Part shown: positions 1 to 64,000 of the stretch, piece after piece
Layout of the letters: every line of letters starts with the position of its first letter
Position numbering within the stretch: the first letter of the stretch is position 1
From: Candidatus Heimdallarchaeum aukensis
GTDB lineage: Archaea; Asgardarchaeota; Heimdallarchaeia; Heimdallarchaeales; Heimdallarchaeaceae
Assembly: GCA_021513695.1 (NCBI GenBank)
Contig: CP084166.1
Location: 576,001-640,000 of the forward strand
Direction of reading: 5' to 3'
DNA length: 64,000 bases
Position numbers and translations under genes: made by a program
The notes under the pieces: generated by a model
What the model was told of the DNA's origin: nothing
The model's input: the letters and a program-made list of their open reading frames with translations, nothing else
Database searches by the model: none

Positions 1-41
1 CTAAGTATGGAATCTCACCACCATAAGGAGAGAAAAAAAGT

Positions 42-1466
42 ATGAAACTAAATAAAAAAGTGTTGACTATAATATTGTGCACAATCATCTTACTGTTAGT
101 AGGTACTTCAAATACAACTAGAGCAGTTCATCAAGAAAAGAACAGATTCGCACATACATTACACACCAATATTAGTTTAATCACTCCAATTAATATCACC
201 TCTGATGAAGATTTCTCTAAGTATGCATATGATGGTTCAGGAAGAGAAGAGGATCCATATATAATTGAGGGATATGAAATAACAGGGCAGGATGTTACAG
301 GGATATACATAGCGAATACTACGAAATATTTCATCATACGTGACTGTGTTATTGAAGGTACTAGTCAAGGAATTCATATTGTAAATGTGTCGGATGGGAC
401 AGCATTAATCACAAATAATATTTGTAAAAATATAGTAAACCAAGGTATAATCGTTGAAAACACTAATTATGCGATATTACATAACAATACTTGTAGTGAA
501 TCTAATATGTATGGCATCCATAGCCGATTCTCAGATTACCTTATATTGGAACAGAATACTTGTAATAAAAACGGAATGTGTGGAATTTTTGTAGATTACT
601 CAACTTCGACTGTGATTAGGAAGAATATTGTTATTGATAATGTGCTCTCAGGTATTATTGTACAAGATACAGTAAAAACTCTCATCTCCCAGAATTATTG
701 TTTTGATAATGATGGCATGGGTGGAATAGTGCTCTCAAGATCTCTAAATGCGACAATTATAAACAATATTTGTGTTGATGACTTTCAAGTTCAAGATGGT
801 ATTAATCTTTACAATTCAGATGGTTTTATTATAAAAAATAATACCATTTCCTATGGCAGGTATGGAATATTTGTATCTGAATCTTCACACGGGGTATATA
901 CTAATAATACTTGTATAGAAAATAGCAAATATGCTGTTTATATAAAATATGGATACAACATTTCTATCAATGAAAACAACTGCAGCGCTAATGAGCAAGG
1001 AATAAATCTTTACAACTCTTCAACAATTTATATCCACAATAATAGTATAAGTAAAAACACTATTGGACTGACTTTTGATCTCACGAATCATTCAATCATC
1101 ACTTTTAATTCATTTGAGGAGAATGAACAATATGCAATAATTATAGATTCTTCATCTTCTTCTAATCTCATCCACCATAATACGTTTGTTGACAACAACT
1201 TGCAAGGAACATCTCAAGCTTGTGACAATGGCAATAATAATACCTGGTATGACCAATCGACAAAAACTGGTAATTATTGGTCTGATAAAAAAGGAGGAAA
1301 ATATTACATAGATGGTAGTAGTAAATCGTATGATAAATATCCCCTAAAAAATCCCCCTCAACAATTTGCTGAAAAAACTTCTATTGATTTTTTCATCATT
1401 CTTATATCTTTTCTCTCTTCTACAGTTATTATGTCTTATGTCAAAAGAAACAAGTATGCTTTATGA
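42..1466 (+). CDS. Envelope protein with right-handed parallel beta-helix (NosD/PbH1-like) repeats
   Basis: 474-aa ORF. N-terminal hydrophobic signal/anchor (VLTIILCTIILLLVG). Many ~22-aa repeats with Asn/Cys ladders (NNICKN, NNTCSE, QNTCNKN, NNTISY, NNTCIEN, ENNCSAN). NTWYD..GNYWSD motif. C-terminal TM plus KRNK tail. Paralog of 54577..56934. Confidence 0.75.
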   Translation: MKLNKKVLTIILCTIILLLVGTSNTTRAVHQEKNRFAHTLHTNISLITPINITSDEDFSKYAYDGSGREEDPYIIEGYEITGQDVTGIYIANTTKYFIIRDCVIEGTSQGIHIVNVSDGTALITNNICKNIVNQGIIVENTNYAILHNNTCSESNMYGIHSRFSDYLILEQNTCNKNGMCGIFVDYSTSTVIRKNIVIDNVLSGIIVQDTVKTLISQNYCFDNDGMGGIVLSRSLNATIINNICVDDFQVQDGINLYNSDGFIIKNNTISYGRYGIFVSESSHGVYTNNTCIENSKYAVYIKYGYNISINENNCSANEQGINLYNSSTIYIHNNSISKNTIGLTFDLTNHSIITFNSFEENEQYAIIIDSSSSSNLIHHNTFVDNNLQGTSQACDNGNNNTWYDQSTKTGNYWSDKKGGKYYIDGSSKSYDKYPLKNPPQQFAEKTSIDFFIILISFLSSTVIMSYVKRNKYAL

Positions 1467-1727
1467 CAATTATGAGTGATTCGAATGTTAAGGTTATTAC
1501 CCAGATGTTAAATTCTAGTTAAGCTAGTTATTCAGCTAGTGCAGCTGCTTTAGGAAGCATTAAATCTTTGTTTATTGTTCTTCTTTTAGTTTTCTACTTT
1601 GGCTTAAAGTTTAAATATTCTATATGAATGAAAAAAATCAATTTTACTCTTGTAGGACTTGCAATCATTTTATCTGGATGCGATTAAGAATTTTTTAATA
1701 ATACATATGAATGTATATGTGATTAAG

Positions 1728-1937
1728 ATGGCTAAGAATATAGCAATCTCTGATGAACTCTACAAATTGCTGAAACGTTTAAAACGCCCTGGTGAAAGTT
1801 TTACTGATGTGATTTTAAGATCAATAAAACATTCTACCTCTATAATGGATATTACAGGTAAAAAAACAATACCCCTAGAAGAATGGGAAAAACTCAAGAA
1901 ATTATTTGAAATGAAAGAAATAGAGTTACAAGCGTAA
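1728..1937 (+). CDS. Small ribbon-helix-helix / VapB-type putative antitoxin with no cognate toxin nearby
   Basis: ATG at 1728 inside the 1659..1937 ORF gives MAKNIAISDELYKLLKRLKRPGESFTDVILRSI. This is the typical N-terminus of archaeal RHH antitoxin-like proteins. No PIN/VapC ORF follows. Confidence 0.55.
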   Translation: MAKNIAISDELYKLLKRLKRPGESFTDVILRSIKHSTSIMDITGKKTIPLEEWEKLKKLFEMKEIELQA

Positions 1938-2166
1938 AAGAGATTTGCTTGAGCAGACGATAAAAGATTTCAATTGGTTTATTATTAGCAATAATAACAA
2001 ATCCAATCGGAAATGAATCTGAAATTCCATTGGGAAAAAATTTTTCTTTAATAGAGACACCTATTTTTATTTTTGTTTTTGGACTTTTTTCAATTCTAAT
2101 TTATTTTCAGTAAAACAAAAATTATGTGGAACTGTTGCAAAATTAACATTGACATCAAAAGAATTA

Positions 2167-3501
2167 TTATTTTAGTAATAACTGTAAAGCTGAAATTTGT
2201 TTCTGTTTAGGGTCTATAGTCTTATTTTTAAAGAAAATCCCACTATTTAACATCTCTTCATAGATAATTACTCCCAATATGTGTTTATTTATTGTTTCTG
2301 TTTTTTCGAAACATTTGTCTACTATTGGTTTAATCTCTTTGTAAAGTTCATACTTTCTAATTTCATCAGAACTATAATTGTGAAAATAGTAATCAATAAA
2401 TTGTATTATAATTACTGCATTTTTTTGGTTTAACATTTGATTCTTTTCTAATTTTTCCATTAATCTTCGTTTCAATTGACCTAATTTTGCCTTTATTCGT
2501 TTAGTCTCAACAGTTGATGGAAATTTTATTTGATTTGAAATTTGAATACATTTCTTACTTTTAATTTCGAAGACAAAACAAGATTTAATTGGAGATTCAA
2601 GAAGTTTTGTAACAGAAATTTCTTTTAAGAATTTTTTACCTTTTTCTGATTTTTTTAGTTTATATAATGTGTTTAATAAACTCACTTTATCTGACGAAAA
2701 GTAATTTTCGCCAAAGATTCTTTCCATACTATTTAGATATTGATATAAGGATAAATTTTTAGAACCCATAAAATCTTCTTCAAATAATTCCCAAGAATTT
2801 TCCAAAATTAATAGAAGAAGTTTGTCTATTTCTTCTAATACTAGCTTAGTTATGTACTCTTTATCAAACTTATTTTTATAAATTATTTTTTCTAAATCAA
2901 CTTCTAAGCTGACAGAATAATTGAGAGGGATTTTTTGAATGGCTTTTCTACATATTTCATCAAAACTCTCTTCTAATATTTTATCAACCTTATTCTCATA
3001 AAGTGAAGTGACTTCTAAATTAAATTCAATATTTTGAATGAAAATTCGAAAATCATGATTGAAATCTGAAATATCTCCATAAATAATCTTTGATACATGT
3101 TTATTTTTTAATAATTGGATATAAAGTTGGAACTCAATATATTTACTAAAGTTATTATTTCTAGTAAAACTCCTCATTTTTGATATTATTTTCTTCTGAA
3201 TTCTGCTACTTCTTTCAAACAGATTTATTTCTTTTGTAAGAAGATTTTCTATTTCGTCTAGAATATATTTATACTTTGAAGAATTACGAGTATTTTTATT
3301 TGATAAGGTCTTATTTTCAGTATAAGCTAAATTAGCTATGTTAAAAAAAATATTATGATTATAATGTTTTATAGGTACATCAACATCAGAAAAAACTCTA
3401 TCCAAACTTGGATATTTTATTATCACATCTTTTGCCTTTGTAATAAATTCATTTCGATATAACTTATCATTTTTTTTACCGCAATATGAAGAAACAACCA
3501 T
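2167..3501 (-). CDS. Hypothetical protein (444 aa), no domain recognised
   Basis: Long uninterrupted ORF, co-directional with and downstream of hsdR. K/N/I/E-rich. No catalytic motif could be assigned. Confidence 0.5.
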   Translation of the reverse strand: MVVSSYCGKKNDKLYRNEFITKAKDVIIKYPSLDRVFSDVDVPIKHYNHNIFFNIANLAYTENKTLSNKNTRNSSKYKYILDEIENLLTKEINLFERSSRIQKKIISKMRSFTRNNNFSKYIEFQLYIQLLKNKHVSKIIYGDISDFNHDFRIFIQNIEFNLEVTSLYENKVDKILEESFDEICRKAIQKIPLNYSVSLEVDLEKIIYKNKFDKEYITKLVLEEIDKLLLLILENSWELFEEDFMGSKNLSLYQYLNSMERIFGENYFSSDKVSLLNTLYKLKKSEKGKKFLKEISVTKLLESPIKSCFVFEIKSKKCIQISNQIKFPSTVETKRIKAKLGQLKRRLMEKLEKNQMLNQKNAVIIIQFIDYYFHNYSSDEIRKYELYKEIKPIVDKCFEKTETINKHILGVIIYEEMLNSGIFFKNKTIDPKQKQISALQLLLK

Positions 3502-3645
3502 ATAACCACTTTATACATCTATTTTCTTGATAACTACTGTTTAAAACTTTACTAAAAATGTTTCAAAAGTTTCATGTAGTTATTAAATACTGAAATTTTA
3601 TTTTTTTGAATTTATTAGAAAAAATGAATATGTAAGAGAAATTAT

Positions 3646-4056
3646 TTATTTTCTATTGTATTTTTCTGTTAGCATTCTTTTTAACCACAAATTTAGGAAT
3701 GAATTTAGTGAATCTCTACTTTCAGTATCTACCATGCTTTTTGATGGATAAACAACACTAAACAAATACTGATCTTTATAAGATAAAACTTCTGCAATTT
3801 TTTTTAATGAATCTATACGAATTACTACCTCTGGGTCAGGAACCAAATCATCATTTTGTAAAAAATAGTGACCCATTGATAGTATCATCTCGCTTTCATC
3901 ACGAGATAAAATACTAATATGTAACTCCATCAAATTTCCAGAATACAAAATTAGTTTTTCTTCAATTTCTTCAACATTTGGAATTAATTTCATCAAGAGG
4001 TCATAGTTTTTATGAAAGATAGTTTCAATTGTTGTAATTATCTGTTTATCTGACAC
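3646..4056 (-). CDS. Small protein resembling the DUF1249 (YqiB-like) family
   Basis: 136 aa. From memory it parallels YqiB: NYDLLMKLIP, a central VVIRID...IAEV segment and C-terminal LNSFLNLWLKRML. Lies 60 nt downstream of hsdR on the same strand. Confidence 0.4.
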   Translation of the reverse strand: MSDKQIITTIETIFHKNYDLLMKLIPNVEEIEEKLILYSGNLMELHISILSRDESEMILSMGHYFLQNDDLVPDPEVVIRIDSLKKIAEVLSYKDQYLFSVVYPSKSMVDTESRDSLNSFLNLWLKRMLTEKYNRK

Positions 4057-4116
4057 AATAATAATAATTAAGATTAGTTTAAAAATACCAAAAATAAATT
4101 ATGAACGCATGAGATA

Positions 4117-7100
4117 TTACACCGCTGTTGCCCACTCTTCACCAAACAACTGTGCTTGCTCCATTATTAATTTAATCGCATTAGGAGTTTGATCTGGTGG
4201 ATATTTATACTTTCGCAATAGTTTACGAATCTCAATACGCATGCGAGCTTGAACACTTTTTCTTACTGTGAAATCAATTGTAGCAGAATTTCGAACCTTA
4301 GCAACTAACTCTTTTGCTATTTTCTTTAATGTTTCATCACCCATTTCTCTTACAGCACTTTCATTTGTAGCTAAAGCATCATAAAAAGCAACTTCATCAT
4401 CATTTAATCCAAGTTCTTCTCCCTTTTTGAAAGCTTTTTGCATATCTTTCGCTAATTGAATCAATTCCTCTAAAATTGCAGCAGAAGCTATTGTACGATT
4501 GATATATTTGTTAATAGATTTCTGAAGTAATTCCTCAAAAGAACGAGATTGAACTAAATTCTTTTTAGCTCTAGAACGAATTTGATCCTTCAACAATTTA
4601 TTTAAAACCTCAACAGCTAAATTCTTTTGTTTTAATCCTCTAACTTCTTCAAGAAATTTATCAGAAAGAATAGAAATTTCTGGTTTATCCAATCCTGCTG
4701 CAGAAAAAATGTCTATAACATCTTCTGAAATAACAGCTCTAGAGATTAATTGTCTAATTGCATAATCAACTCTTTCTTTACGTTCTTTGGAAGGAGTAGT
4801 AGCTTTTACAAAACCAGCACGTACAGCTTGGAAAAAAGCTAAATCATCTCGAATAGCTAAAGCTTCTTCATGAGGAATAGCAAGAGAAAAGGCTTTATTT
4901 AGTGCTGAAAGGTTATCTAAAAACCTTTTTTTAGCACTTTCTGGAGTTTCATTAGGTAAATTAAGAATATGTTCCATAGCAGCAGGAAGTAATTGTAATC
5001 TTTGTAAAGCACTTCCTGTTTTAAACAAAGAATAATCAAAATTGTAAAACATATCTGAAACAATTTCATAATATGTTTTCATTAATTCTACAGCTTTTTC
5101 TTGAGGAATAGCTGTTTGTTCTCTTGACTCTACATTAGAATACCTAGATAATGCTTGCTTAAGAAAATAACCTATACCAATATAATCGACAATAAGACCT
5201 CCAGGTTTATCTTTATATACTCTATTTACTCTAGCTATCGCTTGCATTAAATTGTGTCCTTGCATTGGCTTATCTACATACATTGTATGCATACTAGGCA
5301 CATTAAAACCTGTTAACCACATATCTCTTACAATAACAAGTTTAAGTTCGTCCTCAGGATCTTTCATTCGATTTTCAATAATTTTTCTTTTTCTTTTAGG
5401 CCTAATGTGTGAACGCAATAATTGATCATCAGCAGCAGAACCGCTAATTACAACTTTAATGAAACCTTTTTGATCATCATTAGAATGCCACTCAGGCCTT
5501 AGTTTTATTATTTCATTATACAATAAAGCACAAATCCTGCGAGACATACAAACAATCATACCCTTTCCATCTATAATCTCAAGTCTTTTTTCAAAATGAT
5601 TTACAATATCCTCAGCTACTTCACGTAACCTATCGGGATCAGAAACAAGCCTTTCGACTCTTGACCACTTAGATTTCAATTTTTCTCGAGCATATTCTTC
5701 TTCATCTTCTGTGATTTCATCAAATTCTTCATCGATTTGACCCTTCAATTCTTCATTAAACTTAATTTTAACTAACCTTGATTCATAATAAATAGGAACA
5801 GTAGTTTTATCTCTTATTGCTTGTGAAATATCATAAATGCTAATATAATTACCAAAAACATGAATCGTATTTCTGTCGACAAGTTCTACAGGAGTAGCAG
5901 TAAAAGCAATAAAAGAAGCATTAGGCAGAGCTTGACGAATATAAGCAGCAAAACCTTCTTTTAATGAACCTTTTTCAGAAAGTTTTTTTCCAAAAGAATA
6001 ATGACTTCTATGAGCCTCATCAGCAATAACAATGATATTCCTCCTCTCAGATAAAAGAGGATATTGTGCATTCTCTTCAGGAAGAAATTTTTGTATTGTA
6101 GTGAAAATTACACCACCACCGGTTGTTTTAAGCAAATCCTCAATATTATCTTTTGTCGCTTCATGATTTTTTGGATTGTACCTCCTTGCTGTGGCTTGAA
6201 TAGAAGTTTGACGAAGAAGATCCCTTGATAAAGTAAAAGTTGTAAAAAGTTGGTCATCTAAATCGTTTCTATCAGTAATAACAACGACAGTAGGATTGTT
6301 AAGTAGCTGGATTAACTTTGCGGTATAAAATAACATTGTAAGACTCTTACCAGAACCTTGAGTATGCCAAACAACACCAATCTTTTGATCACCATCACTT
6401 CCAGTAGCTCGTAAAGTTTCCTTAATAGCACGATTAACAGCATGATATTGATGATAAGCAGCAGATTTCTTGACTATTGTTCTACCATCGTCTTCAAAAG
6501 TAATAAAAAATCTGATGTAATCTAAAAAACGAGAAGGTTCTAAAATACCACGAAATAAAACTTCAAGAGATAAGATTGATTGGTCAGCTAATATCTCTCC
6601 CTCAATAGTGCGCCAGGGAGTAAAACGCTCCCAATTAGCAGATAAACTGCCAGCTTTAGATTCATAACCATCACTAATAACAATTAACTCATTAGTCCTA
6701 AATAAAGAAGGAATTTCTTTTTTATAAGTCTGAATTTGATTATAAGCATCTCTTGTAGTCGTTTCTTCTTTAGATGGGTTCTTAAGCTCAATAACTACTA
6801 AAGGAATACCATTAACAAAGAGAACAATATCAGGTCGGTGATTGTGTTTGTCAGAACCAACACCTTCTATAACAGTAAATTGATTTACAGCTAAAAAATC
6901 ATTATTCTCAGGATTCTCAAAATCAATAACTCGTACTATATCTCCCTTTACACGACCATCATGGTAATAAGAGACTTCTACACCATCAACTAACATTCTA
7001 TGAAAAGAACGATTGTTTGTTAATAAATCAGGAGAATCAATACGGTTGAGTTTCTGCAAAACATCTTCAAGCACTTCTTTAGGTTTATCAGGATTAAGTT

Positions 7101-7272
7101 TATGTAAAGCTGATTTTAGTCTATCTTTAAGAATAATCTCACTATATGATAACCTTTCAGGATTATTTCCTGTTGGTGCAATATCTGGACCAAACTTGGT
7201 ATCATAACCTAATTCTCTTAAAATTTCCATAGATGCTTCTTCTAACTCTTTTTCAGTTATTTTCATAATCAA
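4117..7272 (-). CDS. hsdR: Type I restriction enzyme, R (endonuclease/translocase) subunit
   Basis: 1051 aa. N-terminal PD-(D/E)xK nuclease motif (PDIVLFVNGIPLVVIELKN). Helicase motif I (TQGSGKSLT) and motif II (IADEAHRSH). Long helical C-terminal region typical of HsdR. Confidence 0.95.
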   Translation of the reverse strand: MIMKITEKELEEASMEILRELGYDTKFGPDIAPTGNNPERLSYSEIILKDRLKSALHKLNPDKPKEVLEDVLQKLNRIDSPDLLTNNRSFHRMLVDGVEVSYYHDGRVKGDIVRVIDFENPENNDFLAVNQFTVIEGVGSDKHNHRPDIVLFVNGIPLVVIELKNPSKEETTTRDAYNQIQTYKKEIPSLFRTNELIVISDGYESKAGSLSANWERFTPWRTIEGEILADQSILSLEVLFRGILEPSRFLDYIRFFITFEDDGRTIVKKSAAYHQYHAVNRAIKETLRATGSDGDQKIGVVWHTQGSGKSLTMLFYTAKLIQLLNNPTVVVITDRNDLDDQLFTTFTLSRDLLRQTSIQATARRYNPKNHEATKDNIEDLLKTTGGGVIFTTIQKFLPEENAQYPLLSERRNIIVIADEAHRSHYSFGKKLSEKGSLKEGFAAYIRQALPNASFIAFTATPVELVDRNTIHVFGNYISIYDISQAIRDKTTVPIYYESRLVKIKFNEELKGQIDEEFDEITEDEEEYAREKLKSKWSRVERLVSDPDRLREVAEDIVNHFEKRLEIIDGKGMIVCMSRRICALLYNEIIKLRPEWHSNDDQKGFIKVVISGSAADDQLLRSHIRPKRKRKIIENRMKDPEDELKLVIVRDMWLTGFNVPSMHTMYVDKPMQGHNLMQAIARVNRVYKDKPGGLIVDYIGIGYFLKQALSRYSNVESREQTAIPQEKAVELMKTYYEIVSDMFYNFDYSLFKTGSALQRLQLLPAAMEHILNLPNETPESAKKRFLDNLSALNKAFSLAIPHEEALAIRDDLAFFQAVRAGFVKATTPSKERKERVDYAIRQLISRAVISEDVIDIFSAAGLDKPEISILSDKFLEEVRGLKQKNLAVEVLNKLLKDQIRSRAKKNLVQSRSFEELLQKSINKYINRTIASAAILEELIQLAKDMQKAFKKGEELGLNDDEVAFYDALATNESAVREMGDETLKKIAKELVAKVRNSATIDFTVRKSVQARMRIEIRKLLRKYKYPPDQTPNAIKLIMEQAQLFGEEWATAV

Positions 7273-8092
7273 TTTCCGCCAAAAATTTTTCTATATTAGT
7301 AATTCGAAGCCTACCTGAGATAAGTTGAGGAAGTAGAATATCTCTTAATTTAATTAAAATATTAATTTCATCCTTATTTTTTCTAATTTTTTCAAAGATT
7401 GGGTCAATTATTTCTCTAAACTTTAGTAAAGTAGTCTTATCAGGTTTTATAATCGGAATCCTAAAAAGGTTACTTTGATTAATTTTTAATTGTACTGCAC
7501 CAGTTATATAAGGTCTAATGTTTATATTCATGAGATGTAACATAACAAATTCTGTACAAAATTCATTTTTTCCTTGTATTACATGAACATGATTATTCGC
7601 CCAAAATTTTCCATGTACATATTGTAAGATGGGTTTTTCATTGTTATCAATAACTGAACCATCTTCTGCCATTAAGAGAAAAATGCCATCAAAAATGTAA
7701 TCATCAATATAGTCTAAAATACTAGCTGCCCCATAATATGGATAAATACCTTTTCTTACCTTTCTTTCTATTTTTGATAAAGGAATTCTTTTTGAATCAT
7801 ATATACTTATGACTTCTTTGAGCGTCCCAACTTCCCATCCTTTTGGTATTTCTTTATCTACTTCCTCATTATATTCAAATTCGCCATCTTTGAAAGGTTC
7901 AAAATCAATAAACCAAGATCTGAAGATAGTTTGGGCTATCTCTTCTAAAACTTTGTTCATCTTCTGATTGAGTTCAATTTTTTGATCTATAGAGCTTAAT
8001 AATTTACTAATAAATTTTTGTATTCTTAAATTAGGTATAGGAAGTGGGATATTTTCAATAATTGAGGTATTTAAGGAAGGTCTAGTAGTACC
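7253..8092 (-). pseudogene. hsdS: 5'-truncated type I R-M specificity subunit (central conserved region + TRD2 + C-terminal conserved region only)
   Basis: The listed ORF 7253..7960 begins in the central conserved region (FRSWFIDFEPF). I translated upstream and the frame stays open to 8092 (GTTRPSLNTSIIENIPLPIPNLRIQKFISKLLSSIDQKIELNQK). It stops exactly at the IS left inverted repeat. Overlaps the hsdR start by 20 nt. Confidence 0.8.
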
Positions 8093-8855
8093 GGTAGTGT
8101 CTAGTTTTCTTCCGACAAAAATATTTGTGGGGACTCTAATAGTAAGATATGAACATTCAAAAACTATCTACTCTTTTTAAGAGATGCAGAGTCCCCAAAA
8201 AAATAATAATAAAAGCTATTTATGAATATATTGGTTCAAAGAATGGGTTGAGGACAGTAGCATGGAAGAATGGTTTAACGCATCAAACATTATGGTATTG
8301 GGTAAAGAAGTTCAGGCTCTTTAGGGAAAGTTTACATAGAGTTGTAGCAGAGAGAGGGGGAATACCAGAGATTATAGTAGTAGATGAAACAGAGATTAGG
8401 ACCTCTCAAGGCTCAATATATCTGTGGTTCGCGTTAGATCCTTACAACAAGACTTTACTGGGTTTTAGTATTACTAAAGGACGGAGTAATCTTGAATGTT
8501 TACTAACTTTCCGTTATTGGCTCAAATGTTGGGGTTTTAAGCCTCGTATTGTCGTTACAGATGCAGGAGTATGGTATCCTGTCTTACTTCGTCTAGGTAT
8601 CAAAATCTCCGTTATCAAAGGTGGTTTACGCTCCTATATTGAACGTTTTAATGCTACTCTTAAGAGTTATCGTTGGTTTCATTCTATTCTCCACTGCACT
8701 TGTCCTATCCGTGCCGTCTATGGCTCTACTCATCTTTCTGGTTTTCTTACTCTCTTTATGCTCTATTATAATTTCGTTCGTCCTCATCAGAGCTTAGGAC
8801 ATCCTCCCCTTAGTTCCTTTTTACCTAGGAGGTGGTATAAAAACTAGACACTACC
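8093..8855 (+). mobile_element. IS6-family-like insertion sequence (763 bp)
   Basis: Perfect 16-bp terminal inverted repeats, GGTAGTGTCTAGTTTT at 8093-8108 and its reverse complement at 8840-8855. Single transposase ORF. Size, GG-starting IRs and DDE layout fit IS6. Flanks (GTAGTACC / AGTCAAAA) show no target-site duplication. Confidence 0.8.
8149..8847 (+). CDS. DDE transposase (IS6-like) with N-terminal HTH
   Basis: 232 aa. Candidate DDE triad in VVDETEI, VVTDAGVWY and YIERFNATLK. The stop codon lies inside the right IR. Confidence 0.8.
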   Translation: MNIQKLSTLFKRCRVPKKIIIKAIYEYIGSKNGLRTVAWKNGLTHQTLWYWVKKFRLFRESLHRVVAERGGIPEIIVVDETEIRTSQGSIYLWFALDPYNKTLLGFSITKGRSNLECLLTFRYWLKCWGFKPRIVVTDAGVWYPVLLRLGIKISVIKGGLRSYIERFNATLKSYRWFHSILHCTCPIRAVYGSTHLSGFLTLFMLYYNFVRPHQSLGHPPLSSFLPRRWYKN

Positions 8856-9122
8856 AGTCAAAAATAGAAAAAAAATATAAAAGGCTTTTCTAAATAACAA
8901 CATTAGTTAAAGTATGTGGATTCTTACTAACAACCTTTGAATATAATTCATTTTTTATTTTTTGAATTATCTTCGCTCTATATTCCTCTTCTTTTTTGAA
9001 TCTAAATTAAACAATATAATTTTGTTCAACAGATAATTTTATATTGGGTTATAACCCATTACCGCCCAGAAGTCTAAAAAATAAAATAAGAGGCGATAAA
9101 AATAGGATATGGATCAGGAAGA

Positions 9123-9524
9123 ATGCGTGGTGGAGGAAGAGGAAGAGGAGGAGGATTTGGATTAGGAGCAGGAGGAGCATGTATTTGTCCAGTGTGTGGT
9201 ACAAAAGCTGCTCATGCAAGAGGGGTACCTTGTTTTCAATCTCGATGCCCACAATGTGGAGCACCAATGACTAGAGCAGAAGCTTATGCCGGCCCCCAAC
9301 CACAGAATAGTAAAAACGTACAAGAAGAGAAAGAATACAAATTTGATACAGCAGCAAAACCGCATATAGACCAATCTAGATGTAAGGGGTGTGCTTTATG
9401 CATTAATAGTTGTCCTTTTAATGTTATTAGAATGGAAAATGGTCATGCAATTATTGATTCTTCACGCTGCAGAAGTTGCGGAGTATGTATTTCTTCTTGT
9501 CCTGAAGGGGCGATAGTTTATTAG
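9123..9524 (+). CDS. 2x[4Fe-4S] ferredoxin-domain protein with Gly/Arg-rich N-terminus and a 4-Cys zinc-ribbon-like segment
   Basis: MRGGGRGRGGGFGLGAGG, then CICPVCG..x..CPQCG, then CKGCALCINSCP and CRSCGVCISSCP. Locally purine/GC-rich start in an AT-rich genome. Confidence 0.7.
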   Translation: MRGGGRGRGGGFGLGAGGACICPVCGTKAAHARGVPCFQSRCPQCGAPMTRAEAYAGPQPQNSKNVQEEKEYKFDTAAKPHIDQSRCKGCALCINSCPFNVIRMENGHAIIDSSRCRSCGVCISSCPEGAIVY

Positions 9525-9556
9525 AAAATGTAAAAAAAAATTAAAAAATACTCTTT

Positions 9557-9934
9557 TTATATTTTTAGTGGATCAATAATTATACTTTCTTTATCAAAAG
9601 TTGCCAAGTAAAAGTCTTCTGTTAAAGTGAGACAACCAGTTGGACAAATATCTTGACATAGTGCACAGAAGCAACATTTTCCTAAATCTATTTGTGGATA
9701 AGTTTTTGGGTATTTCTCTTTATATTCTTCTTTTACTTCTACCATCTTTATCGCTTTATTTAAACAAATTTTGGCACAAGATCCACAAGAGATGCAGTTA
9801 TCGATGTCAAACTTATGTTTTGCTCTCTCTCTTTCTGATATCTCTACTTTCTCCATTGGAAAAAGAACAGTCATTGGTCTTTTGAACAAATTCTTGAATA
9901 TTTCTGAAATAATACTTAGTTTCATTGTTATCAC
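9557..9934 (-). CDS. 2x[4Fe-4S] subunit of a complex-I/group-4-hydrogenase-like module (NuoI/MbhN/EchF-like)
   Basis: CISCGSCAKIC and CCFCALCQDICP motifs. Starts 2 nt after the upstream NuoD-like gene ends. Confidence 0.8.
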   Translation of the reverse strand: MITMKLSIISEIFKNLFKRPMTVLFPMEKVEISERERAKHKFDIDNCISCGSCAKICLNKAIKMVEVKEEYKEKYPKTYPQIDLGKCCFCALCQDICPTGCLTLTEDFYLATFDKESIIIDPLKI

Positions 9935-9935
9935 C

Positions 9936-11048
9936 TCATCTATCTACATCAGCAGGACATTGGTTTAAACTCCAATAAATAGCAGGGACGTCAGCATAAT
10001 AAGAATCAGTAAGTAAATGCTTTAAAATAGGTATCATGTGAGTAAAAGAAGGTCCTCTGATCTTAACTCTATAAGGAGTCTTTTTTCCTGTAGCAATCAT
10101 ATAAATAGCTCCTTCTCCTCTTGATAGTTCATTACGTGTATAGGTTTCTCCTTTAGCTTTGCGGAAGTGAACAATAGGTTTCATATTAGACGTTTTTACT
10201 TCCCCTTTTGGCATTCTGTCAATTGCTTGCTTAACTATCTTCTTGCTTTCTTCTATTTCTTGCATAGCTATCAAATATCTTGAATAAGCATCTCCTTCAT
10301 CAAAAACTGGAATTTCAAACTCCAATTCATCATAAATTTCATAAGGATCATCTCTTCTAACATCTGAAGCAACCCCGCTAGCCCTTAAAATAGGTCCTGT
10401 TGCACCTAGTTTAATAGCTTCTTCTTTCGTTAACACTCCTACTTCTTTGAATCTTTCCAACCATACAGGATTTTCTTTTTTTGCGAATTTATGCATATAG
10501 TCAATCTTTTCAAATAAAGTAAGAATCTTTTTTTCTGCTTTCTCTGGTAAATCTTTTCTTACTCCTCCAGGGCAGATATATCCAGCTGGATAAAGTCTTC
10601 CTCCAGTAATATAATCGAACACATCTAGCATATAGTCTCTGTATCCCATTGCAACATTAAATCCAGTAGTAAATCCTGTTCCCATTGACATTACAGCGTA
10701 CCATATAAAGTGCGATTGTATTCTTGACAGTTCTGCAAGTATAACTCTGATGTATTTAGCTCTTTCTGGGATATCATAACCCATTAAAGTATCAACAGCT
10801 TCTGCATGGAGAAGATTCCACTGAAGAGGTTCTAAAACACATATTCTATCTGATAATACAGAGTTTTGCATTGGTTCTCTATATTCCATTAACTTCTCAA
10901 AACCCCTATGTAAATATCCTGGATCAACTACAGCTTTCATCACTCTTTCTCCACGAAGCTGAACTCTCACTGAAAAGTTTCCTGAACCAGGGTGAGCTGG
11001 TCCAAAGTACATTTCAAAATCTCCTTGTCTTTCTTCTATTTCAGTCAT
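9936..11048 (-). CDS. NuoD / [NiFe]-hydrogenase large-subunit-like protein with degenerate metal site
   Basis: 370 aa. GPAHPGSG, GYLHRGFEKL. RICVLE where hydrogenases have RxCGxC. C-terminus NQCPADVDR where hydrogenases have DPCxxCxxR. Confidence 0.85.
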   Translation of the reverse strand: MTEIEERQGDFEMYFGPAHPGSGNFSVRVQLRGERVMKAVVDPGYLHRGFEKLMEYREPMQNSVLSDRICVLEPLQWNLLHAEAVDTLMGYDIPERAKYIRVILAELSRIQSHFIWYAVMSMGTGFTTGFNVAMGYRDYMLDVFDYITGGRLYPAGYICPGGVRKDLPEKAEKKILTLFEKIDYMHKFAKKENPVWLERFKEVGVLTKEEAIKLGATGPILRASGVASDVRRDDPYEIYDELEFEIPVFDEGDAYSRYLIAMQEIEESKKIVKQAIDRMPKGEVKTSNMKPIVHFRKAKGETYTRNELSRGEGAIYMIATGKKTPYRVKIRGPSFTHMIPILKHLLTDSYYADVPAIYWSLNQCPADVDR

Positions 11049-11593
11049 TTTTTCACCTCAAAATAAATATCTTCTCGGGGATTACTTTCATCATAATATT
11101 CTTGTTGTACATATTTTCGCCAGTCGAAGTCCTTTCTAAACGGAGGAGGGCCAGTCCAGTCTTCCAACATTAGTGGAGTAAGATTAACGTTTCCTTCAAA
11201 AATCACGCCATAAAACTCATGGCATTCTCTTTCACATAATTCTGCATTTTTACTCCATAGAGAAGTAACAGAAGATATTGTAGGATTTTCTCTATTTATC
11301 CTTGTTTTTATCGTTAAAAGCATTTTTTCTTTATAGGACCATAAATGGTAAGCAATTTCAAAATTATTCTTTTCAATCCAATCTGTAACACTTATTGTAG
11401 AAAGATGTTCAAAACCCATATCATAAGCAATCGAACAAGCATCTACTATTTCTTTAGGTTCAATAGATACCCAAAGTCTTTTTTTTCTTTGGATATTAAC
11501 CTTCTTGTTTAATTTCTTACTTAAAGCCGTTACAATTTTTTCTTCTTTATCCAAATTATTCTTCTCTTTCTCTACTACACTCATTTTACTCAC
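11045..11593 (-). CDS. NuoC / MbhK / EchD-like 30-kDa subunit
   Basis: ERECHEFYGVIFEGN motif. 4-nt overlaps with both neighbours indicate translational coupling. Confidence 0.8.
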   Translation of the reverse strand: MSKMSVVEKEKNNLDKEEKIVTALSKKLNKKVNIQRKKRLWVSIEPKEIVDACSIAYDMGFEHLSTISVTDWIEKNNFEIAYHLWSYKEKMLLTIKTRINRENPTISSVTSLWSKNAELCERECHEFYGVIFEGNVNLTPLMLEDWTGPPPFRKDFDWRKYVQQEYYDESNPREDIYFEVKK

Positions 11594-12030
11594 TCATCCG
11601 GCATTCCATGAACATGTTGAACTATTTTGAAAACAGCATCAAAAACAGCTTCAGGTCTGGGAGGACAACCAGGAATATACATGGTTACAGGAAGATAATC
11701 TTCAAGCTTCTTAACAGTGTTATATGAATCCCAATACATCCCACCTGTTATTGGACATGAACCCAATGCTAAGACAAACTTTGGATCAGGCATTTGCTCA
11801 TAAATCTTTTGTGCTCTCTTCATTGATTTTGGTGTCTGAAAACCAGCAATAAACAACACATCAGCCTTTCTTGGTGAATTAACTGTTATCATTCCAAAAC
11901 GTTCCATATCCCATCTTGAACCTACAACTGGAACAAGTTCAGTAAATCCACAAGAGTTAAACCAATTAAAAACCCAAATAGCTTTTACAAAATATTTCAT
12001 CACAGTTTTCTTCTTAACCATCCTTTCCAC
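11590..12030 (-). CDS. NuoB / hydrogenase small-subunit-like protein
   Basis: GSCPITGG and PGCPPRPE motifs. The first cluster motif reads NSCGFTE, so only one Cys where CxxC or CC is expected. Confidence 0.85.
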   Translation of the reverse strand: MERMVKKKTVMKYFVKAIWVFNWFNSCGFTELVPVVGSRWDMERFGMITVNSPRKADVLFIAGFQTPKSMKRAQKIYEQMPDPKFVLALGSCPITGGMYWDSYNTVKKLEDYLPVTMYIPGCPPRPEAVFDAVFKIVQHVHGMPDE

Positions 12031-12398
12031 TTTCTTCTCTTTTGTTTAGAAACACTATACACGAATTCTTGCTATAATTATTTAAAAAAAAATTTACTTA
12101 CATATATCTTTTAGGGTAAGAATTTAATCGTGTTGCTATACTTACAAGCCCAAAAATGATAAAATAGGTCAAGGACTTTTCGGATAACCGAACATTAATC
12201 AGTATAAATACTTGCCTAATCATGTGAATAATTATGCACATGGTCAAAATGGTGATAACTGCGAATTAATCAATGAAATAGGTGTTTAAGAAAAAGCACT
12301 TCTACTTTGAAAAAGAAAAATAAATGAAAATAGTAAATCCAAAAAGTTACAGTAAATAGATAAAAATATAATAAAAAAGAAAATAAAAGACATCTAAG

Positions 12399-14156
12399 TT
12401 ATGATTTATAACTCCCATATAGATAAAGAAATCGTTCTAAATAGTACAAGAAAACTTGATTGAAATAACCGGGAAAATAAATATCAGCTGCGTGACCTGC
12501 ATATGGAAAAGTTAGTAAAGCACAATCTGTTTTTCCAGTGCCTAAATAAGCATTTTTTATTATCTCTGACTCTTCAATCAATCTATCTTTTTCTCCTTGA
12601 AATATCAAACAAGGAGGAGAGCTCTCATTGATCAATATACTTGGATTGACCCATTCGTCCTTACTTTTTGTTGCAAACTCATATTTAACATTGTTTGCAG
12701 GATAATAAGGAATTATTCCTTTTATCCTTAATTTATTTGAAAAAATTTCAGTATAATTTCCAGAATCTATGCTTAGCGCAGTAGCTAAAGCGAGTTGCCC
12801 TCCTGCAGAACTTCCAGAAATAAATACTTTATCTAAATTTGCTCCGTATTCTTCCGCATGCTCTTCCAAGTAAAAAGTGAAATTACCTATTTGTCGAATC
12901 ATATCGTCAATAGTAAATTGTCCATAAACATTTTCTGGTCCGATTTTTAGCTTTCCAAAAACTGGTGTCTCATTATTTAGTCCGTATTGGATGTCAAAAA
13001 CACAGTATCCTTGTGCTGCAAGATATCTATTCATCATTTGTACATTAAGCTGTCCCTTATCTCCAAGAACCCACCCTCCTCCGTGAATTCTTATAATTGT
13101 TGAATTTTTTCCAGGTAAGGTTTCACTTGTTTGTTTCGGTAAGTAAGCATCAAAATAGAGTTTAATATCTTTATCAACTGAATAATTACTTTTGCTACCA
13201 TTAAAGTAAAGCACATCTGTTATAACTTGAACATCAAATTTTCCAATGCCAAAAAAGTATCCTGTTAGTTGAAAAGGATCATCGAGAAAATAATCTGTAA
13301 AACTAGAATTTTCTATAACTTTTTTCCAATCACCATCAAAATAAGGATTAAAAGCGTTTGAGAATTCTAATTCTGCTTGTTTTATTGTATAAGGAGTATA
13401 AGCTACTGGAACAAAAGAGAGAGAAGTAAAGGTTAACCCAAAAACTGCTATTAAGGCAATTTTTGCCTTAAAATATTTAGATCTCTTATTTGAAATGTTG
13501 ATGAGTGTAGATGAAGAGTTTAAAACTATTAAACCAATAAAAATCCCTGCAGGAGCAACAAAAACGCTTAACAAAAAGAAGAAAGTGTTTTGCATTCTTG
13601 GAGCAAAAAATATTATCGATGTAACTATCCCTAAACTCAACCCCAATAACGCCAAAATTAAAAGAATGACTTTAGCTATTTTACAAACTATTGTACCCTT
13701 TTCTTTTTCTTTTTCTTTTTCTTTTTCTGTGTTTTCTAGTTGATCTTTTATTCTTCTTTTTTTCACTAACCAGTAAAGACTTATAAAAGCAGGAAAAGAA
13801 AATAAAAACAATAAACTAAGAACAATCGCAACAGAAAAGATCACATTTATAGATTTGACAGGTGTGAAACCTGTAAAATTAACAAAAAATAGTACAATAA
13901 AGGAAAGAAAAGAGAAAACAAAGTAAAGGTATGATAGAATTCTAATATCACTTTTTTGTTTCGGCGATTCTAATTGTTTTGAGTTCAGGAAAGACAAAAA
14001 GAAGTAATTAAACATAATTGTAAATATAATGAATAATCCATTAATATTCCAAATTAAAGAATTTGAGGGATTTGCTAAATAAATTGAGCCTGTGATAATA
14101 TTTAGAACATTGATTATAATTGAAAATATGGTTATGTACAAAGGAAACTGTTTCAT
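12399..14156 (-). CDS. Membrane-anchored alpha/beta-hydrolase (HSL-type esterase/lipase)
   Basis: N-terminal half is polytopic TM. C-terminal half has the HGGGW oxyanion motif and GSSAGG nucleophile elbow. (EK)6 linker. Confidence 0.75.
   Translation of the reverse strand: MKQFPLYITIFSIIINVLNIITGSIYLANPSNSLIWNINGLFIIFTIMFNYFFLSFLNSKQLESPKQKSDIRILSYLYFVFSFLSFIVLFFVNFTGFTPVKSINVIFSVAIVLSLLFLFSFPAFISLYWLVKKRRIKDQLENTEKEKEKEKEKGTIVCKIAKVILLILALLGLSLGIVTSIIFFAPRMQNTFFFLLSVFVAPAGIFIGLIVLNSSSTLINISNKRSKYFKAKIALIAVFGLTFTSLSFVPVAYTPYTIKQAELEFSNAFNPYFDGDWKKVIENSSFTDYFLDDPFQLTGYFFGIGKFDVQVITDVLYFNGSKSNYSVDKDIKLYFDAYLPKQTSETLPGKNSTIIRIHGGGWVLGDKGQLNVQMMNRYLAAQGYCVFDIQYGLNNETPVFGKLKIGPENVYGQFTIDDMIRQIGNFTFYLEEHAEEYGANLDKVFISGSSAGGQLALATALSIDSGNYTEIFSNKLRIKGIIPYYPANNVKYEFATKSKDEWVNPSILINESSPPCLIFQGEKDRLIEESEIIKNAYLGTGKTDCALLTFPYAGHAADIYFPGYFNQVFLYYLERFLYLYGSYKS
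13698..13727. repeat. Hexanucleotide microsatellite (TTTTTC)n encoding (EK)n on the minus strand
   Basis: Read directly: c ttttc tttttc tttttc tttttc tttttc. Lies in-frame inside the esterase linker. Confidence 0.6.
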
Positions 14157-14357
14157 AGAAGTTTTAATTCTTGTTTAATTTATTTATTTTTCTACTGTTA
14201 TTGCAAAAGTTTGTCCAATAGATGTACAATCAGTTCCTATTTGTGATTTTGTTACTAAGAAACAAATGAAATGCTCTTTTTTCTTTCACAAATTATTAAC
14301 ATTCAGTCTTAAAAATAGTTGAAAAAATAAAAAAAGAAAGTAAGAATCAGCTGTTAT

Positions 14358-16733
14358 CTAATTTATTTCTTCTTTTGTAACTTCGGGCATTTTCTTTGGC
14401 CACCAGTTCCATTTCTGAGCTAATGACATTATTGCTGGAACTAAAATTGTTCTAATAAAGAAAGTATCAACTAATACTGAAATACAGAGGATAAAACCTA
14501 CCTGATTCAATATCATTTCAGAGCTAATTAATAATCCTGAGAAAGCTATCGCCATTATTATTCCAGCAGCCGTAATTATTGTTCCTGTTTTTTCTACTCC
14601 CTTTATTATTGCGGATCTATCTGAATATCCCTTTTTCCTATATTCACTTATTCTGCTTAATAAGAATATATCATAGTCTAGTCCTAAACCCAGAACTATT
14701 GAAAAGGTAATTATTGGAACTATCCAATAAAGTGAATTCACCCCTCTTAAGACATTTGGGAACAACCAATCTAATACATTTTGCTCAAAAACTAGAACGG
14801 CAAGACCAAAAATCCAACTTAAGGTTAATCCAATAGTTATTAGCAGTCTTAAAGGGATGAAGAAAGAACCAAACATTATTACTATTAGGACATAGACTAT
14901 AAGAATTACAGTTAGAATCATATAGGGGAAAAGGTTTGTTGTTACTTCTAGAGAATCAATCCAGAATATAGCTCCACCAGCAAGGTAAATTTCGTATCCA
15001 AACTCTTTCTCAAAGTCCTTCAATAATTTTCTTGTATGTTTCACCCAATCTAATGCTTCTTTTCCTTGAGGGTCAAAAGGAGTAATTATTTCAAAGAGTG
15101 CAGAAGAATTGTCTGATGTAGCATAATTAGTCCACATTTGTTTATACAAATCAGAATTACTATCTGATGAAGATGGATTTAAGAGTATAGAGGCATAGAA
15201 CCATGGAATGGCTTGACCGTTCAACCAAGAGATTCCTGTTATAGATTCGTTAGTTAACTTCGTCTCAAGAGAAAGATTGGCTATGATCTTCTGACTATTT
15301 TCAAAAAATGTGGGATTCCTAACTCCATTAGTTTCATTGGTCTGAATAATTAAATAATAAGGTAACAATTGTCCAGCGTCAAAATCCTCTTCCAAGATAG
15401 CATAAGCAGCCCATGTTTGTGAATTTCTAGGTAGAAGATGTTTGTTTTCTAGACTAAGTTCCATTTTCATTACGTTCACAGATATCGGTACTGCGATAAC
15501 AAGAATTAACAAGATTATTGGAACAGCATATTTTTGAGAAAACTTTGTAATTGTAACCCAATTTAATTTCTTTCTTGCATCTTTGATATTTTCTTTAATT
15601 TTTTTGTTTTTACCATTGTTCTTTATTTTCTCCAGTTTCTGTTCTATTTTCTTAATGTATTTCTCATTATAGAAAAACTTACCAAAAGTAAGCAAAGCTG
15701 CAGGTGTAAAAGTTAGATTTGTAACTAAAGTAACAACAACTGTAATCCCTGCAGATAAGCCCAAAGAAGCAATGGCATTAACAGGAAAGAACATTAAACC
15801 TAAGAAACAAACAGCAAGAGTTAAACCAGAGACAAGTATTGTATGGCCAGAATGTTCATTCATTAATGAAACAGCTGTAAAATTATCTTTACCCTTCTCC
15901 ACTTCTTCTCTGTATCTAGTGAGTAAGAAAAGACTATAATCAATAGATATGGCTATAACTAACGACATAACAATACTTGGAGCAAAAGAAAGAATAGTGT
16001 AGATGTATGTAAACCCGTAAAGAATGAGAAAAGTAGTAAAGATACTAATTGCTATACTAATTAAAGGCAAAATCATAAGTTTAAGTCTTCTGATAACTAT
16101 AGCTAATACAATTAAAGCAATAGGTAAAATGAACGAATCCATGCGTTTTAGATTATCAACTATTGCTGTGCTGAAATCTCTATCCATAACTGCTAAGCCT
16201 GTAAGATATACAGAATACTCTTCTTCATTCAAATGAATCTCAAAAGCAGTGTCTTCAACATATTCAATAAAATCTTCCTCTACATCTTTATTCTCGGTTT
16301 CATAGATCACAATAATTAGAGTTGAAGTTAGATTCTCAGAAACGAATGATTTTGCAACATCCGATTGATTAATGGCTTGTAACCCATAATAACTGTAAAT
16401 TCCCTTAATTATCTGACTATTTTCAAAATTATTTAATTTTTCAATTAAAGCAAAAGTATAGTTCTGAACTTCAGGATTAAGAACAGAATTATTATTATTT
16501 GATTTTATAATAATGATTAAGCTTGTACTATTTGCTCTTTCAGGAAATACTTGCTCTAAAACTTGTTGAGCTTTATATCCATCAGTATACTCAGGAGGTT
16601 CAAACACATTTTCAGTTTTATCAAAAAAATTGAAACCATATGTTATTCCCAAAACTAGTATAATTATCCAAAAAACAAGTATTGGTACTCTAAATTTTTT
16701 TATGTATTTGTTATATCTATCAACAATCCCCAT
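14358..16733 (-). CDS. MMPL/RND-superfamily exporter
   Basis: 791 aa. Two blocks of about 6 TM helices, each preceded by a large soluble loop. Divergent TetR gene alongside. Confidence 0.85.
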   Translation of the reverse strand: MGIVDRYNKYIKKFRVPILVFWIIILVLGITYGFNFFDKTENVFEPPEYTDGYKAQQVLEQVFPERANSTSLIIIIKSNNNNSVLNPEVQNYTFALIEKLNNFENSQIIKGIYSYYGLQAINQSDVAKSFVSENLTSTLIIVIYETENKDVEEDFIEYVEDTAFEIHLNEEEYSVYLTGLAVMDRDFSTAIVDNLKRMDSFILPIALIVLAIVIRRLKLMILPLISIAISIFTTFLILYGFTYIYTILSFAPSIVMSLVIAISIDYSLFLLTRYREEVEKGKDNFTAVSLMNEHSGHTILVSGLTLAVCFLGLMFFPVNAIASLGLSAGITVVVTLVTNLTFTPAALLTFGKFFYNEKYIKKIEQKLEKIKNNGKNKKIKENIKDARKKLNWVTITKFSQKYAVPIILLILVIAVPISVNVMKMELSLENKHLLPRNSQTWAAYAILEEDFDAGQLLPYYLIIQTNETNGVRNPTFFENSQKIIANLSLETKLTNESITGISWLNGQAIPWFYASILLNPSSSDSNSDLYKQMWTNYATSDNSSALFEIITPFDPQGKEALDWVKHTRKLLKDFEKEFGYEIYLAGGAIFWIDSLEVTTNLFPYMILTVILIVYVLIVIMFGSFFIPLRLLITIGLTLSWIFGLAVLVFEQNVLDWLFPNVLRGVNSLYWIVPIITFSIVLGLGLDYDIFLLSRISEYRKKGYSDRSAIIKGVEKTGTIITAAGIIMAIAFSGLLISSEMILNQVGFILCISVLVDTFFIRTILVPAIMSLAQKWNWWPKKMPEVTKEEIN

Positions 16734-16803
16734 TTCATATCACCCACGTTTTGTTTATTAATATGCGTTTTTTGTTGTCAGTATCCTAAACATAACAACA
16801 CCC

Positions 16804-16812
16804 TTATATAAA
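16804..16812 (+). promoter_or_regulatory. Candidate TATA box for the TetR gene
   Basis: TTATATAAA lies about 30 nt upstream of the ATG at 16841, consistent with a short-leader or leaderless archaeal promoter. Confidence 0.35.
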
Positions 16813-16840
16813 CATAACCTAATAACTATTCTGAGAAGAG

Positions 16841-17530
16841 ATGAATGATAGTTTCAGGATGAGAAAAGATCAAAGAAAAGAATTAATTAAACAAGTAGCA
16901 ATACAAAAAATGGTTGAAGAGGGTATAGAAAACGTAAGTATGAAATCTATTGCAGAAGAAGCAGAAATATCAGATACGCTACTCTACCGCTATTATCCCA
17001 GTAAATATGTGATATTATATGACTTCTTCTTATGTGAATTTGATAAAATAAATGATCGAATTGAAGAAATCTTTGAAACAATCAAAATAATGATTACTGA
17101 CCTTTCTCAATCAATTCCAATTCTAGTTAAAATATTGAAAAAACTTCTAAGAGAGTTCAAGTATGGATTACTCTTATTAATAAATGAAGAGGAAAAAATA
17201 TTTACTTACTTGGAAGAAGGAAGAAAAATTTGGGAAGAGAAAGGAGAAAACGTTCCTACTCTTTCATTAGAATATTTCCTAAATAAGCAAACAGTGGAAG
17301 TTATCGCAGAATATTTCTTAAGATGTAAAAAGGACGGGTTCTTTAAAGAAACAATTGACCCAAAAGTTGCTTCAATGATGCTTATAACAATAATCTGGCA
17401 AACAATAATAAAAAGACCATACAAGTTCTTAGAACCAGAAATGAAAGAAGAAGAATATGATAGATTACTTGATGCACAAATAGATATCATAATCAAGGCT
17501 TTAACTCCAAAGTCTAAAAGTGAAAAATAG
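16841..17530 (+). CDS. TetR/AcrR-family transcriptional regulator
   Basis: N-terminal HTH (MKSIAEEAEISDTLLYRYYPSK). Divergent from the MMPL exporter. Confidence 0.8.
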   Translation: MNDSFRMRKDQRKELIKQVAIQKMVEEGIENVSMKSIAEEAEISDTLLYRYYPSKYVILYDFFLCEFDKINDRIEEIFETIKIMITDLSQSIPILVKILKKLLREFKYGLLLLINEEEKIFTYLEEGRKIWEEKGENVPTLSLEYFLNKQTVEVIAEYFLRCKKDGFFKETIDPKVASMMLITIIWQTIIKRPYKFLEPEMKEEEYDRLLDAQIDIIIKALTPKSKSEK

Positions 17531-17575
17531 AATTAAAATTTTAAAGATATAAAGAAAAAGTGGGTCTATTATTAC

Positions 17576-18151
17576 TTAAGCTATGATAAGCTCGATAAAA
17601 TCGTTTGCAAATTTTTCTACTTTTTTCCAATCTCTGAAGTCAACAATATTGTTTTTCATATCTGGTTCATGTTCTTTGGCCACTACAGAAGCAATTTTCT
17701 TATCTAGCCAGCCCATTCTACTATTATCTGACAGATCAAGTTTTCCTCCAAATGCTTCAATTAGTTGAAATTCTAAACCTAGTTTTTCAATTCGTTCAAT
17801 TATGTATTGTTTTTTAATTTCATCATATCTTTCTTGCTGTGCAGCAAAAGCTGAACTAATGAAAAATGCCTTTTTTCCGCTATATTGTTTTAGTTTTTCT
17901 TTCTCCTTATTCAGATAATTTTTTACTTCTTTTACCCACATTGACATCTTAATTCCTGTACCTATAACAACACCATCGTAATTATTAATTTTAGGAAGAT
18001 TTTTGTTTTTGACTTTTTTTAAATCAAAAATGTCTGTTTTAATTTCTTTTTTCTCAAACATCTCCTTTAATTTCTCAGCTACTTCTTCTGTTGCTCCAAA
18101 TCTTGTTCCATATAGGATTAAAACTTTCTTATCAGTAATTTTATTCACCAA
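17576..18151 (-). CDS. Flavodoxin-domain protein
   Basis: KVLILYGTRFGATEEVAEKL N-terminus and an alpha/beta pattern of about 190 aa. Confidence 0.7.
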   Translation of the reverse strand: MVNKITDKKVLILYGTRFGATEEVAEKLKEMFEKKEIKTDIFDLKKVKNKNLPKINNYDGVVIGTGIKMSMWVKEVKNYLNKEKEKLKQYSGKKAFFISSAFAAQQERYDEIKKQYIIERIEKLGLEFQLIEAFGGKLDLSDNSRMGWLDKKIASVVAKEHEPDMKNNIVDFRDWKKVEKFANDFIELIIA

Positions 18152-18211
18152 TTTGATTTACAAAATGCATAGAATATAACTTTTTGCTTTTACAAAACAG
18201 AAATAAAATAA

Positions 18212-18270
18212 GTCTTGAGAACTGAGAACTAAGGTGAAAAATAGTGTCACTTTGATACAACTCTCAAGAC
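18212..18270 (-). other. Intergenic hairpin (9-bp perfect stem, 41-nt loop)
   Basis: GTCTTGAGA at 18212-18220 pairs with TCTCAAGAC at 18262-18270. Lies between two minus-strand genes. Confidence 0.25.
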
Positions 18271-18397
18271 AAGAAAAACATAAACAACACAGAAATTAAA
18301 AATTAATTCTATATTATTGGACTTAACCCCTATCTCCATTTCAACGCTTTTTTTCAATAATTAATAAAAGAACAAGAAAAAAGAGTAAGAAGGTATT

Positions 18398-18826
18398 TTA
18401 TAATATAATGAAGAAATAGAGAACAATTTGTGATATGGTGAAGGATAGAATAGACAAAACGAGGAAAAACCTACATAAATACTTGAAAAATAGTTGTTTT
18501 CGGTTTTGGGGATTAATTCTGTGAAATAATCGCGTAGAAATGTTTGGCTCTTCTTTTTTTGATAAGCTAATTAAATGTGGAATAGCAAAGGTTGCAGCAA
18601 GATCTGTGCTTATTGTTACAAAGGGTATTAATACTAACACAAAATATAGCACACTCAGGGTCAAGTCTTCTGTAAAGATAGATTTTTCAAAAAAAGTAAA
18701 TGGAATCACTACTCCTACAAAAGTGAACAAAAACAATATCAGTACTTCAAATATAAAACTACCTTTCCACGATATTTGCTCGGGAGAGCTGATAATGATT
18801 TTTTTGTTTTTCTTATTAGGTTGCAT
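18398..18826 (-). CDS. Small polytopic membrane protein
   Basis: 142 aa with 3-4 hydrophobic helices. Starts 5 nt after the stop of the upstream peptidase gene. Confidence 0.5.
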   Translation of the reverse strand: MQPNKKNKKIIISSPEQISWKGSFIFEVLILFLFTFVGVVIPFTFFEKSIFTEDLTLSVLYFVLVLIPFVTISTDLAATFAIPHLISLSKKEEPNISTRLFHRINPQNRKQLFFKYLCRFFLVLSILSFTISQIVLYFFIIL

Positions 18827-18830
18827 AGTT

Positions 18831-20348
18831 TCAATCCTTTGAAGTGAGATGATATTTATATTCTTTTCCGAATATTTTTAGAAATTTTGCGATATATAAT
18901 TCAAAATCTATTATCCCACCTACTTGTTTATTATCTGCCTTAATAACTGCATATTCTAAAGGAGCATGCGCTCTTCCACTATGTCCCATTCCTGCTACTA
19001 TAAAAGGTATTTTCAATTTTTGCTGGAATAAAGAAAATGGAGCTGAACCTGCAAGTAGAGGTAGGACCATTACTTCTTTTTTGAATTCCTTGTACAACCT
19101 GTAAGAAATTTGAGCTAATGGATGTGAGAAAGGTATTTTTGCTGGCTCATATCCTCCTTTTTCAAATTCATATTCTATCATTGGAAAGTTTCTATCAAGA
19201 AATTCACTATATTTCTGTATCACATAAGATCTTGACTGAAATGGAGGGATTCTTATATCTAAATTTGCTTTTACTTCATGAGGGATTATTGTCATTGTTC
19301 CTTCTCCATAATATCCTCCTTCTATCCCATTTACTGATAACCCAGGTTTAAACAATATTTCTATTACTGCTTCTTTTCCCTTTAGTTCTTCTCCTTCTTT
19401 ATTGTTTCTAAATCTTTGAATTAGTCCTCCCCGCTTCATATTTTCTTCAAGAGAGTATTTTTTTAGATACTCCTCAATTATTTTTTCATCTTCCTCATTA
19501 GGATTTATTATTGCGGGATCATCCATTATTCCAGGAACAAGTATCTCATTTGTTTTATCATTTTTGAGCGAATGAATACATTCTATCAGTTTAAAGATCG
19601 GATTTTCTATTAACCCTGACAACGATGAATGCATATTGATTTTTGCTGGTCCTCCCCACTCTCCTCCTTTACACCGAAGTTTTAAAGCTACTATTCCTTT
19701 CACTCCTAAAGGCATACTTATCCTACCTAATTCATCTTCCCAAAAAGCAGGAAAAAGCAAAGCATCAGCTTTTTCTAGTTTTTCTTTATATTGTTCTATA
19801 AAGGGACCAATGTGTGTTGAACCTAGTTCTTCTTCTCCTTCTAGAGCAAAGATTATATTTACTGGTAATTCTCCATACAGTTCCTTATATACTTCTAAGA
19901 CATTAAAAAAAGCTATCGTTGGGCCTTTCTGATTACATACTCCTCTACCAAGAAGACATTTTCCTTTATATCCTTCTATCCACTCAAAATCAATTATTTC
20001 TGCGCCAAAGGGGTCAATCATTTTTTCTTCATAAACCCATTTTTCTGGAAATACAGGTTGAACATCATACATGCTGTAAAATAGAATAGTAGGTTTAGTT
20101 TCATCATGAACTAATTCTCCATAAACTACAGGGTGACCAAATTCACCTTTAGTCAAATCAACTAAATGAACGTCTTCTCCTCCTAAATGGACAATTTTCT
20201 CCATTAACATTTCTGTCATTTTTTCTATTCCGTTTCCATCAGCAGATACCGAAGGTTGTTTAATAAATCGTCTAATTTCTTCAATATGTTTAGTTTCAAA
20301 ATCTGTTTTTATTTTTGAATAAATTTCTTCAATATTCAATTTAATCAC
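18831..20348 (-). CDS. M20-family metallopeptidase (ArgE/DapE/dipeptidase type)
   Basis: PSVSADG..., HPVVYGE, LFYSMYDVQP and EGEEELGS motifs. The longest ORF runs to a GTG at 20405. I prefer the GTG at 20348 (MIKLNIEEIY) because a TTTATA box lies about 22-25 nt upstream of it, inside the longer ORF. Confidence 0.8.
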   Translation of the reverse strand: MIKLNIEEIYSKIKTDFETKHIEEIRRFIKQPSVSADGNGIEKMTEMLMEKIVHLGGEDVHLVDLTKGEFGHPVVYGELVHDETKPTILFYSMYDVQPVFPEKWVYEEKMIDPFGAEIIDFEWIEGYKGKCLLGRGVCNQKGPTIAFFNVLEVYKELYGELPVNIIFALEGEEELGSTHIGPFIEQYKEKLEKADALLFPAFWEDELGRISMPLGVKGIVALKLRCKGGEWGGPAKINMHSSLSGLIENPIFKLIECIHSLKNDKTNEILVPGIMDDPAIINPNEEDEKIIEEYLKKYSLEENMKRGGLIQRFRNNKEGEELKGKEAVIEILFKPGLSVNGIEGGYYGEGTMTIIPHEVKANLDIRIPPFQSRSYVIQKYSEFLDRNFPMIEYEFEKGGYEPAKIPFSHPLAQISYRLYKEFKKEVMVLPLLAGSAPFSLFQQKLKIPFIVAGMGHSGRAHAPLEYAVIKADNKQVGGIIDFELYIAKFLKIFGKEYKYHLTSKD

Positions 20349-20404
20349 TAATAATTTACATTGTTTGTATAAATAGCTTTTGAGACTTTTTACTAAAAAT
20401 ACCA

Positions 20405-20429
20405 CTACAATATTTTAGTAGTATTGTAG
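20405..20429. promoter_or_regulatory. Inverted repeat in a divergent promoter region
   Basis: CTACAATA-N9-TATTGTAG (8-bp arms), between the peptidase and cupin genes. Confidence 0.2.
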
Positions 20430-20489
20430 AGAAAACTGTCTTTGAGTAAAAAATAAAAGATACAGGTGTAAATTAATTTAGGTGAGTAT

Positions 20490-20831
20490 ATGATCAAAAA
20501 ACATTATGATCAAGTTGAAAAACTAGACGTAACAGACTACGGTTCTACAGGAACAACAATTAGATGGTTGATAACAAAAGAAGATGGTGCACCTAGATTT
20601 ACCATGCGAAGATTTGAAATTGAACCAAATGGTCAAATTGGAATGCATAGTCACCCACAAGAGCACGAAATTTACATTTTACAAGGAACTGGAATAGTTT
20701 ACAATGATAAAGAAGAATTTAATGTAAAAGCTCACGATGTATTGTTTGTTCCTCCAGATGAACCCCATGGCTATAAGAATACTGGAAATGAAAACTTCAC
20801 TTTTATCTGTGTCATTCCGTATTTAGAATAA
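20490..20831 (+). CDS. Cupin-domain protein
   Basis: GMHSHPQEHEIYILQGTG and PHGYKNTG motifs. AGGTGA ribosome-binding site 6 nt upstream. Confidence 0.8.
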   Translation: MIKKHYDQVEKLDVTDYGSTGTTIRWLITKEDGAPRFTMRRFEIEPNGQIGMHSHPQEHEIYILQGTGIVYNDKEEFNVKAHDVLFVPPDEPHGYKNTGNENFTFICVIPYLE

Positions 20832-21283
20832 AAAAATTAACTTTCTTTTACATTTTCAATCCATTTTTTCATTTCATCTATTGTAGGCATAGAACATTTT
20901 GAAACTATCCTTGGACTAGGCTTTTTAGCTACTTCAGTTGCTTTCTATAGTAACTCTTCTGGTTCATGAAATTGCTTATCTGGAGCTTTTGAACTATTAA
21001 GATAAACTTCTATATTTTTTAAGAACAATTTCTTCCATTTTGGTTTAATAAGTTGTAATGTTTCTACTGCTACTTTGTGATTACAGAACGACTCATTGAT
21101 TTTAATGCTATATTAAAATATGATGTCTAAAATTACATTTAAATAAAGAAAGCTTTTCAGTTTGTGGTTGTTCAATTTCTATACAGTGCAAAAAAAATCA
21201 ATAATTATATTTTCAGCTAAAAAAGTCATTGATTAAAATAGTTGTTAGAAAAACCTTAAATTTTATTATTTTCATTAAAAATT

Positions 21284-22066
21284 ATGGGAAAAGCTGAAAA
21301 AGATTATATTGATCGACTAGATGCCCAGTACAAACGTCAATCTGTATGGACGAAAGATTATAGAAATAAGATTTACCGTCAGATTGGTATTAAAGGGGCT
21401 AGAAGAATACTAGAAGTTGGTTGCGGAACAGGGGCCATTACCAAAGAAATTCGAGAAAAAAGCTCTGCTCAAATAACAGCCATCGATAGAGATCATTTAG
21501 TTATTGCTACTGCTCAAGAAAATATTACTGAGGTAGAATTTTATCGTATGAGCGTTGAAGAGATGTCCTTTCGGGATGAAACATTTGATATTGTTTTGTG
21601 TAACTATTTCTTTATGTGGCTTAATAAACCTTTCAAGTCTCTTATGGAGATGGTTAGAGTTTGTAAAACTGGAGGATATATTGTTGCTCTTGCAGAACCT
21701 GATTATGGAGGATGGATAGAACATCCTGATTTTGGTTTGGGAAAAAAACACATAGAAGGAATAAAAAAGCAAGGGGCTGACCCATTTATAGGGAGAAAAC
21801 TTCTTTCATTATTTGAATCTGGAGGGTTAGAAACAACTCTCTCTGTTGTTGCTAATGTCTGGGGAAAAGAAAGATTATTAGAACAAATTAAGAATGAATG
21901 GAAACTTGTTTTAGAAACAGAACAGATAAATGATGAAGAATACCAAGAAATAATAACCAAAGAAGTAAAGACTATAGAAGATAACATGAGAATGATTTTC
22001 TTACCTATATTTTCTGCTATAGGTAAAAAAATAAAATGTGTGCAAAAGCCCTCAACTCCTCCATAA
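21284..22066 (+). CDS. Class I SAM-dependent methyltransferase
   Basis: ILEVGCGTGAIT (motif I), followed by AIDRD and a Rossmann-like pattern. Confidence 0.85.
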   Translation: MGKAEKDYIDRLDAQYKRQSVWTKDYRNKIYRQIGIKGARRILEVGCGTGAITKEIREKSSAQITAIDRDHLVIATAQENITEVEFYRMSVEEMSFRDETFDIVLCNYFFMWLNKPFKSLMEMVRVCKTGGYIVALAEPDYGGWIEHPDFGLGKKHIEGIKKQGADPFIGRKLLSLFESGGLETTLSVVANVWGKERLLEQIKNEWKLVLETEQINDEEYQEIITKEVKTIEDNMRMIFLPIFSAIGKKIKCVQKPSTPP

Positions 22067-22146
22067 ACTCTTTTTTTACTATTAAGTAGGCAACACTTAA
22101 TATCCCTACAAAGGATTTTTTTATAAGAAGTTAGAGTGGAAGTCAA

Positions 22147-22845
22147 ATGGATACTAGTTCAAAAATTTTTTTAGTTTTGTTTACATTAACATCGATTCTT
22201 CATATTATAGAAGAGCTTAAAATAGATCTAAAGAAAAAACAAAATTCTATTTTGAGCTCAATTACTAAACTTCTTCTTATTCCATTTTTATTAGTATTTT
22301 ACATAATTTCAGCAATTACAGTATATCCTCTCATAGTCACAGCATTAGTTTCAGGGTTCTTAGGTGATTTATTTTTACTTTTACAAAGATTATATAGAAA
22401 AGAACGCTTCTTCTATTTAGGACTAGGTTCTTTTGCCCTTGGACATGTTTTCTATATTTTTAACTTCATAATTTTGACTTCTTTCCACAATTTTAGATGG
22501 TACTCTATTTTCCTTACATTTCCATTTATTTTAGGAGGAATAATAATAACTAAAATTCTATTAGTGCATATTAAAAAGAAAGAAGAGAAGATTTCAGTAG
22601 TTTTTTACATTTTAATGATGGTTATTTTAGGGATTAGTTCTTCCATACTTTTCGCTTCAAGTTATCGAACAAGTGAATTACTAATCTATCTCGGAGCTAT
22701 ATTTTTCGCAATTTCAGATGGAACAAACGGATATTGCAGATTTGTTAAACCGATTAAATACAAAGGAACTATAATTATGAGCACTTATATTGTAGCTCAA
22801 TTTTTGATTATTTATGGAATGTCCTCACTTACTAACATCATTTAG
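22147..22845 (+). CDS. YhhN-family (lysoplasmalogenase-like) membrane protein
   Basis: About 8 TM helices. Contains the two family signatures as I remember them: GFLGDLFLL and GAIFFAISDG. Confidence 0.6.
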   Translation: MDTSSKIFLVLFTLTSILHIIEELKIDLKKKQNSILSSITKLLLIPFLLVFYIISAITVYPLIVTALVSGFLGDLFLLLQRLYRKERFFYLGLGSFALGHVFYIFNFIILTSFHNFRWYSIFLTFPFILGGIIITKILLVHIKKKEEKISVVFYILMMVILGISSSILFASSYRTSELLIYLGAIFFAISDGTNGYCRFVKPIKYKGTIIMSTYIVAQFLIIYGMSSLTNII

Positions 22846-22903
22846 ACACTCTTTCTTTTTCTATTCTGACAACTTTAAATAATACCTTTTTTCGAATTAA
22901 AAT

Positions 22904-23278
22904 ATGAAAGATCTTGATGAATTTAAAGAATTCAGAAAAAAGATGAATGAAAGAATCTTTTCTTATGGAAACAAACAAATAAACAGATTTTTCTCTTTAG
23001 ACTCCCAGTCTTATCGTGAAGGAGCTTTATCTGAAAAAGTAAAAGAACTCTTAGGTTTAGCTACTTCCACAGTTTTGAGATGTGAAGACTGTATTACTTA
23101 TCATATTATAAGAGCTGTTCAAGTTGGATGTACCGATGATGAGATAATAGAAGCACTCGAAATAGCTTTAATCGTTGGGGGGTCAATTGTTATTCCCGAA
23201 TTGCGGAGAGCGGTGTCCACACTAGAAGATTTGAGAGAAAGACAAAAGAAAGGATTATCTATAGATGAATTAGTTTAA
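22904..23278 (+). CDS. Carboxymuconolactone decarboxylase / AhpD-like family protein
   Basis: LRCEDCITYHI (CxxC..H) core motif in a 124-aa all-helical protein. Confidence 0.8.
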   Translation: MKDLDEFKEFRKKMNERIFSYGNKQINRFFSLDSQSYREGALSEKVKELLGLATSTVLRCEDCITYHIIRAVQVGCTDDEIIEALEIALIVGGSIVIPELRRAVSTLEDLRERQKKGLSIDELV

Positions 23279-23344
23279 CACCCCTTCTTTTTTTCATAAC
23301 GTTCTCTTTTTACTGTTAAAAACGAAGAGAAGTAGTTTTGTATC

Positions 23345-23875
23345 TTAACTGTATGTTTTTAGTTTATCTAATTCCATATGTAACAATTTTTTAGCTTCTG
23401 TATTCTTGGAATTTAACCTTAAAGCTTTTTGGAAACACCTAATTGCTTCTTCTCCAGCAAGTACCTTTCCCAAACTGATCCAATCTCTTTCAGATTGGGG
23501 TCTTTGTTCGCCTAAGACAAATTTTAATCCTTCTTCAGGTTTCCCAAAATCTACAAAAACTACATGTTGTTGTATTAGTCCTGTAGATTGGATATTTGGT
23601 AAAATCGTTTTTAACAACGTTTCTTTATAAGTTGGCTCTTGATGTTTTTTTGAAACCAACCAGTACCACTCTGTTACATCTTCTTTTATTTTTGTTACCA
23701 ATATATGAGACTTATATTTTACTTCAGTTTTACACTTTGGGCATTTGTATACATTTATTTTTCCATTTATAATCTGTTTCAGCCTAAACGGTTCTTCATT
23801 CAAATTAATTGAAGAGCAAGCTCGAATTTCAAATTCTTTCGAACAATTTGGACAAATTATAACCTCTCTTTCCAT
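23345..23875 (-). CDS. CpXC zinc-ribbon protein with C-terminal TPR-like helix pair
   Basis: CPNCSKEF ... CPKCKTE, and a C-terminal AIRCFQKALRLNSKNTEAKKLL segment. Confidence 0.6.
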   Translation of the reverse strand: MEREVIICPNCSKEFEIRACSSINLNEEPFRLKQIINGKINVYKCPKCKTEVKYKSHILVTKIKEDVTEWYWLVSKKHQEPTYKETLLKTILPNIQSTGLIQQHVVFVDFGKPEEGLKFVLGEQRPQSERDWISLGKVLAGEEAIRCFQKALRLNSKNTEAKKLLHMELDKLKTYS

Positions 23876-24015
23876 TGAGCCCCCCTTTTTCAGACTCTAA
23901 ATATAACATATATAAAATAACTTTATAAATCTACTCATTCACAAAAAAAGTCAATTATTACGAAAATAAGCATTTGAAGGAGTATAATAGAGTATTTTTG
24001 AATGAAAGGTTTTTT

Positions 24016-24071
24016 TTGTCGATATTTTTTTCGACACAAATAATAAATTGTCGATATTTTTTTCGACACAA
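24016..24071. promoter_or_regulatory. Two perfect 24-nt direct repeats, each an inverted repeat (TGTCGA-N8-TCGACA); candidate operator pair
   Basis: TTGTCGATATTTTTTTCGACACAA occurs at 24016-24039 and 24048-24071, a 32-nt period. Lies in a divergent intergenic region. Confidence 0.45.
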
Positions 24072-24216
24072 GTATATTTTCAATCAATTTATTATAGTAT
24101 AAAAAATACTCAGATAGTTTTTCTTTATAATTTAAAGCTCTAAATTATAAAAAAGATGCTGATTGGTTTTTATTGGTACAGAAAAAATCTTTTTAAACTG
24201 AAAAATCTCTTTTAAA

Positions 24217-24846
24217 TTGAATTCAATGATTTCAAGAACATCGATGCTTAAACCAGAATTGCTTAAAAAAATGATGGCTGAAAGTGAAAAGAAAATCAGA
24301 GTAGAAAAAGAGTCTATTAACGCAATTAATGTTTTTCCAGTTGCTGATGGAGACACAGGAGCAAATATGTATTTTACGATAAAGAAAATAGTAGAAGAAG
24401 TTCAAAACGTAACAGATGAAGAAAAAATTCTTTCAGCTATTAATAGAGGAGCATTTTTAGGTGCTAAAGGAAATTCAGGTGTTATTTACTCTCAATTTTT
24501 AATAGGTATAGTTGAGAGCCTGGAAGAACAACAAGAAATTACAATAAATTCATTTTCTAAGGGGCTAGAGCAAGGAGTAGAATATGCTTATGACGCAGTA
24601 ATGAACCCTGTAGAAGGGACAATATTAACTGTTATGCGTAAAGTGGCTGAAAAAGCTGCACAAATAGCAAAAACAAATGAAGAAATTGGGTGGGTAGAGT
24701 TTTTTGATGAATTAATTGAAACAGCTTACAAATCTTTAGAAGAAACTCCAGAACAACTCGAAGTGTTAAAAAACGCAGGAGTAGTAGATGCAGGAGCAAA
24801 AGGTTTTGTTCATATATTAGAATCATGGAGAAAAGCTTTGGAATAA
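24217..24846 (+). CDS. DAK2 (DhaL-like) domain protein
   Basis: INVFPVADGDTGANM motif. The track start is TTG at 24217. ATG at 24226 sits about 28 nt after a TTTTAAAC box and may be the real start. Confidence 0.75.
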   Translation: MNSMISRTSMLKPELLKKMMAESEKKIRVEKESINAINVFPVADGDTGANMYFTIKKIVEEVQNVTDEEKILSAINRGAFLGAKGNSGVIYSQFLIGIVESLEEQQEITINSFSKGLEQGVEYAYDAVMNPVEGTILTVMRKVAEKAAQIAKTNEEIGWVEFFDELIETAYKSLEETPEQLEVLKNAGVVDAGAKGFVHILESWRKALE

Positions 24847-24906
24847 ACCTAAATGCTCATAGTTTTCATTTTTCATTTAATTACCTTTAAATAATATTAG
24901 ATTCCT

Positions 24907-26205
24907 TTGCTTGTTATGACTACTTCAGAAGAGTCAATACCAAGTGATAAATTTCTGAACTTAGAAAAAAATAAGATAGTAGAGGGAGAGATATTAAAAG
25001 AAACGGATAAGGAAAAAATAACACTAACTCCTAAAACAGGAAAAACAAGAAGTAAATTTGAATTGTATTTCTTTAGTACAGAAGTAATACTTATGATCGC
25101 GGGTATTGTTATTCTAATTTTAGTTTCAATTAGTCCTTGGCTTTTCTTTGAACACAATTTAATAATAAATAGAGATGAGTATGGAACAGTAATCAGCACA
25201 AGTATGTATATTGGAGATTTATCCCCATTGGCATTAGGATTAACTACTGTTTGCTTGATGTTTCCTTTATTAAACAACTATTTGTACATTTTTGTATTAG
25301 AAAGTGAAAAAAGATTAAAAGCTTATATTATACGATCTGCTACAAATGCAATAGCTTTAGCAGTAATGCTTGCTGTAAAAGCAAATGGAATTTATTTTAA
25401 AAGCAATTATTCACAGGCAGTTTTTTTTGCAATTTATACACTTTTTGGAAACTTTTACTTGAGAACAGCCTTATTGTTTACAAGAAAAAAATCAAAGAGT
25501 ATCTTATTCAGCAGAATAGAATCAGCTTCTCCAGCAGAAATAGAATGGAAAAAATACAACAAAATTTCAGGTTATCTAGCAGTAATATTAGGAATATTCA
25601 TGCTGCAGTTTATTTGGTTAATATACCATCTCATAATTAGACCTGCAAAAATAAACAAAACAAAGGATCAACTAATCATTGAATTTTTGGATTTTGGCCA
25701 AGAAGTAAACTGTAGTAAAATAGCCTTAGAGCTCGCCATTTCGCTTGAAGAAGTAATTTATAGAATAAAAAAGCTAGTATTTAAAGAACAAATCTCTGGA
25801 GAGTTTTCACGTTATGGTTTTATTTTACATGAGATAAAAAATCCAAAATGGTTCTCAAATAAAGTATCCGAGAAATACGAAGCATTTATTCTGACAGTGA
25901 AAATGTCAGAAAAAGAAAAGCATGTTAACAGATTCTTTGATATAGCGGAAAGAAAGAAGATTAGTGTTAATGAATTTAGAAGAATATTTAAGATCAAAGA
26001 TGATTATATCATAAGTGATTTTGTTCTATTACTACCTCCCCATACTGTTAAATTGAGAAAAAACATTGTATTAGGAAAGCAATTCCTTTTATTTAACTAT
26101 GATTTGATCTTGATGAAAAGAAAGCAAATCAAAGAAAGTTTGCTTTACCACTTTGACGAAGTATTTAACCTAAAGATTACTGAAAAGGTAAAAACAAAAA
26201 AATAA
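24907..26205 (+). CDS. Polytopic membrane protein with C-terminal winged-helix-like segments
   Basis: 432 aa. Hydrophobic helices at about residues 55-250. Then CSKIALELAISLEEVIYRIKKLV and ISVNEFRRIFKIKDDYI segments resembling wHTH. Confidence 0.5.
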   Translation: MLVMTTSEESIPSDKFLNLEKNKIVEGEILKETDKEKITLTPKTGKTRSKFELYFFSTEVILMIAGIVILILVSISPWLFFEHNLIINRDEYGTVISTSMYIGDLSPLALGLTTVCLMFPLLNNYLYIFVLESEKRLKAYIIRSATNAIALAVMLAVKANGIYFKSNYSQAVFFAIYTLFGNFYLRTALLFTRKKSKSILFSRIESASPAEIEWKKYNKISGYLAVILGIFMLQFIWLIYHLIIRPAKINKTKDQLIIEFLDFGQEVNCSKIALELAISLEEVIYRIKKLVFKEQISGEFSRYGFILHEIKNPKWFSNKVSEKYEAFILTVKMSEKEKHVNRFFDIAERKKISVNEFRRIFKIKDDYIISDFVLLLPPHTVKLRKNIVLGKQFLLFNYDLILMKRKQIKESLLYHFDEVFNLKITEKVKTKK

Positions 26206-26355
26206 ACTACTTATCTATTATACATTTTTTCTTTTTCGATCTTCTTTTTGCTTTTTATTTTTTCATAGAAATTTGTATTCTGAGTCTTTTTTAAAAGAAA
26301 CAATTTTTAGATTTTTTAGATAAAATTTATTTAGTAGCATTACATTTGGATTTTT

Positions 26356-27426
26356 ATGATATGGCTTTCTTTATCTTATTCAATTTTTTCTTTAATAATT
26401 TTAACAATGTTTCTGATTGTTATTATTATAAAACAACTTGAACTTCGATGTACAGCAGTTTATTTTCTAATCATGATCATTGTATCTATTATTGGATGGA
26501 TAGTTGGAGATATGTTACAGATCATTTTTAGCAGCTTGGAAAATAAAGAATTGGTTCTCCTATTTTCACGAATAGCTACTATAAGTAGCATGATTGCAAT
26601 GATTAGCACAGTCTTATTTGCTAGAGTTCTAACTGCTCGTCAAACTTTGAATTCAACAATCGTAATTATTGCTTTCATGTTGTTTAGTGCTGTCGTTGCT
26701 CTCACTTTAAGTTCTAGTTATAAAGTAATTGATCCACCTAAAGATGTAGAATTTTACAAGACCGAAGCAGAACTCTTATGGGTAATTTTTGATGGAGTTT
26801 TGGTAATATTTGCTGGTTCTGTTTTCCTTTACTATCTTATTCGACAAAGAAAAATTGTACAAAAAAGATACTTACCTGTTTTAACTTTAATGAGCGTAGG
26901 AGTCATAATCGCTTTCTTTGTTAGCACTATCCTTTACACAATTTATGCGATATGGTTTATTGTTCCTTTATTACATTTAGAACTGGTAAGCGCTAGTTTA
27001 GGCGCAATAATAATAGGAATAGCAATGATCAAAGGAGGAAAAGAAGCAATTTACTATTCATCAAGAGTTTTCTCATTACATATTTTTGATGAAGTAGGAA
27101 TAAGCTATTATGCTAGTGTTTTTCAAGCAGGATATATAGTTGATGAGCAATTAATCTCAGGAGTAGCATCAGCTATTATAAGTTTTGCAAAAGAACTAAT
27201 CGGAAAAGAGGTTTTTCCACGAGAAATAGATCTTGACGATTACTCATTATTACTAGCTAAAAAAGACAATATAATTATTCTAATAAGCGTGGAATATCCT
27301 ACTGCACATCTAAGACAGACGATGAACAATATTATTGAAAAATTCAGTATGGATATGAGTGAAGAGGAAATAGGAAATCTTGTTGAAAACTATATATGCT
27401 TTGAACCAAGAAAACTAGTCCACTAA
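26356..27426 (+). CDS. 7-TM-like membrane domain fused to a cytoplasmic longin/roadblock-type domain
   Basis: N-terminal 230 aa are polytopic. The C-terminal 120 aa share the pattern seen in 46018..48018 and 57494..59419 (h-h-h-x-x-x-G-I-x-h-x-S-x-x-F ... L-I-S-G-h-x-S-A-I-I-x-F-x-x-E-L). Confidence 0.6.
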   Translation: MIWLSLSYSIFSLIILTMFLIVIIIKQLELRCTAVYFLIMIIVSIIGWIVGDMLQIIFSSLENKELVLLFSRIATISSMIAMISTVLFARVLTARQTLNSTIVIIAFMLFSAVVALTLSSSYKVIDPPKDVEFYKTEAELLWVIFDGVLVIFAGSVFLYYLIRQRKIVQKRYLPVLTLMSVGVIIAFFVSTILYTIYAIWFIVPLLHLELVSASLGAIIIGIAMIKGGKEAIYYSSRVFSLHIFDEVGISYYASVFQAGYIVDEQLISGVASAIISFAKELIGKEVFPREIDLDDYSLLLAKKDNIIILISVEYPTAHLRQTMNNIIEKFSMDMSEEEIGNLVENYICFEPRKLVH

Positions 27427-27634
27427 TTCTTTCTTTTTTCATTTTTTGCCTAATTTTCGTAAATTTTTATAAGAAAAGCAAGTAAAAATTCTTTAAGCTC
27501 CAATTATTTGTAAAAAATGAGAAAAAAAGAGAATATTAGAGATAAATTCTTAAAAAGGCAAAAATTGAGACAACAATAAAAAAGAAGTTTTAGCATAACA
27601 AGAAAAAGAATCAAATTGAGAGAGAGGTAAAGTA

Positions 27635-28102
27635 ATGAAAAATTACTCAAAATTAATTAAATTTTCTACAGTAATAGCACTACTAGGATTCTTAGTTTCA
27701 CTTTTTCTTTTGTATTCTGAACTAACAAATTCATTTTATTGCGTAATTGAAAAACAATTTTTTGACTGTGCAGAAGTAAATAGAAGCTCTTATGCTACTA
27801 TTCTTGGAATACCAATAAGTCTTATGGGAGCTGTTTACTACTTATTTATTATTATAACTGCAATAATGATAACTAAACAGGTAAAAGAAAAGCTCTTACT
27901 TGATATTTTACTTCCTGTAACTACAACTGCTGGGTTAATTTTCTCTGTCTATTTGACTTTAATAGAAGCATTGGTAATAAAAAAATTCTGTGAATATTGT
28001 TTAACATCAGCAATTTGTAGCCTTATCTTGGCTTTAATTTACTTAATAAGACCTATTGCTAAACTAAAAAAATTCACAGCTAGAAAGGTAAATACAAGCT
28101 AA
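27635..28102 (+). CDS. VKOR (vitamin K epoxide reductase) family membrane oxidoreductase
   Basis: Loop cysteines C..x8..C followed by SSYATILGIPISLMG, and CEYC in the last TM. Confidence 0.75.
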   Translation: MKNYSKLIKFSTVIALLGFLVSLFLLYSELTNSFYCVIEKQFFDCAEVNRSSYATILGIPISLMGAVYYLFIIITAIMITKQVKEKLLLDILLPVTTTAGLIFSVYLTLIEALVIKKFCEYCLTSAICSLILALIYLIRPIAKLKKFTARKVNTS

Positions 28103-28160
28103 AGTTAATCTAATCGAAATAATCAAAAACTTAAAATAGGCTAAAATTTTTTATTTATAT

Positions 28161-28200
28161 GGCTGAAGCAATAATATATTTTTGTATTTCCGCTTCAGCC
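28161..28200. terminator. GC-rich hairpin between convergent genes
   Basis: GGCTGAAGC at 28161-28169 pairs with GCTTCAGCC at 28192-28200 (22-nt AT loop). Followed by CTCCCTCCCTC. Confidence 0.3.
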
Positions 28201-28313
28201 CTCCCTCCCTCAATTTTGCATATTAATAATTAAATTCTCAAATTTTTTGAACATTCAAAATTAAAAAAAGTTAAGGAACTGTTTGTGATAAAAAAAGAAA
28301 AAATGTAGTTAGT

Positions 28314-30413
28314 TTATAGTAAAGGAATTAATCCTGCTCCACCGTTAATGAGCATTAGTAATCCCATAAAGATGGATGAGGTTAGACTCATTACTACTAG
28401 TAAAGTGTTTATTGATGGTCCTGCTGTATCTTTGAATGGATCTCCTACAGTATCTCCAGTTATTGCTGCTTTATGAGTTTGTGTTCCTTTTCCTCCTAGG
28501 TTTCCATCTTCTATCCATTTCTTTGCGTTATCCCAAGCTCCTCCTGCATTACTCATGAATATAGCAAACACGAAACCAGAGAGTATTGACCCTGCTAGAA
28601 ATGCACCTAAGGAAGCTACTCCGAAGAATATTCCTACAAGTAGTGGTAACATAATTGATATTATACTTGGTAGTATTAACTGTTTTAATGATCCTTTTGT
28701 AGCAATTGCGATTGTTTTTGAGAAATCTGCAGGTTCTTCTCCTGTTAGAATCTTTGGATTTTCTTTGAACTGTCTTCTTATCTCATCAACCATCTTTGCT
28801 GCGTTCTTCTGTACTCCTAAAATCAGTACTGCACTAAATAATGCTGGAGCCATAACTCCAAAGAATGCGCCTATTAACACATTTACTGATAGCAAGTTTA
28901 TTCCACTTTCTACTATTCCAGCTTCTTGAGCATATGAGAACATTAGTGCTACTACAGCTAGATTTGCAGCTCCTATTGCAAAACCTTTAGTAATTGCTTT
29001 GGCTGTGTTTCCTGCAGAGTCTAATCTATCAGCAATGCGAATAGTTTCTTCTCCTAAACCACCTTGTTCAGCGATAGCTCTTGAATTGTCTACAATTGGG
29101 CCATAGGCATCATTTGAAACAATGGTTCCTACAATAGCCAACATTCCTACTGCAGCCATTGCTACTCCAAATTGTGCATCAAGTAAGTAAGCTAAGAACA
29201 TAGCGATAATTATACCTACTCCTGGAGGCACAACGCTTATAAGTCCATAGGAAAATCCAGAAAGGATTACTAGTGCATCTCCCTCTTCAGCTGCTTTAGC
29301 AATGTTTCTTGTTGGAGGAAGATCATCTCTAGTAAAGTAGTCACTTGTCCAACCAATGACAATTCCGCTAGCAAGACCTAGTATAACAGCAAGATAGTTT
29401 CTCCACAGGCGACTAATATCTTCTTGAGTTAAGGAATTGTTCAAAGTCATAAGCCAGACAATAAATGCACCTAAAGCTGCAAATATCAAAGTAGCTAAAT
29501 AAGTTCCAAGGTTTAGAGAACGTCCAGGGTTATCAGAACTTATTATTTTGATAATGAAAATACCAATTAATGAAGCGATGAGTCCAATTCCTGAAAGCAC
29601 GAGAGGATAGACAATAAAAGTTTCTTTAGCAGCAGACAGAATAAGAGAATTAGCTAAAATCATAGCGGCAACAATGGAAGCTACATAAGAGTCAAATAGA
29701 TCAGAACCCATTCCAGCTAGATCTCCGACGTTATCTCCTACATTATCTGCAATTGTAGCAGGATTTCTTACATCGTCTTCAGGTAAGTCGAATTCACTCT
29801 TACCAACTAAATCTGCACCTACATCAGCTGTTTTAGTATATATTCCTCCACCACATTTCATGAACAGTGCAATTGTACTAGCTCCAAAACTGAACCCTAG
29901 TACCACATATGGTGATTGGAATATCCAGTACAATCCTGAAACACCTATTAGTGCAGCACCTACTACTGCTAAACCCATTACAGCTCCTCCGAAGAAAGCA
30001 ATGTCAAAACCTTTCTTTGTTCCTACAGTACAACCTTGTGCAGCTCTTGTATTTGCTTTTACTCCAACCATCATTCCTAACCAACCAGCAATCATACTTG
30101 CTGCTGAACCTATGAGATAAGATATAGCTTGCTCCCAGTTTAGATCTCCAGCAACAACAGGAACTTTATATTCTGTCATTTCAGAAGGTAAGAATAGTAG
30201 AATTACTAAGAATAGTATGAATACAAAGATGCTAAGCACTGTGTATTGAACCTTCAAGTAAGTTTCTGCCCCTTTTTCTATATAACCTGAAACTTCTTGC
30301 ATTTTTTCATTTCCAGGGTCTTCTTTCATGACTAAGAATGCGAAGAAAACCGCCATTCCTATCGAAATTACCCCTGCTATTAGCGATACAAGTAAAATTA
30401 ACGGTACAGCCAT
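28314..30413 (-). CDS. hppA: Membrane-integral proton-translocating pyrophosphatase
   Basis: 699 aa. DNVGDNVGDLAGMGSDLF, GNTAKAITKGFAIG and DTVGDPFKDTAGPSIN motifs. Confidence 0.95.
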   Translation of the reverse strand: MAVPLILLVSLIAGVISIGMAVFFAFLVMKEDPGNEKMQEVSGYIEKGAETYLKVQYTVLSIFVFILFLVILLFLPSEMTEYKVPVVAGDLNWEQAISYLIGSAASMIAGWLGMMVGVKANTRAAQGCTVGTKKGFDIAFFGGAVMGLAVVGAALIGVSGLYWIFQSPYVVLGFSFGASTIALFMKCGGGIYTKTADVGADLVGKSEFDLPEDDVRNPATIADNVGDNVGDLAGMGSDLFDSYVASIVAAMILANSLILSAAKETFIVYPLVLSGIGLIASLIGIFIIKIISSDNPGRSLNLGTYLATLIFAALGAFIVWLMTLNNSLTQEDISRLWRNYLAVILGLASGIVIGWTSDYFTRDDLPPTRNIAKAAEEGDALVILSGFSYGLISVVPPGVGIIIAMFLAYLLDAQFGVAMAAVGMLAIVGTIVSNDAYGPIVDNSRAIAEQGGLGEETIRIADRLDSAGNTAKAITKGFAIGAANLAVVALMFSYAQEAGIVESGINLLSVNVLIGAFFGVMAPALFSAVLILGVQKNAAKMVDEIRRQFKENPKILTGEEPADFSKTIAIATKGSLKQLILPSIISIMLPLLVGIFFGVASLGAFLAGSILSGFVFAIFMSNAGGAWDNAKKWIEDGNLGGKGTQTHKAAITGDTVGDPFKDTAGPSINTLLVVMSLTSSIFMGLLMLINGGAGLIPLL

Positions 30414-30577
30414 TTTTTATACTCCTATTTTTTTCTTCTTTTCCGTATCATACACCCGTATTTAAAATTTGTGCAAATAAAAATTAATATGATTAACAGT
30501 TTTTTTAATAAAATAATTCATGTTAAATGGTTCAAAGATGAAGAAAAAAAGCGTTTAGGATATATGAAAAGAAAAAA

Positions 30578-31834
30578 TCATTTTAGTTTTTTCTTTAACT
30601 CTCTTACAAATAAAAATACAGTTAATACTGTAGCCCCCAAGGCAAGTAAAAACAAATAAATTAAAGTTATCTCAAATGGAGAATTATCTAGAAAATATCC
30701 AAAAGACCAAGGAAATACGGCTGCTAAAGTATTAGGTATTGCAAACAAGAAACCAAGTGCCGTTGATCTATTCCTTTGATGTACTTCTTCTGTTACATAT
30801 TTTGTACTTGCTGCACTACTAAAGTGTAAAAAGGCTATAAAAGTAAAGTACAACATTATTATTCCCCATGTACCAGCATTTTTTCCTAATAGAAAAATAA
30901 GTAAAATCGATACTGATGAACCTGCTAAAGAGATTAACATTGTTAAAGGAGCGTTCTTTTTATCACTTAATATTCCTCCAAAAATTGCAGTTAAACCTCC
31001 AATAATTAGCATAACAGAAGATAACCATCCAGCATTTAGAATACTATAATTGTAATAATCCACAAATATTATGCTTAGAAATTGTGTAACTATTTTATAC
31101 AACCCTGATCTGAGTGAGGAATAAGCTAAACATGTAATCACTGCTAATGTAAGTACTGCAAAGAACTCAAATTTTAGCCAATAAAGAATTCTTTCTTTTG
31201 TTGATAACGAACTTCTTCTCTTCTCAATTTCTTCTAGTTCTTCTTTTTCAAAACTGTAATTAATTAATTTATTAAATCCTATAAACATCAGAAAAGCTAA
31301 AACAATTGCTCCTGTTCCAAAAAAGAGAAAGAATTTCCTCCATCCAATCCATTCACTAAATGAAGCTACTATTCCTGGGGTAAGTGCTGTTCCTATCATT
31401 CCTAATGCTGCATTTAGAGCCATTGTCAATCCTTTTTTATTCTCATAAAGATCAGCTATTGCTGCATAAGCTACAGGATGATAAAATGATGCACCAAAAC
31501 CTACAGTTGCTGCTGCAAGAGCTAATGTAGAATAGTTTTGAGCTACTGAAGCTATTATTAGATGTAAAGCCATGAAAAATACACCTAAAGGAACAAACAG
31601 TTTTTTACTTGCTAGCCATTTATCGCCTAGTACTCCTACAGCAAAAGTACAAAGTGCAAAAACTACCATCTGAATAGTTGCCAACAAACCAATTTGTTTA
31701 TTGTTCATTACTATATCATTTCTTATGACAAACATTGCTGCTCCAAATACATAAGCATAGAAATGGTTTAGGAAATGACCAAAAATCAAGATACTTAATG
31801 AAGCAATAGGATTTTTACTGTGTATCCGCGACAT
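30578..31834 (-). CDS. MFS transporter
   Basis: 418 aa, 12 predicted TM helices in a 6+6 arrangement with a central charged loop. Confidence 0.85.
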   Translation of the reverse strand: MSRIHSKNPIASLSILIFGHFLNHFYAYVFGAAMFVIRNDIVMNNKQIGLLATIQMVVFALCTFAVGVLGDKWLASKKLFVPLGVFFMALHLIIASVAQNYSTLALAAATVGFGASFYHPVAYAAIADLYENKKGLTMALNAALGMIGTALTPGIVASFSEWIGWRKFFLFFGTGAIVLAFLMFIGFNKLINYSFEKEELEEIEKRRSSLSTKERILYWLKFEFFAVLTLAVITCLAYSSLRSGLYKIVTQFLSIIFVDYYNYSILNAGWLSSVMLIIGGLTAIFGGILSDKKNAPLTMLISLAGSSVSILLIFLLGKNAGTWGIIMLYFTFIAFLHFSSAASTKYVTEEVHQRNRSTALGFLFAIPNTLAAVFPWSFGYFLDNSPFEITLIYLFLLALGATVLTVFLFVRELKKKLK

Positions 31835-31983
31835 TCTATCTCTTCCACTACTTTTGATGTTAATTTTTGAATATTATTTTTAAACTTTTTTTTGAACGAA
31901 GTTTCCTAGATAAAAAAATTTAAACATGCAAAGAAGAGAATATATTAGAAACAATTGATTAACTACGATATTGGTTGAACTCC

Positions 31984-32547
31984 ATGACAGAAAAACAGTT
32001 TATTTTCAAAATTGTACTTATTGGTGATGGCGCAGTAGGAAAAACTTCTATTAGAATGCAATATATGGGATACGGATTCAATACCAGTCATCTTATGACC
32101 CTGGGAGCAGATTTTTCATCTATTGATAAAGAAATTATTCCTAACGAAAAATGGAAATTTCAAATTTGGGATTTAGCAGGACAACAAATGTTTGAACAAG
32201 TTCGAGCTCGTTTTTACAAAGGAGCTCAGGGTGCCTTACTTGTCTTTGATATCACTCGCCCTTCCTCTTTTCAAAACCTTCCCATGTGGTTAAACGAATT
32301 GTATAAATTCAACGGATCAGGAGTTGTCCCTGTTGTAGTCCTTGCTAATAAGAGTGATTTGAGAGATAGAAAAAGTGTTAAATTCAAACATGTAGAAAAA
32401 TATGTTTCTGAATTAAATCTGCGTACCCAACGCTATGGTGTAACTAATTATTGTTTAGAAACAAGTGCCAAGACTGGATTAAACATCGATAGAGCTTTTG
32501 AAATTCTCGGGAGAAGCATTCGAGATAAATCAAGCAAAAAAACATAA
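31984..32547 (+). CDS. Ras/Rab-like small GTPase with canonical G1-G5 motifs
   Basis: GDGAVGKTS (G1), TLGADF (G2), WDLAGQQ (G3), NKSD (G4), SAK (G5). No C-terminal Cys lipidation motif. The track ORF starts at TTG 31975; I prefer ATG 31984. Confidence 0.9.
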   Translation: MTEKQFIFKIVLIGDGAVGKTSIRMQYMGYGFNTSHLMTLGADFSSIDKEIIPNEKWKFQIWDLAGQQMFEQVRARFYKGAQGALLVFDITRPSSFQNLPMWLNELYKFNGSGVVPVVVLANKSDLRDRKSVKFKHVEKYVSELNLRTQRYGVTNYCLETSAKTGLNIDRAFEILGRSIRDKSSKKT

Positions 32548-32628
32548 TACCCAATACATTAATTTTTTATACTTTAAGTGATTCTTTTAAGTATATACTA
32601 ATAAACGAAAGATTCTGAGGAAAAACCA

Positions 32629-33195
32629 ATGCTCACATTTAAGATCCTTTTTATAGGCGATAATAGCGTAGGTAAAACTACTTTATTTAAAAAAATTGTT
32701 CAAAATGAAAAAAATAAAGAAAAGATCCCTTCTCTAAAAGCAGAAATAGTAAAAGTTTATCGTACAATCCAAGGAGAAGAAGTAGCTTTTGAACTATATG
32801 ATTTACCTGCGAGAGAACTTTTATCATCTCCTCAAAGAACAAAATGGTATTTAGGGACTGATGGAGCGTTTATAGTTTTTGACATTACAAAAGCAGAAAC
32901 GTTCAGAAGAGTAACATTCTGGCTAGAACAATTAATAAATTATAACAGAAAAGGGAAGATACCTATAGTATTAGTAGGTAATAAAATAGATATGAGAGAC
33001 AATCCTAATGTGAGAAATAGGACACTAAACCCTATAGATGCTCAAGCTTTCTGTCTTCGACTAAATCGTACATCAGCTAGAGAAGGAATTAATAATGAAT
33101 TCTTCGAAGTCTCAGCAATCTCAGGGAAAGGTTTAACTCAATTACTTGATGCATTAGCTAAAAATATTTATAACCATCACAAAAAAATAAAATAG
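32629..33195 (+). CDS. Divergent small GTPase-like protein with degenerate switch I/II
   Basis: GDNSVGKTT (G1), NKID (G4) and SAI (G5) are retained. G3 reads YDLPARE instead of DxxGQ, and no switch-I Thr is evident. Confidence 0.8.
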   Translation: MLTFKILFIGDNSVGKTTLFKKIVQNEKNKEKIPSLKAEIVKVYRTIQGEEVAFELYDLPARELLSSPQRTKWYLGTDGAFIVFDITKAETFRRVTFWLEQLINYNRKGKIPIVLVGNKIDMRDNPNVRNRTLNPIDAQAFCLRLNRTSAREGINNEFFEVSAISGKGLTQLLDALAKNIYNHHKKIK

Positions 33196-33227
33196 GAAAC
33201 ATAGCTCTACTCGGAGATAAGATTTGA

Positions 33228-33773
33228 ATGTTTTTAGTCGCTCACATTGGATATACTTTATTAACTGCTGAAATACTCGCACACCTATATTATTGGTTGT
33301 TCTTAAAGAAAAAGAATTTGGAGCCTACAGATAGTTGGGGAATAGTTCATTTTGCTTTTCTACCCCTCATAATAGGTGCTCTTGGTCCAGACATTATTGA
33401 TAAATTAATTTCAGAACCTATAACAGGTTATGGCAGGTATATTGGACATTCTATTCCGTTCGCTATATTGATATTTATTTTATTTATAGCCATTTTTTGG
33501 AAGAAACCAACAGTTTATTCAGCTTTGATTCTTGGGTGGATAATGCACATCATTCTGGATACAGCAGGTTTTATTCCCTGGTTTTTCCCTTTTGTAGAAT
33601 ACAACTTTCAATCAAAAACTCAAACATATATTGAGCTTCTTTTTCAACCATATGTTTACAATAACGAAATTGGAGGATTCCTGTGCATACTTTTTCTCGC
33701 AGTTCTTTACTTTAGAAGAGGTTTTACTCTCAGATCTTTTATTCAACATATCTTTACTTTCTCTCCTAAATAA
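33228..33773 (+). CDS. Membrane-bound metal-dependent hydrolase-like protein (DUF457/YdjM type)
   Basis: Starts MFLVAHIGYT, then GPDIIDK, GHSIPF and HIILD motifs on TM helices. Confidence 0.55.
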   Translation: MFLVAHIGYTLLTAEILAHLYYWLFLKKKNLEPTDSWGIVHFAFLPLIIGALGPDIIDKLISEPITGYGRYIGHSIPFAILIFILFIAIFWKKPTVYSALILGWIMHIILDTAGFIPWFFPFVEYNFQSKTQTYIELLFQPYVYNNEIGGFLCILFLAVLYFRRGFTLRSFIQHIFTFSPK

Positions 33774-33825
33774 TTTGAATAGATTTAAATAGTAGTCCAT
33801 TACTACTATAGTAGTAATAGGGCGA

Positions 33826-35067
33826 TTGAGTATGAAATATTGCACAAAATGTGGAACAAAAACACCAGAAGATGCAGTTTTTTGTTATGTATGTGGAACA
33901 AAAATTGATGATCTATCTGTTGATTTACAAAAATCAACAAAGGACAAAGTAAGCGATCACAGACATTACTATCCTCACTCTTCACAACAAATAGATGATA
34001 AATACTACAAAGATTATACCCACAAAGAACACGTTTTTCTTAAAATCTTAGCTATTGTCTTTATAATTGGAATGATCACTGCTTCTATTTCTTTATTTGC
34101 TGTTTTCAGCTCTTTCAGAATGGATGTCATTGGTACTCAAAATTACTATTTAGAAGAAGCAAACTCTAATGAAGTTTTTCTAAATATTTACAACGGTATT
34201 GGAGACATAGACATTATCTTTACTGATGATACAGACATAATGGTCGAAATAAATGTAATCGTATTAGGCAGAAAAAATGTTGATGAGTCAGAATTTGCGG
34301 AATTTAAAATAAATGATTATGAGAAAAATCTTACCATTGAGTTTGATTCTGGAGAACAAATCTTTTCTTTCTTTAATAAGAAAATTCTTGAATATGATAT
34401 TAGCATTACTTTAAACTCTAAACTAGTTCTATATGCAGATGTTCAGATGGAAACGGGAGACTTTTACTTGGACATCAATTGCCAAACAGCTAATATAAAC
34501 AATTTAAATATTGTAACAAAGACAGGTGATGTTAGCATTTATGCATATTCCACGGAAAATGTAACAATCAACAACGTATATCTAGTTTCCACAACTGGAC
34601 AAATTCAGTTTAGTTTAAGTGATGAAGGAGCAAATTACATCAGCAATGTATTTGCAACCACAACCACAGGAAAAATATTTTTCGATTTTGGTAGGAATAG
34701 TATATACAATGGAAATGAAATAGAACTTACAACAACTACAGGAAAAATAGTCCTATACTGCACTAACATGCAATATTTAGAAAATGTTACTTGGTTAATT
34801 TCTACAAGTACAGGTTCGGTTTATGCAAATATCACTCAAGATTTTATCATTGAAAAACAATTACAAATTTCTTTCTTTATTACAGTTAATACTGGGTCAA
34901 TAGAAATTCTTGCTGAATTCCACGATGATATTGGTTACCTTTTCGAAGCAACAACTGATACTGGAACAATTACAATTCCTGAACAATCTCCAAATTATGA
35001 TACTGCTTTAAACAAGTATTATTTTTCCTTAAGCACTGACACTGGAAACATAATGGCAGAATTGTAA
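33826..35067 (+). CDS. Zinc-ribbon / TM / DUF4097-like beta-helical (putative adhesin) protein
   Basis: CTKCGTK..CYVCGTK, one TM helix, then repeated TxTG(D/K/S)I motifs (TKTGDVSI, TTTGQIQF, TTTGKIFF, TTTGKIVL, STSTGSVY, VNTGSIEI, TDTGTITI, TDTGNIMA). Confidence 0.6.
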   Translation: MSMKYCTKCGTKTPEDAVFCYVCGTKIDDLSVDLQKSTKDKVSDHRHYYPHSSQQIDDKYYKDYTHKEHVFLKILAIVFIIGMITASISLFAVFSSFRMDVIGTQNYYLEEANSNEVFLNIYNGIGDIDIIFTDDTDIMVEINVIVLGRKNVDESEFAEFKINDYEKNLTIEFDSGEQIFSFFNKKILEYDISITLNSKLVLYADVQMETGDFYLDINCQTANINNLNIVTKTGDVSIYAYSTENVTINNVYLVSTTGQIQFSLSDEGANYISNVFATTTTGKIFFDFGRNSIYNGNEIELTTTTGKIVLYCTNMQYLENVTWLISTSTGSVYANITQDFIIEKQLQISFFITVNTGSIEILAEFHDDIGYLFEATTDTGTITIPEQSPNYDTALNKYYFSLSTDTGNIMAEL

Positions 35068-35136
35068 TCTTATGCAGCATTTTTTTCTTTTTTTTGATTA
35101 CAATAAATTAAAAAATGTTCAAAATTAGTTTTTCAT

Positions 35137-36282
35137 ATGACCGATAAATACATTGAACAAATTAGAGAAGATTCTCCTACTTTGAACCAAGTAGCTTTTT
35201 TGAATCATGCGAGCACAGCTCCTTTACATGGAAGAACACAGCAAGCTTTCTATGATTATTTGAATCAATGGTCTAAATACAATTTTACTGAATCAAGAGA
35301 AAAAAGTCAACTCGCTCGTGAAGAATTTGCTAAATTAATTGGAGCTTCAAAAGAAGAAATTCTTTTTACTTCTGATGTTACTCAAGGAACTAATTTAGCA
35401 GTTCACATGTTAGATTATGATGAAAAAAGCAATATTGTCTGCTATTGGAATGATTATGCAGGACAAGTACATAGTGCCCTTTTCTTGCAAAAAAAGAAAA
35501 ATATAGAGTATAGACCTGTTCCAGATCGAGATGGATACATTTATCCTGAGGACTTTGCAGAAAAAATAGACAAAAACACTAAAATTGTTCTTTTGTCTCA
35601 TGTTCAATGGATTACTGGATTTAAGTCTGATATCAAGGAGATAGCTAAAATCGCTCACGAAAACGGTGCAATGATTTTAGTCGATGTAATTCAAAGTTCG
35701 GGTGTTCTCAAGATCGATGTTAGAGATTGGGATATTGATTTTCTTACTTCGGGTGTAGCTAAATGGCTTTTAGGACCTAATCAAACAGGTTTTTTCTATA
35801 TGAGAAAAAGATTCATTGATGAATACGATCCTCCTTTTCCAGGTTACCAAGGAGCAGATTATGGCTCTATTGAGTCTCCTTATTGGAATGTTAAAAAAAT
35901 ACAATACAGAGAAGGGATAGATAAGTTTCAAATTGCAAACATAGGTCCAATGATGTATCAAATTGCCTACGAAGGAATGAAAATAATCACTGATTATGGA
36001 ATAGAAAAAGTAGAGAAAAGAGTTTTAGAACTAACTGCTTATCTTATTAAGAGAATCCAAAATTTAGGCAATTATGAGCTTTTAAGTCCTGTTGAAGATA
36101 AGTATAGAGCTGGGATTGTTAATTTCAAAGTTGATAAAAACATTGAGATAGCCAAAAAACTTGCAGAAGAAAAGATAGTTGTTTCTCCAAGATATGGAGG
36201 AATCAGGATTAGTCCTCATTTCTATAATACAAAGGAAGACTTAGACAAATTTATTGAAAAATTCAAATCTATAAAGAAATAG
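35137..36282 (+). CDS. Class V aminotransferase-fold PLP enzyme (cysteine desulfurase-like)
   Basis: 381 aa with fold-type I pattern. Candidate PLP-lysine in TSGVAKWLLGP. Confidence 0.75.
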   Translation: MTDKYIEQIREDSPTLNQVAFLNHASTAPLHGRTQQAFYDYLNQWSKYNFTESREKSQLAREEFAKLIGASKEEILFTSDVTQGTNLAVHMLDYDEKSNIVCYWNDYAGQVHSALFLQKKKNIEYRPVPDRDGYIYPEDFAEKIDKNTKIVLLSHVQWITGFKSDIKEIAKIAHENGAMILVDVIQSSGVLKIDVRDWDIDFLTSGVAKWLLGPNQTGFFYMRKRFIDEYDPPFPGYQGADYGSIESPYWNVKKIQYREGIDKFQIANIGPMMYQIAYEGMKIITDYGIEKVEKRVLELTAYLIKRIQNLGNYELLSPVEDKYRAGIVNFKVDKNIEIAKKLAEEKIVVSPRYGGIRISPHFYNTKEDLDKFIEKFKSIKK

Positions 36283-36380
36283 AAGTAGATTATCTCTATC
36301 TTACTTTTTTTGATGCTTACTAATTTTTCTGCCTAAATTTTATATAGTAGTACCATTTTATCCTCTTAATACAAATACAT

Positions 36381-46017: not shown

Positions 46018-48018
46018 ATGAAAAGTTTTTTACCTAAATTTCTGCTTAATGAAATCGATCTTTATTTAGATGATTCTCAGAAGTCTATTTTTGAAGAGAA
46101 GGTTAAAAGTATTGTAAGTAATGCTTCTGACTATGATACGATTTCCAAGGACATTACTGCCTTTCTTTTGAATGAAGATTTTACTGATTTAACGACTTAT
46201 GATCAAATGCTTATTCTTGTTTCAATTCTTCTAAATTACTGGAAAAAGGATTATTCTCTTATTTTTAGCATCTATGACAAATTTCATTCTTTTGATTTAC
46301 CTCTTAGCGTTATGATTTGTTTTCTTCTATTTTTTCAAGAATCTTTTGATTTAACCACTTTTAACCTTTGGAGAGAGAAGATAGAAGAGTACATTACAAA
46401 CATTTCTGATTCTACTGAAAAAGAATTTCTTAAAACTGCTATTGAGCAATTTGCTTCTAAGCTTGAGCAAAGGCCTGAGGTTGGTTATCGTTCTATGAAT
46501 CAGCTTATTCGTTCTCTTGAGGAGAATGAGCATATTTCTTATCGATATCCTTTTGTTTTCGAGGCTTTAGAGATTGATCTTATTCAGTACTCTAACATTT
46601 TAGCTGATGAAGTTTTTTCTGAAATCTGGATTGAGTCCGCTAGAAGAAGAGCTGAAGTTATGGAAAACTATGGCATGTTAGTTCAAGTTAACAGCCTTCT
46701 TGCTAGTATTTTAGTTAAAGAGTATCATCTTGAAAAAGCTAAAGAGAAAATTGAGGAGGGGTTAGAGATTGCTAAGAGGATCAATTCTCCTATTTTAGCT
46801 GCTCAAATTGAGTTGAACAAGGCCTTGTTATTGAAGATGCAAGGTAAGTTGGACGAAGCTTTGAAGTTATATGAAAAAATTGCTAAAGTTAAGAATCTTC
46901 CTCAAACTTTTCAATTGGATATTTACAGTAAAATAGGTGAAATTTATCTCAACAAGGACGAGATAGTTAAAGCTGAAGAATACTACCTTAAAGCTCACGA
47001 GATTAATAAGAAACTTAATTTTATCAATCCTCTTGTTGAAATAGTTATAGGTTACATTAACCTGATTTTAGAGAAAGATAAGGGGGAAGCTTTAGATGAG
47101 GGGTTGAAGATTGCTGAAGAACAGTTTGATTTTTCTTCTATTCCTTACTACTACTTCTACAAAGGTATTTATGAGCAACAAAGGGTTAACTTATCCTTAT
47201 CTATTGAATACCTTGAACAAGCTTTGAACTCTTTTGAGCACCAAAAGAACTTTGAGGGTATTGTTTATACTAACGGTGCATTGGCAGAGTCTTATCTTCA
47301 GATTTACAAGCTTCTTCACGATAACAAATATTCTTCTCGGTTCCTCTATTATATTGACAATCTTATTGAAATACTAAAGGAGTTAAACAATCCTTTGTAT
47401 GTTGAAGCAATAAAGACTAAAGCAGGTTACTATTTAGATAAAGGTTTAATTAAAAATGCTGAAGATCTGTTTATTGATGGAATAGAATTTGCTAGGACAC
47501 GAGGATTAAAAGAGGAAGAAATATATCTTAAGGAATCGCTTACTAACAAGAAGAATTTAACAAAAATAACTTTAGAAGGTACTCAAATACTCTTTAGAAA
47601 AATAAGGATGTTCAGCTTTGGTAAGCATAAAACTGTTCCCACCAAATTATACTTACTTTTAGCCATTAATGAAGCTGGAATTCCTTTAGTTTCTCACTCT
47701 TTTACTGAAGAAGAGATGGTAGATGATCTTTTAGTTTCAGGGTTAATTTCAGCTATAATTAATTTCTCTTCTGAAGTTCTAGGAAAAGGAGGAGAAACCT
47801 TACGATCAATAAATCATGAGGGCAAAGCTGTTATAGTAGAGAAAAAGGACAATGTGATGGGTATCTTAGTTGCTGAAGATGAGAATTTCGAGATGAGACT
47901 GGAACTTAGACAGTTTTTGCAGAAAGCGCTTGATAAGTTAGTTTCTGGACTTCCTATTGTCAGAGAAAACGACAGTGAGATTTTTTCTATTATAGAAGAA
48001 GTTTTTGAGAGAAAATAA
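46018..48018 (+). CDS. TPR-rich scaffold protein with C-terminal longin (Bet5/sybindin-like) / roadblock-type domain
   Basis: 666 aa. Helical/TPR repeats through about residue 520. C-terminal KLYLLLAINEAGIPLVSHSF..DDLLVSGLISAIINFSSEVL..INHEGKAVIVEKKDNVMGILV. Confidence 0.75.
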   Translation: MKSFLPKFLLNEIDLYLDDSQKSIFEEKVKSIVSNASDYDTISKDITAFLLNEDFTDLTTYDQMLILVSILLNYWKKDYSLIFSIYDKFHSFDLPLSVMICFLLFFQESFDLTTFNLWREKIEEYITNISDSTEKEFLKTAIEQFASKLEQRPEVGYRSMNQLIRSLEENEHISYRYPFVFEALEIDLIQYSNILADEVFSEIWIESARRRAEVMENYGMLVQVNSLLASILVKEYHLEKAKEKIEEGLEIAKRINSPILAAQIELNKALLLKMQGKLDEALKLYEKIAKVKNLPQTFQLDIYSKIGEIYLNKDEIVKAEEYYLKAHEINKKLNFINPLVEIVIGYINLILEKDKGEALDEGLKIAEEQFDFSSIPYYYFYKGIYEQQRVNLSLSIEYLEQALNSFEHQKNFEGIVYTNGALAESYLQIYKLLHDNKYSSRFLYYIDNLIEILKELNNPLYVEAIKTKAGYYLDKGLIKNAEDLFIDGIEFARTRGLKEEEIYLKESLTNKKNLTKITLEGTQILFRKIRMFSFGKHKTVPTKLYLLLAINEAGIPLVSHSFTEEEMVDDLLVSGLISAIINFSSEVLGKGGETLRSINHEGKAVIVEKKDNVMGILVAEDENFEMRLELRQFLQKALDKLVSGLPIVRENDSEIFSIIEEVFERK

Positions 48019-48101
48019 AACTAAAATTAAAACTAAAATTGAAATTAAAAGCAAAATTGAAATTATAAAATCAAAGAAGGTAAAAATTAGGAAAAAAGAG
48101 A

Positions 48102-50084
48102 TTAGGAAACTAAAGGTCTAACTTGATACTTTAGTCCTATAATTTTCATTATATCTACTGCATCTTCAATGGTGTTTGCTGATACTTCTAGTTCTTCAAT
48201 TATTTGATCTATATAGAGTATTTCTACTGTACTCATCTTTTCTGTCTCTGGAAGAAGTTTTTCTAGAGCTTTATGATTATTTATGTCTAATTCATGTTCT
48301 ATAGCATGTACATCGTTAAATATTGGATGAGAAGCAAGTGGTTGAATGCATACTACTTCTAATACTTCTACTGCTTTGTCGATCAAGTCGCATAGTAAAT
48401 CACACTCTTTTCTCAAGTATTGGGCAAAATAATCTTCTATTTTCTCTCTTGGAATATAGAGTATTTTCCTTAGAGAGCGTAAGATGTAACCTATCGCTTT
48501 ATCGAGTGTTGTTGTAAGTTTGTAAAAGTGGTAGTCATCTGGAGCAGGTCTAACACTGCTGTACATTACTTGAGTAACCTTAAATACAAGATCATCTGCA
48601 CGCCTTTCTTCTTCTTTTGCTTCCCTCATAAGTTTAATGGCTTGTTCTTTATCGCCATCCAAATATTTCTTAAATGACTGAGCTAGTAAATGAATTGTTT
48701 TCTGTACTTTTTCTGCGTGTTTTATTGAATGAGAGGCTTGCACCCATCCTGGTCTTGTTTCTATTGCTAATATTAAGAATGATAAGCCAAGAATGATTAA
48801 TAGTATTCCACTTACTAAGAAAGGAAATTTGAAGACATTACTAACTACACTATTGCCTAGAAACTGTAATGATTCAAAATTTACTACTAGTCCTGCTAAA
48901 CCGAGTACAAGTAAAGGTCCAGTGAAGTAGCCTGAATCTAAAGATGAGCGATAAACACCTATACTTTTTTCTCTTTTTATTATAGGAACAACATCCTTTG
49001 TTATACTTGGAAGAGAAGGATAATACAGAGAAGTACCTAGTCCAGCAAGCAAAGTTAATAATACTACAACTCCAAAAACATCAGTGAATATAATCAGTAT
49101 AATACTAGATCCAGCAAGAATAAATCCAAGTATCATAGGTGTTTTTCTTCCAATTCTATCGCTTAATTTACCCGTGAAAGGCATACTTATTGACCAAGCT
49201 AAAGTGAAAACTGAGGTGGCTATACCAATTTGTACATTAGAAAAACCGTAAACAGTTGATAATAGGAGCGGAAAAATCAAAACTAGAATACTATCTGTTA
49301 TTCTAGAAATGTGTCCTCCCAAATTTGCTAAGATTAGTGTTGGAACTCTAAAAATATTTTTTGTACTCCATCTACTTTCCACTTTTGTTGCATCCAACAG
49401 TACTGAATCTTTTGTTCCTGCAACCAGATCTGTAGTTTCTACATTCTTAATAAATACAAAACCAAAAGCTAGAGCTGTTCCTGCAATTATTAAAGCAAAG
49501 ATGAAAGTTTCAGCAAAACCTAAGTTATTTGCTATCACACCTGCTAAGAATGAACCTAAACTTGAGCCTAAGTACACTGAAAATTCCATTGAACCCACTG
49601 AAAAAGCTGCTCCTTCGTAACCTGCAATATCAGTGAGTGCTGACATAGTCGAAGTAAAGAGTAAACCTAATCCCCCTCCGATGAAAGCGTTACCTAAAGG
49701 TAAAGCCCATAAGTTTCTTGAAAATGCTAAAGCGAATGAACCACAAAGAAGCAATATTAGTCCTATTCTAATAGTCCATTTTCGTTGATATTTGTCACTA
49801 ATAGATGAGCTAAAGAATCCTGCTATACCTTTAAATAGCCCATAAGCTATTACAGCAGAAGATATTTGGAGAAAAACTATGAAACTTTTTTGGAAATTTT
49901 CTTTTGATTCAAAGAGAGGAAAATCGGTAAATGATTCACCAAAGAGAGAAAGAGAGGTTCTTTGAACACCATAAGCTATACCTGCAAAAAGTAGTACAGT
50001 AATTATTGGTCCCCACTTGGAGATAGACTTTAAAAATGAGAAACTTTCCAGCTTTTTTTCTTTCATTTCCATACAATTATTCAA
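48102..50084 (-). CDS. MFS transporter fused to a C-terminal DUF47/PhoU-like helical domain
   Basis: About 12 TM helices in the first 450 aa. The C-terminal 200 aa carry repeated E..(R)ADD/E.ELD/E..AN.IED helices like PhoU-related DUF47. Confidence 0.7.
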   Translation of the reverse strand: MNNCMEMKEKKLESFSFLKSISKWGPIITVLLFAGIAYGVQRTSLSLFGESFTDFPLFESKENFQKSFIVFLQISSAVIAYGLFKGIAGFFSSSISDKYQRKWTIRIGLILLLCGSFALAFSRNLWALPLGNAFIGGGLGLLFTSTMSALTDIAGYEGAAFSVGSMEFSVYLGSSLGSFLAGVIANNLGFAETFIFALIIAGTALAFGFVFIKNVETTDLVAGTKDSVLLDATKVESRWSTKNIFRVPTLILANLGGHISRITDSILVLIFPLLLSTVYGFSNVQIGIATSVFTLAWSISMPFTGKLSDRIGRKTPMILGFILAGSSIILIIFTDVFGVVVLLTLLAGLGTSLYYPSLPSITKDVVPIIKREKSIGVYRSSLDSGYFTGPLLVLGLAGLVVNFESLQFLGNSVVSNVFKFPFLVSGILLIILGLSFLILAIETRPGWVQASHSIKHAEKVQKTIHLLAQSFKKYLDGDKEQAIKLMREAKEEERRADDLVFKVTQVMYSSVRPAPDDYHFYKLTTTLDKAIGYILRSLRKILYIPREKIEDYFAQYLRKECDLLCDLIDKAVEVLEVVCIQPLASHPIFNDVHAIEHELDINNHKALEKLLPETEKMSTVEILYIDQIIEELEVSANTIEDAVDIMKIIGLKYQVRPLVS

Positions 50085-50179
50085 AAAAAATAAATAATAA
50101 AGGTTGTTATCTGAATAAAAAGAAAAATCAAAGAAAATGCAATAAATTTAAATTAAAAAATGAGTTTGCCAAATCGGAA

Positions 50180-51007
50180 ATGACGAGACAAAAAAAGAAA
50201 AAGGATTATTTTGTAAAGAAATTCTCTGTTAGCAGACAAATTTTAGCAGATTATAACGATGTCGCAGCTACTTTCCCCAGAGTAAGAGGACATTTAGAAT
50301 ACGACATTACAAATGCAAAGAAAAGAATAGAAGAGATAAAAAAAGTAGATAAGTACGACATTTCTTATACTGCTTGGATTGCAAAATGTATTAGTCGAGC
50401 AGTTAAAGAAGATTTAAGATTCAACTCCTATAGAAAAGGCAGAAAAATCATTGTCTTTGAAAAAATTGATATTAGTATAATCGTGGAAATTACAACTAAA
50501 GAAGGAAAGAAAGTGCCTTTTAACTATGTTATTAGAGATGTAGAGAGTAAAAGTGTAAAGGAGATAACAGAGGAAATACGTGCAGTTCAAAAGAGAAAAA
50601 TAGAAGAGACAGAACAGCTCACAAGAGATAACTCGAGTAAATTTTCTTCTCTTTACTTGCTTATTCCACGCTTTATAAGAAAAATGGTCATAAAATCAAT
50701 TTTGAAGAACCCATTTAAATTAAAGAAACTAATAGGTACAGTAGGTATAACTTCTCTTGGAATGTTCGTTCAAAACTTTGCAGGATGGGCTATTCCTTTT
50801 GCTGACAAAACCTTAAATGTAGCAGTTGGGGGAATGAAAAAAACTGTAGGTCTAGAAAATGGAGAATTAAAAGAAAAAACATTATTGTGTATAACCTTTT
50901 TAGTAGATCATAACCTTATAGATGGAGCGCCAATAGCTAGATTTGTTGCTAGAGTTGGTGATTTAATGAAAGAAGCAACTTTTCTTGAGGATATAAGCAA
51001 ACCTTAA
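50180..51007 (+). CDS. Stand-alone 2-oxoacid dehydrogenase E2-type acyltransferase catalytic domain
   Basis: VDHNLIDGAPIARF matches the DHRxxDG catalytic motif. There is no lipoyl or E1/E3-binding domain. The track ORF from 50036 overlaps the convergent-start MFS gene, so I use ATG 50180. Confidence 0.7.
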   Translation: MTRQKKKKDYFVKKFSVSRQILADYNDVAATFPRVRGHLEYDITNAKKRIEEIKKVDKYDISYTAWIAKCISRAVKEDLRFNSYRKGRKIIVFEKIDISIIVEITTKEGKKVPFNYVIRDVESKSVKEITEEIRAVQKRKIEETEQLTRDNSSKFSSLYLLIPRFIRKMVIKSILKNPFKLKKLIGTVGITSLGMFVQNFAGWAIPFADKTLNVAVGGMKKTVGLENGELKEKTLLCITFLVDHNLIDGAPIARFVARVGDLMKEATFLEDISKP

Positions 51008-51493
51008 TCACCTTCACAACTCTTTTTTTCGAAAATAACAAAACAAATTTTTTTTCTCAATTTCTGAAATTAGCAATCTATACAAAAATTAAAAGAAAAA
51101 GTTATTAAAACAGAAATAAGGTTACAGGTTCTGATAGGAAAATAGAAAAAGACTCTACGTTATTGGAATATTTTCTGTTTAACAAAAATCTACTTTTGAA
51201 AAATAAAGTGTAGTTTTCAAGAAAAACAAAGAGAAGCCTTACAAGAGAACTTTGAATAAAGAACTTCTAAAAATTGTAATCAACTCAAAAAAATCTAATT
51301 CTTTTATTATTTTCTTCAATTTTTATCCTTTTTCTTCATATTCTTAGAGTATATCTCTTCTATCTTGTAAACAATTTTCTTAAAATCTAAGAATTCTATC
51401 TTTCTATTTTAACCATAAGTATTTGTAAAAAAGAAACTTTAATATAAGGATTACCAGATAGAGTAACAGTAACAAACTTGTTAGTGGAGCAGA

Positions 51494-52171
51494 ATGAACA
51501 AACAATATGAAGATGTATTACATTTTAATCAGAAGCAAATATTGGTTCTAAATGAAAAACAAACAGAATTAATTCGTGACCCCCAATACTCTCCTATAAC
51601 AAGAGTTCTTCGTTCTGGTCCTTTAACAGTTCAAGAAATAACTGAAGAATATAACAAACTAATACTCATGAATTGCCAAATTGATAACGAAAATAATGGT
51701 AATTTTGAAAAATTAAAAAGATCAGAGAAATCTATCTATAGATATCTTCGAGATCTTGAGGAATCAGGATTAGTTACTGTAGCTGGTCAAAGAGTCATTT
51801 TTGGTCAAACAGCTACACAAAAGCTATGGTCGAGAACAGCAAAAATTTTTGTTTTTAAAACACAAACTGTTAATTTTTGGAAAACAGAAGAAGGTTTGAA
51901 ATACGCAGAGAAAATTAATGATTTACTGCATATTATTTTTGAAGATTATGACAAAGAGTGTAAATACACCCAGGAGTTATTAATTCGCTTAAATAAAATC
52001 GCTGAAGAATCAATTTTAAATATTTTTACAAAAAATCCCAAGAAAATTGATGAAATAATTGGGGGGTGTGATTTCGAAGATCTAAATCACATTCTTAAAG
52101 AACTTCATCTTTTAATTTTATTACTAAAAAAGGATGAAGTTGAAGCTTTACTACAAAGTTGTTTTGACTAA
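51494..52171 (+). CDS. Winged-helix (ArsR-like) transcription-factor-like protein
   Basis: ITRVLRSGPLTVQEITEEY ... SIYRYLRDLEESGLVTVAGQRV. Confidence 0.6.
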   Translation: MNKQYEDVLHFNQKQILVLNEKQTELIRDPQYSPITRVLRSGPLTVQEITEEYNKLILMNCQIDNENNGNFEKLKRSEKSIYRYLRDLEESGLVTVAGQRVIFGQTATQKLWSRTAKIFVFKTQTVNFWKTEEGLKYAEKINDLLHIIFEDYDKECKYTQELLIRLNKIAEESILNIFTKNPKKIDEIIGGCDFEDLNHILKELHLLILLLKKDEVEALLQSCFD

Positions 52172-52182
52172 TTTGAATTTAT

Positions 52183-54399
52183 TTACCCTAATACTAGTTC
52201 TTTTTCTGGTTTTGACTTCTGTTTAGTCTTTTTTGTATCTATTGTTTTTTTCTCTATTTCTGTATCTTTTTTCTTAACTATATCATCTTTCTGTTGATCT
52301 AGGGATGTTTCTACTTTCTCTTTCTTTTCTTTAATATACTTAGCTTCTTCTACACTTACTTCTTCTGTCTCTTTTGTATCATTTTGTTGTTTTTTCTCTT
52401 TGATTTCTTCTTTAGAAGGAACAACTTTTTTTGAAATCCTCTCTTTTCTAGTATCTTTTGCTTCTTGTCTCGTTTCTTTTTTTACCTTTGTCATTATTTT
52501 AGGTTCTGACTTTTGTTCTTTCTCTTTTTCTAGTTCTTCAACTATTTTAATTTGCATTTCTTTTTTGACTCTTTCATATAAATTGACTGACCAAGGTAAA
52601 TTCTCTTGAATTGAAATATTAGAGAGAGAACGAAGAATCTCTATAACAAATTTTTTCTGTGTTTCCTTGTTACTTGAAAGCTTGTTATATGCATTTGACA
52701 AAATAGAATAAACTTTTTCTTCCTCAGTGTAAAGAAACAACATATTTCTGATTACTGTTGAAAGATCTCTATTTTTCTCAAATTGGAAAATGTTCTTGCA
52801 TATTATATCTTCAAATACTTTTTTAAGGGTAGAATCATTTTTTTCTACTGTTTTTAGATCAAAACAAGTTTGAATACTTTCAATAGTTAAGTTTTGTAAA
52901 GAGTTAGAAATGAAACCCTTTTTTTGATTTAATGTTGTGATTACTCCATTTAGGAAGTTTGTGCTCAAGGTTTCTGCGCAAATAGATAACAGTTCATTTT
53001 TTTGATTAGTAAAAACTAATTCACTCTTTAGATTTTGTAAAATGACTACAACTTCTTCTACATCAAAGTCTCCTGAAATCTTGTTTTTTATTGATTCCTC
53101 TGAAAAGAATACTGAATAATAATAGAATTTTTCACTTAACTCTGATAACGTAGGATCTTTACTTTTATTCATATCTTTTATATTCATTGAAAGTGCAACT
53201 AACAACCCTCGAATAATTTTTTCAAAATCTCTTTTTTCTTCTTCTTTTGAAACTTGGAGTTTAAATAACATTATAATTAGTTTATTGATTTGTAAAAGAA
53301 CTAGTTCTTTTTCTTTTAATGTTAAATCTGATAACTCGGTATCTATTGCAATTACTGATTTATCTAATAAAAAGTTTAGATTTTCTCTTGTCTTTGAATT
53401 AAGTTTGCTTTCTTTACCTAAAGCATGAAAATAAGCAAAAGTGCTAATAGCAAATAAATTAATTCTCTCTTCTAGTCTATTTAAAAAAACTTCAAAGTTT
53501 CTAACTATTTTATCTAATTTTTCTTCAGGTTTATCTTGCTGCTCTAAACCTATTTTAAAGCTATTTAGGTAGTCTATTGAACATTTTGAAGAAAAGATGT
53601 ACAATATTGTTGGATAAAAAGTTAGATATTCAAGGAGCTCTTTCTTAATCAAATTAATGTCAAAGAAATAGTTAGATGCTCCCATTAAAAGTGCAAAATC
53701 AGTAAGAAATTGTGCTTTCTCAATAGGTAAAAATTTTAACAAATCGTTTTCTAAATACTCAAATCGAATGAGTTTTCTTCCGCAAGAAGGGCAAGACTCT
53801 TCATTAACTATTTTTTGTCCACATATTGAGCATAAAACAGTCTTTTTTCTTATTTGTATTCCACATTGATTACAATAATTGCTGTCAGGGTGATTAGAAG
53901 AATCACAGTTTAAACATTTAACAACCTTAAAAGAAGGTTTTTCTTTTCTTTCAAAGTATTCTTCTTTTTGTTCTTGTTCGATACTTGTCTCTTTCTGGTG
54001 AATGTCAAATTTTAAACCACAATATTTACAAAAACGAGCGTTTGGAGGATTAACAGTTTGACAGTTTGAACAAATCAAAATGTTTGGTTCACTTTTTTTC
54101 TCTGTAAATCTTGCACCACATTGGGTACAAAATTTTGCATCAATTTTTTGCATAGATCTACAAAAAGGACAAGCTTTTGTCTGTGAGCTACTTTTATTTT
54201 TCTTGTTTCTTTCATTAGCAAAGTTGTATCCACATTTAGAACAAAACAGAGCTTCATTTCGAACATATTTCTGACAAACAGGACATTGTTTAAGAAGTGT
54301 ATATTCAGTAGGAGTATCGATTTTATTTCCACAGTGAGTACAATAAGAAACTTCTTTTTTATTCAGAAGACCACATCTATTGCACATCTTTTGTATCAT
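52183..54399 (-). CDS. Six tandem zinc ribbons, long helical domain and K/E-rich tail
   Basis: Six CxxC-x10/11-CxxC units in residues 6-207, then about 400 aa helical and a C-terminal low-complexity K/E/T region. Confidence 0.75.
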   Translation of the reverse strand: MIQKMCNRCGLLNKKEVSYCTHCGNKIDTPTEYTLLKQCPVCQKYVRNEALFCSKCGYNFANERNKKNKSSSQTKACPFCRSMQKIDAKFCTQCGARFTEKKSEPNILICSNCQTVNPPNARFCKYCGLKFDIHQKETSIEQEQKEEYFERKEKPSFKVVKCLNCDSSNHPDSNYCNQCGIQIRKKTVLCSICGQKIVNEESCPSCGRKLIRFEYLENDLLKFLPIEKAQFLTDFALLMGASNYFFDINLIKKELLEYLTFYPTILYIFSSKCSIDYLNSFKIGLEQQDKPEEKLDKIVRNFEVFLNRLEERINLFAISTFAYFHALGKESKLNSKTRENLNFLLDKSVIAIDTELSDLTLKEKELVLLQINKLIIMLFKLQVSKEEEKRDFEKIIRGLLVALSMNIKDMNKSKDPTLSELSEKFYYYSVFFSEESIKNKISGDFDVEEVVVILQNLKSELVFTNQKNELLSICAETLSTNFLNGVITTLNQKKGFISNSLQNLTIESIQTCFDLKTVEKNDSTLKKVFEDIICKNIFQFEKNRDLSTVIRNMLFLYTEEEKVYSILSNAYNKLSSNKETQKKFVIEILRSLSNISIQENLPWSVNLYERVKKEMQIKIVEELEKEKEQKSEPKIMTKVKKETRQEAKDTRKERISKKVVPSKEEIKEKKQQNDTKETEEVSVEEAKYIKEKKEKVETSLDQQKDDIVKKKDTEIEKKTIDTKKTKQKSKPEKELVLG

Positions 54400-54498
54400 A
54401 GAACCCCAGCGCTAACTTCTATTTAGAAAGTACCATACAAGTATATATAACTAGTTTTTTAAGATTGGATTTAGAATTAGATTTATCACAATTTTTGT

Positions 54499-54537
54499 TG
54501 TACAATCACTTGTACAAACTATTAATCACGATGTACA
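54499..54537. promoter_or_regulatory. Three TGTACAA (palindromic core TGTACA) sites; candidate operator
   Basis: At 54499, 54511 and 54532. The last two are preceded by AATCAC. The third abuts the TATA box of the beta-helix gene. Confidence 0.3.
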
Positions 54538-54542
54538 AAGTC

Positions 54543-54552
54543 TTTATATAAA
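54543..54552 (+). promoter_or_regulatory. Candidate TATA box
   Basis: TTTATATAAA lies about 27 nt upstream of the ATG at 54577. Confidence 0.35.
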
Positions 54553-54576
54553 TAGAATGAAATTTCAAAGTAATAT

Positions 54577-56934
54577 ATGAAAAAACGAACGAACATTAAA
54601 AAAATAAATTTCATATTGTTCTTAATTTTTGTTCTTTTTGCAAGTTTTGCAATTGAACATGTTACAATAAAAGCTTCAGATAGCACCAACATAGGAAACC
54701 AGAAACATTTCGTTGATGACAACGCTGAGATCTTAATTATTTCAGATAATGATTTTGTTAAATATGGTTTTCCAGGGGATGGTTCTGTAGATAATCCATA
54801 TATTATCAGCAACCTAGATTTAAATACATCGAAAATGTTTGGTATATTTATTTCTAATGTAAGTTCATATTTTGTAATAGAAAACTGTTTTATTAGATCT
54901 TCTTATTACGGAATATCAGTTAGTGGTCTTGAAGAAAACAGAGCTACTATAAGAAACAATACCTTTTACAAAAGTATTGTAGCTGTTGAAATTAGCCATT
55001 CTCCAGGAATAACAATAATTAACAATAATTTCACTGAAAACAGAGATTATGGGATTTTTATTGAATATTCACCTGATTCCGTTTTGAACTCAAATTACTT
55101 TTTCAAGAATGGCGTGGGTTATTCCGGAAATGGTCTAATTATTAAAGAATCTGAAAATTCAACAATTACCAATAACTCTTTTGTTAGGGATGGTTTAGCT
55201 ATAGAGCCCTCAAATTTTGACATTAAATTGAGCTTATTTAATAATACAGTTAATAATAAACTAATTGGCTACTTCACTAAACAGAACAATATAGTAGTAG
55301 ATCAGTCTATTTATGGTCAAATACTTATCATTGAATGCTCAAATGTTTTTATTTCAAATCAAACGATTTCAGAAACTAATGTTGCTATTTCTGTTTATAA
55401 CTCAAATAGTATACTTATTTCAAATAATACTCTTATGAGCAATGATAAAGGGATTTTCTTATTTCAAACCTATGACTTTGCAATAGAGAGAAACTTTCTA
55501 GAAAATAATTCATTGAATGGATTAGAAATCAACGATTGTACTAAATTCAACATCGTAGATAATGAGATAATCAACAACAGGAAAGGGATTGAGTTATTTA
55601 TTGTCGATGGTTACTCAATTTCTAACATTAATAAGAACACAATTAAGGAGAATTTAGAAGAAGGACTTTCATTAAACACTGTAAATAATTTAAACATAAG
55701 CGAGAATTTCATATACAAAAATTTAGTAGGAATATATGCTTATTATTCTTCTAATGTCTATATAGTTGCTAATTCATTTGAAGTTAATTACCTTTATGCT
55801 ATAACTTTAATGGAAAGTGTAAACAACTTCTATATTTATTATAATCTCTTTGCAACCAATAATCTTGAAAACAAAAACGAATCCCAGTGTTTAGATAATG
55901 GAGTAAATAATCTATGGTACAATCCAGATACAGAAAAAGGAAATTATTGGACAGATCTTAATGACCAAAAGGTTTACTCAATAGGAGGTTCTGCAGGAAG
56001 TATTGATGCATATCCTATGGACCCATTTATAGTCGATTATCCTCCTTTATTTAATTGGCAACTTTACCTGATTCTTCCACTTACTTTAACAACCCTTTTA
56101 TCTGCAGGAGCTTATTTCTTGATCAAAAAAAGAGAAAGAAGAAATTCCAATCTTTCTGATTACAAGAAAGAGCTGAAAAAAGAGAAAGAGTGGGCTAGTG
56201 CTATTACAGAGAAAAAAGATAAAGTAGGTTCTCCAATTAGTAATCTAAACAAACAGATTAGAAAACATTTGGTAAAGAACTTTTCTAAATGGTTTATAGT
56301 AGGTTCAATTTCAGTACTTGTTATTAGCTCTGGATTTTTAGCTTACAAACTTTCGGTCTCTCCTGATAATACTAACCAAAACGGTGCAATGGTAAAATAT
56401 GCCCAAGCTCTTCAACAATCTATTCCTGAAGCTGTCTATATAGAGATTATAGGTAATGCTACATCGGCAATACATGAGAGTTTAATGGATGCACATATTT
56501 ATCGTATAAGCCCCTATCCAGATTTGACTTGGGAAGTTACAGCTAATATTCTCAAATTTGATGATGAAGGAAGAGCTTACCTTGAAGAAATTTCTTTCAC
56601 TCTCGACAGTTATGTAATTGATGAAATCGGACAAAATCTCTTCGAATCTCTCAACAACACCGTGATTTTAGGACATTACGGAGAAAAACCCTACAACGAT
56701 GAAGATACTTACAACATAAATATTAAATGGGGTTTAAGATTTTTCTTGGAAAATACTACAATAATTGAGTTGATTGTACTAGAGAATGGTCTTGTAGTAT
56801 ATGCAAAAGGCTACTGGGTAACTTTTTCTAATTATTCAACAAACATGATCGGAGCTTTAATTATTGGACCAGAATCTGCTTTTGACAATACTATTCGAAT
56901 TCTAAGAGAGATTTTTGAGGAAAATATAAATTAG
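54577..56934 (+). CDS. Envelope beta-helix (NosD/PbH1-like) protein with two TM helices and an extra C-terminal domain
   Basis: 785 aa. Signal/anchor, beta-helix repeats, NLWYNPDTEKGNYWTD. TM at about residue 500, a second TM at about residue 575, then roughly 200 aa unassigned. Confidence 0.8.
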   Translation: MKKRTNIKKINFILFLIFVLFASFAIEHVTIKASDSTNIGNQKHFVDDNAEILIISDNDFVKYGFPGDGSVDNPYIISNLDLNTSKMFGIFISNVSSYFVIENCFIRSSYYGISVSGLEENRATIRNNTFYKSIVAVEISHSPGITIINNNFTENRDYGIFIEYSPDSVLNSNYFFKNGVGYSGNGLIIKESENSTITNNSFVRDGLAIEPSNFDIKLSLFNNTVNNKLIGYFTKQNNIVVDQSIYGQILIIECSNVFISNQTISETNVAISVYNSNSILISNNTLMSNDKGIFLFQTYDFAIERNFLENNSLNGLEINDCTKFNIVDNEIINNRKGIELFIVDGYSISNINKNTIKENLEEGLSLNTVNNLNISENFIYKNLVGIYAYYSSNVYIVANSFEVNYLYAITLMESVNNFYIYYNLFATNNLENKNESQCLDNGVNNLWYNPDTEKGNYWTDLNDQKVYSIGGSAGSIDAYPMDPFIVDYPPLFNWQLYLILPLTLTTLLSAGAYFLIKKRERRNSNLSDYKKELKKEKEWASAITEKKDKVGSPISNLNKQIRKHLVKNFSKWFIVGSISVLVISSGFLAYKLSVSPDNTNQNGAMVKYAQALQQSIPEAVYIEIIGNATSAIHESLMDAHIYRISPYPDLTWEVTANILKFDDEGRAYLEEISFTLDSYVIDEIGQNLFESLNNTVILGHYGEKPYNDEDTYNINIKWGLRFFLENTTIIELIVLENGLVVYAKGYWVTFSNYSTNMIGALIIGPESAFDNTIRILREIFEENIN

Positions 56935-56946
56935 AAGGTGCGTATA

Positions 56947-57423
56947 ATGAATATTGTGGCAAAAGAGAAACAAGATATCATCGCTGAACTTAACGGAACA
57001 GCGCTACGTATTTTCCTTTTTCTTTTAAAAAACAATGAAATAGGAATACGAGACGCTCAAAGAAAATTAGGCCTTAAGAGTGCTAGCCATGTACAGTACC
57101 ATCTACAAAGATTTGAGCATTTAGGTATAGTGGAAAAGATGCCTAATAGCAGATATTGTCTTACAGAAAAATATTCTGAACTTCGAAGCATAAAACTAGG
57201 TCTTTTAACTGAAATATACATCTACAAAGGTGTTATAATTCCTTCTATTGGTTTTTTTTCTGGTGCTCTATTTACAACATTAATTATTTCTTTAATTTTT
57301 TACTTTCAAGTAAACAAGCTTTCAGGATTTCTAATTAGTATAATCGGAGTCTTTGCTACAGCAGTATATTTTCTAATCCAAGCTATTCAAATACTTAAAA
57401 ACTTTAGAGAGAATGAAAAATAA
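56947..57423 (+). CDS. Winged-helix protein with two C-terminal TM helices
   Basis: ALRIFLFLLKNNEIGIRDAQRKLGLKSASHVQYHLQRFEHLGIVEK, then two hydrophobic helices. AAGGTG ribosome-binding site 7 nt upstream of ATG 56947; the track starts at GTG 56938. Confidence 0.65.
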   Translation: MNIVAKEKQDIIAELNGTALRIFLFLLKNNEIGIRDAQRKLGLKSASHVQYHLQRFEHLGIVEKMPNSRYCLTEKYSELRSIKLGLLTEIYIYKGVIIPSIGFFSGALFTTLIISLIFYFQVNKLSGFLISIIGVFATAVYFLIQAIQILKNFRENEK

Positions 57424-57493
57424 CCACAATATTTGAATTGACCAAACGATAAAAAAATACAAAAAAGAATGAGAAACTTTCTCTTTTTTTGAA

Positions 57494-59419
57494 TTAATTA
57501 ATATATGTTAGAATGAAAGAATCTTGTATAAGATCTTCTATTTTCTTTTCTTCTATTTTGTCAAAAAACTTACCTGTTTTTGGAATGGAAGTTAGTTTAT
57601 GCCATAATTCCTCGAATTTTCCAATGTTATTAACAAAGTTATCTATCTTTTTATTGGCAGTGAAAGAAGAGCCTTTGAACACATAACAAAAGATTATTCC
57701 TTCCTTGTTTTTGAACGTCAAAAAGTAGTCATGATATTCTACTTGCTTGATTGAACCTTCTGTTGCTAAAACCTCTTTTAATATGTTATTTAAAGCAGAA
57801 AGGAATCCTGAAAATAGAATACTGTCATATTTCTCCTCACTAAAGTTATAACTGTAAAGTGGTATTCCATGTTCATTTAGAATAAGCAACATAACTGGAG
57901 TGTCTTTTTCTATTACTTCGAGTTCGTAGCTAACCCTTTGTATCATCTGCGAAACTAAAGTGTCAACTTGTGTTTTTTCTATTCTTTTCTTTATACTCAC
58001 ATCAGAATTAAGAATTGCTTTCCATTTATTATGTTCTCTTACAATTGAATCATATTCTAAACTTATTTTTTGAGCTAAATTGTCTAATCCTTGAGAAAAA
58101 GCTATCTCCTGCGCTTTTAATAAATCCTCTTGAGCTTCATCAAGATTTAGTTGAATTAGATTAATCTTTCCTTTTAACCAGTAAGCTTCTGCTAAGAGAG
58201 ACCTAGATATTTGCATTTCTGCAATTTTTAATAGCTGAATGTTTATATCCTTTAGTTCATCTATAATTTCGCTTTCATTAAAAATAGTAAGCTCTTCTAG
58301 CAATATTTCAGTAAGGTTTAACATCGCATGAATATTTATCTCATTGTAAATTTCATTCGTTCTAATAATAGAATGAAGAAGAGAGATAGCTTTCGCTTGT
58401 GAAACAAATCTTTTTCGCTCTTTTAATACACTTGCTTCTGTTAGTTTAGCATAAAAACTCAAAAACTTGTTTTTTTCCTTTCTAGATAATTTTTTTAATT
58501 CTTTCAAGTATTCCTGAGCTTTCGATATTTGCCCTAGTAAAATGTGTAACTTAGTCAAATAATAGGTGGATTCAGCTATAATATAGTTAAATTTAACTAA
58601 TTTTGCATAATTTATACTTTTATCGAAAAAATCTAAAGCTAGATTAAACTCTCCTTTACTGAAATAAACGATGCCTATATTATTGAAAACTTGTGAAATT
58701 CCAAAAATATTTTCTTTTTCTTGATAGTTAATTAAAGCATCGTTATATAGTTCAACCGCTTTATTTAGATTTCCTTTTAATCTATAAATCTCACCTATAG
58801 AAATTAAAGTATTGTTAATTATTTGCTTCGAGTTTAAAAATTCACCATAAACAAGACACTCTTCAAAACAAGCAAGGCTTTGATTTAGATTTCCTTTTTG
58901 GGCATTTATTTTTCCTTCTCTATATTTTAAAAAAGCATAAATTTTGGTCTCATTCTTCTCTTTAACTAATTGTAAAGATTTTTTTACTAAATTCAGTGCT
59001 CGTGGTAGATCTTTATAGATAACCAGTAAAGCTTGGCAGAGATTGAAAATGGCATTAACTTCATTTTTATCTTTCTTAATTACCTTTGATTTTGTTTTTT
59101 TGAAGTGTAATAAAATTTCTTCACTTTTTTTGTTTTGTGATAAAAGGAGAGAAAAAACCTCTATCAAATAATAGTAAACATAGAAATCATTAGCCATAAG
59201 TTCTTTCTCATTTTCAAGGTAACTTAAAAGTTGAAGGCCAAATACTTTGCAATCCTCTACTTTACCAAACTCATAAGCTGTTTCAACTTTGTGATTTAAT
59301 AAACTTCTTTTTTCAATTGAAGGTTGTTTTCTCTCTTCTTCATGGTTATTTATTTGGGTAATAATTTCAGAATATTTGGTTGAATCTAGAATTTTTTCGT
59401 TTTCTATGAAATCTATCAC
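57494..59419 (-). CDS. TPR-rich scaffold protein with C-terminal longin (Bet5/sybindin-like) / roadblock-type domain (paralog of 46018..48018)
   Basis: 641 aa. TPR repeats (IGEIYRLKGNLNKAVELY, IGIVYFSKGEFNLALDFF ...). C-terminal VMLLILNEHGIPLYSYNFSEEKYDSILFSGFLSALNNILKEVL..VEYHDYFLTFKNKEGIIFCYVF. Confidence 0.75.
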   Translation of the reverse strand: MIDFIENEKILDSTKYSEIITQINNHEEERKQPSIEKRSLLNHKVETAYEFGKVEDCKVFGLQLLSYLENEKELMANDFYVYYYLIEVFSLLLSQNKKSEEILLHFKKTKSKVIKKDKNEVNAIFNLCQALLVIYKDLPRALNLVKKSLQLVKEKNETKIYAFLKYREGKINAQKGNLNQSLACFEECLVYGEFLNSKQIINNTLISIGEIYRLKGNLNKAVELYNDALINYQEKENIFGISQVFNNIGIVYFSKGEFNLALDFFDKSINYAKLVKFNYIIAESTYYLTKLHILLGQISKAQEYLKELKKLSRKEKNKFLSFYAKLTEASVLKERKRFVSQAKAISLLHSIIRTNEIYNEINIHAMLNLTEILLEELTIFNESEIIDELKDINIQLLKIAEMQISRSLLAEAYWLKGKINLIQLNLDEAQEDLLKAQEIAFSQGLDNLAQKISLEYDSIVREHNKWKAILNSDVSIKKRIEKTQVDTLVSQMIQRVSYELEVIEKDTPVMLLILNEHGIPLYSYNFSEEKYDSILFSGFLSALNNILKEVLATEGSIKQVEYHDYFLTFKNKEGIIFCYVFKGSSFTANKKIDNFVNNIGKFEELWHKLTSIPKTGKFFDKIEEKKIEDLIQDSFILTYIN

Positions 59420-59679
59420 CTTAACAAAGAATTTAATAAATTCGCTTCCTTCAACTTAAAGAATATTTCTATTTACGTGCGTGATTTGTATTATAATGAA
59501 ATTATTGATTTTTAAACCTATAACTAAATTATTCTTAAGCTTCTACTTCTCTTTTTTTAATTTGAAAGATTTAAATAGATTCAAGTCACAAAATTACCAA
59601 TAAATTGGAAAAAATAAATAAATGCATCTAAAAATTGGATTTTATTCAGTTAAAAATAGAATTTTAAAGAGTTGATAAG

Positions 59680-62600
59680 ATGAAAAAGAAGACAATAACT
59701 TTGATCTTTATACTGTTAATAATGATTCAAGTATCTTCTTTATTTATAGAAACAGAAGCTTCAAATTACATATATACTCAACTTAAGTGGAGAAAAATAT
59801 CAAGCTACAATTATGGAGAAGCTTCTTTCTTTGACTATGATAAAGACGGAAAATTAGATGTTTTTTTTAAAACAGCAGAAGGCATAGAAATTTACAATCA
59901 TAAAGGAAATCTATTAAAGAAAATTCATGGTTATTTCCAATATACCCCCACAATTACAGACCTAGAAAAAGATGGAGATTTAGAGTTTATTACTCAAAAC
60001 TACTATGGAATAGAAATATACGATTCTACCGGACAATTAAAAGAACAGAACTTAACTTTATATAGTGCCTACGCGAGAATTGTGGTTGCAGACATTAACA
60101 ATGACGGGATACAAGAAATAATTTATCATTCCACAGGTGATATAATATGCTTCAACAATCAATTAGAAGAAATTTGGAGCTATAAATTTGAAAATCCAGA
60201 CTATTATGGAAGTATTTATGATCTCGTAGTTAATTCAGATGCAGATTCTGAAAAAGAAATTGTAGTTTATTATGACAACTCGATTTATCTATTTAATACA
60301 GATGGTGAAAAAAAATGGTCAAAATCCTTACCTTCTGAAGGAATTGTCGCTTATGATTTTAATGATGATGGTATAGATGAAATAATTGGAACCAAATCAT
60401 CAGATTACACAATTTACTCTTTAAACAGTCAAGATGGTTCTGAATTGTGGATTAATGAAATGGCTGTAAACTTAAACCCTTTGCCTATTGACCTTGATCA
60501 AGATGGAATTGTAGAATTAATAGCTCTTTCTACTGATAATGACAAGTCTGAATCTTATATTAATTATATCAATGGAAAAACAGGAGAAGTAGAAGAACAG
60601 GTAACTGTAGATCAAAGATTCTTTACTAATTCATATTACGAATTCTTTCCTGAAACTCCAGCTGTAGGAGATTTTGATGGTAATGGGGTGTTGGACCTTA
60701 TCTTTCTTGCTTTTTCATATGCTTATAGTGTTGCTACACTGATTTATTCTGCAGATGGGTATAGAATAGCAGAATTTGACGAGGGTTCACTAACAACTCC
60801 AACAATTGTTGACCTGGATGGTAATGGAAGAACAGAAATAATGATACGTGATTATTCAGGAATATTCTGCTATGAGGTTACTGGATCAACTTCTGGAAAA
60901 AATATCTGGTATAAAGAAAGAGGAAATATAGCTAATACAATGGTAGTAGATACAGATGGAGACTTGCTAGATGATATAAGCGAAGAATTTTATGGTTCAG
61001 ATAAAGGAAAAGAAGATACTGACGGTGATACCCTTTTAGACGGAATAGAGATAATTGGTTCTGGTTCTTCACCTATAAAACAAGACACTGATGGAGATGG
61101 TTTAACAGATGATGTTGAATATGAATTAGGTTTCAACCCAAGATTAAATGACTTAGATTTGGATTATGATGATGATAGTTTAACCAATTATGATGAAGTA
61201 TTTGTTTATTCAACAAATCCTATGTCTAATGATACAGATAACGATTTACTACTTGATAATGAAGAAATTAATACTTATGGAACGTCTCCAACAAACAACG
61301 ACACAGATGCAGATGGTGTTATTGATGGAGAAGAAGTACATACTTACGGAACATCACCATTAGATAATGATTCAGATGACGATGGAATGGAAGACGGATA
61401 TGAAGTCTTATACAACTTAGATCCTCTTGTAAATGATAGTTATGGAGATATTGACTCAGATGGTTTGTTAAATATTGAAGAGTTTACATACAATTCAAAC
61501 AGTTCAAATGTAGACACAGATAATGACACAATTTCAGATGGTGATGAAGTTCATACTTATGGAACGTCTCCAACAAACAATGATTCTGATGGAGATAATC
61601 TCACAGATAATGAAGAAATTTATACTTATGGAACGTCTCCAACAAACAACGACACAGACGCAGATATTATGTGGGATGGTTGGGAGATTGAATATGGATT
61701 TAATCCCTTAATCGACGATGGAGATGAAGATTTAGATTCTGACGGTCTTTCCAATGCTGAAGAATTTATTTATTCAACAGAGCCTAACAATACTGACTCA
61801 GATTCTGACCAACTCCTTGATGGAGAAGAAGTACATACTTATGGAACAGACCCTGCTAAAATTGATAGTGACGAGGATGAGCTTACTGATTATGAAGAAG
61901 TTATAGTTTATACAACAAATCCTGTGTCTAACGATACTGATAATGACTTAATGGGTGATTATTATGAGGTTAATCATGGTTTAAACCCCCTTGTAAACGA
62001 TACTTTAGGCGATCTTGACAATGATACTCTAACAAATTATGAAGAATTTTTACTTGGTACTTTACCTAATAACAATGATACTGATGGAGATGGAATGAGT
62101 GATGGTTTTGAGTATCAATATGGACTAATTTTAACTGACAATGATTCTTCATTGGACAAGGATAAGGATGGTTTATCTAACCTTGACGAATTTTTACATA
62201 ATACCAACCCTCTCTCTAATGATACTGATGGAGATGGAATGTTTGATGGTTTTGAAGTGCAATATAACCTTAACCCAAATTTAAATGATTCTGCAGGAGA
62301 CCCTGATGCTGATGGAATATCAAATATTGATGAAATGAAATATGGTTCATCACCAATTAGCTCTGATACAGACAGTGACCGTCTAACCGATCCTGAAGAG
62401 ATATTCATCTATCACTCTAATCCTGCAATAAAAGATACAGATGGAGATGGTTTAGAAGATGGAGAAGAAGTACTTGATTTTGGTACAAGCCCAACTAACG
62501 AGGATACAGACGGGGACACTCTTAGTGACTATGTAGAGATTTATGTTTTCCTCACTGACCCAACAGACCCTGATACAGATAACGATGGAATGAATGATGG

Positions 62601-63624
62601 AGAAGAAATAGAAATAGGAAAAGATCCGCTTACTAAAAACTACTACACACCACTTTCTAAACTTCTACTTATATTGCCTATTGTTGGAGGAATAGTCCTC
62701 TTTGGTGGCTTAATATATGGAGCTATGATTTTTTCTAAGAAAATTAAAGAGAGAAAGCGTAAAGAGATAGTAGAAAAAGAGATTCTGTTGCTTAAATCTG
62801 AGCATCTAAATTTAGATGACAGGATAAACATTCTAGCAAAAAAAGAATCTATTTTTACTGATAAAATCACTTTTCGCTCTTTGGTTGATGTGACTAAACT
62901 CTATTTCAACTTTCTTGCAAAATTTGACGATAAATACACTTTAATTACTAAATTCAAAGAAGTTGGTAATCTTCAGGAATGGAATGAAGTGAAGGAGAAA
63001 GCTTTTTCATCCTTTGAACGGCTATTAAATACAATAAAAGACAATCTCCATTCCTTTGACATAAACGACATAATAAAGAATCAGTATCCTTCACTAATAA
63101 ATCTTGAAAAGAAAGGCGAACTAACAGCAAAAGAACTCTTACAAGTTCATTCTGATGGAAAAGATTTACACCTCTATGTTGAAGAATTCAAAAAATATCT
63201 AAAGATTTTACTAAGAAGATTGAACGCTTTAGAATCTCTCTTTTCAACTAAAGATGAGCTTTTGGATATTGTTGCTTCAAGTTCAATTATTACTGCTCTA
63301 AAAGAAAAAGATTCATTAATTACTCAACTAGAGAGGAACGAGATCAAATATGTTCGAGAAAAAATAAATGCAGAAAATCATTGTATTTACTGTGGTATTC
63401 AACTACATGATGATGCTAAAACATGTTCAAACTGCCAACGCACTCTTCCTTCTTGCCCTATTTGTAAAAATACTTTCAGATTCTTTGATGAAGTCTATAC
63501 TTGTCCCGAATGCTTTTCAAAGATTCATAAAGATGAACTGGAGATTTGGTTAGGAGATAAAGGAACTTGTCCTAAATGTAACAAATCTATTACTTTATAC
63601 AACTTAGATGTTGAAATAATCTAA
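59680..63624 (+). CDS. Giant type-I membrane receptor: FG-GAP beta-propeller, about 24 TSP3-like Ca-binding repeats, TM, helical cytoplasmic region, zinc ribbon and RING-like finger
   Basis: 1314 aa. Signal peptide. Seven DxDxDG-type FG-GAP blades (DYDKDGKLDV ... DLDGNGRTEI). Repeated DTDGDG/DSDxD motifs. TM LLLILPIVGGIVLFGGLIYGAMIF. C-terminal CxxC clusters. Confidence 0.85.
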   Translation: MKKKTITLIFILLIMIQVSSLFIETEASNYIYTQLKWRKISSYNYGEASFFDYDKDGKLDVFFKTAEGIEIYNHKGNLLKKIHGYFQYTPTITDLEKDGDLEFITQNYYGIEIYDSTGQLKEQNLTLYSAYARIVVADINNDGIQEIIYHSTGDIICFNNQLEEIWSYKFENPDYYGSIYDLVVNSDADSEKEIVVYYDNSIYLFNTDGEKKWSKSLPSEGIVAYDFNDDGIDEIIGTKSSDYTIYSLNSQDGSELWINEMAVNLNPLPIDLDQDGIVELIALSTDNDKSESYINYINGKTGEVEEQVTVDQRFFTNSYYEFFPETPAVGDFDGNGVLDLIFLAFSYAYSVATLIYSADGYRIAEFDEGSLTTPTIVDLDGNGRTEIMIRDYSGIFCYEVTGSTSGKNIWYKERGNIANTMVVDTDGDLLDDISEEFYGSDKGKEDTDGDTLLDGIEIIGSGSSPIKQDTDGDGLTDDVEYELGFNPRLNDLDLDYDDDSLTNYDEVFVYSTNPMSNDTDNDLLLDNEEINTYGTSPTNNDTDADGVIDGEEVHTYGTSPLDNDSDDDGMEDGYEVLYNLDPLVNDSYGDIDSDGLLNIEEFTYNSNSSNVDTDNDTISDGDEVHTYGTSPTNNDSDGDNLTDNEEIYTYGTSPTNNDTDADIMWDGWEIEYGFNPLIDDGDEDLDSDGLSNAEEFIYSTEPNNTDSDSDQLLDGEEVHTYGTDPAKIDSDEDELTDYEEVIVYTTNPVSNDTDNDLMGDYYEVNHGLNPLVNDTLGDLDNDTLTNYEEFLLGTLPNNNDTDGDGMSDGFEYQYGLILTDNDSSLDKDKDGLSNLDEFLHNTNPLSNDTDGDGMFDGFEVQYNLNPNLNDSAGDPDADGISNIDEMKYGSSPISSDTDSDRLTDPEEIFIYHSNPAIKDTDGDGLEDGEEVLDFGTSPTNEDTDGDTLSDYVEIYVFLTDPTDPDTDNDGMNDGEEIEIGKDPLTKNYYTPLSKLLLILPIVGGIVLFGGLIYGAMIFSKKIKERKRKEIVEKEILLLKSEHLNLDDRINILAKKESIFTDKITFRSLVDVTKLYFNFLAKFDDKYTLITKFKEVGNLQEWNEVKEKAFSSFERLLNTIKDNLHSFDINDIIKNQYPSLINLEKKGELTAKELLQVHSDGKDLHLYVEEFKKYLKILLRRLNALESLFSTKDELLDIVASSSIITALKEKDSLITQLERNEIKYVREKINAENHCIYCGIQLHDDAKTCSNCQRTLPSCPICKNTFRFFDEVYTCPECFSKIHKDELEIWLGDKGTCPKCNKSITLYNLDVEII
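61261..61665 (+). repeat. Near-identical intragenic DNA repeats in the TSP3 region
   Basis: A 54-nt unit (GAAGAAATT.ATACTTATGGAACGTCTCCAACAAACAACGACACAGA.GCAGAT) occurs at 61261 and 61612 with 2 mismatches. A 29-nt core copy lies at about 61553. Confidence 0.7.
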
Positions 63625-63722
63625 CTTTTTCTTTTCTTTTATAGGTTTTATTACTTTCAGTTACCTCTCTCTCTGTTACTGAAAATAGGTAAATATTTAA
63701 CCTTAAAAAACTAATAACTCTT

Positions 63723-64000
63723 ATGCCTATCAAATTCGATTTTTCTGCTTATTATGCGTTTAAAGAATTAATAAAAAAGAAAGTAGGAAAAGAAAAAATC
63801 AACAAAGAGTTAGAAGAATTATTTTCGATAAAAGGATATGAGCTATTATTTGAACGAGAGTATAACAAAGAATTTTTCTCAAATGTATTTAAATTTGTCC
63901 TATATCCTGAATTAGCTGAAGTTACAGAGAAAAATCAACTAAAAAGATATGAAAGGTACATTAATCATTTTAATAATATTATTTCTATTCAAGAACAAAT
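63723..64000 (+). CDS. Partial ORF running off the window end (hypothetical)
   Basis: ATG at 63723. I translated 92 codons without a stop (MPIKFDFSAYYAFKELIKKK...). No domain recognised. Confidence 0.35.
   Translation, partial: MPIKFDFSAYYAFKELIKKKVGKEKINKELEELFSIKGYELLFEREYNKEFFSNVFKFVLYPELAEVTEKNQLKRYERYINHFNNIISIQEQ

Follow-up and report, generated by a model that had tools for sequence, protein, structure and literature searches.

The window, by which we mean the whole 64,000-nucleotide stretch of the Candidatus Heimdallarchaeum aukensis genome that was analysed, contains a self-contained nuoB-C-D-I-like operon on the minus strand (12030..9557). The operon, its putative signals and two further genes are arranged as follows.

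17576..18151, minus strand: Flavodoxin_5 gene (Pfam PF12724, 7e-20), 5.5 kb upstream of the operon
12031..12130, minus strand: AT-rich upstream region with TATA-like boxes TTTAAATAATTATA at about 12086-12073, read from the sequence
11590..12030, minus strand: nuoB/mbsJ-like small subunit (B), 146 aa counted from a GTG start
11045..11593, minus strand: nuoC/mbsK-like subunit (C), 182 aa, with a 4-nt overlap with B
9936..11048, minus strand: nuoD/mbsL-like large subunit (D), 370 aa
9557..9934, minus strand: nuoI/mbsN-like subunit (I), with two [4Fe-4S] motifs
9525..9556, no strand assigned: convergent intergenic spacer of 32 nt with T-runs on both strands, read from the sequence
9123..9524, plus strand: ferredoxin-like gene, 133 aa; the product combines a Gly/Arg-rich N-terminus with a zinc-ribbon-like CxxC...CxxC segment and a ferredoxin domain of the 2x[4Fe-4S] type

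The 4-nt overlaps between B and C (GTGA) and between C and D (ATGA), claimed by an earlier sequence-only reading of this DNA, were verified. The gap between D and I had been given as 2 nt and measures 1 nt up to a GTG start; more likely, I starts at the ATG at 9925, 10 nt from D and with GGTGA just before it. Similarly, B probably starts at the ATG at 12021 and not at the GTG. The region 12031..12130 is the operon's own putative promoter, and the 32-nt spacer likely acts as a terminator serving both nuoI and the ferredoxin-like gene. No small MbhI- or NuoA-like membrane ORF lies upstream of nuoB within 12031..12130, and the ORFs of at least 20 aa in 12031-12398 are short and AT-rich. The operon DNA is 96% identical to that of Ca. 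Heimdallarchaeum endolithica PR6, with flanks at 85-88%, and a Logan contig of SRR15988954 matches the window at 100% identity.

The ferredoxin-like gene had been described as divergent, but it is convergent, tail to tail with nuoI. Its product matches Pfam Fer4 families at residues 79-131 and, weakly, zinc-ribbon families at residues 18-55. The gene occupies the same place in L001, L002 and PR6 (L003) but not in L004, L100 and L102; that is, only the closest relatives keep it beside the operon. The encoded protein is a possible electron partner of the module. The association of the Flavodoxin_5 gene with the operon is weak; in L002 a gene of the same type directly adjoins the ferredoxin-like gene. 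Membrane genes had been claimed to be missing within 25 kb on either side. This holds for the DNA available on either side, 9.5 kb towards low coordinates and 52 kb towards high ones. NuoH/L/M/N, Mrp and Hyp families were absent from all ORFs of at least 90 aa in the whole window, which likewise contains no Hyp/HycI maturation gene and no NuoA, NuoH or NuoJ-N gene.

Family models were then compared with solved structures. Pfam assigned B to PF01058 (Oxidored_q6, 6e-23), C to PF00329 (Complex1_30kDa, 1e-29), D to PF00346 (Complex1_49kDa, 6e-72) and I to Fer4_7. Among the NCBIfam models, B fell in the NuoB subfamily, I matched the NuoI subfamily (1.6e-29) and D passed the NuoD model NF004739 (381 bits versus a cutoff of 360), yet D stayed far under the equivalog cutoffs of TIGR01962 NuoD (314 versus 459) and FpoD (296 versus 600). 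With FpoC (91 versus 220) and FpoI (82 versus 180) below their cutoffs too, F420H2 dehydrogenase (Fpo) was rejected as a candidate. The best PDB match was MbsJ for B (6u8y_J, 148 bits, ungapped), MbsK for C (6u8y_K, 64 bits, versus 45 bits or less for complex I/NDH subunits) and MbsL for D (6u8y_L, 295 bits; Nqo4 234, MbhL 150, HycE 114), while I matched NdhI best (86 bits) and MbsN with 80 bits. An AF2 monomer model of D (pTM 0.78; top Foldseek matches NuoD/49 kDa subunits, TM 0.85-0.88) confirms the fold. Its confidence is low at the site itself (residues 17-23, 44-68, 153-161 and 365-370), so that distances from cysteines to clusters cannot be judged from it.

The homologues of the module form a tight but widespread archaeal family, hereafter family X, which falls into a single cluster at 50% identity and is hosted by Heimdallarchaeia and Thermoplasmata-like archaea. 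Across its Asgard and Thermoplasmata-like members, D is 56-88% and B about 75-90% identical. For D there is a clear gap, with at least 56% identity inside the family versus at most 45% to everything else. The sequence-only reading had suggested an intermediate between hydrogenase and NuoD. A neighbour-joining (NJ) tree puts family X not on the line to NuoD but in a clade of its own, sister to classical Mbx/Mbs and not inside it; this placement is tentative, as the tree is crude and carries no bootstrap values. We found no description in the literature of family X, be it as a stand-alone NuoBCDI or as a NuoB accompanied by sHdr or TusA.

The residue numbering of the earlier reading was correct. 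The motifs of D read R68-I-C70-V-L-E73 and N362-Q-C364-P-A-D367-V-D-R370. B has three cysteines in all (27, 92 and 122), placed in SC27GFT30E, GSC92P and GC122PPRP, and both CxxCxxCxxxC motifs of I are intact (C47/50/53/57 and C87/90/93/97). Alignment with a true hydrogenase (L012; RVCGIC, DPCFSCEDR and CNGC) showed that the motifs had not been mis-registered. D keeps only the first cysteine of each NiFe pair, C70 and C364, which align to RIC85VPE and NC385PPDIDR of MbsL (6u8y_L) and are invariant across family X; a third invariant cysteine of D, C159, is specific to the family. In B, which reads SCGFTE where hydrogenases read CNGCDIE, and S-C27-G28 where NdhK reads S-C-C and the tandem Cys-Cys is thus missing, C27, C92 and C122 align without gaps on C28, C93 and C123 of MbsJ. 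These three are the only invariant cysteines of B among 21 family X members, with no conserved fourth, and B would accordingly hold its proximal [4Fe-4S] cluster on three cysteines only. The column of the hydrogenase glutamate (MbhL E21) is occupied by glycine (G23) in 23 of 23 family X members and by glutamate in 7 of 7 hydrogenases. Nqo4 His38 falls on a gap in D, and Tyr87 on V71, in a column that holds V or I in family X and Y in Nuo.

These ligands bear on the automatic names. Public records call the homologues "NADH-quinone oxidoreductase subunit D" (or B/C/D/I), which would make the module an ordinary complex I Q-module reducing quinone or else a cryptic [NiFe]-hydrogenase. The passed NF004739 cutoff and the complex I 49-kDa subunits at the top of the Foldseek matches agree with the names, and the module shares with the Q-module of T. 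thermophilus (Nqo6/5/4/9) the four folds, the three-cluster wire and the Pfam families, NdhI being the best match for I. Unlike complex I, however, its B has no tandem Cys, its D lacks equivalents of the Nqo4 ligands H38 and Y87 and retains two hydrogenase cysteines, NuoA/H/J/K/L/M/N are unlinked, and the gene order is B-C-D-I instead of B-C-D-H-I. Group 4 [NiFe]-hydrogenases share ancestry and subunit set with the module, and some family X members (L028/L029) use an Mbh-type arm; but of the hydrogenase hallmarks RxCGxC, DPCxxC, CxxC, catalytic Glu and Hyp/HycI the module has none, two of the four NiFe cysteines being lost. A true hydrogenase was therefore rejected on motifs and model scores. 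Together with the shortfall of D against TIGR01962 and FpoD and the gene content of the window, these differences make either automatic name very improbable. They support the view that this is not a hydrogenase, nor a NuoBCDI of the canonical quinone-reducing type; complex I is an improbable identity for it.

The half-degenerate NiFe site has counterparts outside the window. Two vestigial NiFe cysteines and a three-Cys proximal cluster are exactly the published state of MBX/MBS (PMC7684303, PMC8165549), and the idea of a newly caught evolutionary intermediate between hydrogenase and NuoD is not supported as it was put. The pattern does not vary within family X, so it has become fixed and does not reflect decay in progress. 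The module resembles MBS (formerly MBX; P. furiosus, PDB 6U8Y) in its gene order (J-K-L-N corresponding to B-C-D-I), in the best solved-structure matches of B, C and D, in both sets of cysteines, and in the absence of the quinone-binding His/Tyr and the hydrogenase Glu. Unlike MBS, it has a D only about 41% identical to MbsL, and no linked MbsM, MbsH/H' or Mrp genes are found in the Heimdall clade. The signatures differ as well: family X reads RxC[VI][LF]E, CPADxDR and NSCGFxE where MBS reads RICVPE, CPP[DE]I[DE]R and TGCGxIE, it has the extra invariant C159 and a one-residue insertion, and C25 of MbsJ is without counterpart in B (F24). Ehr complexes, another hydrogenase-derived head with lost NiFe ligands, are reported to come with membrane subunits (Marreiros et al. 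2013).

A missing local membrane arm and a vestigial NiFe site could also mark the decaying remnant of a lost membrane complex, without current function. Comparison with an 88%-identical relative gave dN/dS values of 0.04 (B), 0.03 (D) and 0.13 (I), which indicate strong purifying selection on all three. No examined genome has a disrupted copy of any of the four ORFs, the cluster ligands are all invariant, and the identities of B and D stay high from Asgard to Thermoplasmata-like members. Conservation and dN/dS thus refute a pseudogene remnant in practice, and we give this explanation almost no credence.

We next considered the gene contexts. The absence of linked membrane subunits proved to be a conserved organisation: B-C-D-I stands alone, between unrelated flanks, in seven Heimdall-clade genomes (the window, L002, L004, L005, L017 on a short 5.9-kb contig, L100 and L102), and so is not a local accident. 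In five Heimdall-clade genomes besides the window, the flanks of about 10 kb to either side contain no anchor genes (NuoH, antiporter or Mrp) and none of NuoA/H/J/K/L/M/N, and the Heimdall-clade neighbourhoods contain no clear sulfur genes. Thiol-redox genes occur near L002 and L010. Other family X members, 60-67% identical to the window module, are membrane-linked. NuoH adjoins BCDI in L008/L009, L025 and L032, the last with NifU inserted within the operon, and in L028/L029 BCDI lies directly behind a complete Mbh-type membrane arm (MnhE, MrpF, MnhG, MbhD, MbhE, MnhB, NuoK, one antiporter-like subunit and a 2-TM MbhI-like protein). No difference in length or motif splits stand-alone from membrane-linked members. 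The classical Mbx loci (L035-L096), which are 35-45% identical, have the Mrp arm, MbsM, MbsH and H' in the cluster, an arm that is absent from the window and from the Heimdall clade.

These contexts raise the possibility of a split operon, in which BCDI is the peripheral head of an ion-translocating Mbx/Mbh-like complex whose anchor, a NuoH/MbsM-like protein with Mrp and antiporter-like subunits, is encoded elsewhere, or in which the membrane arm of the organism's MBH can also take up this head, by sharing or exchange. In the NJ tree both family X subclades have membrane-linked members (L028/L029 with the full arm; L008, L025 and L032 with NuoH) branching near their base, a pattern suggestive of an ancestor bound to the membrane. 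The beta1-beta2 loop FGPAHPGSGNF, which sits at the NuoH interface in MBS and complex I, is invariant in stand-alone and membrane-linked members alike, and so is the hydrophobic IWxFNWF segment of B in the stand-alone ones. A precedent is the 2M complex I of Chloroflexi, whose nuoBCDI cluster lies away from the operon of the membrane arm (PMC7117926), and the MBH operon reported by Wu et al. in Heimdallarchaeum spp. (PMC8813620) means that membrane subunits exist in the genus. However, the Chloroflexi genes encode genuine Nuo proteins whose membrane arm is known from another place in the genome, whereas the proteins of the window are MBS-type and no arm was identified. The reported MBH operon has its own electron-transfer genes and maturation factors (PMC8813620), the latter being uninformative for the module studied here. 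Several relatives pair the module with cytoplasmic Hdr-type partners instead, and anchor genes are missing from the 9.5 and 52 kb that flank the operon in the window and from the roughly 10-kb flanks of the five other loci. Searches with NuoH returned no protein named Heimdallarchaeaceae among the best 120 matches, versus two among the best 12 with NuoD, a contrast that is suggestive only because most entries are unnamed. A search with D of a true hydrogenase likewise returned none so named in its best 120 matches, most entries again being unnamed. Grouped by WGS prefix, assemblies with the stand-alone module (JBQSHA, JAHLWR, JAUVXV, JBMXSF, JAAFKH, JADCTQ) showed zero overlap with those containing a complete Nuo-like hydrogenase cluster (JBQSHG, JACCLD, JAHLVW, JAUVZH, WJIK), a result that carries no weight in either direction. 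We regard a split operon as a serious possibility, although not as the most probable explanation.

In Thermoplasmata-like archaea the module has different neighbours. HdrA(MvhD)-HdrC-HdrB lies beside BCDI in L006/L007, and HdrC/B/A, a lipoate ligase, a GcvH-like protein, TusA, DsrE and MvhD in L021/L022; in all four the Hdr or sHdr-like set directly follows BCDI or is divergent from it, and the BCDI proteins are 62-64% identical to those of the window. The contexts of family X thus range from a full Mbh-type arm through NuoH only or Hdr to nothing, most often with no membrane pump encoded alongside, which shows how readily the head is swapped between membrane and soluble partners. Some family X heads resemble MvhAGD-HdrABC and sHdr-LbpA systems in adjoining HdrA(MvhD)/HdrB/HdrC, TusA, DsrE, a lipoate-binding protein and lipoate ligase. 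Much as MvhAGD feeds HdrABC, BCDI might serve as the electron input or output module of a larger soluble oxidoreductase and not as a terminal reductase, wiring to ferredoxin a partner enzyme that would be Hdr-like in Thermoplasmata. Asgard group-4 complexes with attached Hdr domains (Appler et al.), and the Nuo-related subunits of Hodarchaeales HC1 that associate with other oxidoreductases (Imachi-lab preprint), are consistent with such a role. But the Hdr link belongs to the Thermoplasmata-like relatives and not to the window, and the head is devoid of a NiFe site. None of the seven Heimdall-clade loci has an Hdr or another large oxidoreductase adjoining the operon, and the open-iron cluster and invariant Cys triad resemble a catalytic site and not a wire. 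From these comparisons we consider a mere electron module improbable.

The explanation we favour, while giving it somewhat less than an even chance, is a ferredoxin-fed, MBS-type sulfane-sulfur or disulfide reductase head without a pump of its own. B, C, D and I would be the equivalents of MbsJ-K-L-N, forming a catalytic head encoded in an autonomous operon. A low-potential donor would reduce the two [4Fe-4S] clusters of the NuoI-like subunit; we infer this donor to be ferredoxin, with the zinc-ribbon protein of the convergent gene or a flavodoxin as candidates. The electrons would then reach the proximal [4Fe-4S] cluster of B (C27, C92, C122). With three Cys ligands only, this cluster would leave one iron with an open coordination site. 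In a step modelled on Pyrococcus MBS, the open iron and the Cys triad of D (C70, C159, C364) may then reduce a sulfane-sulfur, polysulfide or disulfide-type substrate. The role of the triad is speculative, since MBS catalysis does not need its two vestigial cysteines (PMC7684303). In Heimdallarchaeum no ion-pumping arm would be dedicated to this head, which may be free in the cytoplasm or weakly membrane-attached. Its role would accordingly be that of an electron sink that does not pump, or of an enzyme of sulfur redox chemistry. A head of this kind can be soluble and active in vitro: at 100,000 g the MbsJKLN subcomplex of P. furiosus remains in the supernatant as a stable assembly, and it can reduce dimethyl trisulfide (PMC7684303). 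Besides the structure matches and ligands described above, this explanation is favoured by the stand-alone operons of the seven Heimdall-clade genomes, the operon's own AT-rich upstream region and T-rich end, the purifying selection, the cytoplasmic sulfur or disulfide machinery beside L006/L007 and L021/L022, the thiol-redox genes near L002 and L010 and the NifU of L032. The membrane-linked members, the interface loop they share with the stand-alone ones and the lack of clear sulfur genes in Heimdall-clade neighbourhoods speak against it.

A broader reading, rather unlikely in our estimate, is that family X constitutes a class of iron-sulfur enzymes of the cytoplasm that had gone unrecognised, a natural "C-MBS" derived from the head of a respiratory complex. 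Its three-Cys proximal cluster and the invariant Cys triad of D (C70, C159, C364) would together perform persulfide, polysulfide or disulfide chemistry driven by ferredoxin. Such enzymes would work alone in Heimdallarchaeia and plugged into Hdr/sHdr-TusA-DsrE-LbpA in Thermoplasmata-like archaea. If this were true, the "partial complex I" of NuoB/C/D/I in many Asgard genomes would be unrelated to respiration.

Whether the archaeal ancestor of eukaryotes respired is debated (Appler et al. versus the Imachi-lab preprint), and annotation matters here: the names NADH-quinone oxidoreductase B/C/D/I would add to the "complex I components" of Asgard metabolic reconstructions. The module should not be counted as evidence for complex I or respiration. 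For enzymology, a natural pump-less MBS-type head that has an extra invariant cysteine beside an open-iron cluster would offer a soluble and tractable system in which to study how clusters reduce sulfur or disulfides. Finally, the co-location of relatives with sHdr, TusA and DsrE suggests an unexplored electron route in archaeal sulfur metabolism.

Genes resembling nuoB, nuoC, nuoD and nuoI (B, C, D and I; equivalents of MbsJ, MbsK, MbsL and MbsN) lie in one tightly packed unit of four open reading frames (ORFs):

12030..11590, - strand, ORF of B
11593..11045, - strand, ORF of C
11048..9936, - strand, ORF of D
9934..9557, - strand, ORF of I

ORFs overlap by 4 nt at both the B/C and the C/D junction. 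B most likely starts at an ATG at 12021. For I the likeliest start is an ATG at 9925, which follows GGTGA and lies 10 nt past the stop of D. The 368 nt 5' of B are AT-rich with TATA-like boxes and contain no small membrane ORF, while downstream, between nuoI and the neighbouring gene for a zinc-ribbon and 2x[4Fe-4S] protein, there is a T-rich spacer of 32 nt. From these two regions we infer a promoter and a terminator, and the unit thus looks like an autonomous operon. By its orientation the neighbouring ferredoxin-like gene is convergent with nuoI, not divergent as previously described. Compared with a relative at 88% identity, dN/dS was 0.03-0.13, which indicates that B-C-D-I are functional genes.

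Upstream of the operon, the gene at 12399-14156 encodes a protein predicted to have seven membrane helices; it also contains an (EK)n repeat and ends in a BD-FAE/alpha-beta hydrolase domain. This adjacency is not kept in relatives. The N-terminus of the ferredoxin-like protein (window 9123-9300) is a Gly/Arg-rich CxxC zinc ribbon homologous (E 9e-19) to a 62-aa ORF of the related locus L010 (1819-2007), found there in a cluster of DUF134, DUF5320, ParA-Fer4 and NifX-like (Nitro_FeMo-Co) genes that is separated from B-C-D-I by a few kb. In another related locus, L002 (15084-15837), a DUF134 gene follows a 113-aa Gly/Arg/Tyr-rich ORF without Pfam match, about 3.5 kb from the operon.

The window has a GC content of about 30% and matches a Logan contig from run SRR15988954 at 100% identity. 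Its NuoD protein is 99% identical to the counterpart in Ca. Heimdallarchaeum endolithica PR6. At the DNA level, identity to PR6 is 96% within the operon and 85-88% in the flanking DNA; the window therefore comes from a close relative and not from PR6. A strain-specific island at 1659-8847 is missing from PR6 at the same position and comprises:

4117-7272, type I restriction R subunit
7253-7960, short S subunit containing a single specificity domain
8149-8847, rve-family transposase, adjoining the ferredoxin-like gene

No M subunit was found in the island, whose restriction-modification operon may have been disrupted by an insertion sequence. The window also holds a tandem pair of Ras/Arf-type small GTPase genes (31975-33195; Pfam Ras 4e-40 and 6e-26), which are typical of Asgard archaea. 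The GC content, this GTPase pair and the NuoD match to PR6 jointly assign the window to the genus Heimdallarchaeum.

The sequence-only reading had numbered the motif residues of B, D and I correctly throughout. D carries R68-I-C70-V-L-E73 and C364-P-A-D367-V-D-R370, B has three Cys in the whole protein (27, 92 and 122), and both CxxCxxCxxxC motifs of I are complete. The register of these motifs was confirmed by alignment with true hydrogenase subunits from related loci (RVCGIC and DPCFSCEDR; CNGCDIE in the small subunit).

Among solved structures, D matched MbsL of the Pyrococcus furiosus sulfane-sulfur reductase MBS (membrane-bound; formerly MBX; 6u8y_L) best, with 295 bits, followed by T. 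thermophilus Nqo4 (234), mitochondrial 49-kDa subunits (about 219), MbhL (150) and HycE (114). B and C likewise found their best matches in MBS chains, and I matched NdhI (86 bits) and MbsN (80 bits) nearly equally. MbsL retains two of the four NiFe Cys (C85 and C385), the proximal cluster of MbsJ has only three Cys ligands (C28, C93 and C123), which leaves one iron for catalysis, and MBS lacks the quinone ligands Nqo4 H38/Y87 as well as the hydrogenase Glu (PMC7684303, PMC8165549). In an ungapped HMMER alignment, C27, C92 and C122 of B fall on these three ligands and F24 on the non-ligand MbsJ C25; G28 is found where the CC pair of complex I has its second Cys. D has a gap at Nqo4 H38, V71 at Y87 and G23 at the hydrogenase Glu. 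By sequence, the module shares with MBS two large-subunit NiFe Cys and a three-Cys proximal cluster, whereas it has neither the small-subunit CC pair nor the H38/Y87 of complex I. Since the published MBS structure shows the same features, the half-degenerate site is the known MBX/MBS state and not, as had been proposed, a new intermediate between hydrogenase and NuoD; for MBX/MBS, such a Cys pattern is already established, as is the "missing link" idea. An AF2 model of D (48-sequence alignment; pLDDT 72.8, pTM 0.78) has the fold of complex I 49-kDa/NuoD chains, on which it can be superposed at TM 0.85-0.88; it is uninformative on the site, as its low-confidence stretches (17-23, 44-68, 153-161 and 365-370) hold the active-site loops and Cys.

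Family X, the tight archaeal family to which the module belongs, appears as one full-length representative (409 bits) among 1.84 billion representatives clustered at 50% identity, and the nearest protein beyond it reaches 289 bits at no more than 43% identity. CPADxDR occurs in all 120 closest database proteins listed (61-88% identity; S replaces A in one) and DR[LIVT]C[VI][LF]E in 118 of these 120. A scan of JGI metagenomes returned 17 loci at 56-79% identity, the remaining kept loci falling at 35-45%. The latter are mostly classical Mbx/Mbs clusters, in which B-C-D-I comes after Mrp genes, a pair of antiporter-like genes and NuoH. They have the motifs RICVPE, CPP[DE]I[DE]R and TGCGxIE; their vestigial Cys are often missing, the first being present in 32/51 and the second in 28/51. 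A crude, hydrogenase-rooted neighbour-joining tree without support values has Nuo as its earliest branch and groups family X with the Mbx/Mbs assemblage as sister clades, which speaks against the suggested placement en route to NuoD.

Three Cys of D are invariant in an alignment of 23 family X members: C70, C159 and C364 (each 23/23). C159 belongs to the motif Y-I-C-P-G-G-V-R (codon at window 10572-10574). In its column Mbx proteins have I/W/V/T/Y and Nuo proteins R/K, and Cys is absent from hydrogenases too. D of family X further has a one-residue insertion, G156, that Mbx/Mbs, Nuo and hydrogenases lack. C159 lies five residues past the position of Nqo4 His169, in the same loop; in complex I, His169 neighbours cluster N2. 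The only invariant Cys of B are C27, C92 and C122. Because position 30 varies between T, A and C, even in near-identical pairs (A in L028, C in L029), it is no essential ligand.

The literature searched gives no account of a separate, tight and widespread family that has a third invariant Cys, mostly comes without membrane-arm genes and in some lineages lies beside Hdr/sHdr-TusA-DsrE genes. Appler et al. treated NuoBCDI as peripheral arm of Heimdallarchaeia complexes, and a preprint of the Imachi laboratory has Nuo-related subunits of a Hodarchaeales isolate accompanying other oxidoreductases, with nothing further noted on them.

No NuoH, antiporter-like, Mrp or Hyp gene was detected among window ORFs of at least 90 aa. 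The absence of membrane subunits, earlier put at 25 kb on each side, thus extends over the 9.5 kb that the window offers on the low-coordinate side and over 52 kb on the other. Multi-spanning proteins in the window are MMPL, H+-PPase, MFS, P-type ATPase, ABC-2, YhhN and VKOR, together with two proteins that have no Pfam match at E 0.001 or better. The VKOR-family gene (27635-28102) adjoins that of the H+-translocating pyrophosphatase (28314-30413), the sole obvious ion pump in the window.

In seven distinct Heimdall-subclade genomes at 76% identity to the window or more (window/PR6, L002, L004, L005, L017 on a short 5.9-kb contig, L100 and L102), B-C-D-I stands alone with neighbours that all differ. 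The convergent ferredoxin-like gene is common to the closest relatives only; in L002 a flavodoxin adjoins it. Elsewhere the head has partners. NuoH lies directly upstream in the Hodarchaeales-like L008/L009 (67% identity), with no antiporter gene within 10 kb, and downstream of B-C-D-I in L025 and L032. L008-type NuoH also occurs in Asgard complex-I-like hydrogenase clusters such as L109. A complete Mbh-type arm precedes the head in two loci at 60% identity:

L028:221-8200, family X head behind complete Mbh-type arm
L029:4622-11110, family X head behind complete Mbh-type arm

This arm includes MnhE, MrpF, MnhG, MbhD, MbhE, MnhB and NuoK, with a single antiporter-like subunit and an MbhI-like protein that has 2 TM segments. 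In L028, NuoH comes after the head, and after NuoH another head, this one of a true [NiFe]-hydrogenase (CNGC in the small, RVCGIC in the large subunit), so that one cluster holds two different heads. In L006/L007, B-C-D-I is followed by HdrA(MvhD)-HdrC-HdrB, and the neighbours in L010/L011 are CoADR-like, thioredoxin, NifU and ParA-Fer4 genes. Two Thermoplasmata-like loci (D 62-64% identity) embed B-C-D-I among genes that typify sulfur-oxidising Hdr-like systems (described in bioRxiv 10.1101/2023.12.18.572138):

L021:1-18500, Hdr-like set
L022:1200-13100, Hdr-like set

The set comprises HdrC, HdrB, an LplA-like lipoate-protein ligase, a giant HdrA (1538-1651 aa), DsrE, TusA, MvhD and a GcvH-like lipoate-binding protein.

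Two details concern single loci. In L032 a NifU_N scaffold gene (1020-1412) lies between B and C, with a 2-TM protein upstream. The L109 cluster (4330-16009; Promethearchaeota MAG, Asgard) has a fused NuoC-NuoD, then NuoH, I, J and K, only two antiporter-like subunits and HycI nearby; NuoH of this cluster shares 54% identity with the one adjoining the L008 head.

The Heimdallarchaeum head might belong to a membrane complex whose arm is encoded elsewhere in the genome, a split operon that we consider plausible though somewhat doubtful. Wu et al. 2022 (PMC8813620) state that every Heimdallarchaeum genome contains a single MBH operon, which includes electron-transport genes and maturation factors; it differs from the B-C-D-I operon and has its own catalytic genes. 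In the "Heimdallarchaeota" MAGs L012, L097, L099 and L108 there are complete NuoA-B-C-D-H-I-J-K-L-M-N-like clusters whose NiFe motifs are intact, and none of the four is among the assemblies in which family X turned up. The MBH operon and these clusters therefore keep the split operon a live rival. It has a precedent in the Chloroflexi 2M complex I (PMC7117926), some relatives (60-67% identity) are membrane-linked, the NuoH-interface loop beta1-beta2 shows no variation, and stand-alone members could not be told from membrane-linked ones by sequence. However, none of the seven Heimdall-clade loci has a linked anchor, and soluble partners occur in some relatives.

We tentatively favour, by a modest margin over the split operon, an MBS-type reductase head without its own pump. 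Ferredoxin or a similar donor would pass electrons to the two clusters of I and on to the three-Cys proximal cluster of B, whose free iron, by analogy to MBS, may reduce a sulfane-sulfur, polysulfide or disulfide-type substrate. The invariant Cys triad of D would lie beside this cluster; in MBS, catalysis does not depend on the two vestigial Cys. As MbsJKLN of P. furiosus forms a soluble subcomplex that can reduce dimethyl trisulfide (PMC7684303), an arm-less head is biochemically plausible. The varied contexts indicate that the same head is used with a membrane arm, with an anchor only, with cytoplasmic Hdr-type partners or alone, and in Heimdallarchaeum it may work without a pump of its own.

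Follow-up and report, generated by a model that had tools for sequence, protein, structure and literature searches.

Asgard archaea carry dozens of small GTPases and more than 100 Roadblock/longin families and, to our knowledge, how these proteins are connected to membranes or signals is essentially unknown, because the genes rarely lie in operons. In eukaryotes, membrane proteins do talk to longin/roadblock regulators, as in the cases of LYCHOS/GPR155 (with GATOR1) and SLC38A9 (with Ragulator). The longin and roadblock domains form homo- or heterodimers that constitute GTPase platforms (PMC10933270), which are mostly GEFs (Mon1-Ccz1, TRAPP) and sometimes GAPs (MglB, FLCN, GATOR1) (PMC10933270; PMC12290439). 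Around 130 Roadblock/longin asCOGs have been described in Asgard archaea, many of them in lineage-specific multidomain proteins, including longins fused to two-component signal-transduction domains (bioRxiv 10.1101/2020.10.19.343400) and longins combined with TPR and ESCRT-related domains (PMC11188069). As for membrane modules, HisKA_7TM (PF16927) is a recognized sensor domain carried by histidine kinases of archaea and bacteria, and its archaeal versions are often missed by the standard model (PMC5847659; PMC6944256), and fusions of a GPCR-like seven-helix (7TM) bundle to an output domain are exemplified in prokaryotes by the 7TM-GGDEF proteins DgcT/CdgI of E. coli (PMC10760455).

The locus described here lies in a 64,000-nucleotide stretch of Candidatus Heimdallarchaeum aukensis DNA (the window), which is AT-rich (GC about 30%). 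It encodes a two-module Heimdallarchaeial integral membrane protein, in which a 7TM bundle is followed by a cytoplasmic longin domain, with the following features:

26356..27426, + strand: 7TM-longin gene, ATG start, 356 aa, stop codon included, from the open reading frame (ORF) listing and full-length homologues
26356..27054, + strand: seven-helix TM module, residues 1-233, predicted N-out/C-in; GPCR-like bundle, HisKA_7TM-like via divergent relatives
27031..27066, + strand: conserved linker next to the membrane, residues 226-237 (K-GG-KEAIYYSSR), made up of the last, cytoplasmic part of TM7 and a four-residue connection to β1
27064..27396, + strand: longin-type domain, residues ~237-347, predicted cytoplasmic, ~110 aa

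Full-length homologues of the 356-aa protein, with 35-88% identity, are found in more than 20 genomes of Heimdallarchaeota, and on this comparative evidence the ORF is a real gene. The initial annotation had assigned 27064-27426 to the last 120 residues of the protein, and these coordinates are exact: residue 237, the R of RVFSLHIFDEVG... (RVFSLHIF...), corresponds to base 27064, and 27426 is the final base of the stop codon, such that the interval holds 120 residues and the stop. Its count of about seven TM helices also stands, as seven are obtained both by hydropathy and in the AlphaFold2 model (residues 2-30, 33-60, 64-93, 101-118, 140-167, 170-200, and 203-233).

Across 18 members of the family, the mean number of Lys and Arg residues is 7.3 in loops 1-2, 3-4, and 5-6, versus 2.4 in the N-terminus and loops 2-3, 4-5, and 6-7, with loop 4-5 being net acidic. 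The inside value exceeds the outside value in 17 of the 18, the exception having a probably mis-called N-terminal extension. Judged by this excess of positive residues in the predicted inside loops, the N-terminus is outside and the longin domain is cytoplasmic. The TM7 helix is unbroken to residue 233 and β1 starts at residue 238, with four residues between them, and G227, G228, Y233, and S236 of the linker are invariant, with S235 nearly so. The continuous helix, the short gap, and the near-invariant G227-G228...Y233-x-S235-S236 pattern together suggest that the two modules are rigidly coupled.

We give roughly even chances to the protein being a membrane sensor or anchor whose longin platform is offered to a small GTPase or to other, paralogous longins. 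The 7TM module would sense a cue in the membrane or outside the cell, or would at the minimum hold the protein in place, and the longin domain, as longin and roadblock domains do elsewhere, would pair with a second longin, which could be another copy of itself or a paralogue (for instance one of the TPR-longin proteins described below). This pair would in turn form a platform that binds and regulates (in GEF-like or GAP-like fashion), or merely recruits, one of the many small GTPases of the Ras superfamily that these archaea possess. A GTPase switch would thereby sit at the membrane and answer to the 7TM sensor, with the kinase output that is usual for a prokaryotic 7TM sensor swapped for a eukaryote-type GTPase platform. 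A more specific version strikes us as improbable: a ligand or other stimulus would gate the 7TM receptor, and the longin fused to it would directly control the nucleotide state of a Ras-superfamily GTPase, alone or with a TPR-longin paralogue. If true, Heimdallarchaeia would have receptor and GTPase switch in one polypeptide, with a sensor module of prokaryotic kind joined to a GEF/GAP platform of eukaryote type, and the protein would be an archaeal counterpart, possibly an evolutionary forerunner, of receptor-controlled G-protein signaling and likewise of the eukaryotic lysosomal sensor-Ragulator/GATOR logic.

The same domain occurs in two further proteins of the window:

46018..48018, + strand: paralogue 1, 666-aa TPR protein with Pfam TPR matches; C-terminal longin-type domain at ~47641..48009
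57494..59419, - strand: paralogue 2, 641-aa TPR protein with Pfam TPR matches; C-terminal longin-type domain at ~57515..57895

Searching all ORFs of the window with the last 131 residues of the target returned these two proteins with E-values of 5e-10 (46018..48018) and 3e-4 (57494..59419). A narrow profile built from 18 target orthologues scored 32.2 bits for the 666-aa protein and 17.3 bits for the 641-aa protein (194.4 bits for the target), and a broad profile of 190 family members scored 95.1, 108.9, and 125.6 bits for the 666-aa protein, the 641-aa protein, and the target, respectively. No fourth copy was found in the window, all of its other ORFs scoring below 7 bits with the broad profile; a weak phmmer hint for the MFS-PhoU protein at 48102..50084 (E 0.11) was gone with both profiles. 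The three domains align collinearly over their entire length with about 25% identity, and are therefore homologous, and in both paralogues the TPR repeats are clear in Pfam upstream of the domain. Single-sequence, profile, and alignment evidence thus agree that the membrane protein and the two TPR proteins have a domain in common, as the initial annotation had claimed, and the membrane protein is, as it had also pointed out, a third architectural context for this domain within 32 kb, the three copies spanning 27064..59419. This observation is confirmed, and the interpretation attached to it, that of a longin-type domain fused to a polytopic membrane module, is supported: of the two outcomes that the initial annotation named as counting against it, non-homologous segments and a fold that is neither longin nor roadblock, neither was seen, and the topology prediction gave the cytoplasmic location that it expected. 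That such a family recruits a common partner to membranes and scaffolds is a further proposal.

Outside the window, querying a word-indexed database with the domain profile brought up just 12 short proteins, and it was an exhaustive search of representatives that revealed the family, which comprises 2008 clusters (50% identity, E <= 1e-3). The domain is almost always C-terminal, and those of its carriers that have names are Asgard archaea without exception. The top 150 representatives divide by architecture as follows:

77 of 150: soluble, at least 400 aa; nine of ten sampled are TPR proteins
33 of 150: short, at most 260 aa; standalone domains or fragments
about 15 of 150 (~10%): ~7TM, 280-400 aa; some TM parts are missed by the target's TM profile
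10 of 150: large polytopic, 650-1130 aa; TM part with no Pfam family
15 of 150: other

By these counts, TPR-longin is the dominant architecture of this family of about 2000 clusters. The 7TM-like versions that the TM profile misses include proteins named Helarchaeota, Odinarchaeota, and Promethearchaeota, and one of the large polytopic versions is from Thorarchaeota. Several times, therefore, membrane attachment of the domain has arisen or has diverged past the point of recognition. The 7TM-longin family proper is small (23-26 clusters) and confined to Heimdallarchaeota-type genomes: a scan of 185,579 species genomes yielded 22 loci, one labeled Bathyarchaeia and one Promethearchaeati, with the complete genome of Ca. 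Heimdallarchaeum endolithica PR6 giving the best match (88% identity) and one genome carrying a tandem duplicate of the gene.

The 7TM-longin gene is preceded by an AT-rich spacer of 150 bp and followed by a spacer of 208 bp, and is probably transcribed alone. Its upstream neighbor, on the same strand, encodes a 432-aa membrane protein not assigned to a family, while the downstream side has VKOR, genes for an H+-PPase-like protein and an MFS protein that run on the opposite strand, and, farther on, a pair of GTPase genes:

31975..33195: two tandem Ras-family GTPase genes, at 31975..32547 and 32629..33195, 4.5 kb from the 7TM-longin gene and outside any operon with it

Among 28 loci (6 + 22), no neighbor, be it a GTPase, a longin, or any other gene, is conserved across all synteny groups. 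A radical SAM gene lies upstream in ten loci (at 66-126 bp in eight of them and farther away in two), and an amidohydrolase gene lies 51-94 bp downstream in ten, mostly the same loci. These flanks are absent from the window, from H. endolithica, and from a group of four loci that have a 639-aa protein and LeuRS as neighbors instead. A third context is common to the window and H. endolithica. Ras-like GTPase genes do occur 4.5-7 kb downstream in seven loci belonging to two synteny groups, but they are of differing families and orientations and we reject them as linkage, reading them as background in GTPase-rich genomes. The lack of GTPase linkage is consistent with the published arrangement of Asgard GTPase, Roadblock, and longin genes, which generally lie outside operons (PMC10933270; bioRxiv 10.1101/2020.10.19.343400). 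The idea that the longin-type family recruits a common partner, perhaps a GTPase, fits the eukaryotic longin platforms, yet comes with no GTPase gene linked to it by conserved gene order.

The distribution of the domain and the gene neighborhood both bear on the best-surviving alternative, in which the protein is purely a membrane adaptor: its longin would be a dimerization handle tethering the TPR-longin scaffolds, with no GTPase and no sensing by the 7TM module. Two TPR scaffolds encoded nearby in the genome do end in this domain, as do about half of the top representatives, longin/roadblock domains characteristically homo- or heterodimerize (PMC10933270), and a conserved GTPase neighbor is absent among the loci examined. 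We nevertheless think this reading unlikely, as an anchor would need far less than a bundle of seven helices with conserved polar residues inside the membrane and a linker that does not vary, and as the closest sequence relatives of the domain, Bet5 and the first longin domain of Mon1 (LD1), are GTPase-contacting longins of Rab GEFs.

The membrane module has no match in Pfam or NCBIfam, and a profile built from it finds 26 proteins, of which the named ones are all from Heimdallarchaeota. Against the sequences of the PDB, the same profile found no GPCR; its sole match, a designed coiled coil, is an artifact of composition. A family signal comes instead from five divergent relatives with the full 7TM-longin architecture (P0192, P0033, P0190, P0191, and P0193), which are tied to the target family with E-values of 6e-22 locally and 1e-50 to 3e-61 database-wide. 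Each of the five matches HisKA_7TM in a single collinear stretch covering approximately positions 4-215 of 224, with E-values of 4e-6 to 3e-3 and scores of 17.8-27.2 bits, just under the gathering score of 28.6 bits; the target itself has no match at E <= 1. The TM module is thus probably a distant relative of the HisKA_7TM sensor module, through a link that is transitive. In the predicted structure, the bundle matches GPCR helix packing with the same N-out/C-in orientation, at 4-15% identity, and the resemblance to GPCRs is, as far as the model goes, one of fold only. The conserved residues T117, W142, Y194, H207, and E209 are all situated, in the model, toward the outer end of the TM helix to which they belong, an arrangement that is compatible with an outward-facing binding pocket.

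The membrane module could alternatively move a solute or ion, with the longin as a regulatory tail that gates it or reports its state, as in a transceptor. The bundle contains conserved charged or polar residues (H207 and E209, as well as D52/Q55 in most members), the longin-type domain is also found on large polytopic proteins with ~9-15 hydrophobic segments, one of which has a weak Sugar_tr match, and one divergent relative has a weak NCBIfam match to a "putative transporter" (E 0.01). We consider a transporter or channel decidedly unlikely, however, since neither the target nor its close relatives match any transporter family, the HisKA_7TM sensor module is the only consistent family signal, and the fold resembles receptors and not carriers.

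Returning to the cytoplasmic module, DSSP assigns the same elements in the full-length AlphaFold2 model (mean pLDDT 80, pTM 0.80, from an 18-sequence alignment) and in a domain-only model (pLDDT 82, pTM 0.77): β1 238-245, β2 250-255, α1 262-282, β3 290-292, β4 297-303, β5 306-312, α2 317-329, and α3 336-346. We note that the alignments behind these models are shallow (14-18 sequences). The resulting order, β-β-α-β-β-β-α-α with two C-terminal helices and no N-terminal helix, is that of longins as defined in the literature (PMC10933270), such that the initial choice of a longin-type label is borne out by the predicted models. Solved longin domains show significant 3D similarity to the domain model, with AP μ/σ, LAMTOR, VAMP7, Sec22, and Ykt6 ranked below the top matches.

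At the sequence level, the target has no match in Pfam (E <= 1) or NCBIfam (E <= 0.1), and the narrow domain profile finds only dynein LC7b (E 0.05; 0.05-0.2 across the domain-profile searches). A profile of 42 diverse members finds TRAPP Bet5 (E 1.1e-4 and 4.5e-4) and human MON1A (E 5e-3), as well as an Asgard Roadblock protein (E 0.035). When the same 42 members are scanned singly against Pfam (E <= 0.1), 21 match Fuz_longin_1 (PF19036, the first longin of FUZ/MON1/HPS1; best E 3.8e-6), five Robl_LC7, four Intu_longin_1, three Sybindin, and one Longin, the Robl_LC7 and Longin matches being sub-threshold. The signal for PF19036 (gathering score 26.1 bits) is consistent across the family and mostly sub-threshold (25.6 bits for P0039, 20.3 bits for P0157), while P0176 carries a precomputed PF19036 match and the target has none. 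Most members of the domain family also carry a G-x-P-[IL]-[YF]-S motif in the β1-β2 hairpin, which we take to resemble that of Mon1; in the 7TM subfamily of the target, G-x-P is mostly replaced by G-[IL]-S (Pro to Ser). From these profiles and the predicted fold, we conclude that the domain probably belongs, as a divergent member, with the Mon1/Fuzzy/TRAPP longins of the Roadblock/longin superfamily.

It could alternatively be a GAP module of the Roadblock/MglB type, with the cytoplasmic end of TM7 acting as the N-terminal roadblock helix. This appears very unlikely to us, as the domain lacks an N-terminal helix of its own (only TM7 precedes it) and ends in two helices, as its structural alignments cover 105-113 of 127 residues for longins but only 89-99 for roadblocks, and as both the broad profile and the Pfam votes point to the Bet5, Mon1, and Fuz longins. 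That the three C-termini resemble each other merely by chance or composition, in an AT-rich genome (~30% GC) and for a target without a Pfam match, is excluded by their 95-126 bits versus less than 7 bits for the remaining ORFs of the window, their collinear alignment, the 2008 homologous clusters, and the confident prediction of a specific fold.

The reading of the protein as a sensor or anchor with a longin platform is thus favored by the sequence link of its domain to GEF-type longins (Bet5, MON1A, and Fuz_longin_1), the use of a single domain in several scaffold and membrane contexts, the tight and conserved coupling of TM7 to this domain, and the presence of small GTPases in the window, while a sensing role in particular is favored by the HisKA_7TM matches of the divergent relatives and the conserved polar and aromatic residues at the outer ends of the helices. 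Against it, we count that no GTPase or longin neighbor is conserved across synteny groups, that the target lies below all Pfam and NCBIfam thresholds and its HisKA_7TM link is transitive (27.2 versus 28.6 bits), that most of the 7TM subfamily has G-[IL]-S instead of G-x-P, and that the AlphaFold alignments are shallow and the GPCR likeness is one of fold only.

Our search of the literature on Asgard GPCR-like, 7TM, or transmembrane longins found no description of a 7TM-longin protein; an uncommented entry in an asCOG table is possible. Going by its sequence relatives and predicted structure, the protein is best called a prokaryotic 7TM sensor module with a eukaryote-type longin platform as its putative output, and by the profile searches it belongs to a large family of TPR- and membrane-longin proteins that is, so far, Asgard only and unannotated by current domain libraries. 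It offers a concrete, testable entry to the connection between Asgard GTPases and membranes. If the link to a GTPase is true, longin platforms would already have regulated GTPases at the membrane, in response to signals, before eukaryotes arose, and the protein would illustrate how a prokaryotic sensor of the two-component type can be rewired to an output of eukaryote type. If the link is false, the protein is still a useful marker of this large Asgard family.

Compared with known longin systems, the domain is most like the first longins of Mon1-Ccz1, Fuzzy-Inturned, and HPS1-HPS4 (PF19036, PF19031) and the TRAPP subunits Bet5/Trs23 (Sybindin, PF04099), in its fold, the order of its elements, and its best sequence relatives. 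Unlike the tri-longin Rab GEFs, however, the protein has a single longin (~237-347 of 356) and not three, and its family fuses this longin to 7TM or TPR modules. Its family matches to Mon1/TRAPP-type longins are sub-gathering, the target itself has none, and the proline of the motif is a serine in most of its subfamily. Roadblock/LC7 (PF03259) and MglB proteins, including Asgard Roadblock and the CvnB conservon proteins of Streptomyces, follow the order α-β-β-α-β-β-β, with an N-terminal helix of their own and at most one C-terminal helix, whereas the target has none and two, respectively; the Pfam votes for Robl_LC7, five of 42, are also the weaker ones. Longin SNAREs (VAMP7, Sec22, and Ykt6) begin with a longin, continue with a SNARE motif, and end in a single TM helix. 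We reject this assignment for the target, which runs in the opposite order, has seven TM helices, and has no SNARE match in Pfam; the Pfam Longin family is matched by only one of the 42 members scanned, below threshold.

Among membrane sensors, the protein is like those carrying HisKA_7TM (PF16927) in having seven N-terminal TM helices followed by a cytoplasmic output module, and unlike the HisKA_7TM kinases in that this output is a longin instead of PAS/HisKA/HATPase; a sensor histidine kinase is rejected, as the protein ends with the longin domain and has no Pfam match to HisKA or HATPase_c. Like DgcT/CdgI, it has a GPCR-like seven-helix bundle fused directly to a cytoplasmic signaling domain, but their output is a nucleotide cyclase and that of the target is a eukaryote-type GTPase-platform domain. 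A microbial rhodopsin is rejected, since there is no retinal-binding lysine in the middle of TM7, as is a GPCR at the sequence level, given the 4-15% identity, the failure of the TM profile to find any GPCR, and the lack of a Pfam 7tm match. Unlike eukaryotic GPCRs, no heterotrimeric G protein is involved. Finally, in eukaryotic systems of the LYCHOS/SLC38A9 type, the longin proteins are separate subunits, whereas in the protein described here the longin is fused to the membrane module.

The gene for the seven-helix membrane protein with a C-terminal longin-type domain (7TM-longin; window 26356..27426, +) and the first TPR-longin gene (46018..48018, +) lie among the following features of the window:

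4117..7960, −, type I restriction-modification system with a 1051-aa HsdR and the specificity subunit HsdS
24217..24846, +, Dak2/DhaL-domain gene
24907..26205, +, 432-aa ORF whose N-terminal part holds several hydrophobic helices and whose C-terminal half is soluble
31975..32547, +, Ras-family small GTPase (Pfam Ras, E 4e-40)
32629..33195, +, Ras-family small GTPase in tandem with the preceding one (Pfam Ras, E 6e-26)
33826..35067, +, 413-aa zinc-ribbon-rich protein, with the zinc ribbon N-terminal
43313..45883, +, 856-aa protein with a TPR repeat at its C-terminus
48102..50084, −, 660-aa protein, an MFS transporter (E 1e-40) followed by PhoU_div/DUF47 at the C-terminus (E 7e-15)
52183..54399, −, 738-aa zinc-ribbon-rich protein with multiple double zinc ribbons

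The two GTPase genes lie downstream of the 7TM-longin gene, about 4.5 kb away, and orthologues of both are found at a similar distance in Ca. H. endolithica, with the orientation reversed. We consider their products to be candidate partners of the 7TM-longin protein and nothing beyond that, and the pair is not operonic with its gene. Directly upstream, on the same strand and across a gap of 150 bp, lies the 432-aa ORF, which matches no Pfam or NCBIfam family and whose adjacency to the 7TM-longin gene is not kept in most of the other loci compared for gene order. A Dak2/DhaL-domain gene is found within 1.5–3.5 kb of the 7TM-longin gene both in the window and in L002, L007, L019, L026 and L027, in two different synteny groups and on different sides.

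In one synteny group (L008–L018, 10 loci), the neighbours of the 7TM-longin gene on its own strand are a radical-SAM gene, located 66–126 bp upstream in eight loci and at a greater distance in two, and an amidohydrolase gene 51–94 bp downstream. This arrangement, which is absent in the window, could be a lineage-specific transcription unit. The Heimdallarchaeota MAG locus L022 carries a tandem duplication of the gene, with copies at 5862..6956 and 8619..9827, 1.7 kb apart. The annotation of a closely related Heimdallarchaeaceae MAG (92–96% identity) splits the gene into two neighbouring pieces, 146 and 178 aa long (P0194 and P0171; NCBI locus tags ACTSRR_01305 and ACTSRR_01300), probably as the result of a frameshift or of misassembly in this MAG.

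The first TPR-longin gene is immediately preceded, on the same strand, by the gene for the 856-aa TPR protein, a possible functional partner, and is followed directly by that for the MFS–PhoU_div/DUF47 protein, an unusual transporter-regulator fusion.

Seven further proteins of ~360–380 aa matched in our searches (P0089, P0105, P0125, P0155, P0157, P0160 and P0161; three have a named source, namely Helarchaeota, Odinarchaeota and Promethearchaeota) place the longin-type domain after an N-terminal polytopic region of ~230 aa. Their membrane parts are barely detected or undetected by the profile of the target's seven-helix module, and they are either very divergent relatives or independent fusions. 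The representative search also returned ten large polytopic proteins of 650–1130 aa with roughly 9–15 hydrophobic segments (P0056, P0065, P0077, P0110, P0115, P0119, P0121, P0130, P0132 and P0151), one of them named as Thorarchaeota, whose membrane parts match no Pfam family except for one weak Sugar_tr match. With the longin-type domain again at the C-terminus, these proteins are a further membrane context for it.

Follow-up and report, generated by a model that had tools for sequence, protein, structure and literature searches.

In this study, we report a conserved pair of Rab-like small GTPase genes that is specific to Heimdallarchaeaceae. The pair, gene 1 (G1) and gene 2 (G2), was analysed in a 64,000-nt stretch of DNA from Candidatus Heimdallarchaeum aukensis (the window, in whose coordinates all positions are given). 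G1 encodes a canonical Rab-like protein, and G2 encodes a non-canonical member with small-GTPase fold and family homology which, judging from its motifs, is probably unable to cycle like a normal GTPase. Our preferred reading, to which we give a probability of roughly one half, is that G2 binds nucleotide but is impaired in hydrolysis and insensitive to GTPase-activating proteins (GAPs), in the manner of Rnd and RhoH, and that its pathway is shared with G1. The features of the locus are provided in Table 1.

Table 1. Features of the G1-G2 locus in window coordinates, with the basis of each assignment.
Feature	Coordinates	Strand	Basis
G1, canonical Rab-like small GTPase, 187 aa from ATG	31984..32547	+	Pfam Ras 4e-40
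G1 P-loop GDGAVGKT, Gly at Ras-G12 position	32023..32046	+	Sequence; invariant across the five G1 orthologues aligned
G1 switch II DLAGQ, DxxG and catalytic Gln67 intact	32170..32184	+	Sequence; kept across G1 family
G1-G2 spacer, 81 nt, AT-rich, GC 0.23	32548..32628	+	Sequence
G2, atypical Rab-like GTPase, 188 aa	32629..33195	+	Pfam Ras 6e-26
G2 P-loop GDNSVGKT, Asn at Ras-G12 position	32656..32679	+	Sequence
G2 Ser35 at switch-I Thr position (Ras T35)	32731..32733	+	HMMER alignment to Rab structures
G2 switch II DLPARE (Ras D57-E62 equivalent)	32800..32817	+	Sequence and alignments
G2 G4 motif NKID, guanine specificity, kept	32980..32991	+	N118, K119 and D121 invariant in G2 alignments
G2 family signature RTLNPID...RLNRT, loop and helix alpha4 between G4 and G5	33019..33072	+	Alignment of 36 sequences
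YdjM-family (PF04307) multi-pass membrane protein, 181 aa, 32 nt 3' of G2	33228..33773	+	Pfam YdjM 3e-12

Both proteins are members of the Ras superfamily, with a sequence resemblance that goes beyond chance. The Pfam Ras model (PF00071) scored 137.4 bits with G1 and 91.3 bits with G2 against a family gathering threshold of 21.6, covering positions 1-161 of its 162 in each case, and the two proteins were 29% identical to each other (E 9e-31). The generic small_GTP domain was the sole NCBIfam match. Both genes resemble Asgard and eukaryotic Rabs (7ezb, Rab8, Rab2, Rab11), since Ras was the best Pfam family and Rabs were the closest solved relatives for each of them. In the mechanical list of open reading frames, the start of G1 is a TTG located 9 nt upstream of the ATG. 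The initial annotation of this DNA had placed G2 81 nt downstream of G1, and the spacer has exactly this length.

The five G motifs that had been attributed to G1 were all read in its sequence: GDGAVGKT (G14-T21), TLGADF (T39), WDLAGQQ (D63-Q67), NKSD (122-125) and SAK (161-163). Rab-like motifs (LGADF, FQIWDLAGQ, FYKGA and LVFDIT) are also present, RabF-like motifs are recognisable, and the best solved relatives were Rab8A (6e-32) and the Thorarchaeota Rab 7ezb (9e-31). G1 was 100% identical to a Ca. Heimdallarchaeum aukensis protein. Its orthologues shared 61-96% identity, none departed from any of the G motifs, and dN/dS was 0.02-0.03. G1 would act as an ordinary GTP/GDP switch.

All five motifs have their canonical form in G1, whereas G2 departs from it at Ser35 and DLPA. 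The motifs of G2 are GDNSVGKT (G10-T17), YDLPARE (D58-E63), NKID (118-121) and SAI (162-164). Direct reading and alignment thus bear out the annotated combination of a retained P-loop, NKID and SA with DLPARE in place of DxxGQ. In the HMMER alignment to Rab structures DLPARE falls on DTAGQE, so that Ala59, Gly60 and Gln61 of Ras are replaced by Pro, Ala and Arg, respectively. The switch-I Thr had been described as missing; there is indeed no Thr, but the position is altered and the residue aligned with it is Ser35. The AlphaFold2 model of G2 was confident (pLDDT 93, pTM 0.90), and its best structural matches were Rab10, Rab2, Rab32, Rab8 and Rab11. The best solved sequence match was the engineered RabA1a Q72K, crystallised with unhydrolysed GTP (PDB 5xr7). 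Among the RabF motifs, only a RabF5-like IVFDIT is retained. G2 differs from Rabs in that the catalytic Gln and, in the window lineage, the DxxG Gly are absent, the G12 position is occupied by Asn or Tyr, Ser replaces the switch-I Thr, and the RTLNPID/RLNRT stretch is present.

The G2 family is narrow and comprised 37 clusters, all from Heimdallarchaeaceae wherever the source was named. Gln was found at the Ras-Q61 position in none of the 37 clusters, while Arg or Lys occupied it in 34. The switch II sequences were DIPGRE (24 clusters), DIPGKE (4), DLPARE (3), DFPRRE (2), DLPAGE (2), DIPGTE (1) and DLPSRE (1). Gly and Gln, which the initial annotation had reported as lost, are both absent from the window copy, but the loss of Gly is lineage-specific: it concerns 8 of the 37 clusters, the window copy included, and Gly is kept in the other 29. 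At the Ras-G12 position, Tyr was found in 26 of 36 clusters and N, P, W, G, T or V in the remainder, the residue being other than Gly in 34. The switch-I Thr position held Ser in at least 30 scorable clusters and Ala in two. GK[ST] was present in all clusters with the N-terminus present, and GxxxxGK[ST], the Walker-B Asp, NKxD and S[AS] were kept throughout the family. As read from these alignments, the family is defined by the change of Gln to Arg/Lys together with a bulky side chain at the Ras-G12 position.

The reading frame of G2 was intact in every complete family sequence recovered. The dN/dS of G2 against close relatives was 0.03-0.05, similar to the values of G1 and of the neighbouring gene for a major facilitator superfamily (MFS) transporter, and confirms that the altered protein is under strong purifying selection. 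Therefore, G2 can be regarded as a working protein. It is the faster-evolving of the two: in copies from matching loci beyond the genus, identity with the window proteins was 44-64% for G2 vs 61-83% for G1. The most conserved family-specific stretch among 36 G2 sequences was RTLNPID...RLNRT, which in the model forms a helix (135-152) remote from both switches. Conservation peculiar to the family is thus strongest on the alpha3/alpha4 face and not at switch I, which would fit a partner surface independent of nucleotide state. It must be noted that a scan of GTDB representative genomes with switch-II patterns, which were too specific to the DLPARE clade, recovered H. endolithica PR6 only.

Given that the P-loop Lys/Thr, the Walker-B Asp58, NKID and SA are intact, G2 would still bind guanine nucleotide. 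Its hydrolytic and switching apparatus appears to have been rebuilt, with Gln changed to Arg, a side chain at the Ras-G12 position and the switch-I Thr changed to Ser; in the window lineage, the Gly of DxxG that would sense the gamma-phosphate is also changed to Ala. RhoH and the Rnd proteins are GTPase-deficient through changes at the G12 position and in switch II, and are constitutively GTP-loaded and GAP-insensitive (PMC13236570). G2 resembles Rnd1-3, RhoH and oncogenic Ras (G12X, Q61R/K) in that the Ras-G12 position and switch II/Q61 are substituted and the nucleotide-binding motifs are kept; in the window copy the substitutions are N12 and R62. It differs from Rnd and RhoH in its Rab-like rather than Rho ancestry, in being archaeal, in having no lipid anchor and in always being encoded beside a partner GTPase. 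By analogy with Ras G12X/Q61R, Rnd and RhoH, the intrinsic GTPase activity of G2 is most likely very low and insensitive to arginine-finger GAPs. G2 may then stay nucleotide-loaded and serve as a constitutive adaptor or regulator instead of a timed switch. It would act in the pathway of G1 and, in the window lineage, probably at the membrane via the YdjM-type protein presumed to be co-transcribed with it.

A serious rival, possible although on balance unlikely, is that G2 is an active, non-canonical GTPase, in which catalysis would be aided either in cis by the switch-II Arg/Lys, like R1398 of LRRK2 ROC, or in trans by a GAP or a dimer partner, possibly G1 in a nucleotide-dependent G-domain dimer. 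Some GAPs are known to give a catalytic residue in trans, such as the TBC GAPs acting on Rabs and RapGAP acting on Rap. LRRK2 ROC has a natural Arg at the Q61 position and hydrolyses GTP, and this Arg was reported to be a gamma-phosphate sensor that aids catalysis (PMC13345514). Therefore, the "GTP-locked or pseudo-GTPase" of the initial annotation is not the sole reading of G2. The prevailing DIPGRE parallels the switch II of LRRK2, with Arg at Q61 (Arg1398) and, in LRRK2, T1343 at the G12 position, and it constitutes a second, independent natural case of this residue. In addition, selection has maintained the basic residue in all but three clusters, and Roc was the second-best Pfam family for G2 (63.9 bits). 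These exceptions (two DLPAGE and one DIPGTE) nevertheless count against an active G2, as does the further loss of the DxxG Gly (Ala61) in the window lineage, by which the window copy departs from LRRK2 ROC as well. Loss of this Gly in Ras and G-alpha blocks the GTP-induced change of switch II. Furthermore, the bulky Tyr at the G12 position should obstruct an arginine finger coming from a partner. G2 also differs from LRRK2 ROC in architecture, being a stand-alone 185-aa protein with no COR, kinase or repeat domains, and the Ras model outscored Roc. The ROC-then-COR arrangement of the Roco class is absent from G2, which has no sequence beyond the G domain, and without a COR domain the dimer/monomer logic of ROC is not simply transferable to it.

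The coupling of G2 to G1 is suggested by their genomic arrangement. Conservation of the tandem had been named beforehand as a test capable of refuting the proposed pairing, and G1 was found immediately upstream of G2 in 13 distinct lineages. From the G2 side, the adjacency was observed in the window and at L001, L002, L004, L006, L011, L014 and L015, plus L086; from the G1 side, a G2 orthologue lay immediately downstream in all 4 of the G1 orthologues on long contigs. In the L012/L007 lineage, an Arf-like fusion GTPase stands in the place of G1 before G2. The surrounding block of about 10 kb, with H+-PPase, MFS transporter, G1, G2, class-V aminotransferase and P-type ATPase genes, is broadly syntenic across the family, so that being neighbours says little by itself about functional coupling. 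However, the G1-G2 junction is the sole one never broken. The MFS-G1 and G2/YdjM-aminotransferase junctions were interrupted or rearranged in several lineages; the H+-PPase gene is relocated in PR6 and L078, L002 and L081 have inserted genes separating MFS from G1, and the region downstream of the pair is replaced in L002.

Accordingly, an alternative that we regard as unlikely is that inherited gene order explains the adjacency and the two genes have no functional tie, being independent Heimdallarchaeial Rab-likes that lie in a stable block. The conservation of the unrelated neighbours would agree with this, as would the promoter- and terminator-like signals of the spacers described below, and in Prometheoarchaeum MK-D1 small GTPase genes are generally not in operons with regulators (PMC10933270). 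Neither is it demonstrated that G2 is the sister paralogue of G1: in BLAST, G1 scored about 100 bits against G2, the same plateau as other Rab-likes, and in a weakly supported neighbour-joining tree the long G2 branch fell outside the canonical clade. A longer G4-G5 spacing was considered as a mark of tandem duplication and rejected, because the extended loop is shared by many archaeal Rab-likes and is no synapomorphy of G1 and G2. On the other hand, the pair is unsplit in the 13 lineages despite the repeated rearrangement of its flanks and the saturation of synonymous sites between lineages (dS above 1), and where G1 is missing (L012) a different GTPase fills its slot. Moreover, the two close G1 paralogues sampled have no second GTPase downstream, which also argues against a merely inherited order.

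The 81-nt spacer contains a T6 run at 32563, 15 nt past the G1 stop codon, two TATA-like hexamers (32566 and 32592) and, 9 nt ahead of the G2 ATG, the sequence GAGG. These signals would be compatible with a separate G2 promoter, yet such motifs are common at 31% GC. Across lineages the G1-G2 spacers ranged from 48 to 188 nt, with T-runs and TATA-like motifs, and therefore G1 and G2 may not be co-transcribed. The spacer between G2 and the YdjM gene was 18-32 nt in three lineages and, in the window, has no T-run or TATA-like motif. The YdjM-type protein has at least four hydrophobic segments. Its gene follows G2 in the window and at L001, L002, L004, L006, L008, L010, L012, L007 and L078, and it does not follow G2 at L011, L080, L081, L083 and L086. 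Every lineage with a Gly-less G2 has YdjM downstream, and YdjM is missing from the largest G2 clade.

A more elaborate proposal, which we consider improbable, is that the two GTPases constitute an obligate module that originated within Heimdallarchaeaceae. In such a module G2, with its switch-II Arg and P-loop Tyr, would use either its alpha3/alpha4 face or the nucleotide sites to pair with G1, or with the Arf-like GTPase in one lineage, and would set the nucleotide state or the membrane address of G1, with YdjM as an anchor in some lineages. If true, the module would represent an archaeal equivalent of eukaryotic GTPase pairs that does without roadblock domains, and LRRK2 would no longer be the only natural case of an "arginine at Q61" mechanism.

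Highly improbable is an obligate heterodimer of one active and one altered GTPase on the pattern of Rag or SRP/SR, the analogy drawn in the initial annotation. Rag/Gtr proteins dimerise via C-terminal roadblock domains, and SRP/SR are NG-domain GTPases of the SIMIBI class. G1 and G2 are bare G domains of 187-188 aa which end right after helix alpha5, so that the roadblock domain (CRD) that defines Rag is absent from both, and their overall similarity is to Rab and not to Rag. What speaks for this arrangement is the conserved association of a canonical GTPase with an altered one, a weak-to-moderate Pfam Gtr1_RagA match of G1 (2.6e-07, 30.8 bits) and an Asgard precedent, the operonic Rag-like pair of MK-D1, predicted to heterodimerise (PMC10933270); both it and Rag/Gtr resemble G1 and G2 in having side-by-side GTPase genes, one partner with divergent nucleotide chemistry. 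G2, however, had no Gtr1_RagA match in Pfam, and the SRP/SR comparison involves another GTPase class, with no SRP54 or FtsY match here and a sub-threshold SRPRB match for G2 (23.2 bits vs a cut-off of 25). No longin or roadblock domain was detected by Pfam in the non-nested window ORFs of at least 100 aa, where the "three longin-domain proteins" announced for the window were consequently not found, nor up to E 1 in the unannotated N-termini of its TPR proteins. Likewise, an MglA/MglB module finds no counterpart, as no Robl_LC7 or MglB match was obtained in the window and the neighbours of the pair are the MFS transporter and the YdjM protein. The pseudoGTPase subunits of septin hetero-oligomers are similar in concept, an active paralogue being retained together with a catalytically degenerated one (PMC10731463). 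They belong to another GTPase class and there is no evidence of polymerisation for G1 or G2, so this is an analogy only. Finally, the view of G2 as a pseudogene in decay or as a class-I pseudoGTPase without nucleotide binding is disfavoured and very improbable, for although the altered switch I/II of G2 could be read as degeneration and the gene evolves faster than G1, the intact frames, the low dN/dS, the family-wide conservation of the P-loop Lys/Ser-Thr and guanine-specificity motifs and the confident fold prediction all stand against it.

Asgard archaea encode dozens of eukaryote-like small GTPases, but these have rarely been matched to partners or regulators and their gene neighbourhoods are seldom informative (PMC10933270). 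The G1-G2 pair is an exception, with a junction between a canonical and an atypical GTPase that is unbroken across a family among the closest archaeal relatives of eukaryotes. The natural series of G2 switch II sequences (DIPGRE, DIPGKE, DLPARE, DFPRRE, DLPAGE) bears on the role of Arg at the Ras-Q61 position, currently studied in LRRK2 only (PMC13345514). If G2 is simply a GTPase-dead paralogue, it would extend the known set of atypical GTPases only modestly. Together with the membrane protein, G1 and G2 constitute a concrete, cloneable set for the study of Rab-like regulation and membrane recruitment without lipid anchors.

With respect to such anchors, the reported absence of a C-terminal Cys lipidation box agrees with both tails as read directly (...DKSSKKT in G1 and ...NHHKKIK in G2). 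Asgard Rabs likewise lack the C-terminal prenylation Cys, unlike eukaryotic Rabs, whose Cys prenylation motif is found in neither protein. In the PADLOC defence models, G2 gave one marginal match (E 9e-4, 16.9 bits) and G1, the YdjM protein and the Zn-ribbon protein gave none. One orthologue ends in ...SAVCD, which contains a Cys but is not a CC, CXC or CAAX box.

The two adjacent small-GTPase genes of the window, G1 and G2 (see the table), were found with the layout proposed in the initial annotation, including the spacer of 81 nt, which is AT-rich, and the opposite strand at this site was devoid of any ORF of at least 60 aa. The canonical motif set of G1 (GDGAVGKT, T39 in TLGADF, DLAGQ, NKSD and SAK) was confirmed, as were GDNSVGKT, DLPARE, NKID and SAI in G2. 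Both proteins finish in short basic tails and, as first noted, lack a C-terminal Cys. The numbering of G2 coincides with that of H-Ras in the P-loop and switch I and is one ahead in switch II; therefore, its substitutions can be read as G12N, T35S, A59P, G60A and Q61R.

Coordinates of features in the window and in fetched loci (L012, L007 and L084)
Feature	Sequence	Position	Strand	Remarks
Type I restriction-modification region (R and S subunits, adjacent ORF), first part	window	4117-7960	-	region includes HsdR (R subunit, 1051 aa)
Type I restriction-modification region, second part	window	8149-8847	+	
G1	window	31984-32547	+	187 aa from ATG
G2	window	32629-33195	+	188 aa
Zinc-ribbon protein	window	33826-35067	+	413 aa; between YdjM and aminotransferase
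TPR-repeat protein	window	43313-45883	+	856 aa
TPR-repeat protein	window	46018-48018	+	666 aa
TPR-repeat protein	window	57494-59419	-	641 aa
Arf-like fusion GTPase	L012	687-1598	+	303 aa; same C-terminus at L007:1-105
Rab-like G1 paralogue	L084	3001-3747	+	248 aa; 58% identical to G1
Divergent YdjM-like gene	L084	4008-4529	-	hmmsearch 3e-30

By sequence, both G1 and G2 clearly belong to the Ras family (Pfam Ras, 4e-40 and 6e-26, respectively), with 29% identity to each other. The solved relatives closest to G1 were Rab8A (6e-32) and the Thorarchaeota Rab 7ezb (9e-31), and those closest to G2 were RabA1a and Rab35 (about 1e-16), in whose alignments DLPARE falls on DTAGQE. The AlphaFold2 model of G2, based on 87 aligned sequences, was confident (pLDDT 93.1, pTM 0.90), and its best structural matches were Rab10, Rab2, Rab32, Rab8, Rab11, Rab4 and Rab7. 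G1 matches a protein of the Ca. H. aukensis genome with 100% identity. At the protein level, the locus shares about 96% identity with that of Ca. H. endolithica PR6, whose genome, as well as the circular MAG of Ca. H. aukensis, was reported by Wu et al. (PMC8813620). The annotation of such genes in public records goes no further than "GTP-binding protein" or "Rab family GTPase", and our literature search found no paper describing the G1-G2 pair or the G2 family. G2 is a new, lineage-restricted variant among atypical Ras-superfamily GTPases, and its pairing with a canonical partner is unusually stable. The pair bears on Asgard cell biology and on the chemistry of the Q61 position.

Among 1.84 billion representatives, a profile search for G2 placed just two single-domain ones above 200 bits; beneath them, the scores of generic Rab-likes formed a plateau near 100 bits. 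In the 90%-clustered database, 37 G2 clusters exceeded 220 bits, the next match scoring 119 bits; all source organisms that are named belong to Heimdallarchaeaceae or to Heimdallarchaeota AB_125. Switch II reads DIPGRE in 24 clusters, DIPGKE in 4, DLPARE in 3, DFPRRE and DLPAGE in 2 each, and DIPGTE and DLPSRE in 1 each. This census indicates that the absence of the catalytic Gln (0/37), usually replaced by Arg or Lys, is the defining trait of the family. The initial annotation had described a switch II lacking both Gly and Gln: the loss of Gln extends to the whole family, while that of Gly is a minority state and probably derived, since DxxG is present in all outgroups. Pro occupies the Ras-A59 position across the family. 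At the Ras-G12 position, 26 of 36 clusters have Tyr, and the window copy has Asn. At the switch-I Thr position, Ser was found in at least 30 clusters scorable there and Ala in two. The whole family keeps GK[ST], the Walker-B Asp, NKxD and S[AS], and the strongest family-specific conservation (RTLNPID...RLNRT) maps to a loop and helix alpha4 at a distance from both switch regions. Degenerate catalytic motifs were also seen in archaeal Rab-like representatives beyond the G2 family, namely P0121, with an independent DxxA-R-E (WDIAARE), and P0071, with a GVGKA P-loop and no DxxG.

The tandem order was recovered from both search sides, in a census drawn from metagenomic contigs, which limit its reach. 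From the G2 side, G1 was immediately upstream in the window, L001, L002/L003, L004, L006, L011, L014 and L015, and in L008 and L009, which are near-identical to L006. An independent search from the G1 side found a G2 orthologue directly downstream for all four G1 orthologues on long contigs (L078, L080, L081/82 and L083), and the AB_125-type locus L086/87 likewise has this order. Two close G1 paralogues (55-58% identity) have no second GTPase downstream. The flanks vary: the H+-PPase gene has been relocated in PR6 and L078, the MFS gene and G1 are set apart by additional genes in L002 and L081, the region downstream of the pair differs in L002, and the window lineage has a Zn-ribbon protein gene inserted behind YdjM. 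The G1-G2 junction was nevertheless unbroken in the loci sampled, except in the L012/L007 lineage, where an Arf-like GTPase (Pfam Arf 1e-33, plus a C-terminal domain of about 125 aa with no Pfam match) directly precedes a DIPGRE-type G2, in the slot held by G1 in every other lineage. It must be noted that the surrounding block as a whole (PPase, MFS, G1, G2, aminotransferase, P-type ATPase) also holds together rather well, and conserved gene order by itself is therefore no proof of G1-G2 coupling. In PR6, a fragment similar to the C-terminal end of the MFS transporter gene (L006:7915-8195), downstream of YdjM and beside the relocated H+-PPase, appears to be a relic of the rearrangement separating PR6 from the window.

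Nei-Gojobori dN/dS between the window and its close relatives L006, L008 and L009 was 0.03-0.05 for G2, 0.02-0.03 for G1, 0.05-0.11 for YdjM and 0.03-0.06 for the MFS gene; G2 is a working gene. Over longer distances it evolves faster than G1, identity to the window copy in the same loci outside the genus being 44-64% for G2 versus 61-83% for G1.

In Ras-like GTPases, Gln61 places the attacking water, Gly12 gives space for the GAP arginine finger, and the main-chain NH groups of Thr35 and Gly60 sense the gamma-phosphate and drive both switches. Ras Q61R/K and G12X are hydrolysis-defective, and G60A prevents the GTP-induced conformational change. Because changes of all four kinds occur together in the window copy of G2, impaired hydrolysis with GAP insensitivity would be its most likely state, with a probability of about one half. 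Engineered RabA1a Q72K, crystallised with intact GTP (PDB 5xr7), fits this picture, as do RhoH and Rnd, which naturally carry changes of the same sort and are constitutively GTP-bound and regulated by abundance (PMC13236570). The main rival is that the G2 family may use a cis-arginine mechanism, as suggested by the striking parallel between the common motif DIPGRE and switch II of LRRK2 ROC, although the Gly-less G2 of the window is the family member least likely to do so. In LRRK2 ROC, Arg1398, at the position of the switch-II Arg of G2, is reported to sense the gamma-phosphate and to contribute to catalysis (PMC13345514). The Rag and SRP/SR heterodimers, to which the pair had been likened, fail as models because roadblock domains are absent and because SRP/SR proteins belong to a different GTPase class, respectively. 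Three longin-domain proteins had also been announced; Pfam searches of the non-nested window ORFs of 100 aa or more revealed neither a longin nor a roadblock domain, including in the three TPR-repeat proteins, whose long N-terminal regions have no Pfam match.

The YdjM-family (PF04307) multi-pass membrane protein gene starts 18-32 nt after G2 in three lineages including the window, where the spacer contains neither a T-run nor a TATA-like motif. Every one of the six glycine-less lineages sampled has it after G2, as does the L012 lineage, and five DIPG[RK]E lineages lack it at that place; YdjM presence correlates with glycine-less G2, on very few evolutionary events. About 60 unrelated Ras-like loci had no YdjM gene except L084, where a G1 paralogue and a divergent YdjM-like gene converge, giving a second Rab-like/YdjM neighbourhood, this one beyond the G2 family. 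No characterised function of the YdjM family was found in our paper search. In a Heimdallarchaeaceae MAG (L001:2690-3889), G2 is followed by a tandem pair of YdjM paralogues that share 53 and 66% identity with the YdjM protein of the window. The zinc-ribbon protein of the window carries its zinc ribbon at the N-terminus, contains a hydrophobic segment and matches DUF4097 ("toastrack") weakly, and no similar gene occupies that spot in the orthologous loci L001, L004 and L012.

Elsewhere in the window, a type I restriction-modification R subunit (HsdR) and S subunit adjoin an ORF with weak integrase-core (rve) matches, and this restriction-modification region (4117-7960 and 8149-8847) may be a mobile or defence islet. 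The cluster at 9123-12030, which encodes 4Fe-4S ferredoxin-like proteins and complex-I 49-kDa, 30-kDa and 20-kDa-like subunits, is a membrane-bound hydrogenase or complex-I-like module.

Follow-up and report, generated by a model that had tools for sequence, protein, structure and literature searches.

A TPR-longin protein of Candidatus Heimdallarchaeum aukensis and its possible role as a GTPase platform

Introduction

Dimers of longin and roadblock domains are the eukaryotic platforms on which Rab, Arf and Rag GTPases are switched, thereby defining organelles. Asgard archaea carry many longins and roadblocks, and we know of almost none with an established partner or activity. Here, we ask what is encoded at positions 46018..48018 of the window (the whole 64,000-nucleotide stretch of the Candidatus Heimdallarchaeum aukensis genome that was analysed), where an initial annotation had read a TPR scaffold fused to a Bet5/sybindin-like longin domain, and what such a protein could do.

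The expansion of Asgard longins and the shuffling of their domains are already known. Passages of PMC10933270 that draw on Levine 2013 and Cabrera 2014 present longin and roadblock dimers as recurrent GTPase platforms. Liu et al. [quoted passage not shown] Tran et al. (2024) modelled a TRAPPC1-like longin in MK-D1 and noted longin-GTPase fusions, and in Makarova et al. (2024) TPR repeats come up solely as additions to Vps28C/adaptin-appendage/longin proteins. No account of a TPR-longin architecture was found in the literature consulted.

Results

Domain organisation of the protein

The gene (46018..48018, forward strand, stop codon counted) starts with ATG and encodes 666 amino acids. Its product is the database protein P0177 of Ca. 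Heimdallarchaeum aukensis (100% identity over all 666 residues), shares 87.5% identity with P0008 from Ca. H. endolithica, and is labelled in public records as 'tetratricopeptide repeat protein', 'hypothetical protein' or 'MalT-like TPR region domain-containing'. Repeats detectable by Pfam lie at 46699..47016 on the forward strand (aa 228-333), with matches to TPR_2, TPR_1, TPR_12 and TPR_MalT. At aa 301-332, TPR_2 (31.0 bits vs 27) and TPR_1 (28.3 vs 27.8) exceed their gathering thresholds, which identifies a TPR repeat protein by at least one such repeat; TPR_12 (29.5 vs 30.1 bits) and TPR_MalT (23.8 vs 45) stay below theirs. The remainder of aa 1-530 presumably forms a helical solenoid, and a search for an informative solved relative of aa 1-535 returned none. 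Of the 56 full-length proteins in the family, 50 match TPR families in their N-terminal part and 47 have TPR_MalT-type repeats.

The proposed layout of TPR repeats followed by a C-terminal domain is thus borne out, with repeats above Pfam thresholds and a ~130-aa C-terminal domain that models as a longin. As to fold and architecture, we are highly confident that this is a soluble, two-part protein, in which a TPR-type solenoid of ~530 aa precedes a C-terminal longin of the sybindin or Mon1-first-longin type.

The C-terminal longin domain

The longin domain occupies 47614..48015 on the forward strand (aa 533-666). Its AlphaFold2 model (pLDDT 87.8) predicts the five-stranded antiparallel sheet of the longin fold in the order β1-β2-α1-β3-β4-β5-α2-α3, with no helix ahead of β1. 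The strands are β1 (aa 544-550), β2 (556-561), β3 (597-600), β4 (603-610) and β5 (613-619), and the helices are α1 (570-588), α2 (624-642) and α3 (653-663); in model numbering, the assigned elements read E12-18, E24-29, H38-56, E65-68, E71-78, E81-87, H92-110 and H121-131. An earlier run with 8 sequences reached a pLDDT of 65.7 and was left out of the fold searches. The β-β-α-β-β-β-α order that had been read from the letters was recovered in both AlphaFold2 models, with one more helix at the C terminus. The three strings on which that reading was based are placed exactly in the forward-strand translation, namely KLYLLLAINEAGIPLVSHSF at aa 543-562 (nt 47644-47703), DDLLVSGLISAIINFSSEVL at aa 569-588 and LRSINHEGKAVIVEKKDNVMGILVAED at aa 595-621, whereas the spacing between them needed correction: the first gap has six residues (TEEEMV) and not seven, and the gap written as a single residue also has six (GKGGET).

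Conservation within the family is concentrated in the β1-β2 hairpin, in β2 and at the start of α1. By column counts over 158 family domains, the most conserved signature spans 47668..47766 on the forward strand (aa 551-583) and comprises Gly551 in the hairpin, [YF]-S-x-x-F in β2, and D-x-x-L-[IV]-[SG]-G-[FL]-[LI]-x-A-I-x-x-F-x-x-E at the start of α1. In particular, the counts reach 154/155 for G551, 143/157 for F559, 141/158 for L569, 146/158 for G572 and 150/158 for A576, followed by F580 (129/158) and E583 (118/158).

When Foldseek was run with the longin model, all recognised matches belonged to the longin/roadblock superfamily, with scores of E 5.5e-5 for MON1A and 1.1e-4 for Bet5; the closest structural neighbours are TRAPP Trs23/Bet5 and Mon1-Ccz1, which are bona fide longins. 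The family profile searched against the PDB pointed the same way, with BET5 at E 0.0044 and 0.022, MON1A at 0.13 and Trs23 at 0.14, all aligned in register from β1 to α2. The description 'Bet5/sybindin-like' agrees with the BET5 match and yet is not exclusive, since the first longins of Mon1/Fuzzy match about equally.

In Pfam, Fuz_longin_1 (PF19036), which together with Intu_longin_1 (PF19031) represents the first longins of tri-longin proteins, matches 13 of 34 family members (best E 6.9e-6), and Sybindin (PF04099) matches 3 of the 34 weakly (best E 0.021), never at threshold. The 666-aa protein itself has no Sybindin match, scores 14.8 bits against the 26.1 required by Fuz_longin_1, and falls under every curated Pfam threshold for the eukaryotic longin families; one family member from Jordarchaeia does pass the Fuz_longin_1 threshold (28.3 vs 26.1 bits). 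A 689-aa Jordarchaeia relative was considered as a tri-longin protein and set aside, its first longin domain alone being detectable. The Heimdallarchaeum protein ends in a single longin, preceded by TPR-type sequence of ~530 aa, and with the family HMM each protein shows one copy only.

Longins of the GAP type are marked by a conserved GP motif ahead of β2 and an arginine finger (PMC12290439). Here, the residue after the invariant G551 is hydrophobic, and proline at +2 is frequent and clearly not invariant among the family sequences inspected. An assignment to the GAP type (FLCN/NPRL2) was considered and set aside.

Paralogs and the wider family

The domain had also been noted in two other open reading frames of the window, and this recurrence lies far above chance by BLASTP and by the family HMM. 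Searched against all six-frame open reading frames of the window, the HMM finds these three only (E 2.8e-38, 2.1e-39 and 3.1e-30). The second paralog (57494..59419, reverse strand, 641 aa) is another TPR-longin protein, with TPR_12 (57.4 bits) and TPR_MalT matches at aa 130-442, a weak Fuz_longin_1 match at aa 510-582, and a longin domain at 57497..57913 on the reverse strand (aa 503-641; family HMM E 2.1e-39); BLASTP aligns it to the 666-aa protein at 30% identity over 89 aa (E 6e-9). Both TPR-longin paralogs hold equivalent relative positions in Ca. H. endolithica. The third paralog (26356..27426, forward strand, 356 aa) places its longin domain (27067..27417, forward strand, aa 238-354; family HMM E 3.1e-30) behind a multi-pass membrane region at aa 1-225, for which a crude hydropathy count gives about 7-9 hydrophobic segments. 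It aligns to the C-terminal 142 aa of the 666-aa protein at 31% over 87 aa (BLASTP E 6e-11), and its orthologs P0016 (62%), P0056 (48%) and P0066 (38%) share the same layout.

The domain belongs to a large, Asgard-centred family of 1714 clusters at 50% identity. A scan with a degenerate DNA motif found at least 118 genome loci and, among the matches listed, all are archaeal and almost all Asgard. Within the family, the domain is linked to TPRs, follows membrane anchors, stands alone, sits inside giant proteins or is fused to small GTPase domains. Searches with the longin domain alone or with a 34-sequence domain profile gave 5 and 8 short proteins, respectively; a full-length profile recovered a longin in 7 of 119 new proteins, the others being mostly generic TPR proteins from cyanobacteria and elsewhere. 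Divergent tandem pairs with a shared architecture and 22-45% identity occur at no fewer than seven loci in different Asgard lineages, and could be plain duplications.

Relation to small GTPases

The two small GTPases that the initial annotation had placed 13 kb upstream are real, with Ras-superfamily genes at 31975..32547 (Pfam Ras E 4e-40) and 32629..33195 (E 6e-26) that end 12.8 kb before 46018. As a functional hint, however, their position carries no weight, because nine unrelated genes intervene (among them an aminotransferase, a P-type ATPase and an ABC transporter), the Ca. H. endolithica ortholog has no GTPase gene within 10 kb, and separate GTPase genes occur near family members at 16 of 121 loci, with no clear enrichment. 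No conserved GTPase neighbourhood was found in the window, in Ca. H. endolithica or at the ortholog loci of the first and third paralogs, and the upstream location was rejected as a hint for want of conserved linkage.

A different line of evidence comes from 13 open reading frames in which a longin recognised by the same family HMM (E 1e-6 to 1e-8) is followed by an Arf, Roc or Ras GTPase domain in one polypeptide of ~300 aa. The fusions support a GTPase-platform role indirectly; against it, these GTPase-fused longins form a subfamily more distant than the TPR-linked domains. We tentatively suggest, at slightly less than even confidence, that the longin of the 666-aa protein is such a platform, and its most likely function would be that of a dimeric scaffold docking or regulating a GTPase.

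Discussion

Our overall explanation, to which we give an even chance of being right, is that of a TPR-longin protein whose longin pair serves as a platform for a Ras-superfamily GTPase. By analogy with every well-studied relative, the longin would pair with a second longin through helix α1 and the edge of the sheet, the partner being either another copy of the same protein or the paralog at 57494..59419. The divergent tandem pairs of several Asgard lineages, and the retained placement of both TPR-longin paralogs in Ca. H. endolithica, speak for such pairing. The resulting pair could dock a Ras-superfamily GTPase, whose nucleotide state would be regulated or which would simply be anchored; because of the identity of the closest relatives, a GEF-like activity appears likelier than a GAP-like one. 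The TPR solenoid would bind other proteins or peptides, so that the protein would couple a GTPase switch to these partners, and the membrane-anchored paralog at 26356..27426 may put an equivalent platform on the membrane.

Alternatively, the longin could be an assembly module with no GTPase client, packing on or regulating its own TPR solenoid or forming an adaptor-like oligomer, after the model of the σ/μ (AP) and ζ/δ (COPI) longins nested in α-solenoid large subunits, or of the regulatory longins of SNAREs. This is rather unlikely, as the sequence signals are those of Bet5, Trs23 and Mon1/Fuzzy and not of adaptor or SNARE longins: Pfam Longin matches one of the 34 members, and the 25 families listed do not include Clat_adaptor_s. 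Moreover, domains of the same family occur fused to GTPases, and no relation between the TPR solenoid and the HEAT/ARM trunks of adaptins is detectable.

The GTPase-platform reading can be extended to an evolutionary proposal that we regard as improbable, in which the TPR-longins would correspond in Asgard archaea to the eukaryotic longin-based Rab/Arf exchange factors (TRAPP core, Mon1-Ccz1) and might be related to their precursors. Here, two divergent paralogs would heterodimerise via their sybindin/Mon1-type longins, and the dimer would be the catalytic platform of a Rab- or Arf-like GTPase in Asgard archaea. The fused solenoid would do the work of separate TPR/α-solenoid subunits in eukaryotes (TRAPPC8/11/12, or adaptor large subunits), with the membrane-anchored paralog providing a membrane version.

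A role in signalling, as a regulator of the MalT/TPR type, is also improbable; in that case the longin-like domain would be a small module for sensing or regulation and not a trafficking-type GTPase platform. The TPR_MalT-type repeats of 47 of the 56 members are consistent with such a role, as are the many fusions of Asgard NPRL2-like longins to two-component domains (Liu et al., 10.1101/2020.10.19.343400) and the occurrence of the family domain behind multi-pass membrane regions, as is often seen in sensors. Lastly, that the C-terminal domain is a roadblock/LC7 (MglB-like) domain is very improbable, as the roadblock order (α1-β1-β2-α2-β3-β4(-β5)-α3, with an N-terminal helix) differs from that of both AlphaFold2 models, which have no N-terminal helix and two C-terminal ones (the modelled residues starting at aa 533), and as its scores are lower.

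The family is abundant and unannotated, its longin is most like those of the GEF type (TRAPP, Mon1), and its members are soluble and TPR-linked, membrane-anchored or fused to GTPases. It offers concrete candidate regulators of archaeal GTPases within a circularly closed Heimdallarchaeial genome. If its members bind and regulate GTPases, they bear on the origin of the eukaryotic trafficking switchboard; if they do not, the longin fold served other uses before eukaryotes.

Comparison with known systems places the protein near, and yet apart from, each of its relatives. Bet5/TRAPPC1 and Trs23/TRAPPC4 of TRAPP are small stand-alone subunits that function only within a multi-subunit complex with Bet3-type subunits, whereas the Heimdallarchaeum longin, at 11-13% sequence identity to Bet5 and Trs23, is fused to a TPR solenoid in a protein of 666 aa. 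Among the genes around it, none was noted as TRAPPC3/V4R-like. The tri-longin Rab GEFs (Mon1-Ccz1, Fuzzy-Inturned, HPS1-HPS4) possess three consecutive longins and no TPR, in contrast to the one longin here. Roadblock/LC7 platforms score lower in structure and sequence, and MglB and Robl_LC7 (PF03259) have an N-terminal helix where the Heimdallarchaeum longin instead has an extra C-terminal one. FLCN, NPRL2 and SMCR8/C9orf72 share with it the longin fold and a conserved glycine directly ahead of β2. Finally, the Asgard longin and roadblock proteins of Liu et al. and Tran et al. come from the same organisms and the same superfamily, and the family HMM recognises longin-GTPase fusions of this kind.

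A tetratricopeptide repeat protein with a predicted C-terminal longin domain

The gene at 46018..48018 (+) begins with an ATG codon and encodes a 666-aa protein, in a window whose G+C content of ~30% is in keeping with the organism. Over its full length the protein is 100% identical to P0177 of Candidatus Heimdallarchaeum aukensis, whose sole annotation is "tetratricopeptide repeat protein", and its Ca. H. endolithica ortholog (87.5% identity) goes under either "hypothetical protein" or "MalT-like TPR region domain-containing protein"; the longin domain is wholly overlooked in public annotation. Tetratricopeptide repeats (TPR) occupy aa 228-333, where the Pfam families TPR_2 and TPR_1 pass threshold, and no curated Pfam family covers the last 130 residues. 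The C-terminal strings quoted in the initial annotation were located exactly, at aa 543-562, 569-588, and 595-621.

A first AlphaFold2 run of this C-terminal domain with 8 sequences reached a pLDDT of only 65.7. When 1.84 billion cluster representatives were searched exhaustively with HMMER, 1714 proteins matched at E <= 1e-3, 186 of them at E <= 1e-10. From these, 34 domains sharing roughly 20-35% identity with the query were aligned; the model built on this alignment had a pLDDT of 87.8 and a pTM of 0.82. Its predicted strands (b) and helices (a) follow the order b1-b2-a1-b3-b4-b5-a2-a3, which is the longin arrangement and not that of roadblock domains, whose topology begins with a helix (PMC10933270). 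All recognised Foldseek matches belonged to the longin/roadblock superfamily, with TRAPP subunits at the top TM-scores. In the fold comparison, Trs23/TRAPPC4 scored 13.3, Bet5/TRAPPC1 and the Drosophila TRAPP core chain 7b6d_C 12.1 each, Mon1 11.8, and Synbindin 11.7, followed by the SNARE longins, AP mu/sigma, sedlin, COPI delta, and Ccz1 (about 11) and by MglB (10.9). Searched against solved structures, the 34-member profile matched BET5 (E 0.0044 and 0.022), MON1A (0.13), and Trs23 (0.14), with the register kept from b1 through a2. Pfam scans of the single members matched Fuz_longin_1 in 13 of the 34 (best E 6.9e-6), Intu_longin_1 in 4, Sybindin in 3, Robl_LC7 in 2, and Longin in 1.

The model thus points to a longin fold, as the initial annotation had proposed in calling the domain a Bet5/sybindin-like longin. 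The sybindin type is indeed among the closest, and the Mon1-first-longin type is about as close. Pfam membership was not reached: every eukaryotic longin-type match of the 666-aa protein lies below the curated threshold (14.8 versus 26.1 bits), and the protein is therefore not a demonstrable member of either family. With its single longin domain, it certainly does not belong to the tri-longin proteins. Separately, in a 689-aa protein of a Jordarchaeia MAG (L052:972-3038(+)), the N-terminal domain exceeds the Fuz_longin_1 gathering threshold (28.3 versus 26.1 bits). The remainder of that protein gave weak matches only, several of coiled-coil type (BORCS6, BLOC1S3, COG4_N), and a tri-longin identity was rejected, as a second or third longin domain was not detected.

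Paralogs and distribution of the longin family

As first read from the sequence, the C-terminal segment recurs in two further ORFs, recovered by both BLASTP and a profile of the longin domain (family HMM). One, at 57494..59419 (-), encodes a 641-aa, likewise TPR-rich protein (30% identity over 89 aa, E 6e-9). The other, at 26356..27426 (+), encodes 356 aa (31% over 87 aa, E 6e-11) and is a membrane-anchored version with ~7-9 hydrophobic segments (aa 1-225) preceding the longin domain (aa 238-354); its orthologs P0016 (62%), P0056 (48%), and P0066 (38%) share this layout. The family HMM found no additional copy among all six-frame ORFs of the window.

Sorted by N-terminus, the best 158 family proteins comprise 97 long soluble, 12 multi-pass membrane, 22 stand-alone or fragmentary, and 27 intermediate forms. 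TPR-longin is the prevailing architecture of this family and no one-off: the N-terminal part matches TPR families in 50 of the 56 long members tested (TPR_MalT in 47). Conservation is strongest at four sites: the hairpin between b1 and b2, with an invariant Gly; b2, with [YF]-S-x-x-F; the first part of a1, with D-x-x-L-[IV]-[SG]-G-[FL]-[LI]-x-A-I-x-x-F-x-x-E; and b3, with I-x-H. Scanning a degenerate DNA form of the a1 motif over one genome per GTDB species yielded at least 118 loci, and the family HMM confirmed 113 of the 118 listed. Among these listed matches all are archaeal and nearly all named records are Asgard lineages (Promethearchaeota/Loki, Heimdall, Hod, Thor, Hel, Hermod, Odin, Sif, Kari, Borr, Jord, and Frey); the non-Asgard labels are 4 Bathyarchaeota/Bathyarchaeia and ~20 "uncultured archaeon". 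The domain also occurs inside 1300-1900-aa proteins among the listed loci. A 1251-aa protein of a Hodarchaeota MAG (L083:2113-5865(+)) carries a prenyltransferase alpha-alpha toroid (Pfam E 2.8e-16) together with a PCI domain and, at the C-terminus, a longin domain of this family. Since the Rab GTPases of eukaryotes rely on prenylation, the combination is odd.

Divergent tandem pairs of the same architecture (22-45% identity) were found at at least seven loci from different lineages, and one Heimdall-related contig carries three successive TPR-longin genes. Same-strand arrays of two to three divergent genes (22-40% identity) were seen at L003:3769-10019 (GCA_016840095.1), L073, L064, and L115. 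Such arrays would fit heterodimeric partners, or simple local expansion.

Genomic neighbourhood

The genes around the TPR-longin gene have unrelated functions: an 856-aa repeat/TPR protein upstream, a small TPR protein on the opposite strand, an ABC transporter, a P-type ATPase, an aminotransferase, and, convergent and downstream, an MFS transporter fused at its C-terminus to a PhoU_div (DUF47) domain (48102..50084 (-), 660 aa), which adjoins the TPR-longin gene in Ca. H. endolithica too. The gap between these convergent genes is occupied by an A+T-only short tandem repeat (48012..48075; AAATTA x9, or an 18-nt unit x3.5) that begins at the TPR-longin stop codon and may be a bidirectional terminator region. 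Ca. H. endolithica has the downstream genes and the second TPR-longin paralog in the same positions, and its upstream side shows rearrangement with IS elements. There, unlike in the window, a DDE_Tnp_1 transposase and a Cas12f1-like TnpB gene lie upstream (L001:4537-8634), which indicates mobile-element insertion and rearrangement between the two genomes. In other MAGs, the neighbours of the membrane-anchored paralog's orthologs are an amidohydrolase and a NIPA Mg transporter rather than GTPases.

The 856-aa protein (43313..45883 (+)), immediately upstream on the same strand, carries at least seven repeats of a ~25-30-aa unit, mainly within aa 1-240 (nt 43313..44032), roughly 'EL-E-x-AI-x-EA-x3-LK-[PK]-V' (e.g. 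KELEIIIRDAKSKLKKV), followed by a C-terminal TPR region; its Ca. H. endolithica counterpart has just 360 aa. The unit resembles the actin-binding motifs of WH2 type, an amphipathic helix plus LKKV, that occur in tandem. As no WH2 match came from Pfam even at E up to 10, a WH2-type identity is only a lead.

Possible association with GTPases and proposed role

The architectures most relevant here are fusions: among the loci listed, the family HMM identified at least 13 ORFs of ~300 aa with an N-terminal longin and an Arf/Roc/Ras-type GTPase C-terminal half (L021:1026-1937(+), L042:2923-3804(+), and 11 further loci: L012, L024, L027, L036, L043, L062, L069, L070, L084, L087, and L120). Almost all these records are labelled Promethearchaeota, L036 only 'uncultured archaeon'. 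Liu et al. and Tran et al. mention longin-GTPase fusions, and the ORFs found here seem to be those. Within the window, the two small GTPases noted 13 kb upstream were verified as a Ras-family pair ending 12.8 kb upstream of the TPR-longin gene, with nine genes between. No GTPase lies within 10 kb of the Ca. H. endolithica ortholog. A separate GTPase ORF was found near a family member at 16 of 121 loci, not clearly above the GTPase gene density of these genomes by a rough estimate; this agrees with the finding that Asgard GTPase genes generally lie outside operons with roadblock or longin genes (Tran et al.).

Large longin and roadblock expansions and lineage-specific domain shuffling are already known in Asgard archaea, and Liu et al. 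(10.1101/2020.10.19.343400) list 130 asCOGs of the Roadblock/LC7 superfamily, sybindin-like explicitly included, so this kind of protein is known. In the texts consulted we found no description of the TPR-longin architecture; the nearest published remark notes TPR repeats alongside some Vps28C/adaptin-appendage/longin proteins (Makarova et al. 2024). As candidates for a part in archaeal GTPase regulation, these proteins are concrete, abundant, and testable.

The 666-aa protein combines a solenoid with a longin domain, and we tentatively favor a GTPase platform, acting by exchange, GTPase activation, or mere docking, a reading with somewhat less than an even chance. The longin domain would dimerize with itself or a paralog, the dimer would present its helical face to a GTPase of the Ras superfamily, other proteins would be recruited through the TPR part, and the membrane-anchored paralog would do likewise at the membrane. 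The main rival, a GTPase-independent assembly role modeled on adaptor or SNARE longins, seems unlikely to us. As to the mode of action, a GP/arginine signature like that of GAP-type longins does not seem to recur in this family: the residue after the invariant Gly is hydrophobic, and Pro at +2 is frequent without being invariant. GEF-type longins are the closest; by predicted fold and by a weak sequence signal, the longin domain has its nearest relatives in the catalytic longin pairs of two exchange factors, TRAPP and Mon1-Ccz1.

Follow-up and report, generated by a model that had tools for sequence, protein, structure and literature searches.

A TPR protein with a C-terminal longin domain in Candidatus Heimdallarchaeum aukensis and its Asgard-wide family

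Longin-domain GTPase regulators are among the core components of eukaryotic membrane traffic, and to our knowledge no prokaryotes other than the Asgard archaea possess them in large numbers. Some longin domains, including those of SNAREs, SRX and the adaptor sigma and mu subunits, do not regulate GTPases catalytically. For those longin and roadblock modules that act as dimers there are well-described precedents in Mon1-Ccz1, TRAPPC1/C4, FLCN-FNIP, NPRL2/3 and MglB (PMC10933270, PMC12290439), and the longins that act as GAPs have been described as carrying a contiguous GP motif and an arginine finger (PMC12290439). In Asgard archaea, longin and roadblock proteins are very numerous and have shuffled architectures, amounting to 130 asCOGs (Liu et al., 10.1101/2020.10.19.343400). 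The TPR is among the accessory domains of some of the longin-containing multidomain proteins that are related to ESCRT (PMC10936438), and it has been reported that Asgard GTPase genes do not, as a rule, share operons with those for longin or roadblock proteins (PMC10933270).

The gene considered here occupies positions 57494..59419 (stop codon included) on the minus strand of the window, by which we mean the whole 64,000-nt stretch of Ca. H. aukensis DNA that was analysed, and it encodes a TPR-longin protein of 641 aa that is documented by the ORF list, Pfam matches, homologs and a full-length AF2 model. The window is AT-rich, with a GC content of 26-36% per 2-kb segment. The ORF as listed begins with GTG, the first start codon downstream of the preceding stop, and the proteins of two relatives (P0002 and P0003) share this start. 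The equivalent codon of Ca. H. endolithica is GTA, and the NCBI start of the ortholog lies 46 residues further downstream; the N-terminal residues are nevertheless kept in the H. endolithica translation. Full-length homologs are present in other Asgard genomes at 84-98%, at 38-40% and down to about 30% identity, and the gene is thus no chance ORF. The closest of these, all from Candidatus Heimdallarchaeaceae, are a JGI metagenome protein (98%) and proteins of Heimdallarchaeaceae MAGs (84-88%); the Ca. H. endolithica protein is 88% identical. Neither the translation nor Pfam revealed a signal peptide, a transmembrane (TM) segment or an enzymatic domain, and the protein appears to be cytoplasmic.

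The full-length AF2 model (pLDDT 83.5, pTM 0.82) consists of three parts, all encoded on the minus strand: a 22-helix TPR superhelix of about 11 helix pairs (residues 16-461; 58037..59374), delimited by DSSP on the model, Pfam and Foldseek; three short linker helices (residues 463-494; 57938..58033), in which the alignment and the model place a near-invariant R479; and a longin domain with the order beta-beta-alpha-beta-beta-beta-alpha-alpha-alpha (residues 507-635; 57515..57901). Several 34-residue helix-turn-helix repeats score above the Pfam cutoffs, as members of the TPR family do: TPR_12 reaches 57.4 bits (cutoff 30.1), TPR_2 46.4 (27), TPR_8 44.6 (25.7) and TPR_1 42.6 (27.8). Together with TPR_MalT, which covers residues 130-442 at 45.0 bits, exactly its cutoff, these matches span residues 130-442.

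What does the TPR arm resemble? When the solenoid was compared with the PDB by Foldseek, the best matches were the TPR domains of LGN/Pins and Rap proteins (E 1e-8 to 1e-6), with target-normalised TM-scores of up to 0.70, those of the Rap quorum-sensing receptors being 0.68-0.70. Among solved structures, LGN/Pins and the Rap/RRNPP proteins come nearest to the N-terminal 460 residues, and their superhelices are similar to this one in length and curvature. The similarity is that of generic repeats, at 13-18% identity, and the 641-aa protein has none of the GoLoco, phosphatase and HTH modules. The superhelices of LGN/Pins and Rap bind peptides, so that the likeness hints at ligand binding by the arm, not at the role of the protein. 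The TPR_MalT match and the Rap TM-scores could also be taken to mean that this is a regulatory TPR protein of the MalT/Rap type, whose C-terminal domain would serve for ligand sensing or oligomerisation and have no link to small GTPases or membranes. The structural kinship of longin and GAF/PAS-like folds would accommodate such a module, and Asgard longin-type domains have been found fused to two-component signalling domains (Liu et al., 10.1101/2020.10.19.343400). We consider this explanation unlikely.

The initial annotation had placed a longin domain at nt 57497-57895 (residues 509-641), in good agreement with the AF2 model, where beta1 is at 507 and the last helix ends at 635. A second AF2 model, of residues 490-641 only and based on an alignment of 54 sequences (pLDDT 80.8, pTM 0.76), has the elements beta1-beta2-alpha1-beta3-beta4-beta5-alpha2-alpha3-alpha4, which is the longin order. 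The five-stranded antiparallel sheet, the lack of an N-terminal helix and the C-terminal helices packed on the sheet are those of the longin superfamily fold. A roadblock/LC7 (MglB-like) assignment was ruled out by topology, since it needs an N-terminal helix and the order alpha-beta-beta-alpha-beta-beta-beta.

The window contains a divergent TPR-longin paralog of 666 aa at 46018..48018 on the plus strand, recognised by Pfam TPR matches and alignment, with its longin domain at about nt 47644-48015. The two genes are on opposite strands, 9.5 kb apart, and the initial annotation was right in giving them the same architecture: both have TPR matches, and their C-terminal domains are 30% identical over 89 aa (E 5e-9). 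A third longin-type protein, of 356 aa, is encoded at 26356..27426 on the plus strand; it has a multi-TM N-terminus and no Pfam match, and its C-terminal longin-like domain (about 27061-27423) was detected by hmmsearch with E 1.1e-12, using a profile built without that protein. The window also harbors two Ras-family GTPase genes, 31975..32547 (Pfam Ras E 4e-40) and 32629..33195 (E 6e-26), 25 kb away from the gene of the 641-aa protein.

In the longin-domain comparison, the values were 13.0 for TRAPPC4/synbindin, 11.0 for AP-3 sigma, a VAMP7-like longin and sedlin, 10.4 for Sec22b, 9.2 for Mon1, 8.7 for HPS4 and FLCN, 8.3 for Inturned, 8.2 for Fuzzy, 8.1 for yeast Npr2 (the NPRL2 ortholog) and 7.9 for NPRL2. 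The TRAPP core longins (TRAPPC4/synbindin, TRAPPC1, sedlin) and the N-terminal longins of the adaptor sigma and mu subunits have 7-13% identity and no Pfam sequence match, and instead of forming the C-terminal domain of a TPR protein they exist as small separate subunits within multi-protein complexes. Among 54 family members, the only Pfam families that recur are Fuz_longin_1 (13 of the 54, best E 3.2e-7) and Intu_longin_1 (5 of the 54); in the 641-aa protein itself, Fuz_longin_1 covers residues 510-582 at 17.4 bits (E 0.0052), short of the 26.1 bits that Pfam sets as cutoff. When PDB sequences were searched with the profile, three of the seven weak matches were different MON1 chains, each of them non-significant (E 0.18-1.3). 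In the alignment to human MON1A, FVLSEAGKPVYS pairs with the beta1-turn-beta2 of the family, which in the 641-aa protein reads LILNEHGIPLYS, GVMVALVSF pairs with alpha1 (SGFLSALNNI), and IRSIHADGY pairs with beta3 (IKQVEYHDY here, LRSINHEGK in the 46018 paralog). Judged by sequence, and with the protein's own score remaining below threshold, the nearest relative of the domain is thus the Mon1/Fuzzy LD1 type.

This relationship does not make the protein a tri-longin RabGEF. Mon1/Fuzzy/HPS1 (PF19036) and Ccz1/Inturned/HPS4 (PF19031) have three longin domains, whereas the full-length model of the 641-aa protein contains a single one; conversely, the eukaryotic tri-longin subunits are without the long N-terminal TPR solenoid that is found here. 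Nor does it look like a longin GAP of the FLCN/NPRL2/SMCR8 type, neither hallmark of which was recognised in its sequence. In FLCN, NPRL2, SMCR8 and C9orf72 the GP is contiguous, whereas the 641-aa protein has G518-I-P520, a G-x-P arrangement as in MON1A; no arginine finger was identified in it, and the loop between beta4 and beta5 has no conserved Arg. The GAP longins and their Asgard look-alikes (PMC12290439) also differ from the 641-aa protein in that the latter is without a DENN domain.

The conserved surface features of the longin domain are the turn around G518-x-P520 and the loop Y579-x-F-K-G583-x-S past beta5. Across the 147 family representatives listed, the most conserved polar position is the D-R dipeptide with which beta3 begins (D in 96%, R in 99%). 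At this site the 641-aa protein has K558-Q559 and the 46018 paralog R-S, and the Gln in place of the family Arg recurs in the Heimdallarchaeum orthologs of the 641-aa protein. If the beta3 Arg is functional, the 57494 and 46018 copies may be non-catalytic. One could go further and regard the 641-aa protein as a degenerate member that serves only as a structural partner of another TPR-longin paralog, similar to the non-catalytic subunits of longin heterodimers, and conserved paralog pairs are indeed common elsewhere in the family. However, the role of the beta3 Arg is itself putative, and a basic residue is found one position before the Arg site (K558 here; Arg in human MON1A and in both of the other copies in the window), so a shift of register that preserves function may have occurred. 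The protein is, moreover, otherwise well conserved, at 84-98% identity within the genus, and degeneration strikes us as rather doubtful.

How widespread is this architecture? The longin profile was searched against 1.84 billion cluster representatives (50%-identity clusters) and matched 2236 proteins at E<=1e-3, 393 of them at E<=1e-30. Most of the family representatives listed (121 of 147) are at least 500 aa long and have the domain at the extreme C-terminus, and an HMM of the TPR part also matches 118 of these 121. Short matches of about 120-250 aa might have suggested a free-standing domain family, an idea that was rejected; most of them come from contigs only 1-4 kb long and probably represent the C-terminal ends of full-length genes that were cut off. 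A genome scan, with the family alignment pruned to 8 sequences as the query, yielded 149 stretches, from which 77 loci were kept. These are labelled as Heimdall-, Hod-, Hermod-, Thor- or Prometh-/Lokiarchaeota or as unlabelled archaea, and include the cultured Lokiarchaeum ossiferum. Every named match in the domain-only search was from Asgard archaea, and the non-Asgard matches in the full-length search were confined to the TPR part. The TPR-longin family is pan-Asgard and, as far as seen, restricted to Asgard archaea.

Members of the family are publicly named "tetratricopeptide repeat protein", "hypothetical protein" or "MalT-like TPR region", with the longin domain left unannotated. One of the larger Asgard longin subfamilies, with several copies per genome, is thus hidden under a "TPR protein" annotation. 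No description of a family with TPRs and a C-terminal longin domain was found in the full-text literature searched, although the family may already be catalogued among the asCOGs. The TPR-longin family belongs to the expanded repertoire of longin and roadblock proteins in Asgard archaea (asCOG class U; Liu et al. 2020, preprint; Tran et al. 2024; Makarova et al. 2024), and is a new architectural variant within this known repertoire.

Family genes tend to be found next to each other. When the ORFs flanking each family gene, three per side, were clustered without bias, a single class dominated, namely other TPR-longin genes. Between two and five full-length copies are present at 29 of the 77 loci, making 42 adjacent pairs, almost all of them co-directional and mostly separated by less than about 150 bp. 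For 27 of these pairs, a closer match than the neighbour exists among the proteins of other loci; at L020, L022 and L024, for example, the pair neighbours are about 50% identical, compared to 77-79% for the best cross-locus matches. Since the matches across loci exceed the similarity between neighbours, many of these pairs probably predate the divergence of the genomes and were kept. The conserved tandem pairs are also the only hint, an indirect one, of longin dimerisation.

Small-GTPase genes are not enriched around the family genes: 7 were found in the 415 kb within 3 kb of a family gene and 22 in the 643 kb at 3-10 kb, or 0.17 versus 0.34 per 10 kb, in agreement with the report that such genes are generally not linked to longin genes in Asgard operons (PMC10933270). 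Genomic linkage to small GTPases was accordingly rejected as support for a mechanism, the density near the family genes being no higher than that farther off. The same lack of linkage fits the MalT/Rap-type explanation discussed above.

What, then, might the 641-aa protein do? By analogy with the characterised systems, we favour the view that it is a platform for small GTPases, built on a longin dimer and equipped with a peptide-binding TPR arm, and would put the probability of this at about one half. The roughly 11 TPR repeats would form a peptide-binding superhelix, followed by the linker and a longin domain of the Mon1/Fuzzy/HPS1-LD1 type. The longin domain would pair with a second longin, either that of another copy of the same protein or one contributed by a paralog, for instance the product of 46018..48018; dimerisation is most likely, because the characterised longin/roadblock modules that regulate GTPases work as dimers. 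The dimer would bind and regulate a small GTPase of the Ras superfamily, or be recruited by one, and the groove of the TPR arm would hold a peptide of some client or partner protein in extended form. In practical terms, the TPR-longin family constitutes a defined set of candidates for pairing with the Rab-, Arf- and Rag-like GTPases of Asgard archaea.

A bolder proposal, which we regard as a long shot, is that the TPR-longins are heterodimeric GTPase regulators specific to Asgard archaea, and that their LD1-like longins are sister to, or the source of, the catalytic LD1 pair of the eukaryotic tri-longin RabGEFs. If this were true, the co-directional paralog pairs would be an archaeal counterpart of Mon1-Ccz1, the fused TPR arm would take the role that separate solenoid subunits have in eukaryotes, and there would be a concrete archaeal starting point for the evolution of GEFs of the Rab7 type.

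The divergent neighbour of the gene, at 59680..63624 on the plus strand, encodes a type-I membrane protein of 1314 aa with an FG-GAP propeller and TSP3 repeats, as judged from Pfam, hydropathy and matches to PDB sequences. The Pfam repeats are FG-GAP_3 and TSP3_bac, and the translation and hydropathy profile show a hydrophobic signal-like segment at the N-terminus (about residues 4-27) and one strong TM segment (about 990-1019), which is followed by KKIKERKRKE. The cytoplasmic tail, of about 295 aa, consists of coiled-coil-like sequence and a Zn-ribbon/RING-H2-like end, and all five of the CxxC motifs of the protein are within its C-terminal 80 or so residues. This Zn region scores 26.7 bits against Pfam DZR, just under the cutoff of 27.3, and has a weak match to zf-RING_2; among PDB sequences it matches the C-terminal Zn domain of WDR19/IFT144 (E 4e-4) and the RING-H2 fingers of EL5 (E 1.4e-3) and RNF126 (E 2e-3). 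The initial annotation was right in ascribing Zn fingers to the tail. The H. endolithica ortholog of the receptor is 85% identical overall and 77% in the tail segment. A homolog search with the tail (residues 1021-1314) came back empty in spite of this ortholog, and is therefore a false negative that says nothing about distribution.

The divergent spacer of 260 bp that had been reported between the two genes is exactly 59420..59679, and the receptor starts with ATG. An A/T-rich, TATA-like element is found about 20-30 nt upstream of each of the flanking start codons. Aligned to H. endolithica, the spacer is 86% identical, with conserved blocks of about 130 bp next to the receptor start and about 60-75 bp next to the TPR-longin start, separated by a variable middle that is rich in indels. 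Two independent promoters, back to back, would account for this pattern no less well than a shared control element. A scan with a sigma-70 promoter and terminator model, which is ill suited to archaeal DNA, found sites no more often than in shuffled sequences.

The initial annotation had gone on to propose that the two genes are a co-regulated pair of scaffold and receptor for outside-in signalling or trafficking. In its fullest form, the 641-aa protein would be the cytoplasmic partner of the receptor, expressed from a shared divergent promoter, and its TPR groove would bind the Zn-finger tail, which could in principle be a TPR ligand. The close divergent arrangement and the similarity of the spacers are in keeping with this, as is Ca. 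H. endolithica, in which the gene order is identical, receptor included, across the shared 21 kb or so. On the other hand, conservation within the spacer is confined to two separate blocks, one near each promoter, divergent gene orientation is common and by itself no evidence of co-regulation, and the synteny with H. endolithica carries little information, because the latter belongs to the same genus, with 85% protein identity and a fully collinear gene order.

More distant relatives were compared by running tblastn with the FG-GAP part, the TSP3 part and the cytoplasmic tail of the receptor against 83 loci (1.27 Mb), with flanks of up to 10 kb per side, many contigs ending sooner. The only matches were in L001 and L007, which are both copies of the H. 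endolithica locus, and no receptor homolog was found in the flanks (10 kb or less per side) of the 76 other Asgard family loci. The pairing of a TPR-longin with an FG-GAP/TSP3 receptor, whose conservation in relatives had been put forward as a check on the proposal, is therefore not seen beyond the genus, and the proposal is unsupported by synteny; we consider it improbable, although the two genes may still be co-regulated within this genus. The simplest reading of the adjacency to the receptor is that it is peculiar to the genus, and it ought not to be treated as a conserved signalling module. The upstream neighbour of the family gene is co-directional at 56 of 72 loci and divergent at 16, and a divergent neighbour with a TM segment and multiple CxxC motifs occurs at only one of the 72, that of H. 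endolithica. The Heimdall ortholog group, at 38-40% identity, adjoins conserved genes other than the receptor: among its 11 loci, 9 have an all-helical neighbour of about 599 aa and 10 have a cytosolic neighbour of about 405 aa, with a faint DegT-like match.

The TPR-longin type of longin domain occurs in the window a third time, in a 356-aa protein (26356..27426, plus strand) whose N-terminal half contains multiple TM segments and whose C-terminus is a longin-type domain of the TPR-longin subfamily (hmmsearch E 1.1e-12). This product, which has no match in Pfam, is a longin domain with a membrane anchor. The TPR-longin paralog (46018..48018, plus strand) is preceded by a gene for an 856-aa protein (43313..45883), with lysine-rich repeats of ~40 aa at its N-terminus and TPRs at its C-terminus, in which an HMM search for a longin domain found none. 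Since these two genes are on the same strand and only 134 bp apart, they may form one operon. Five loci from genomes of Promethearchaeota and Hermodarchaeota (L082, 4778..14881; L038, ~10000..17710; L029; L060; L075) contain between three and five full-length TPR-longin genes in succession, all in one direction and mostly separated by 50–210 bp.

What might the TPR-longin protein act upon? Two adjoining Ras-superfamily small GTPase genes, 31975..32547 (Pfam Ras, E 4e-40) and 32629..33195 (E 6e-26), both on the plus strand and ~25 kb from the TPR-longin gene, encode candidate clients; linkage statistics gave no support for such a role. The window also includes a P-type ATPase (36381..39275, plus strand) that is 64% identical to an ATPase from three Heimdall genomes of greater distance (L011, 6250..9120; L012; L015), where its gene lies immediately upstream of the one for the TPR-longin ortholog. 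This correspondence may be a leftover of an older regional synteny in which the receptor is not involved.

The receptor tail ends in a Zn-binding part (residues ~1190–1314; 63250..63621, plus strand). In searches of PDB sequences this part matched the Zn domain at the C-terminus of WDR19/IFT144 (E 4e-4), as well as the RING-H2 fingers of EL5 (E 1.4e-3) and RNF126 (E 2e-3), and Pfam DZR fell slightly under its cutoff. Its cysteine spacing, CxxC-x11-CxxC followed by CxxC-x13-CxxC-x4-H-x13-CxxC, differs from that of a canonical RING. A word-index protein search with the tail (62740..63621, plus strand) gave no match, but this search may overlook true relatives, as it missed the 77% identical ortholog in Ca. 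H. endolithica (L007). The window has further Zn-ribbon proteins: one of 738 aa that begins with four double-zinc-ribbon units (52183..54399, minus strand) and a 413-aa Zn-ribbon, TM and DUF4097-like protein (33826..35067, plus strand). Cys-rich ribbons are thus frequent here on membrane or large proteins, and for this genome the Zn tail of the receptor is nothing out of the ordinary.

Among the polar positions of the TPR-longin family, the most conserved is a D-R dipeptide where beta3 begins (D in 96% and R in 99% of 147 cluster representatives). It reads K558-Q559 in the TPR-longin protein (57743..57748, minus strand); its Heimdallarchaeum orthologs likewise have K-Q, and the 46018 paralog has R-S. 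The TPR-longin gene starts with GTG (59417..59419), for which Ca. H. endolithica has GTA (L007, ~10001). In the NCBI annotation the ortholog of that species is 46 residues shorter, although the stretch upstream, when translated, shows conserved residues.
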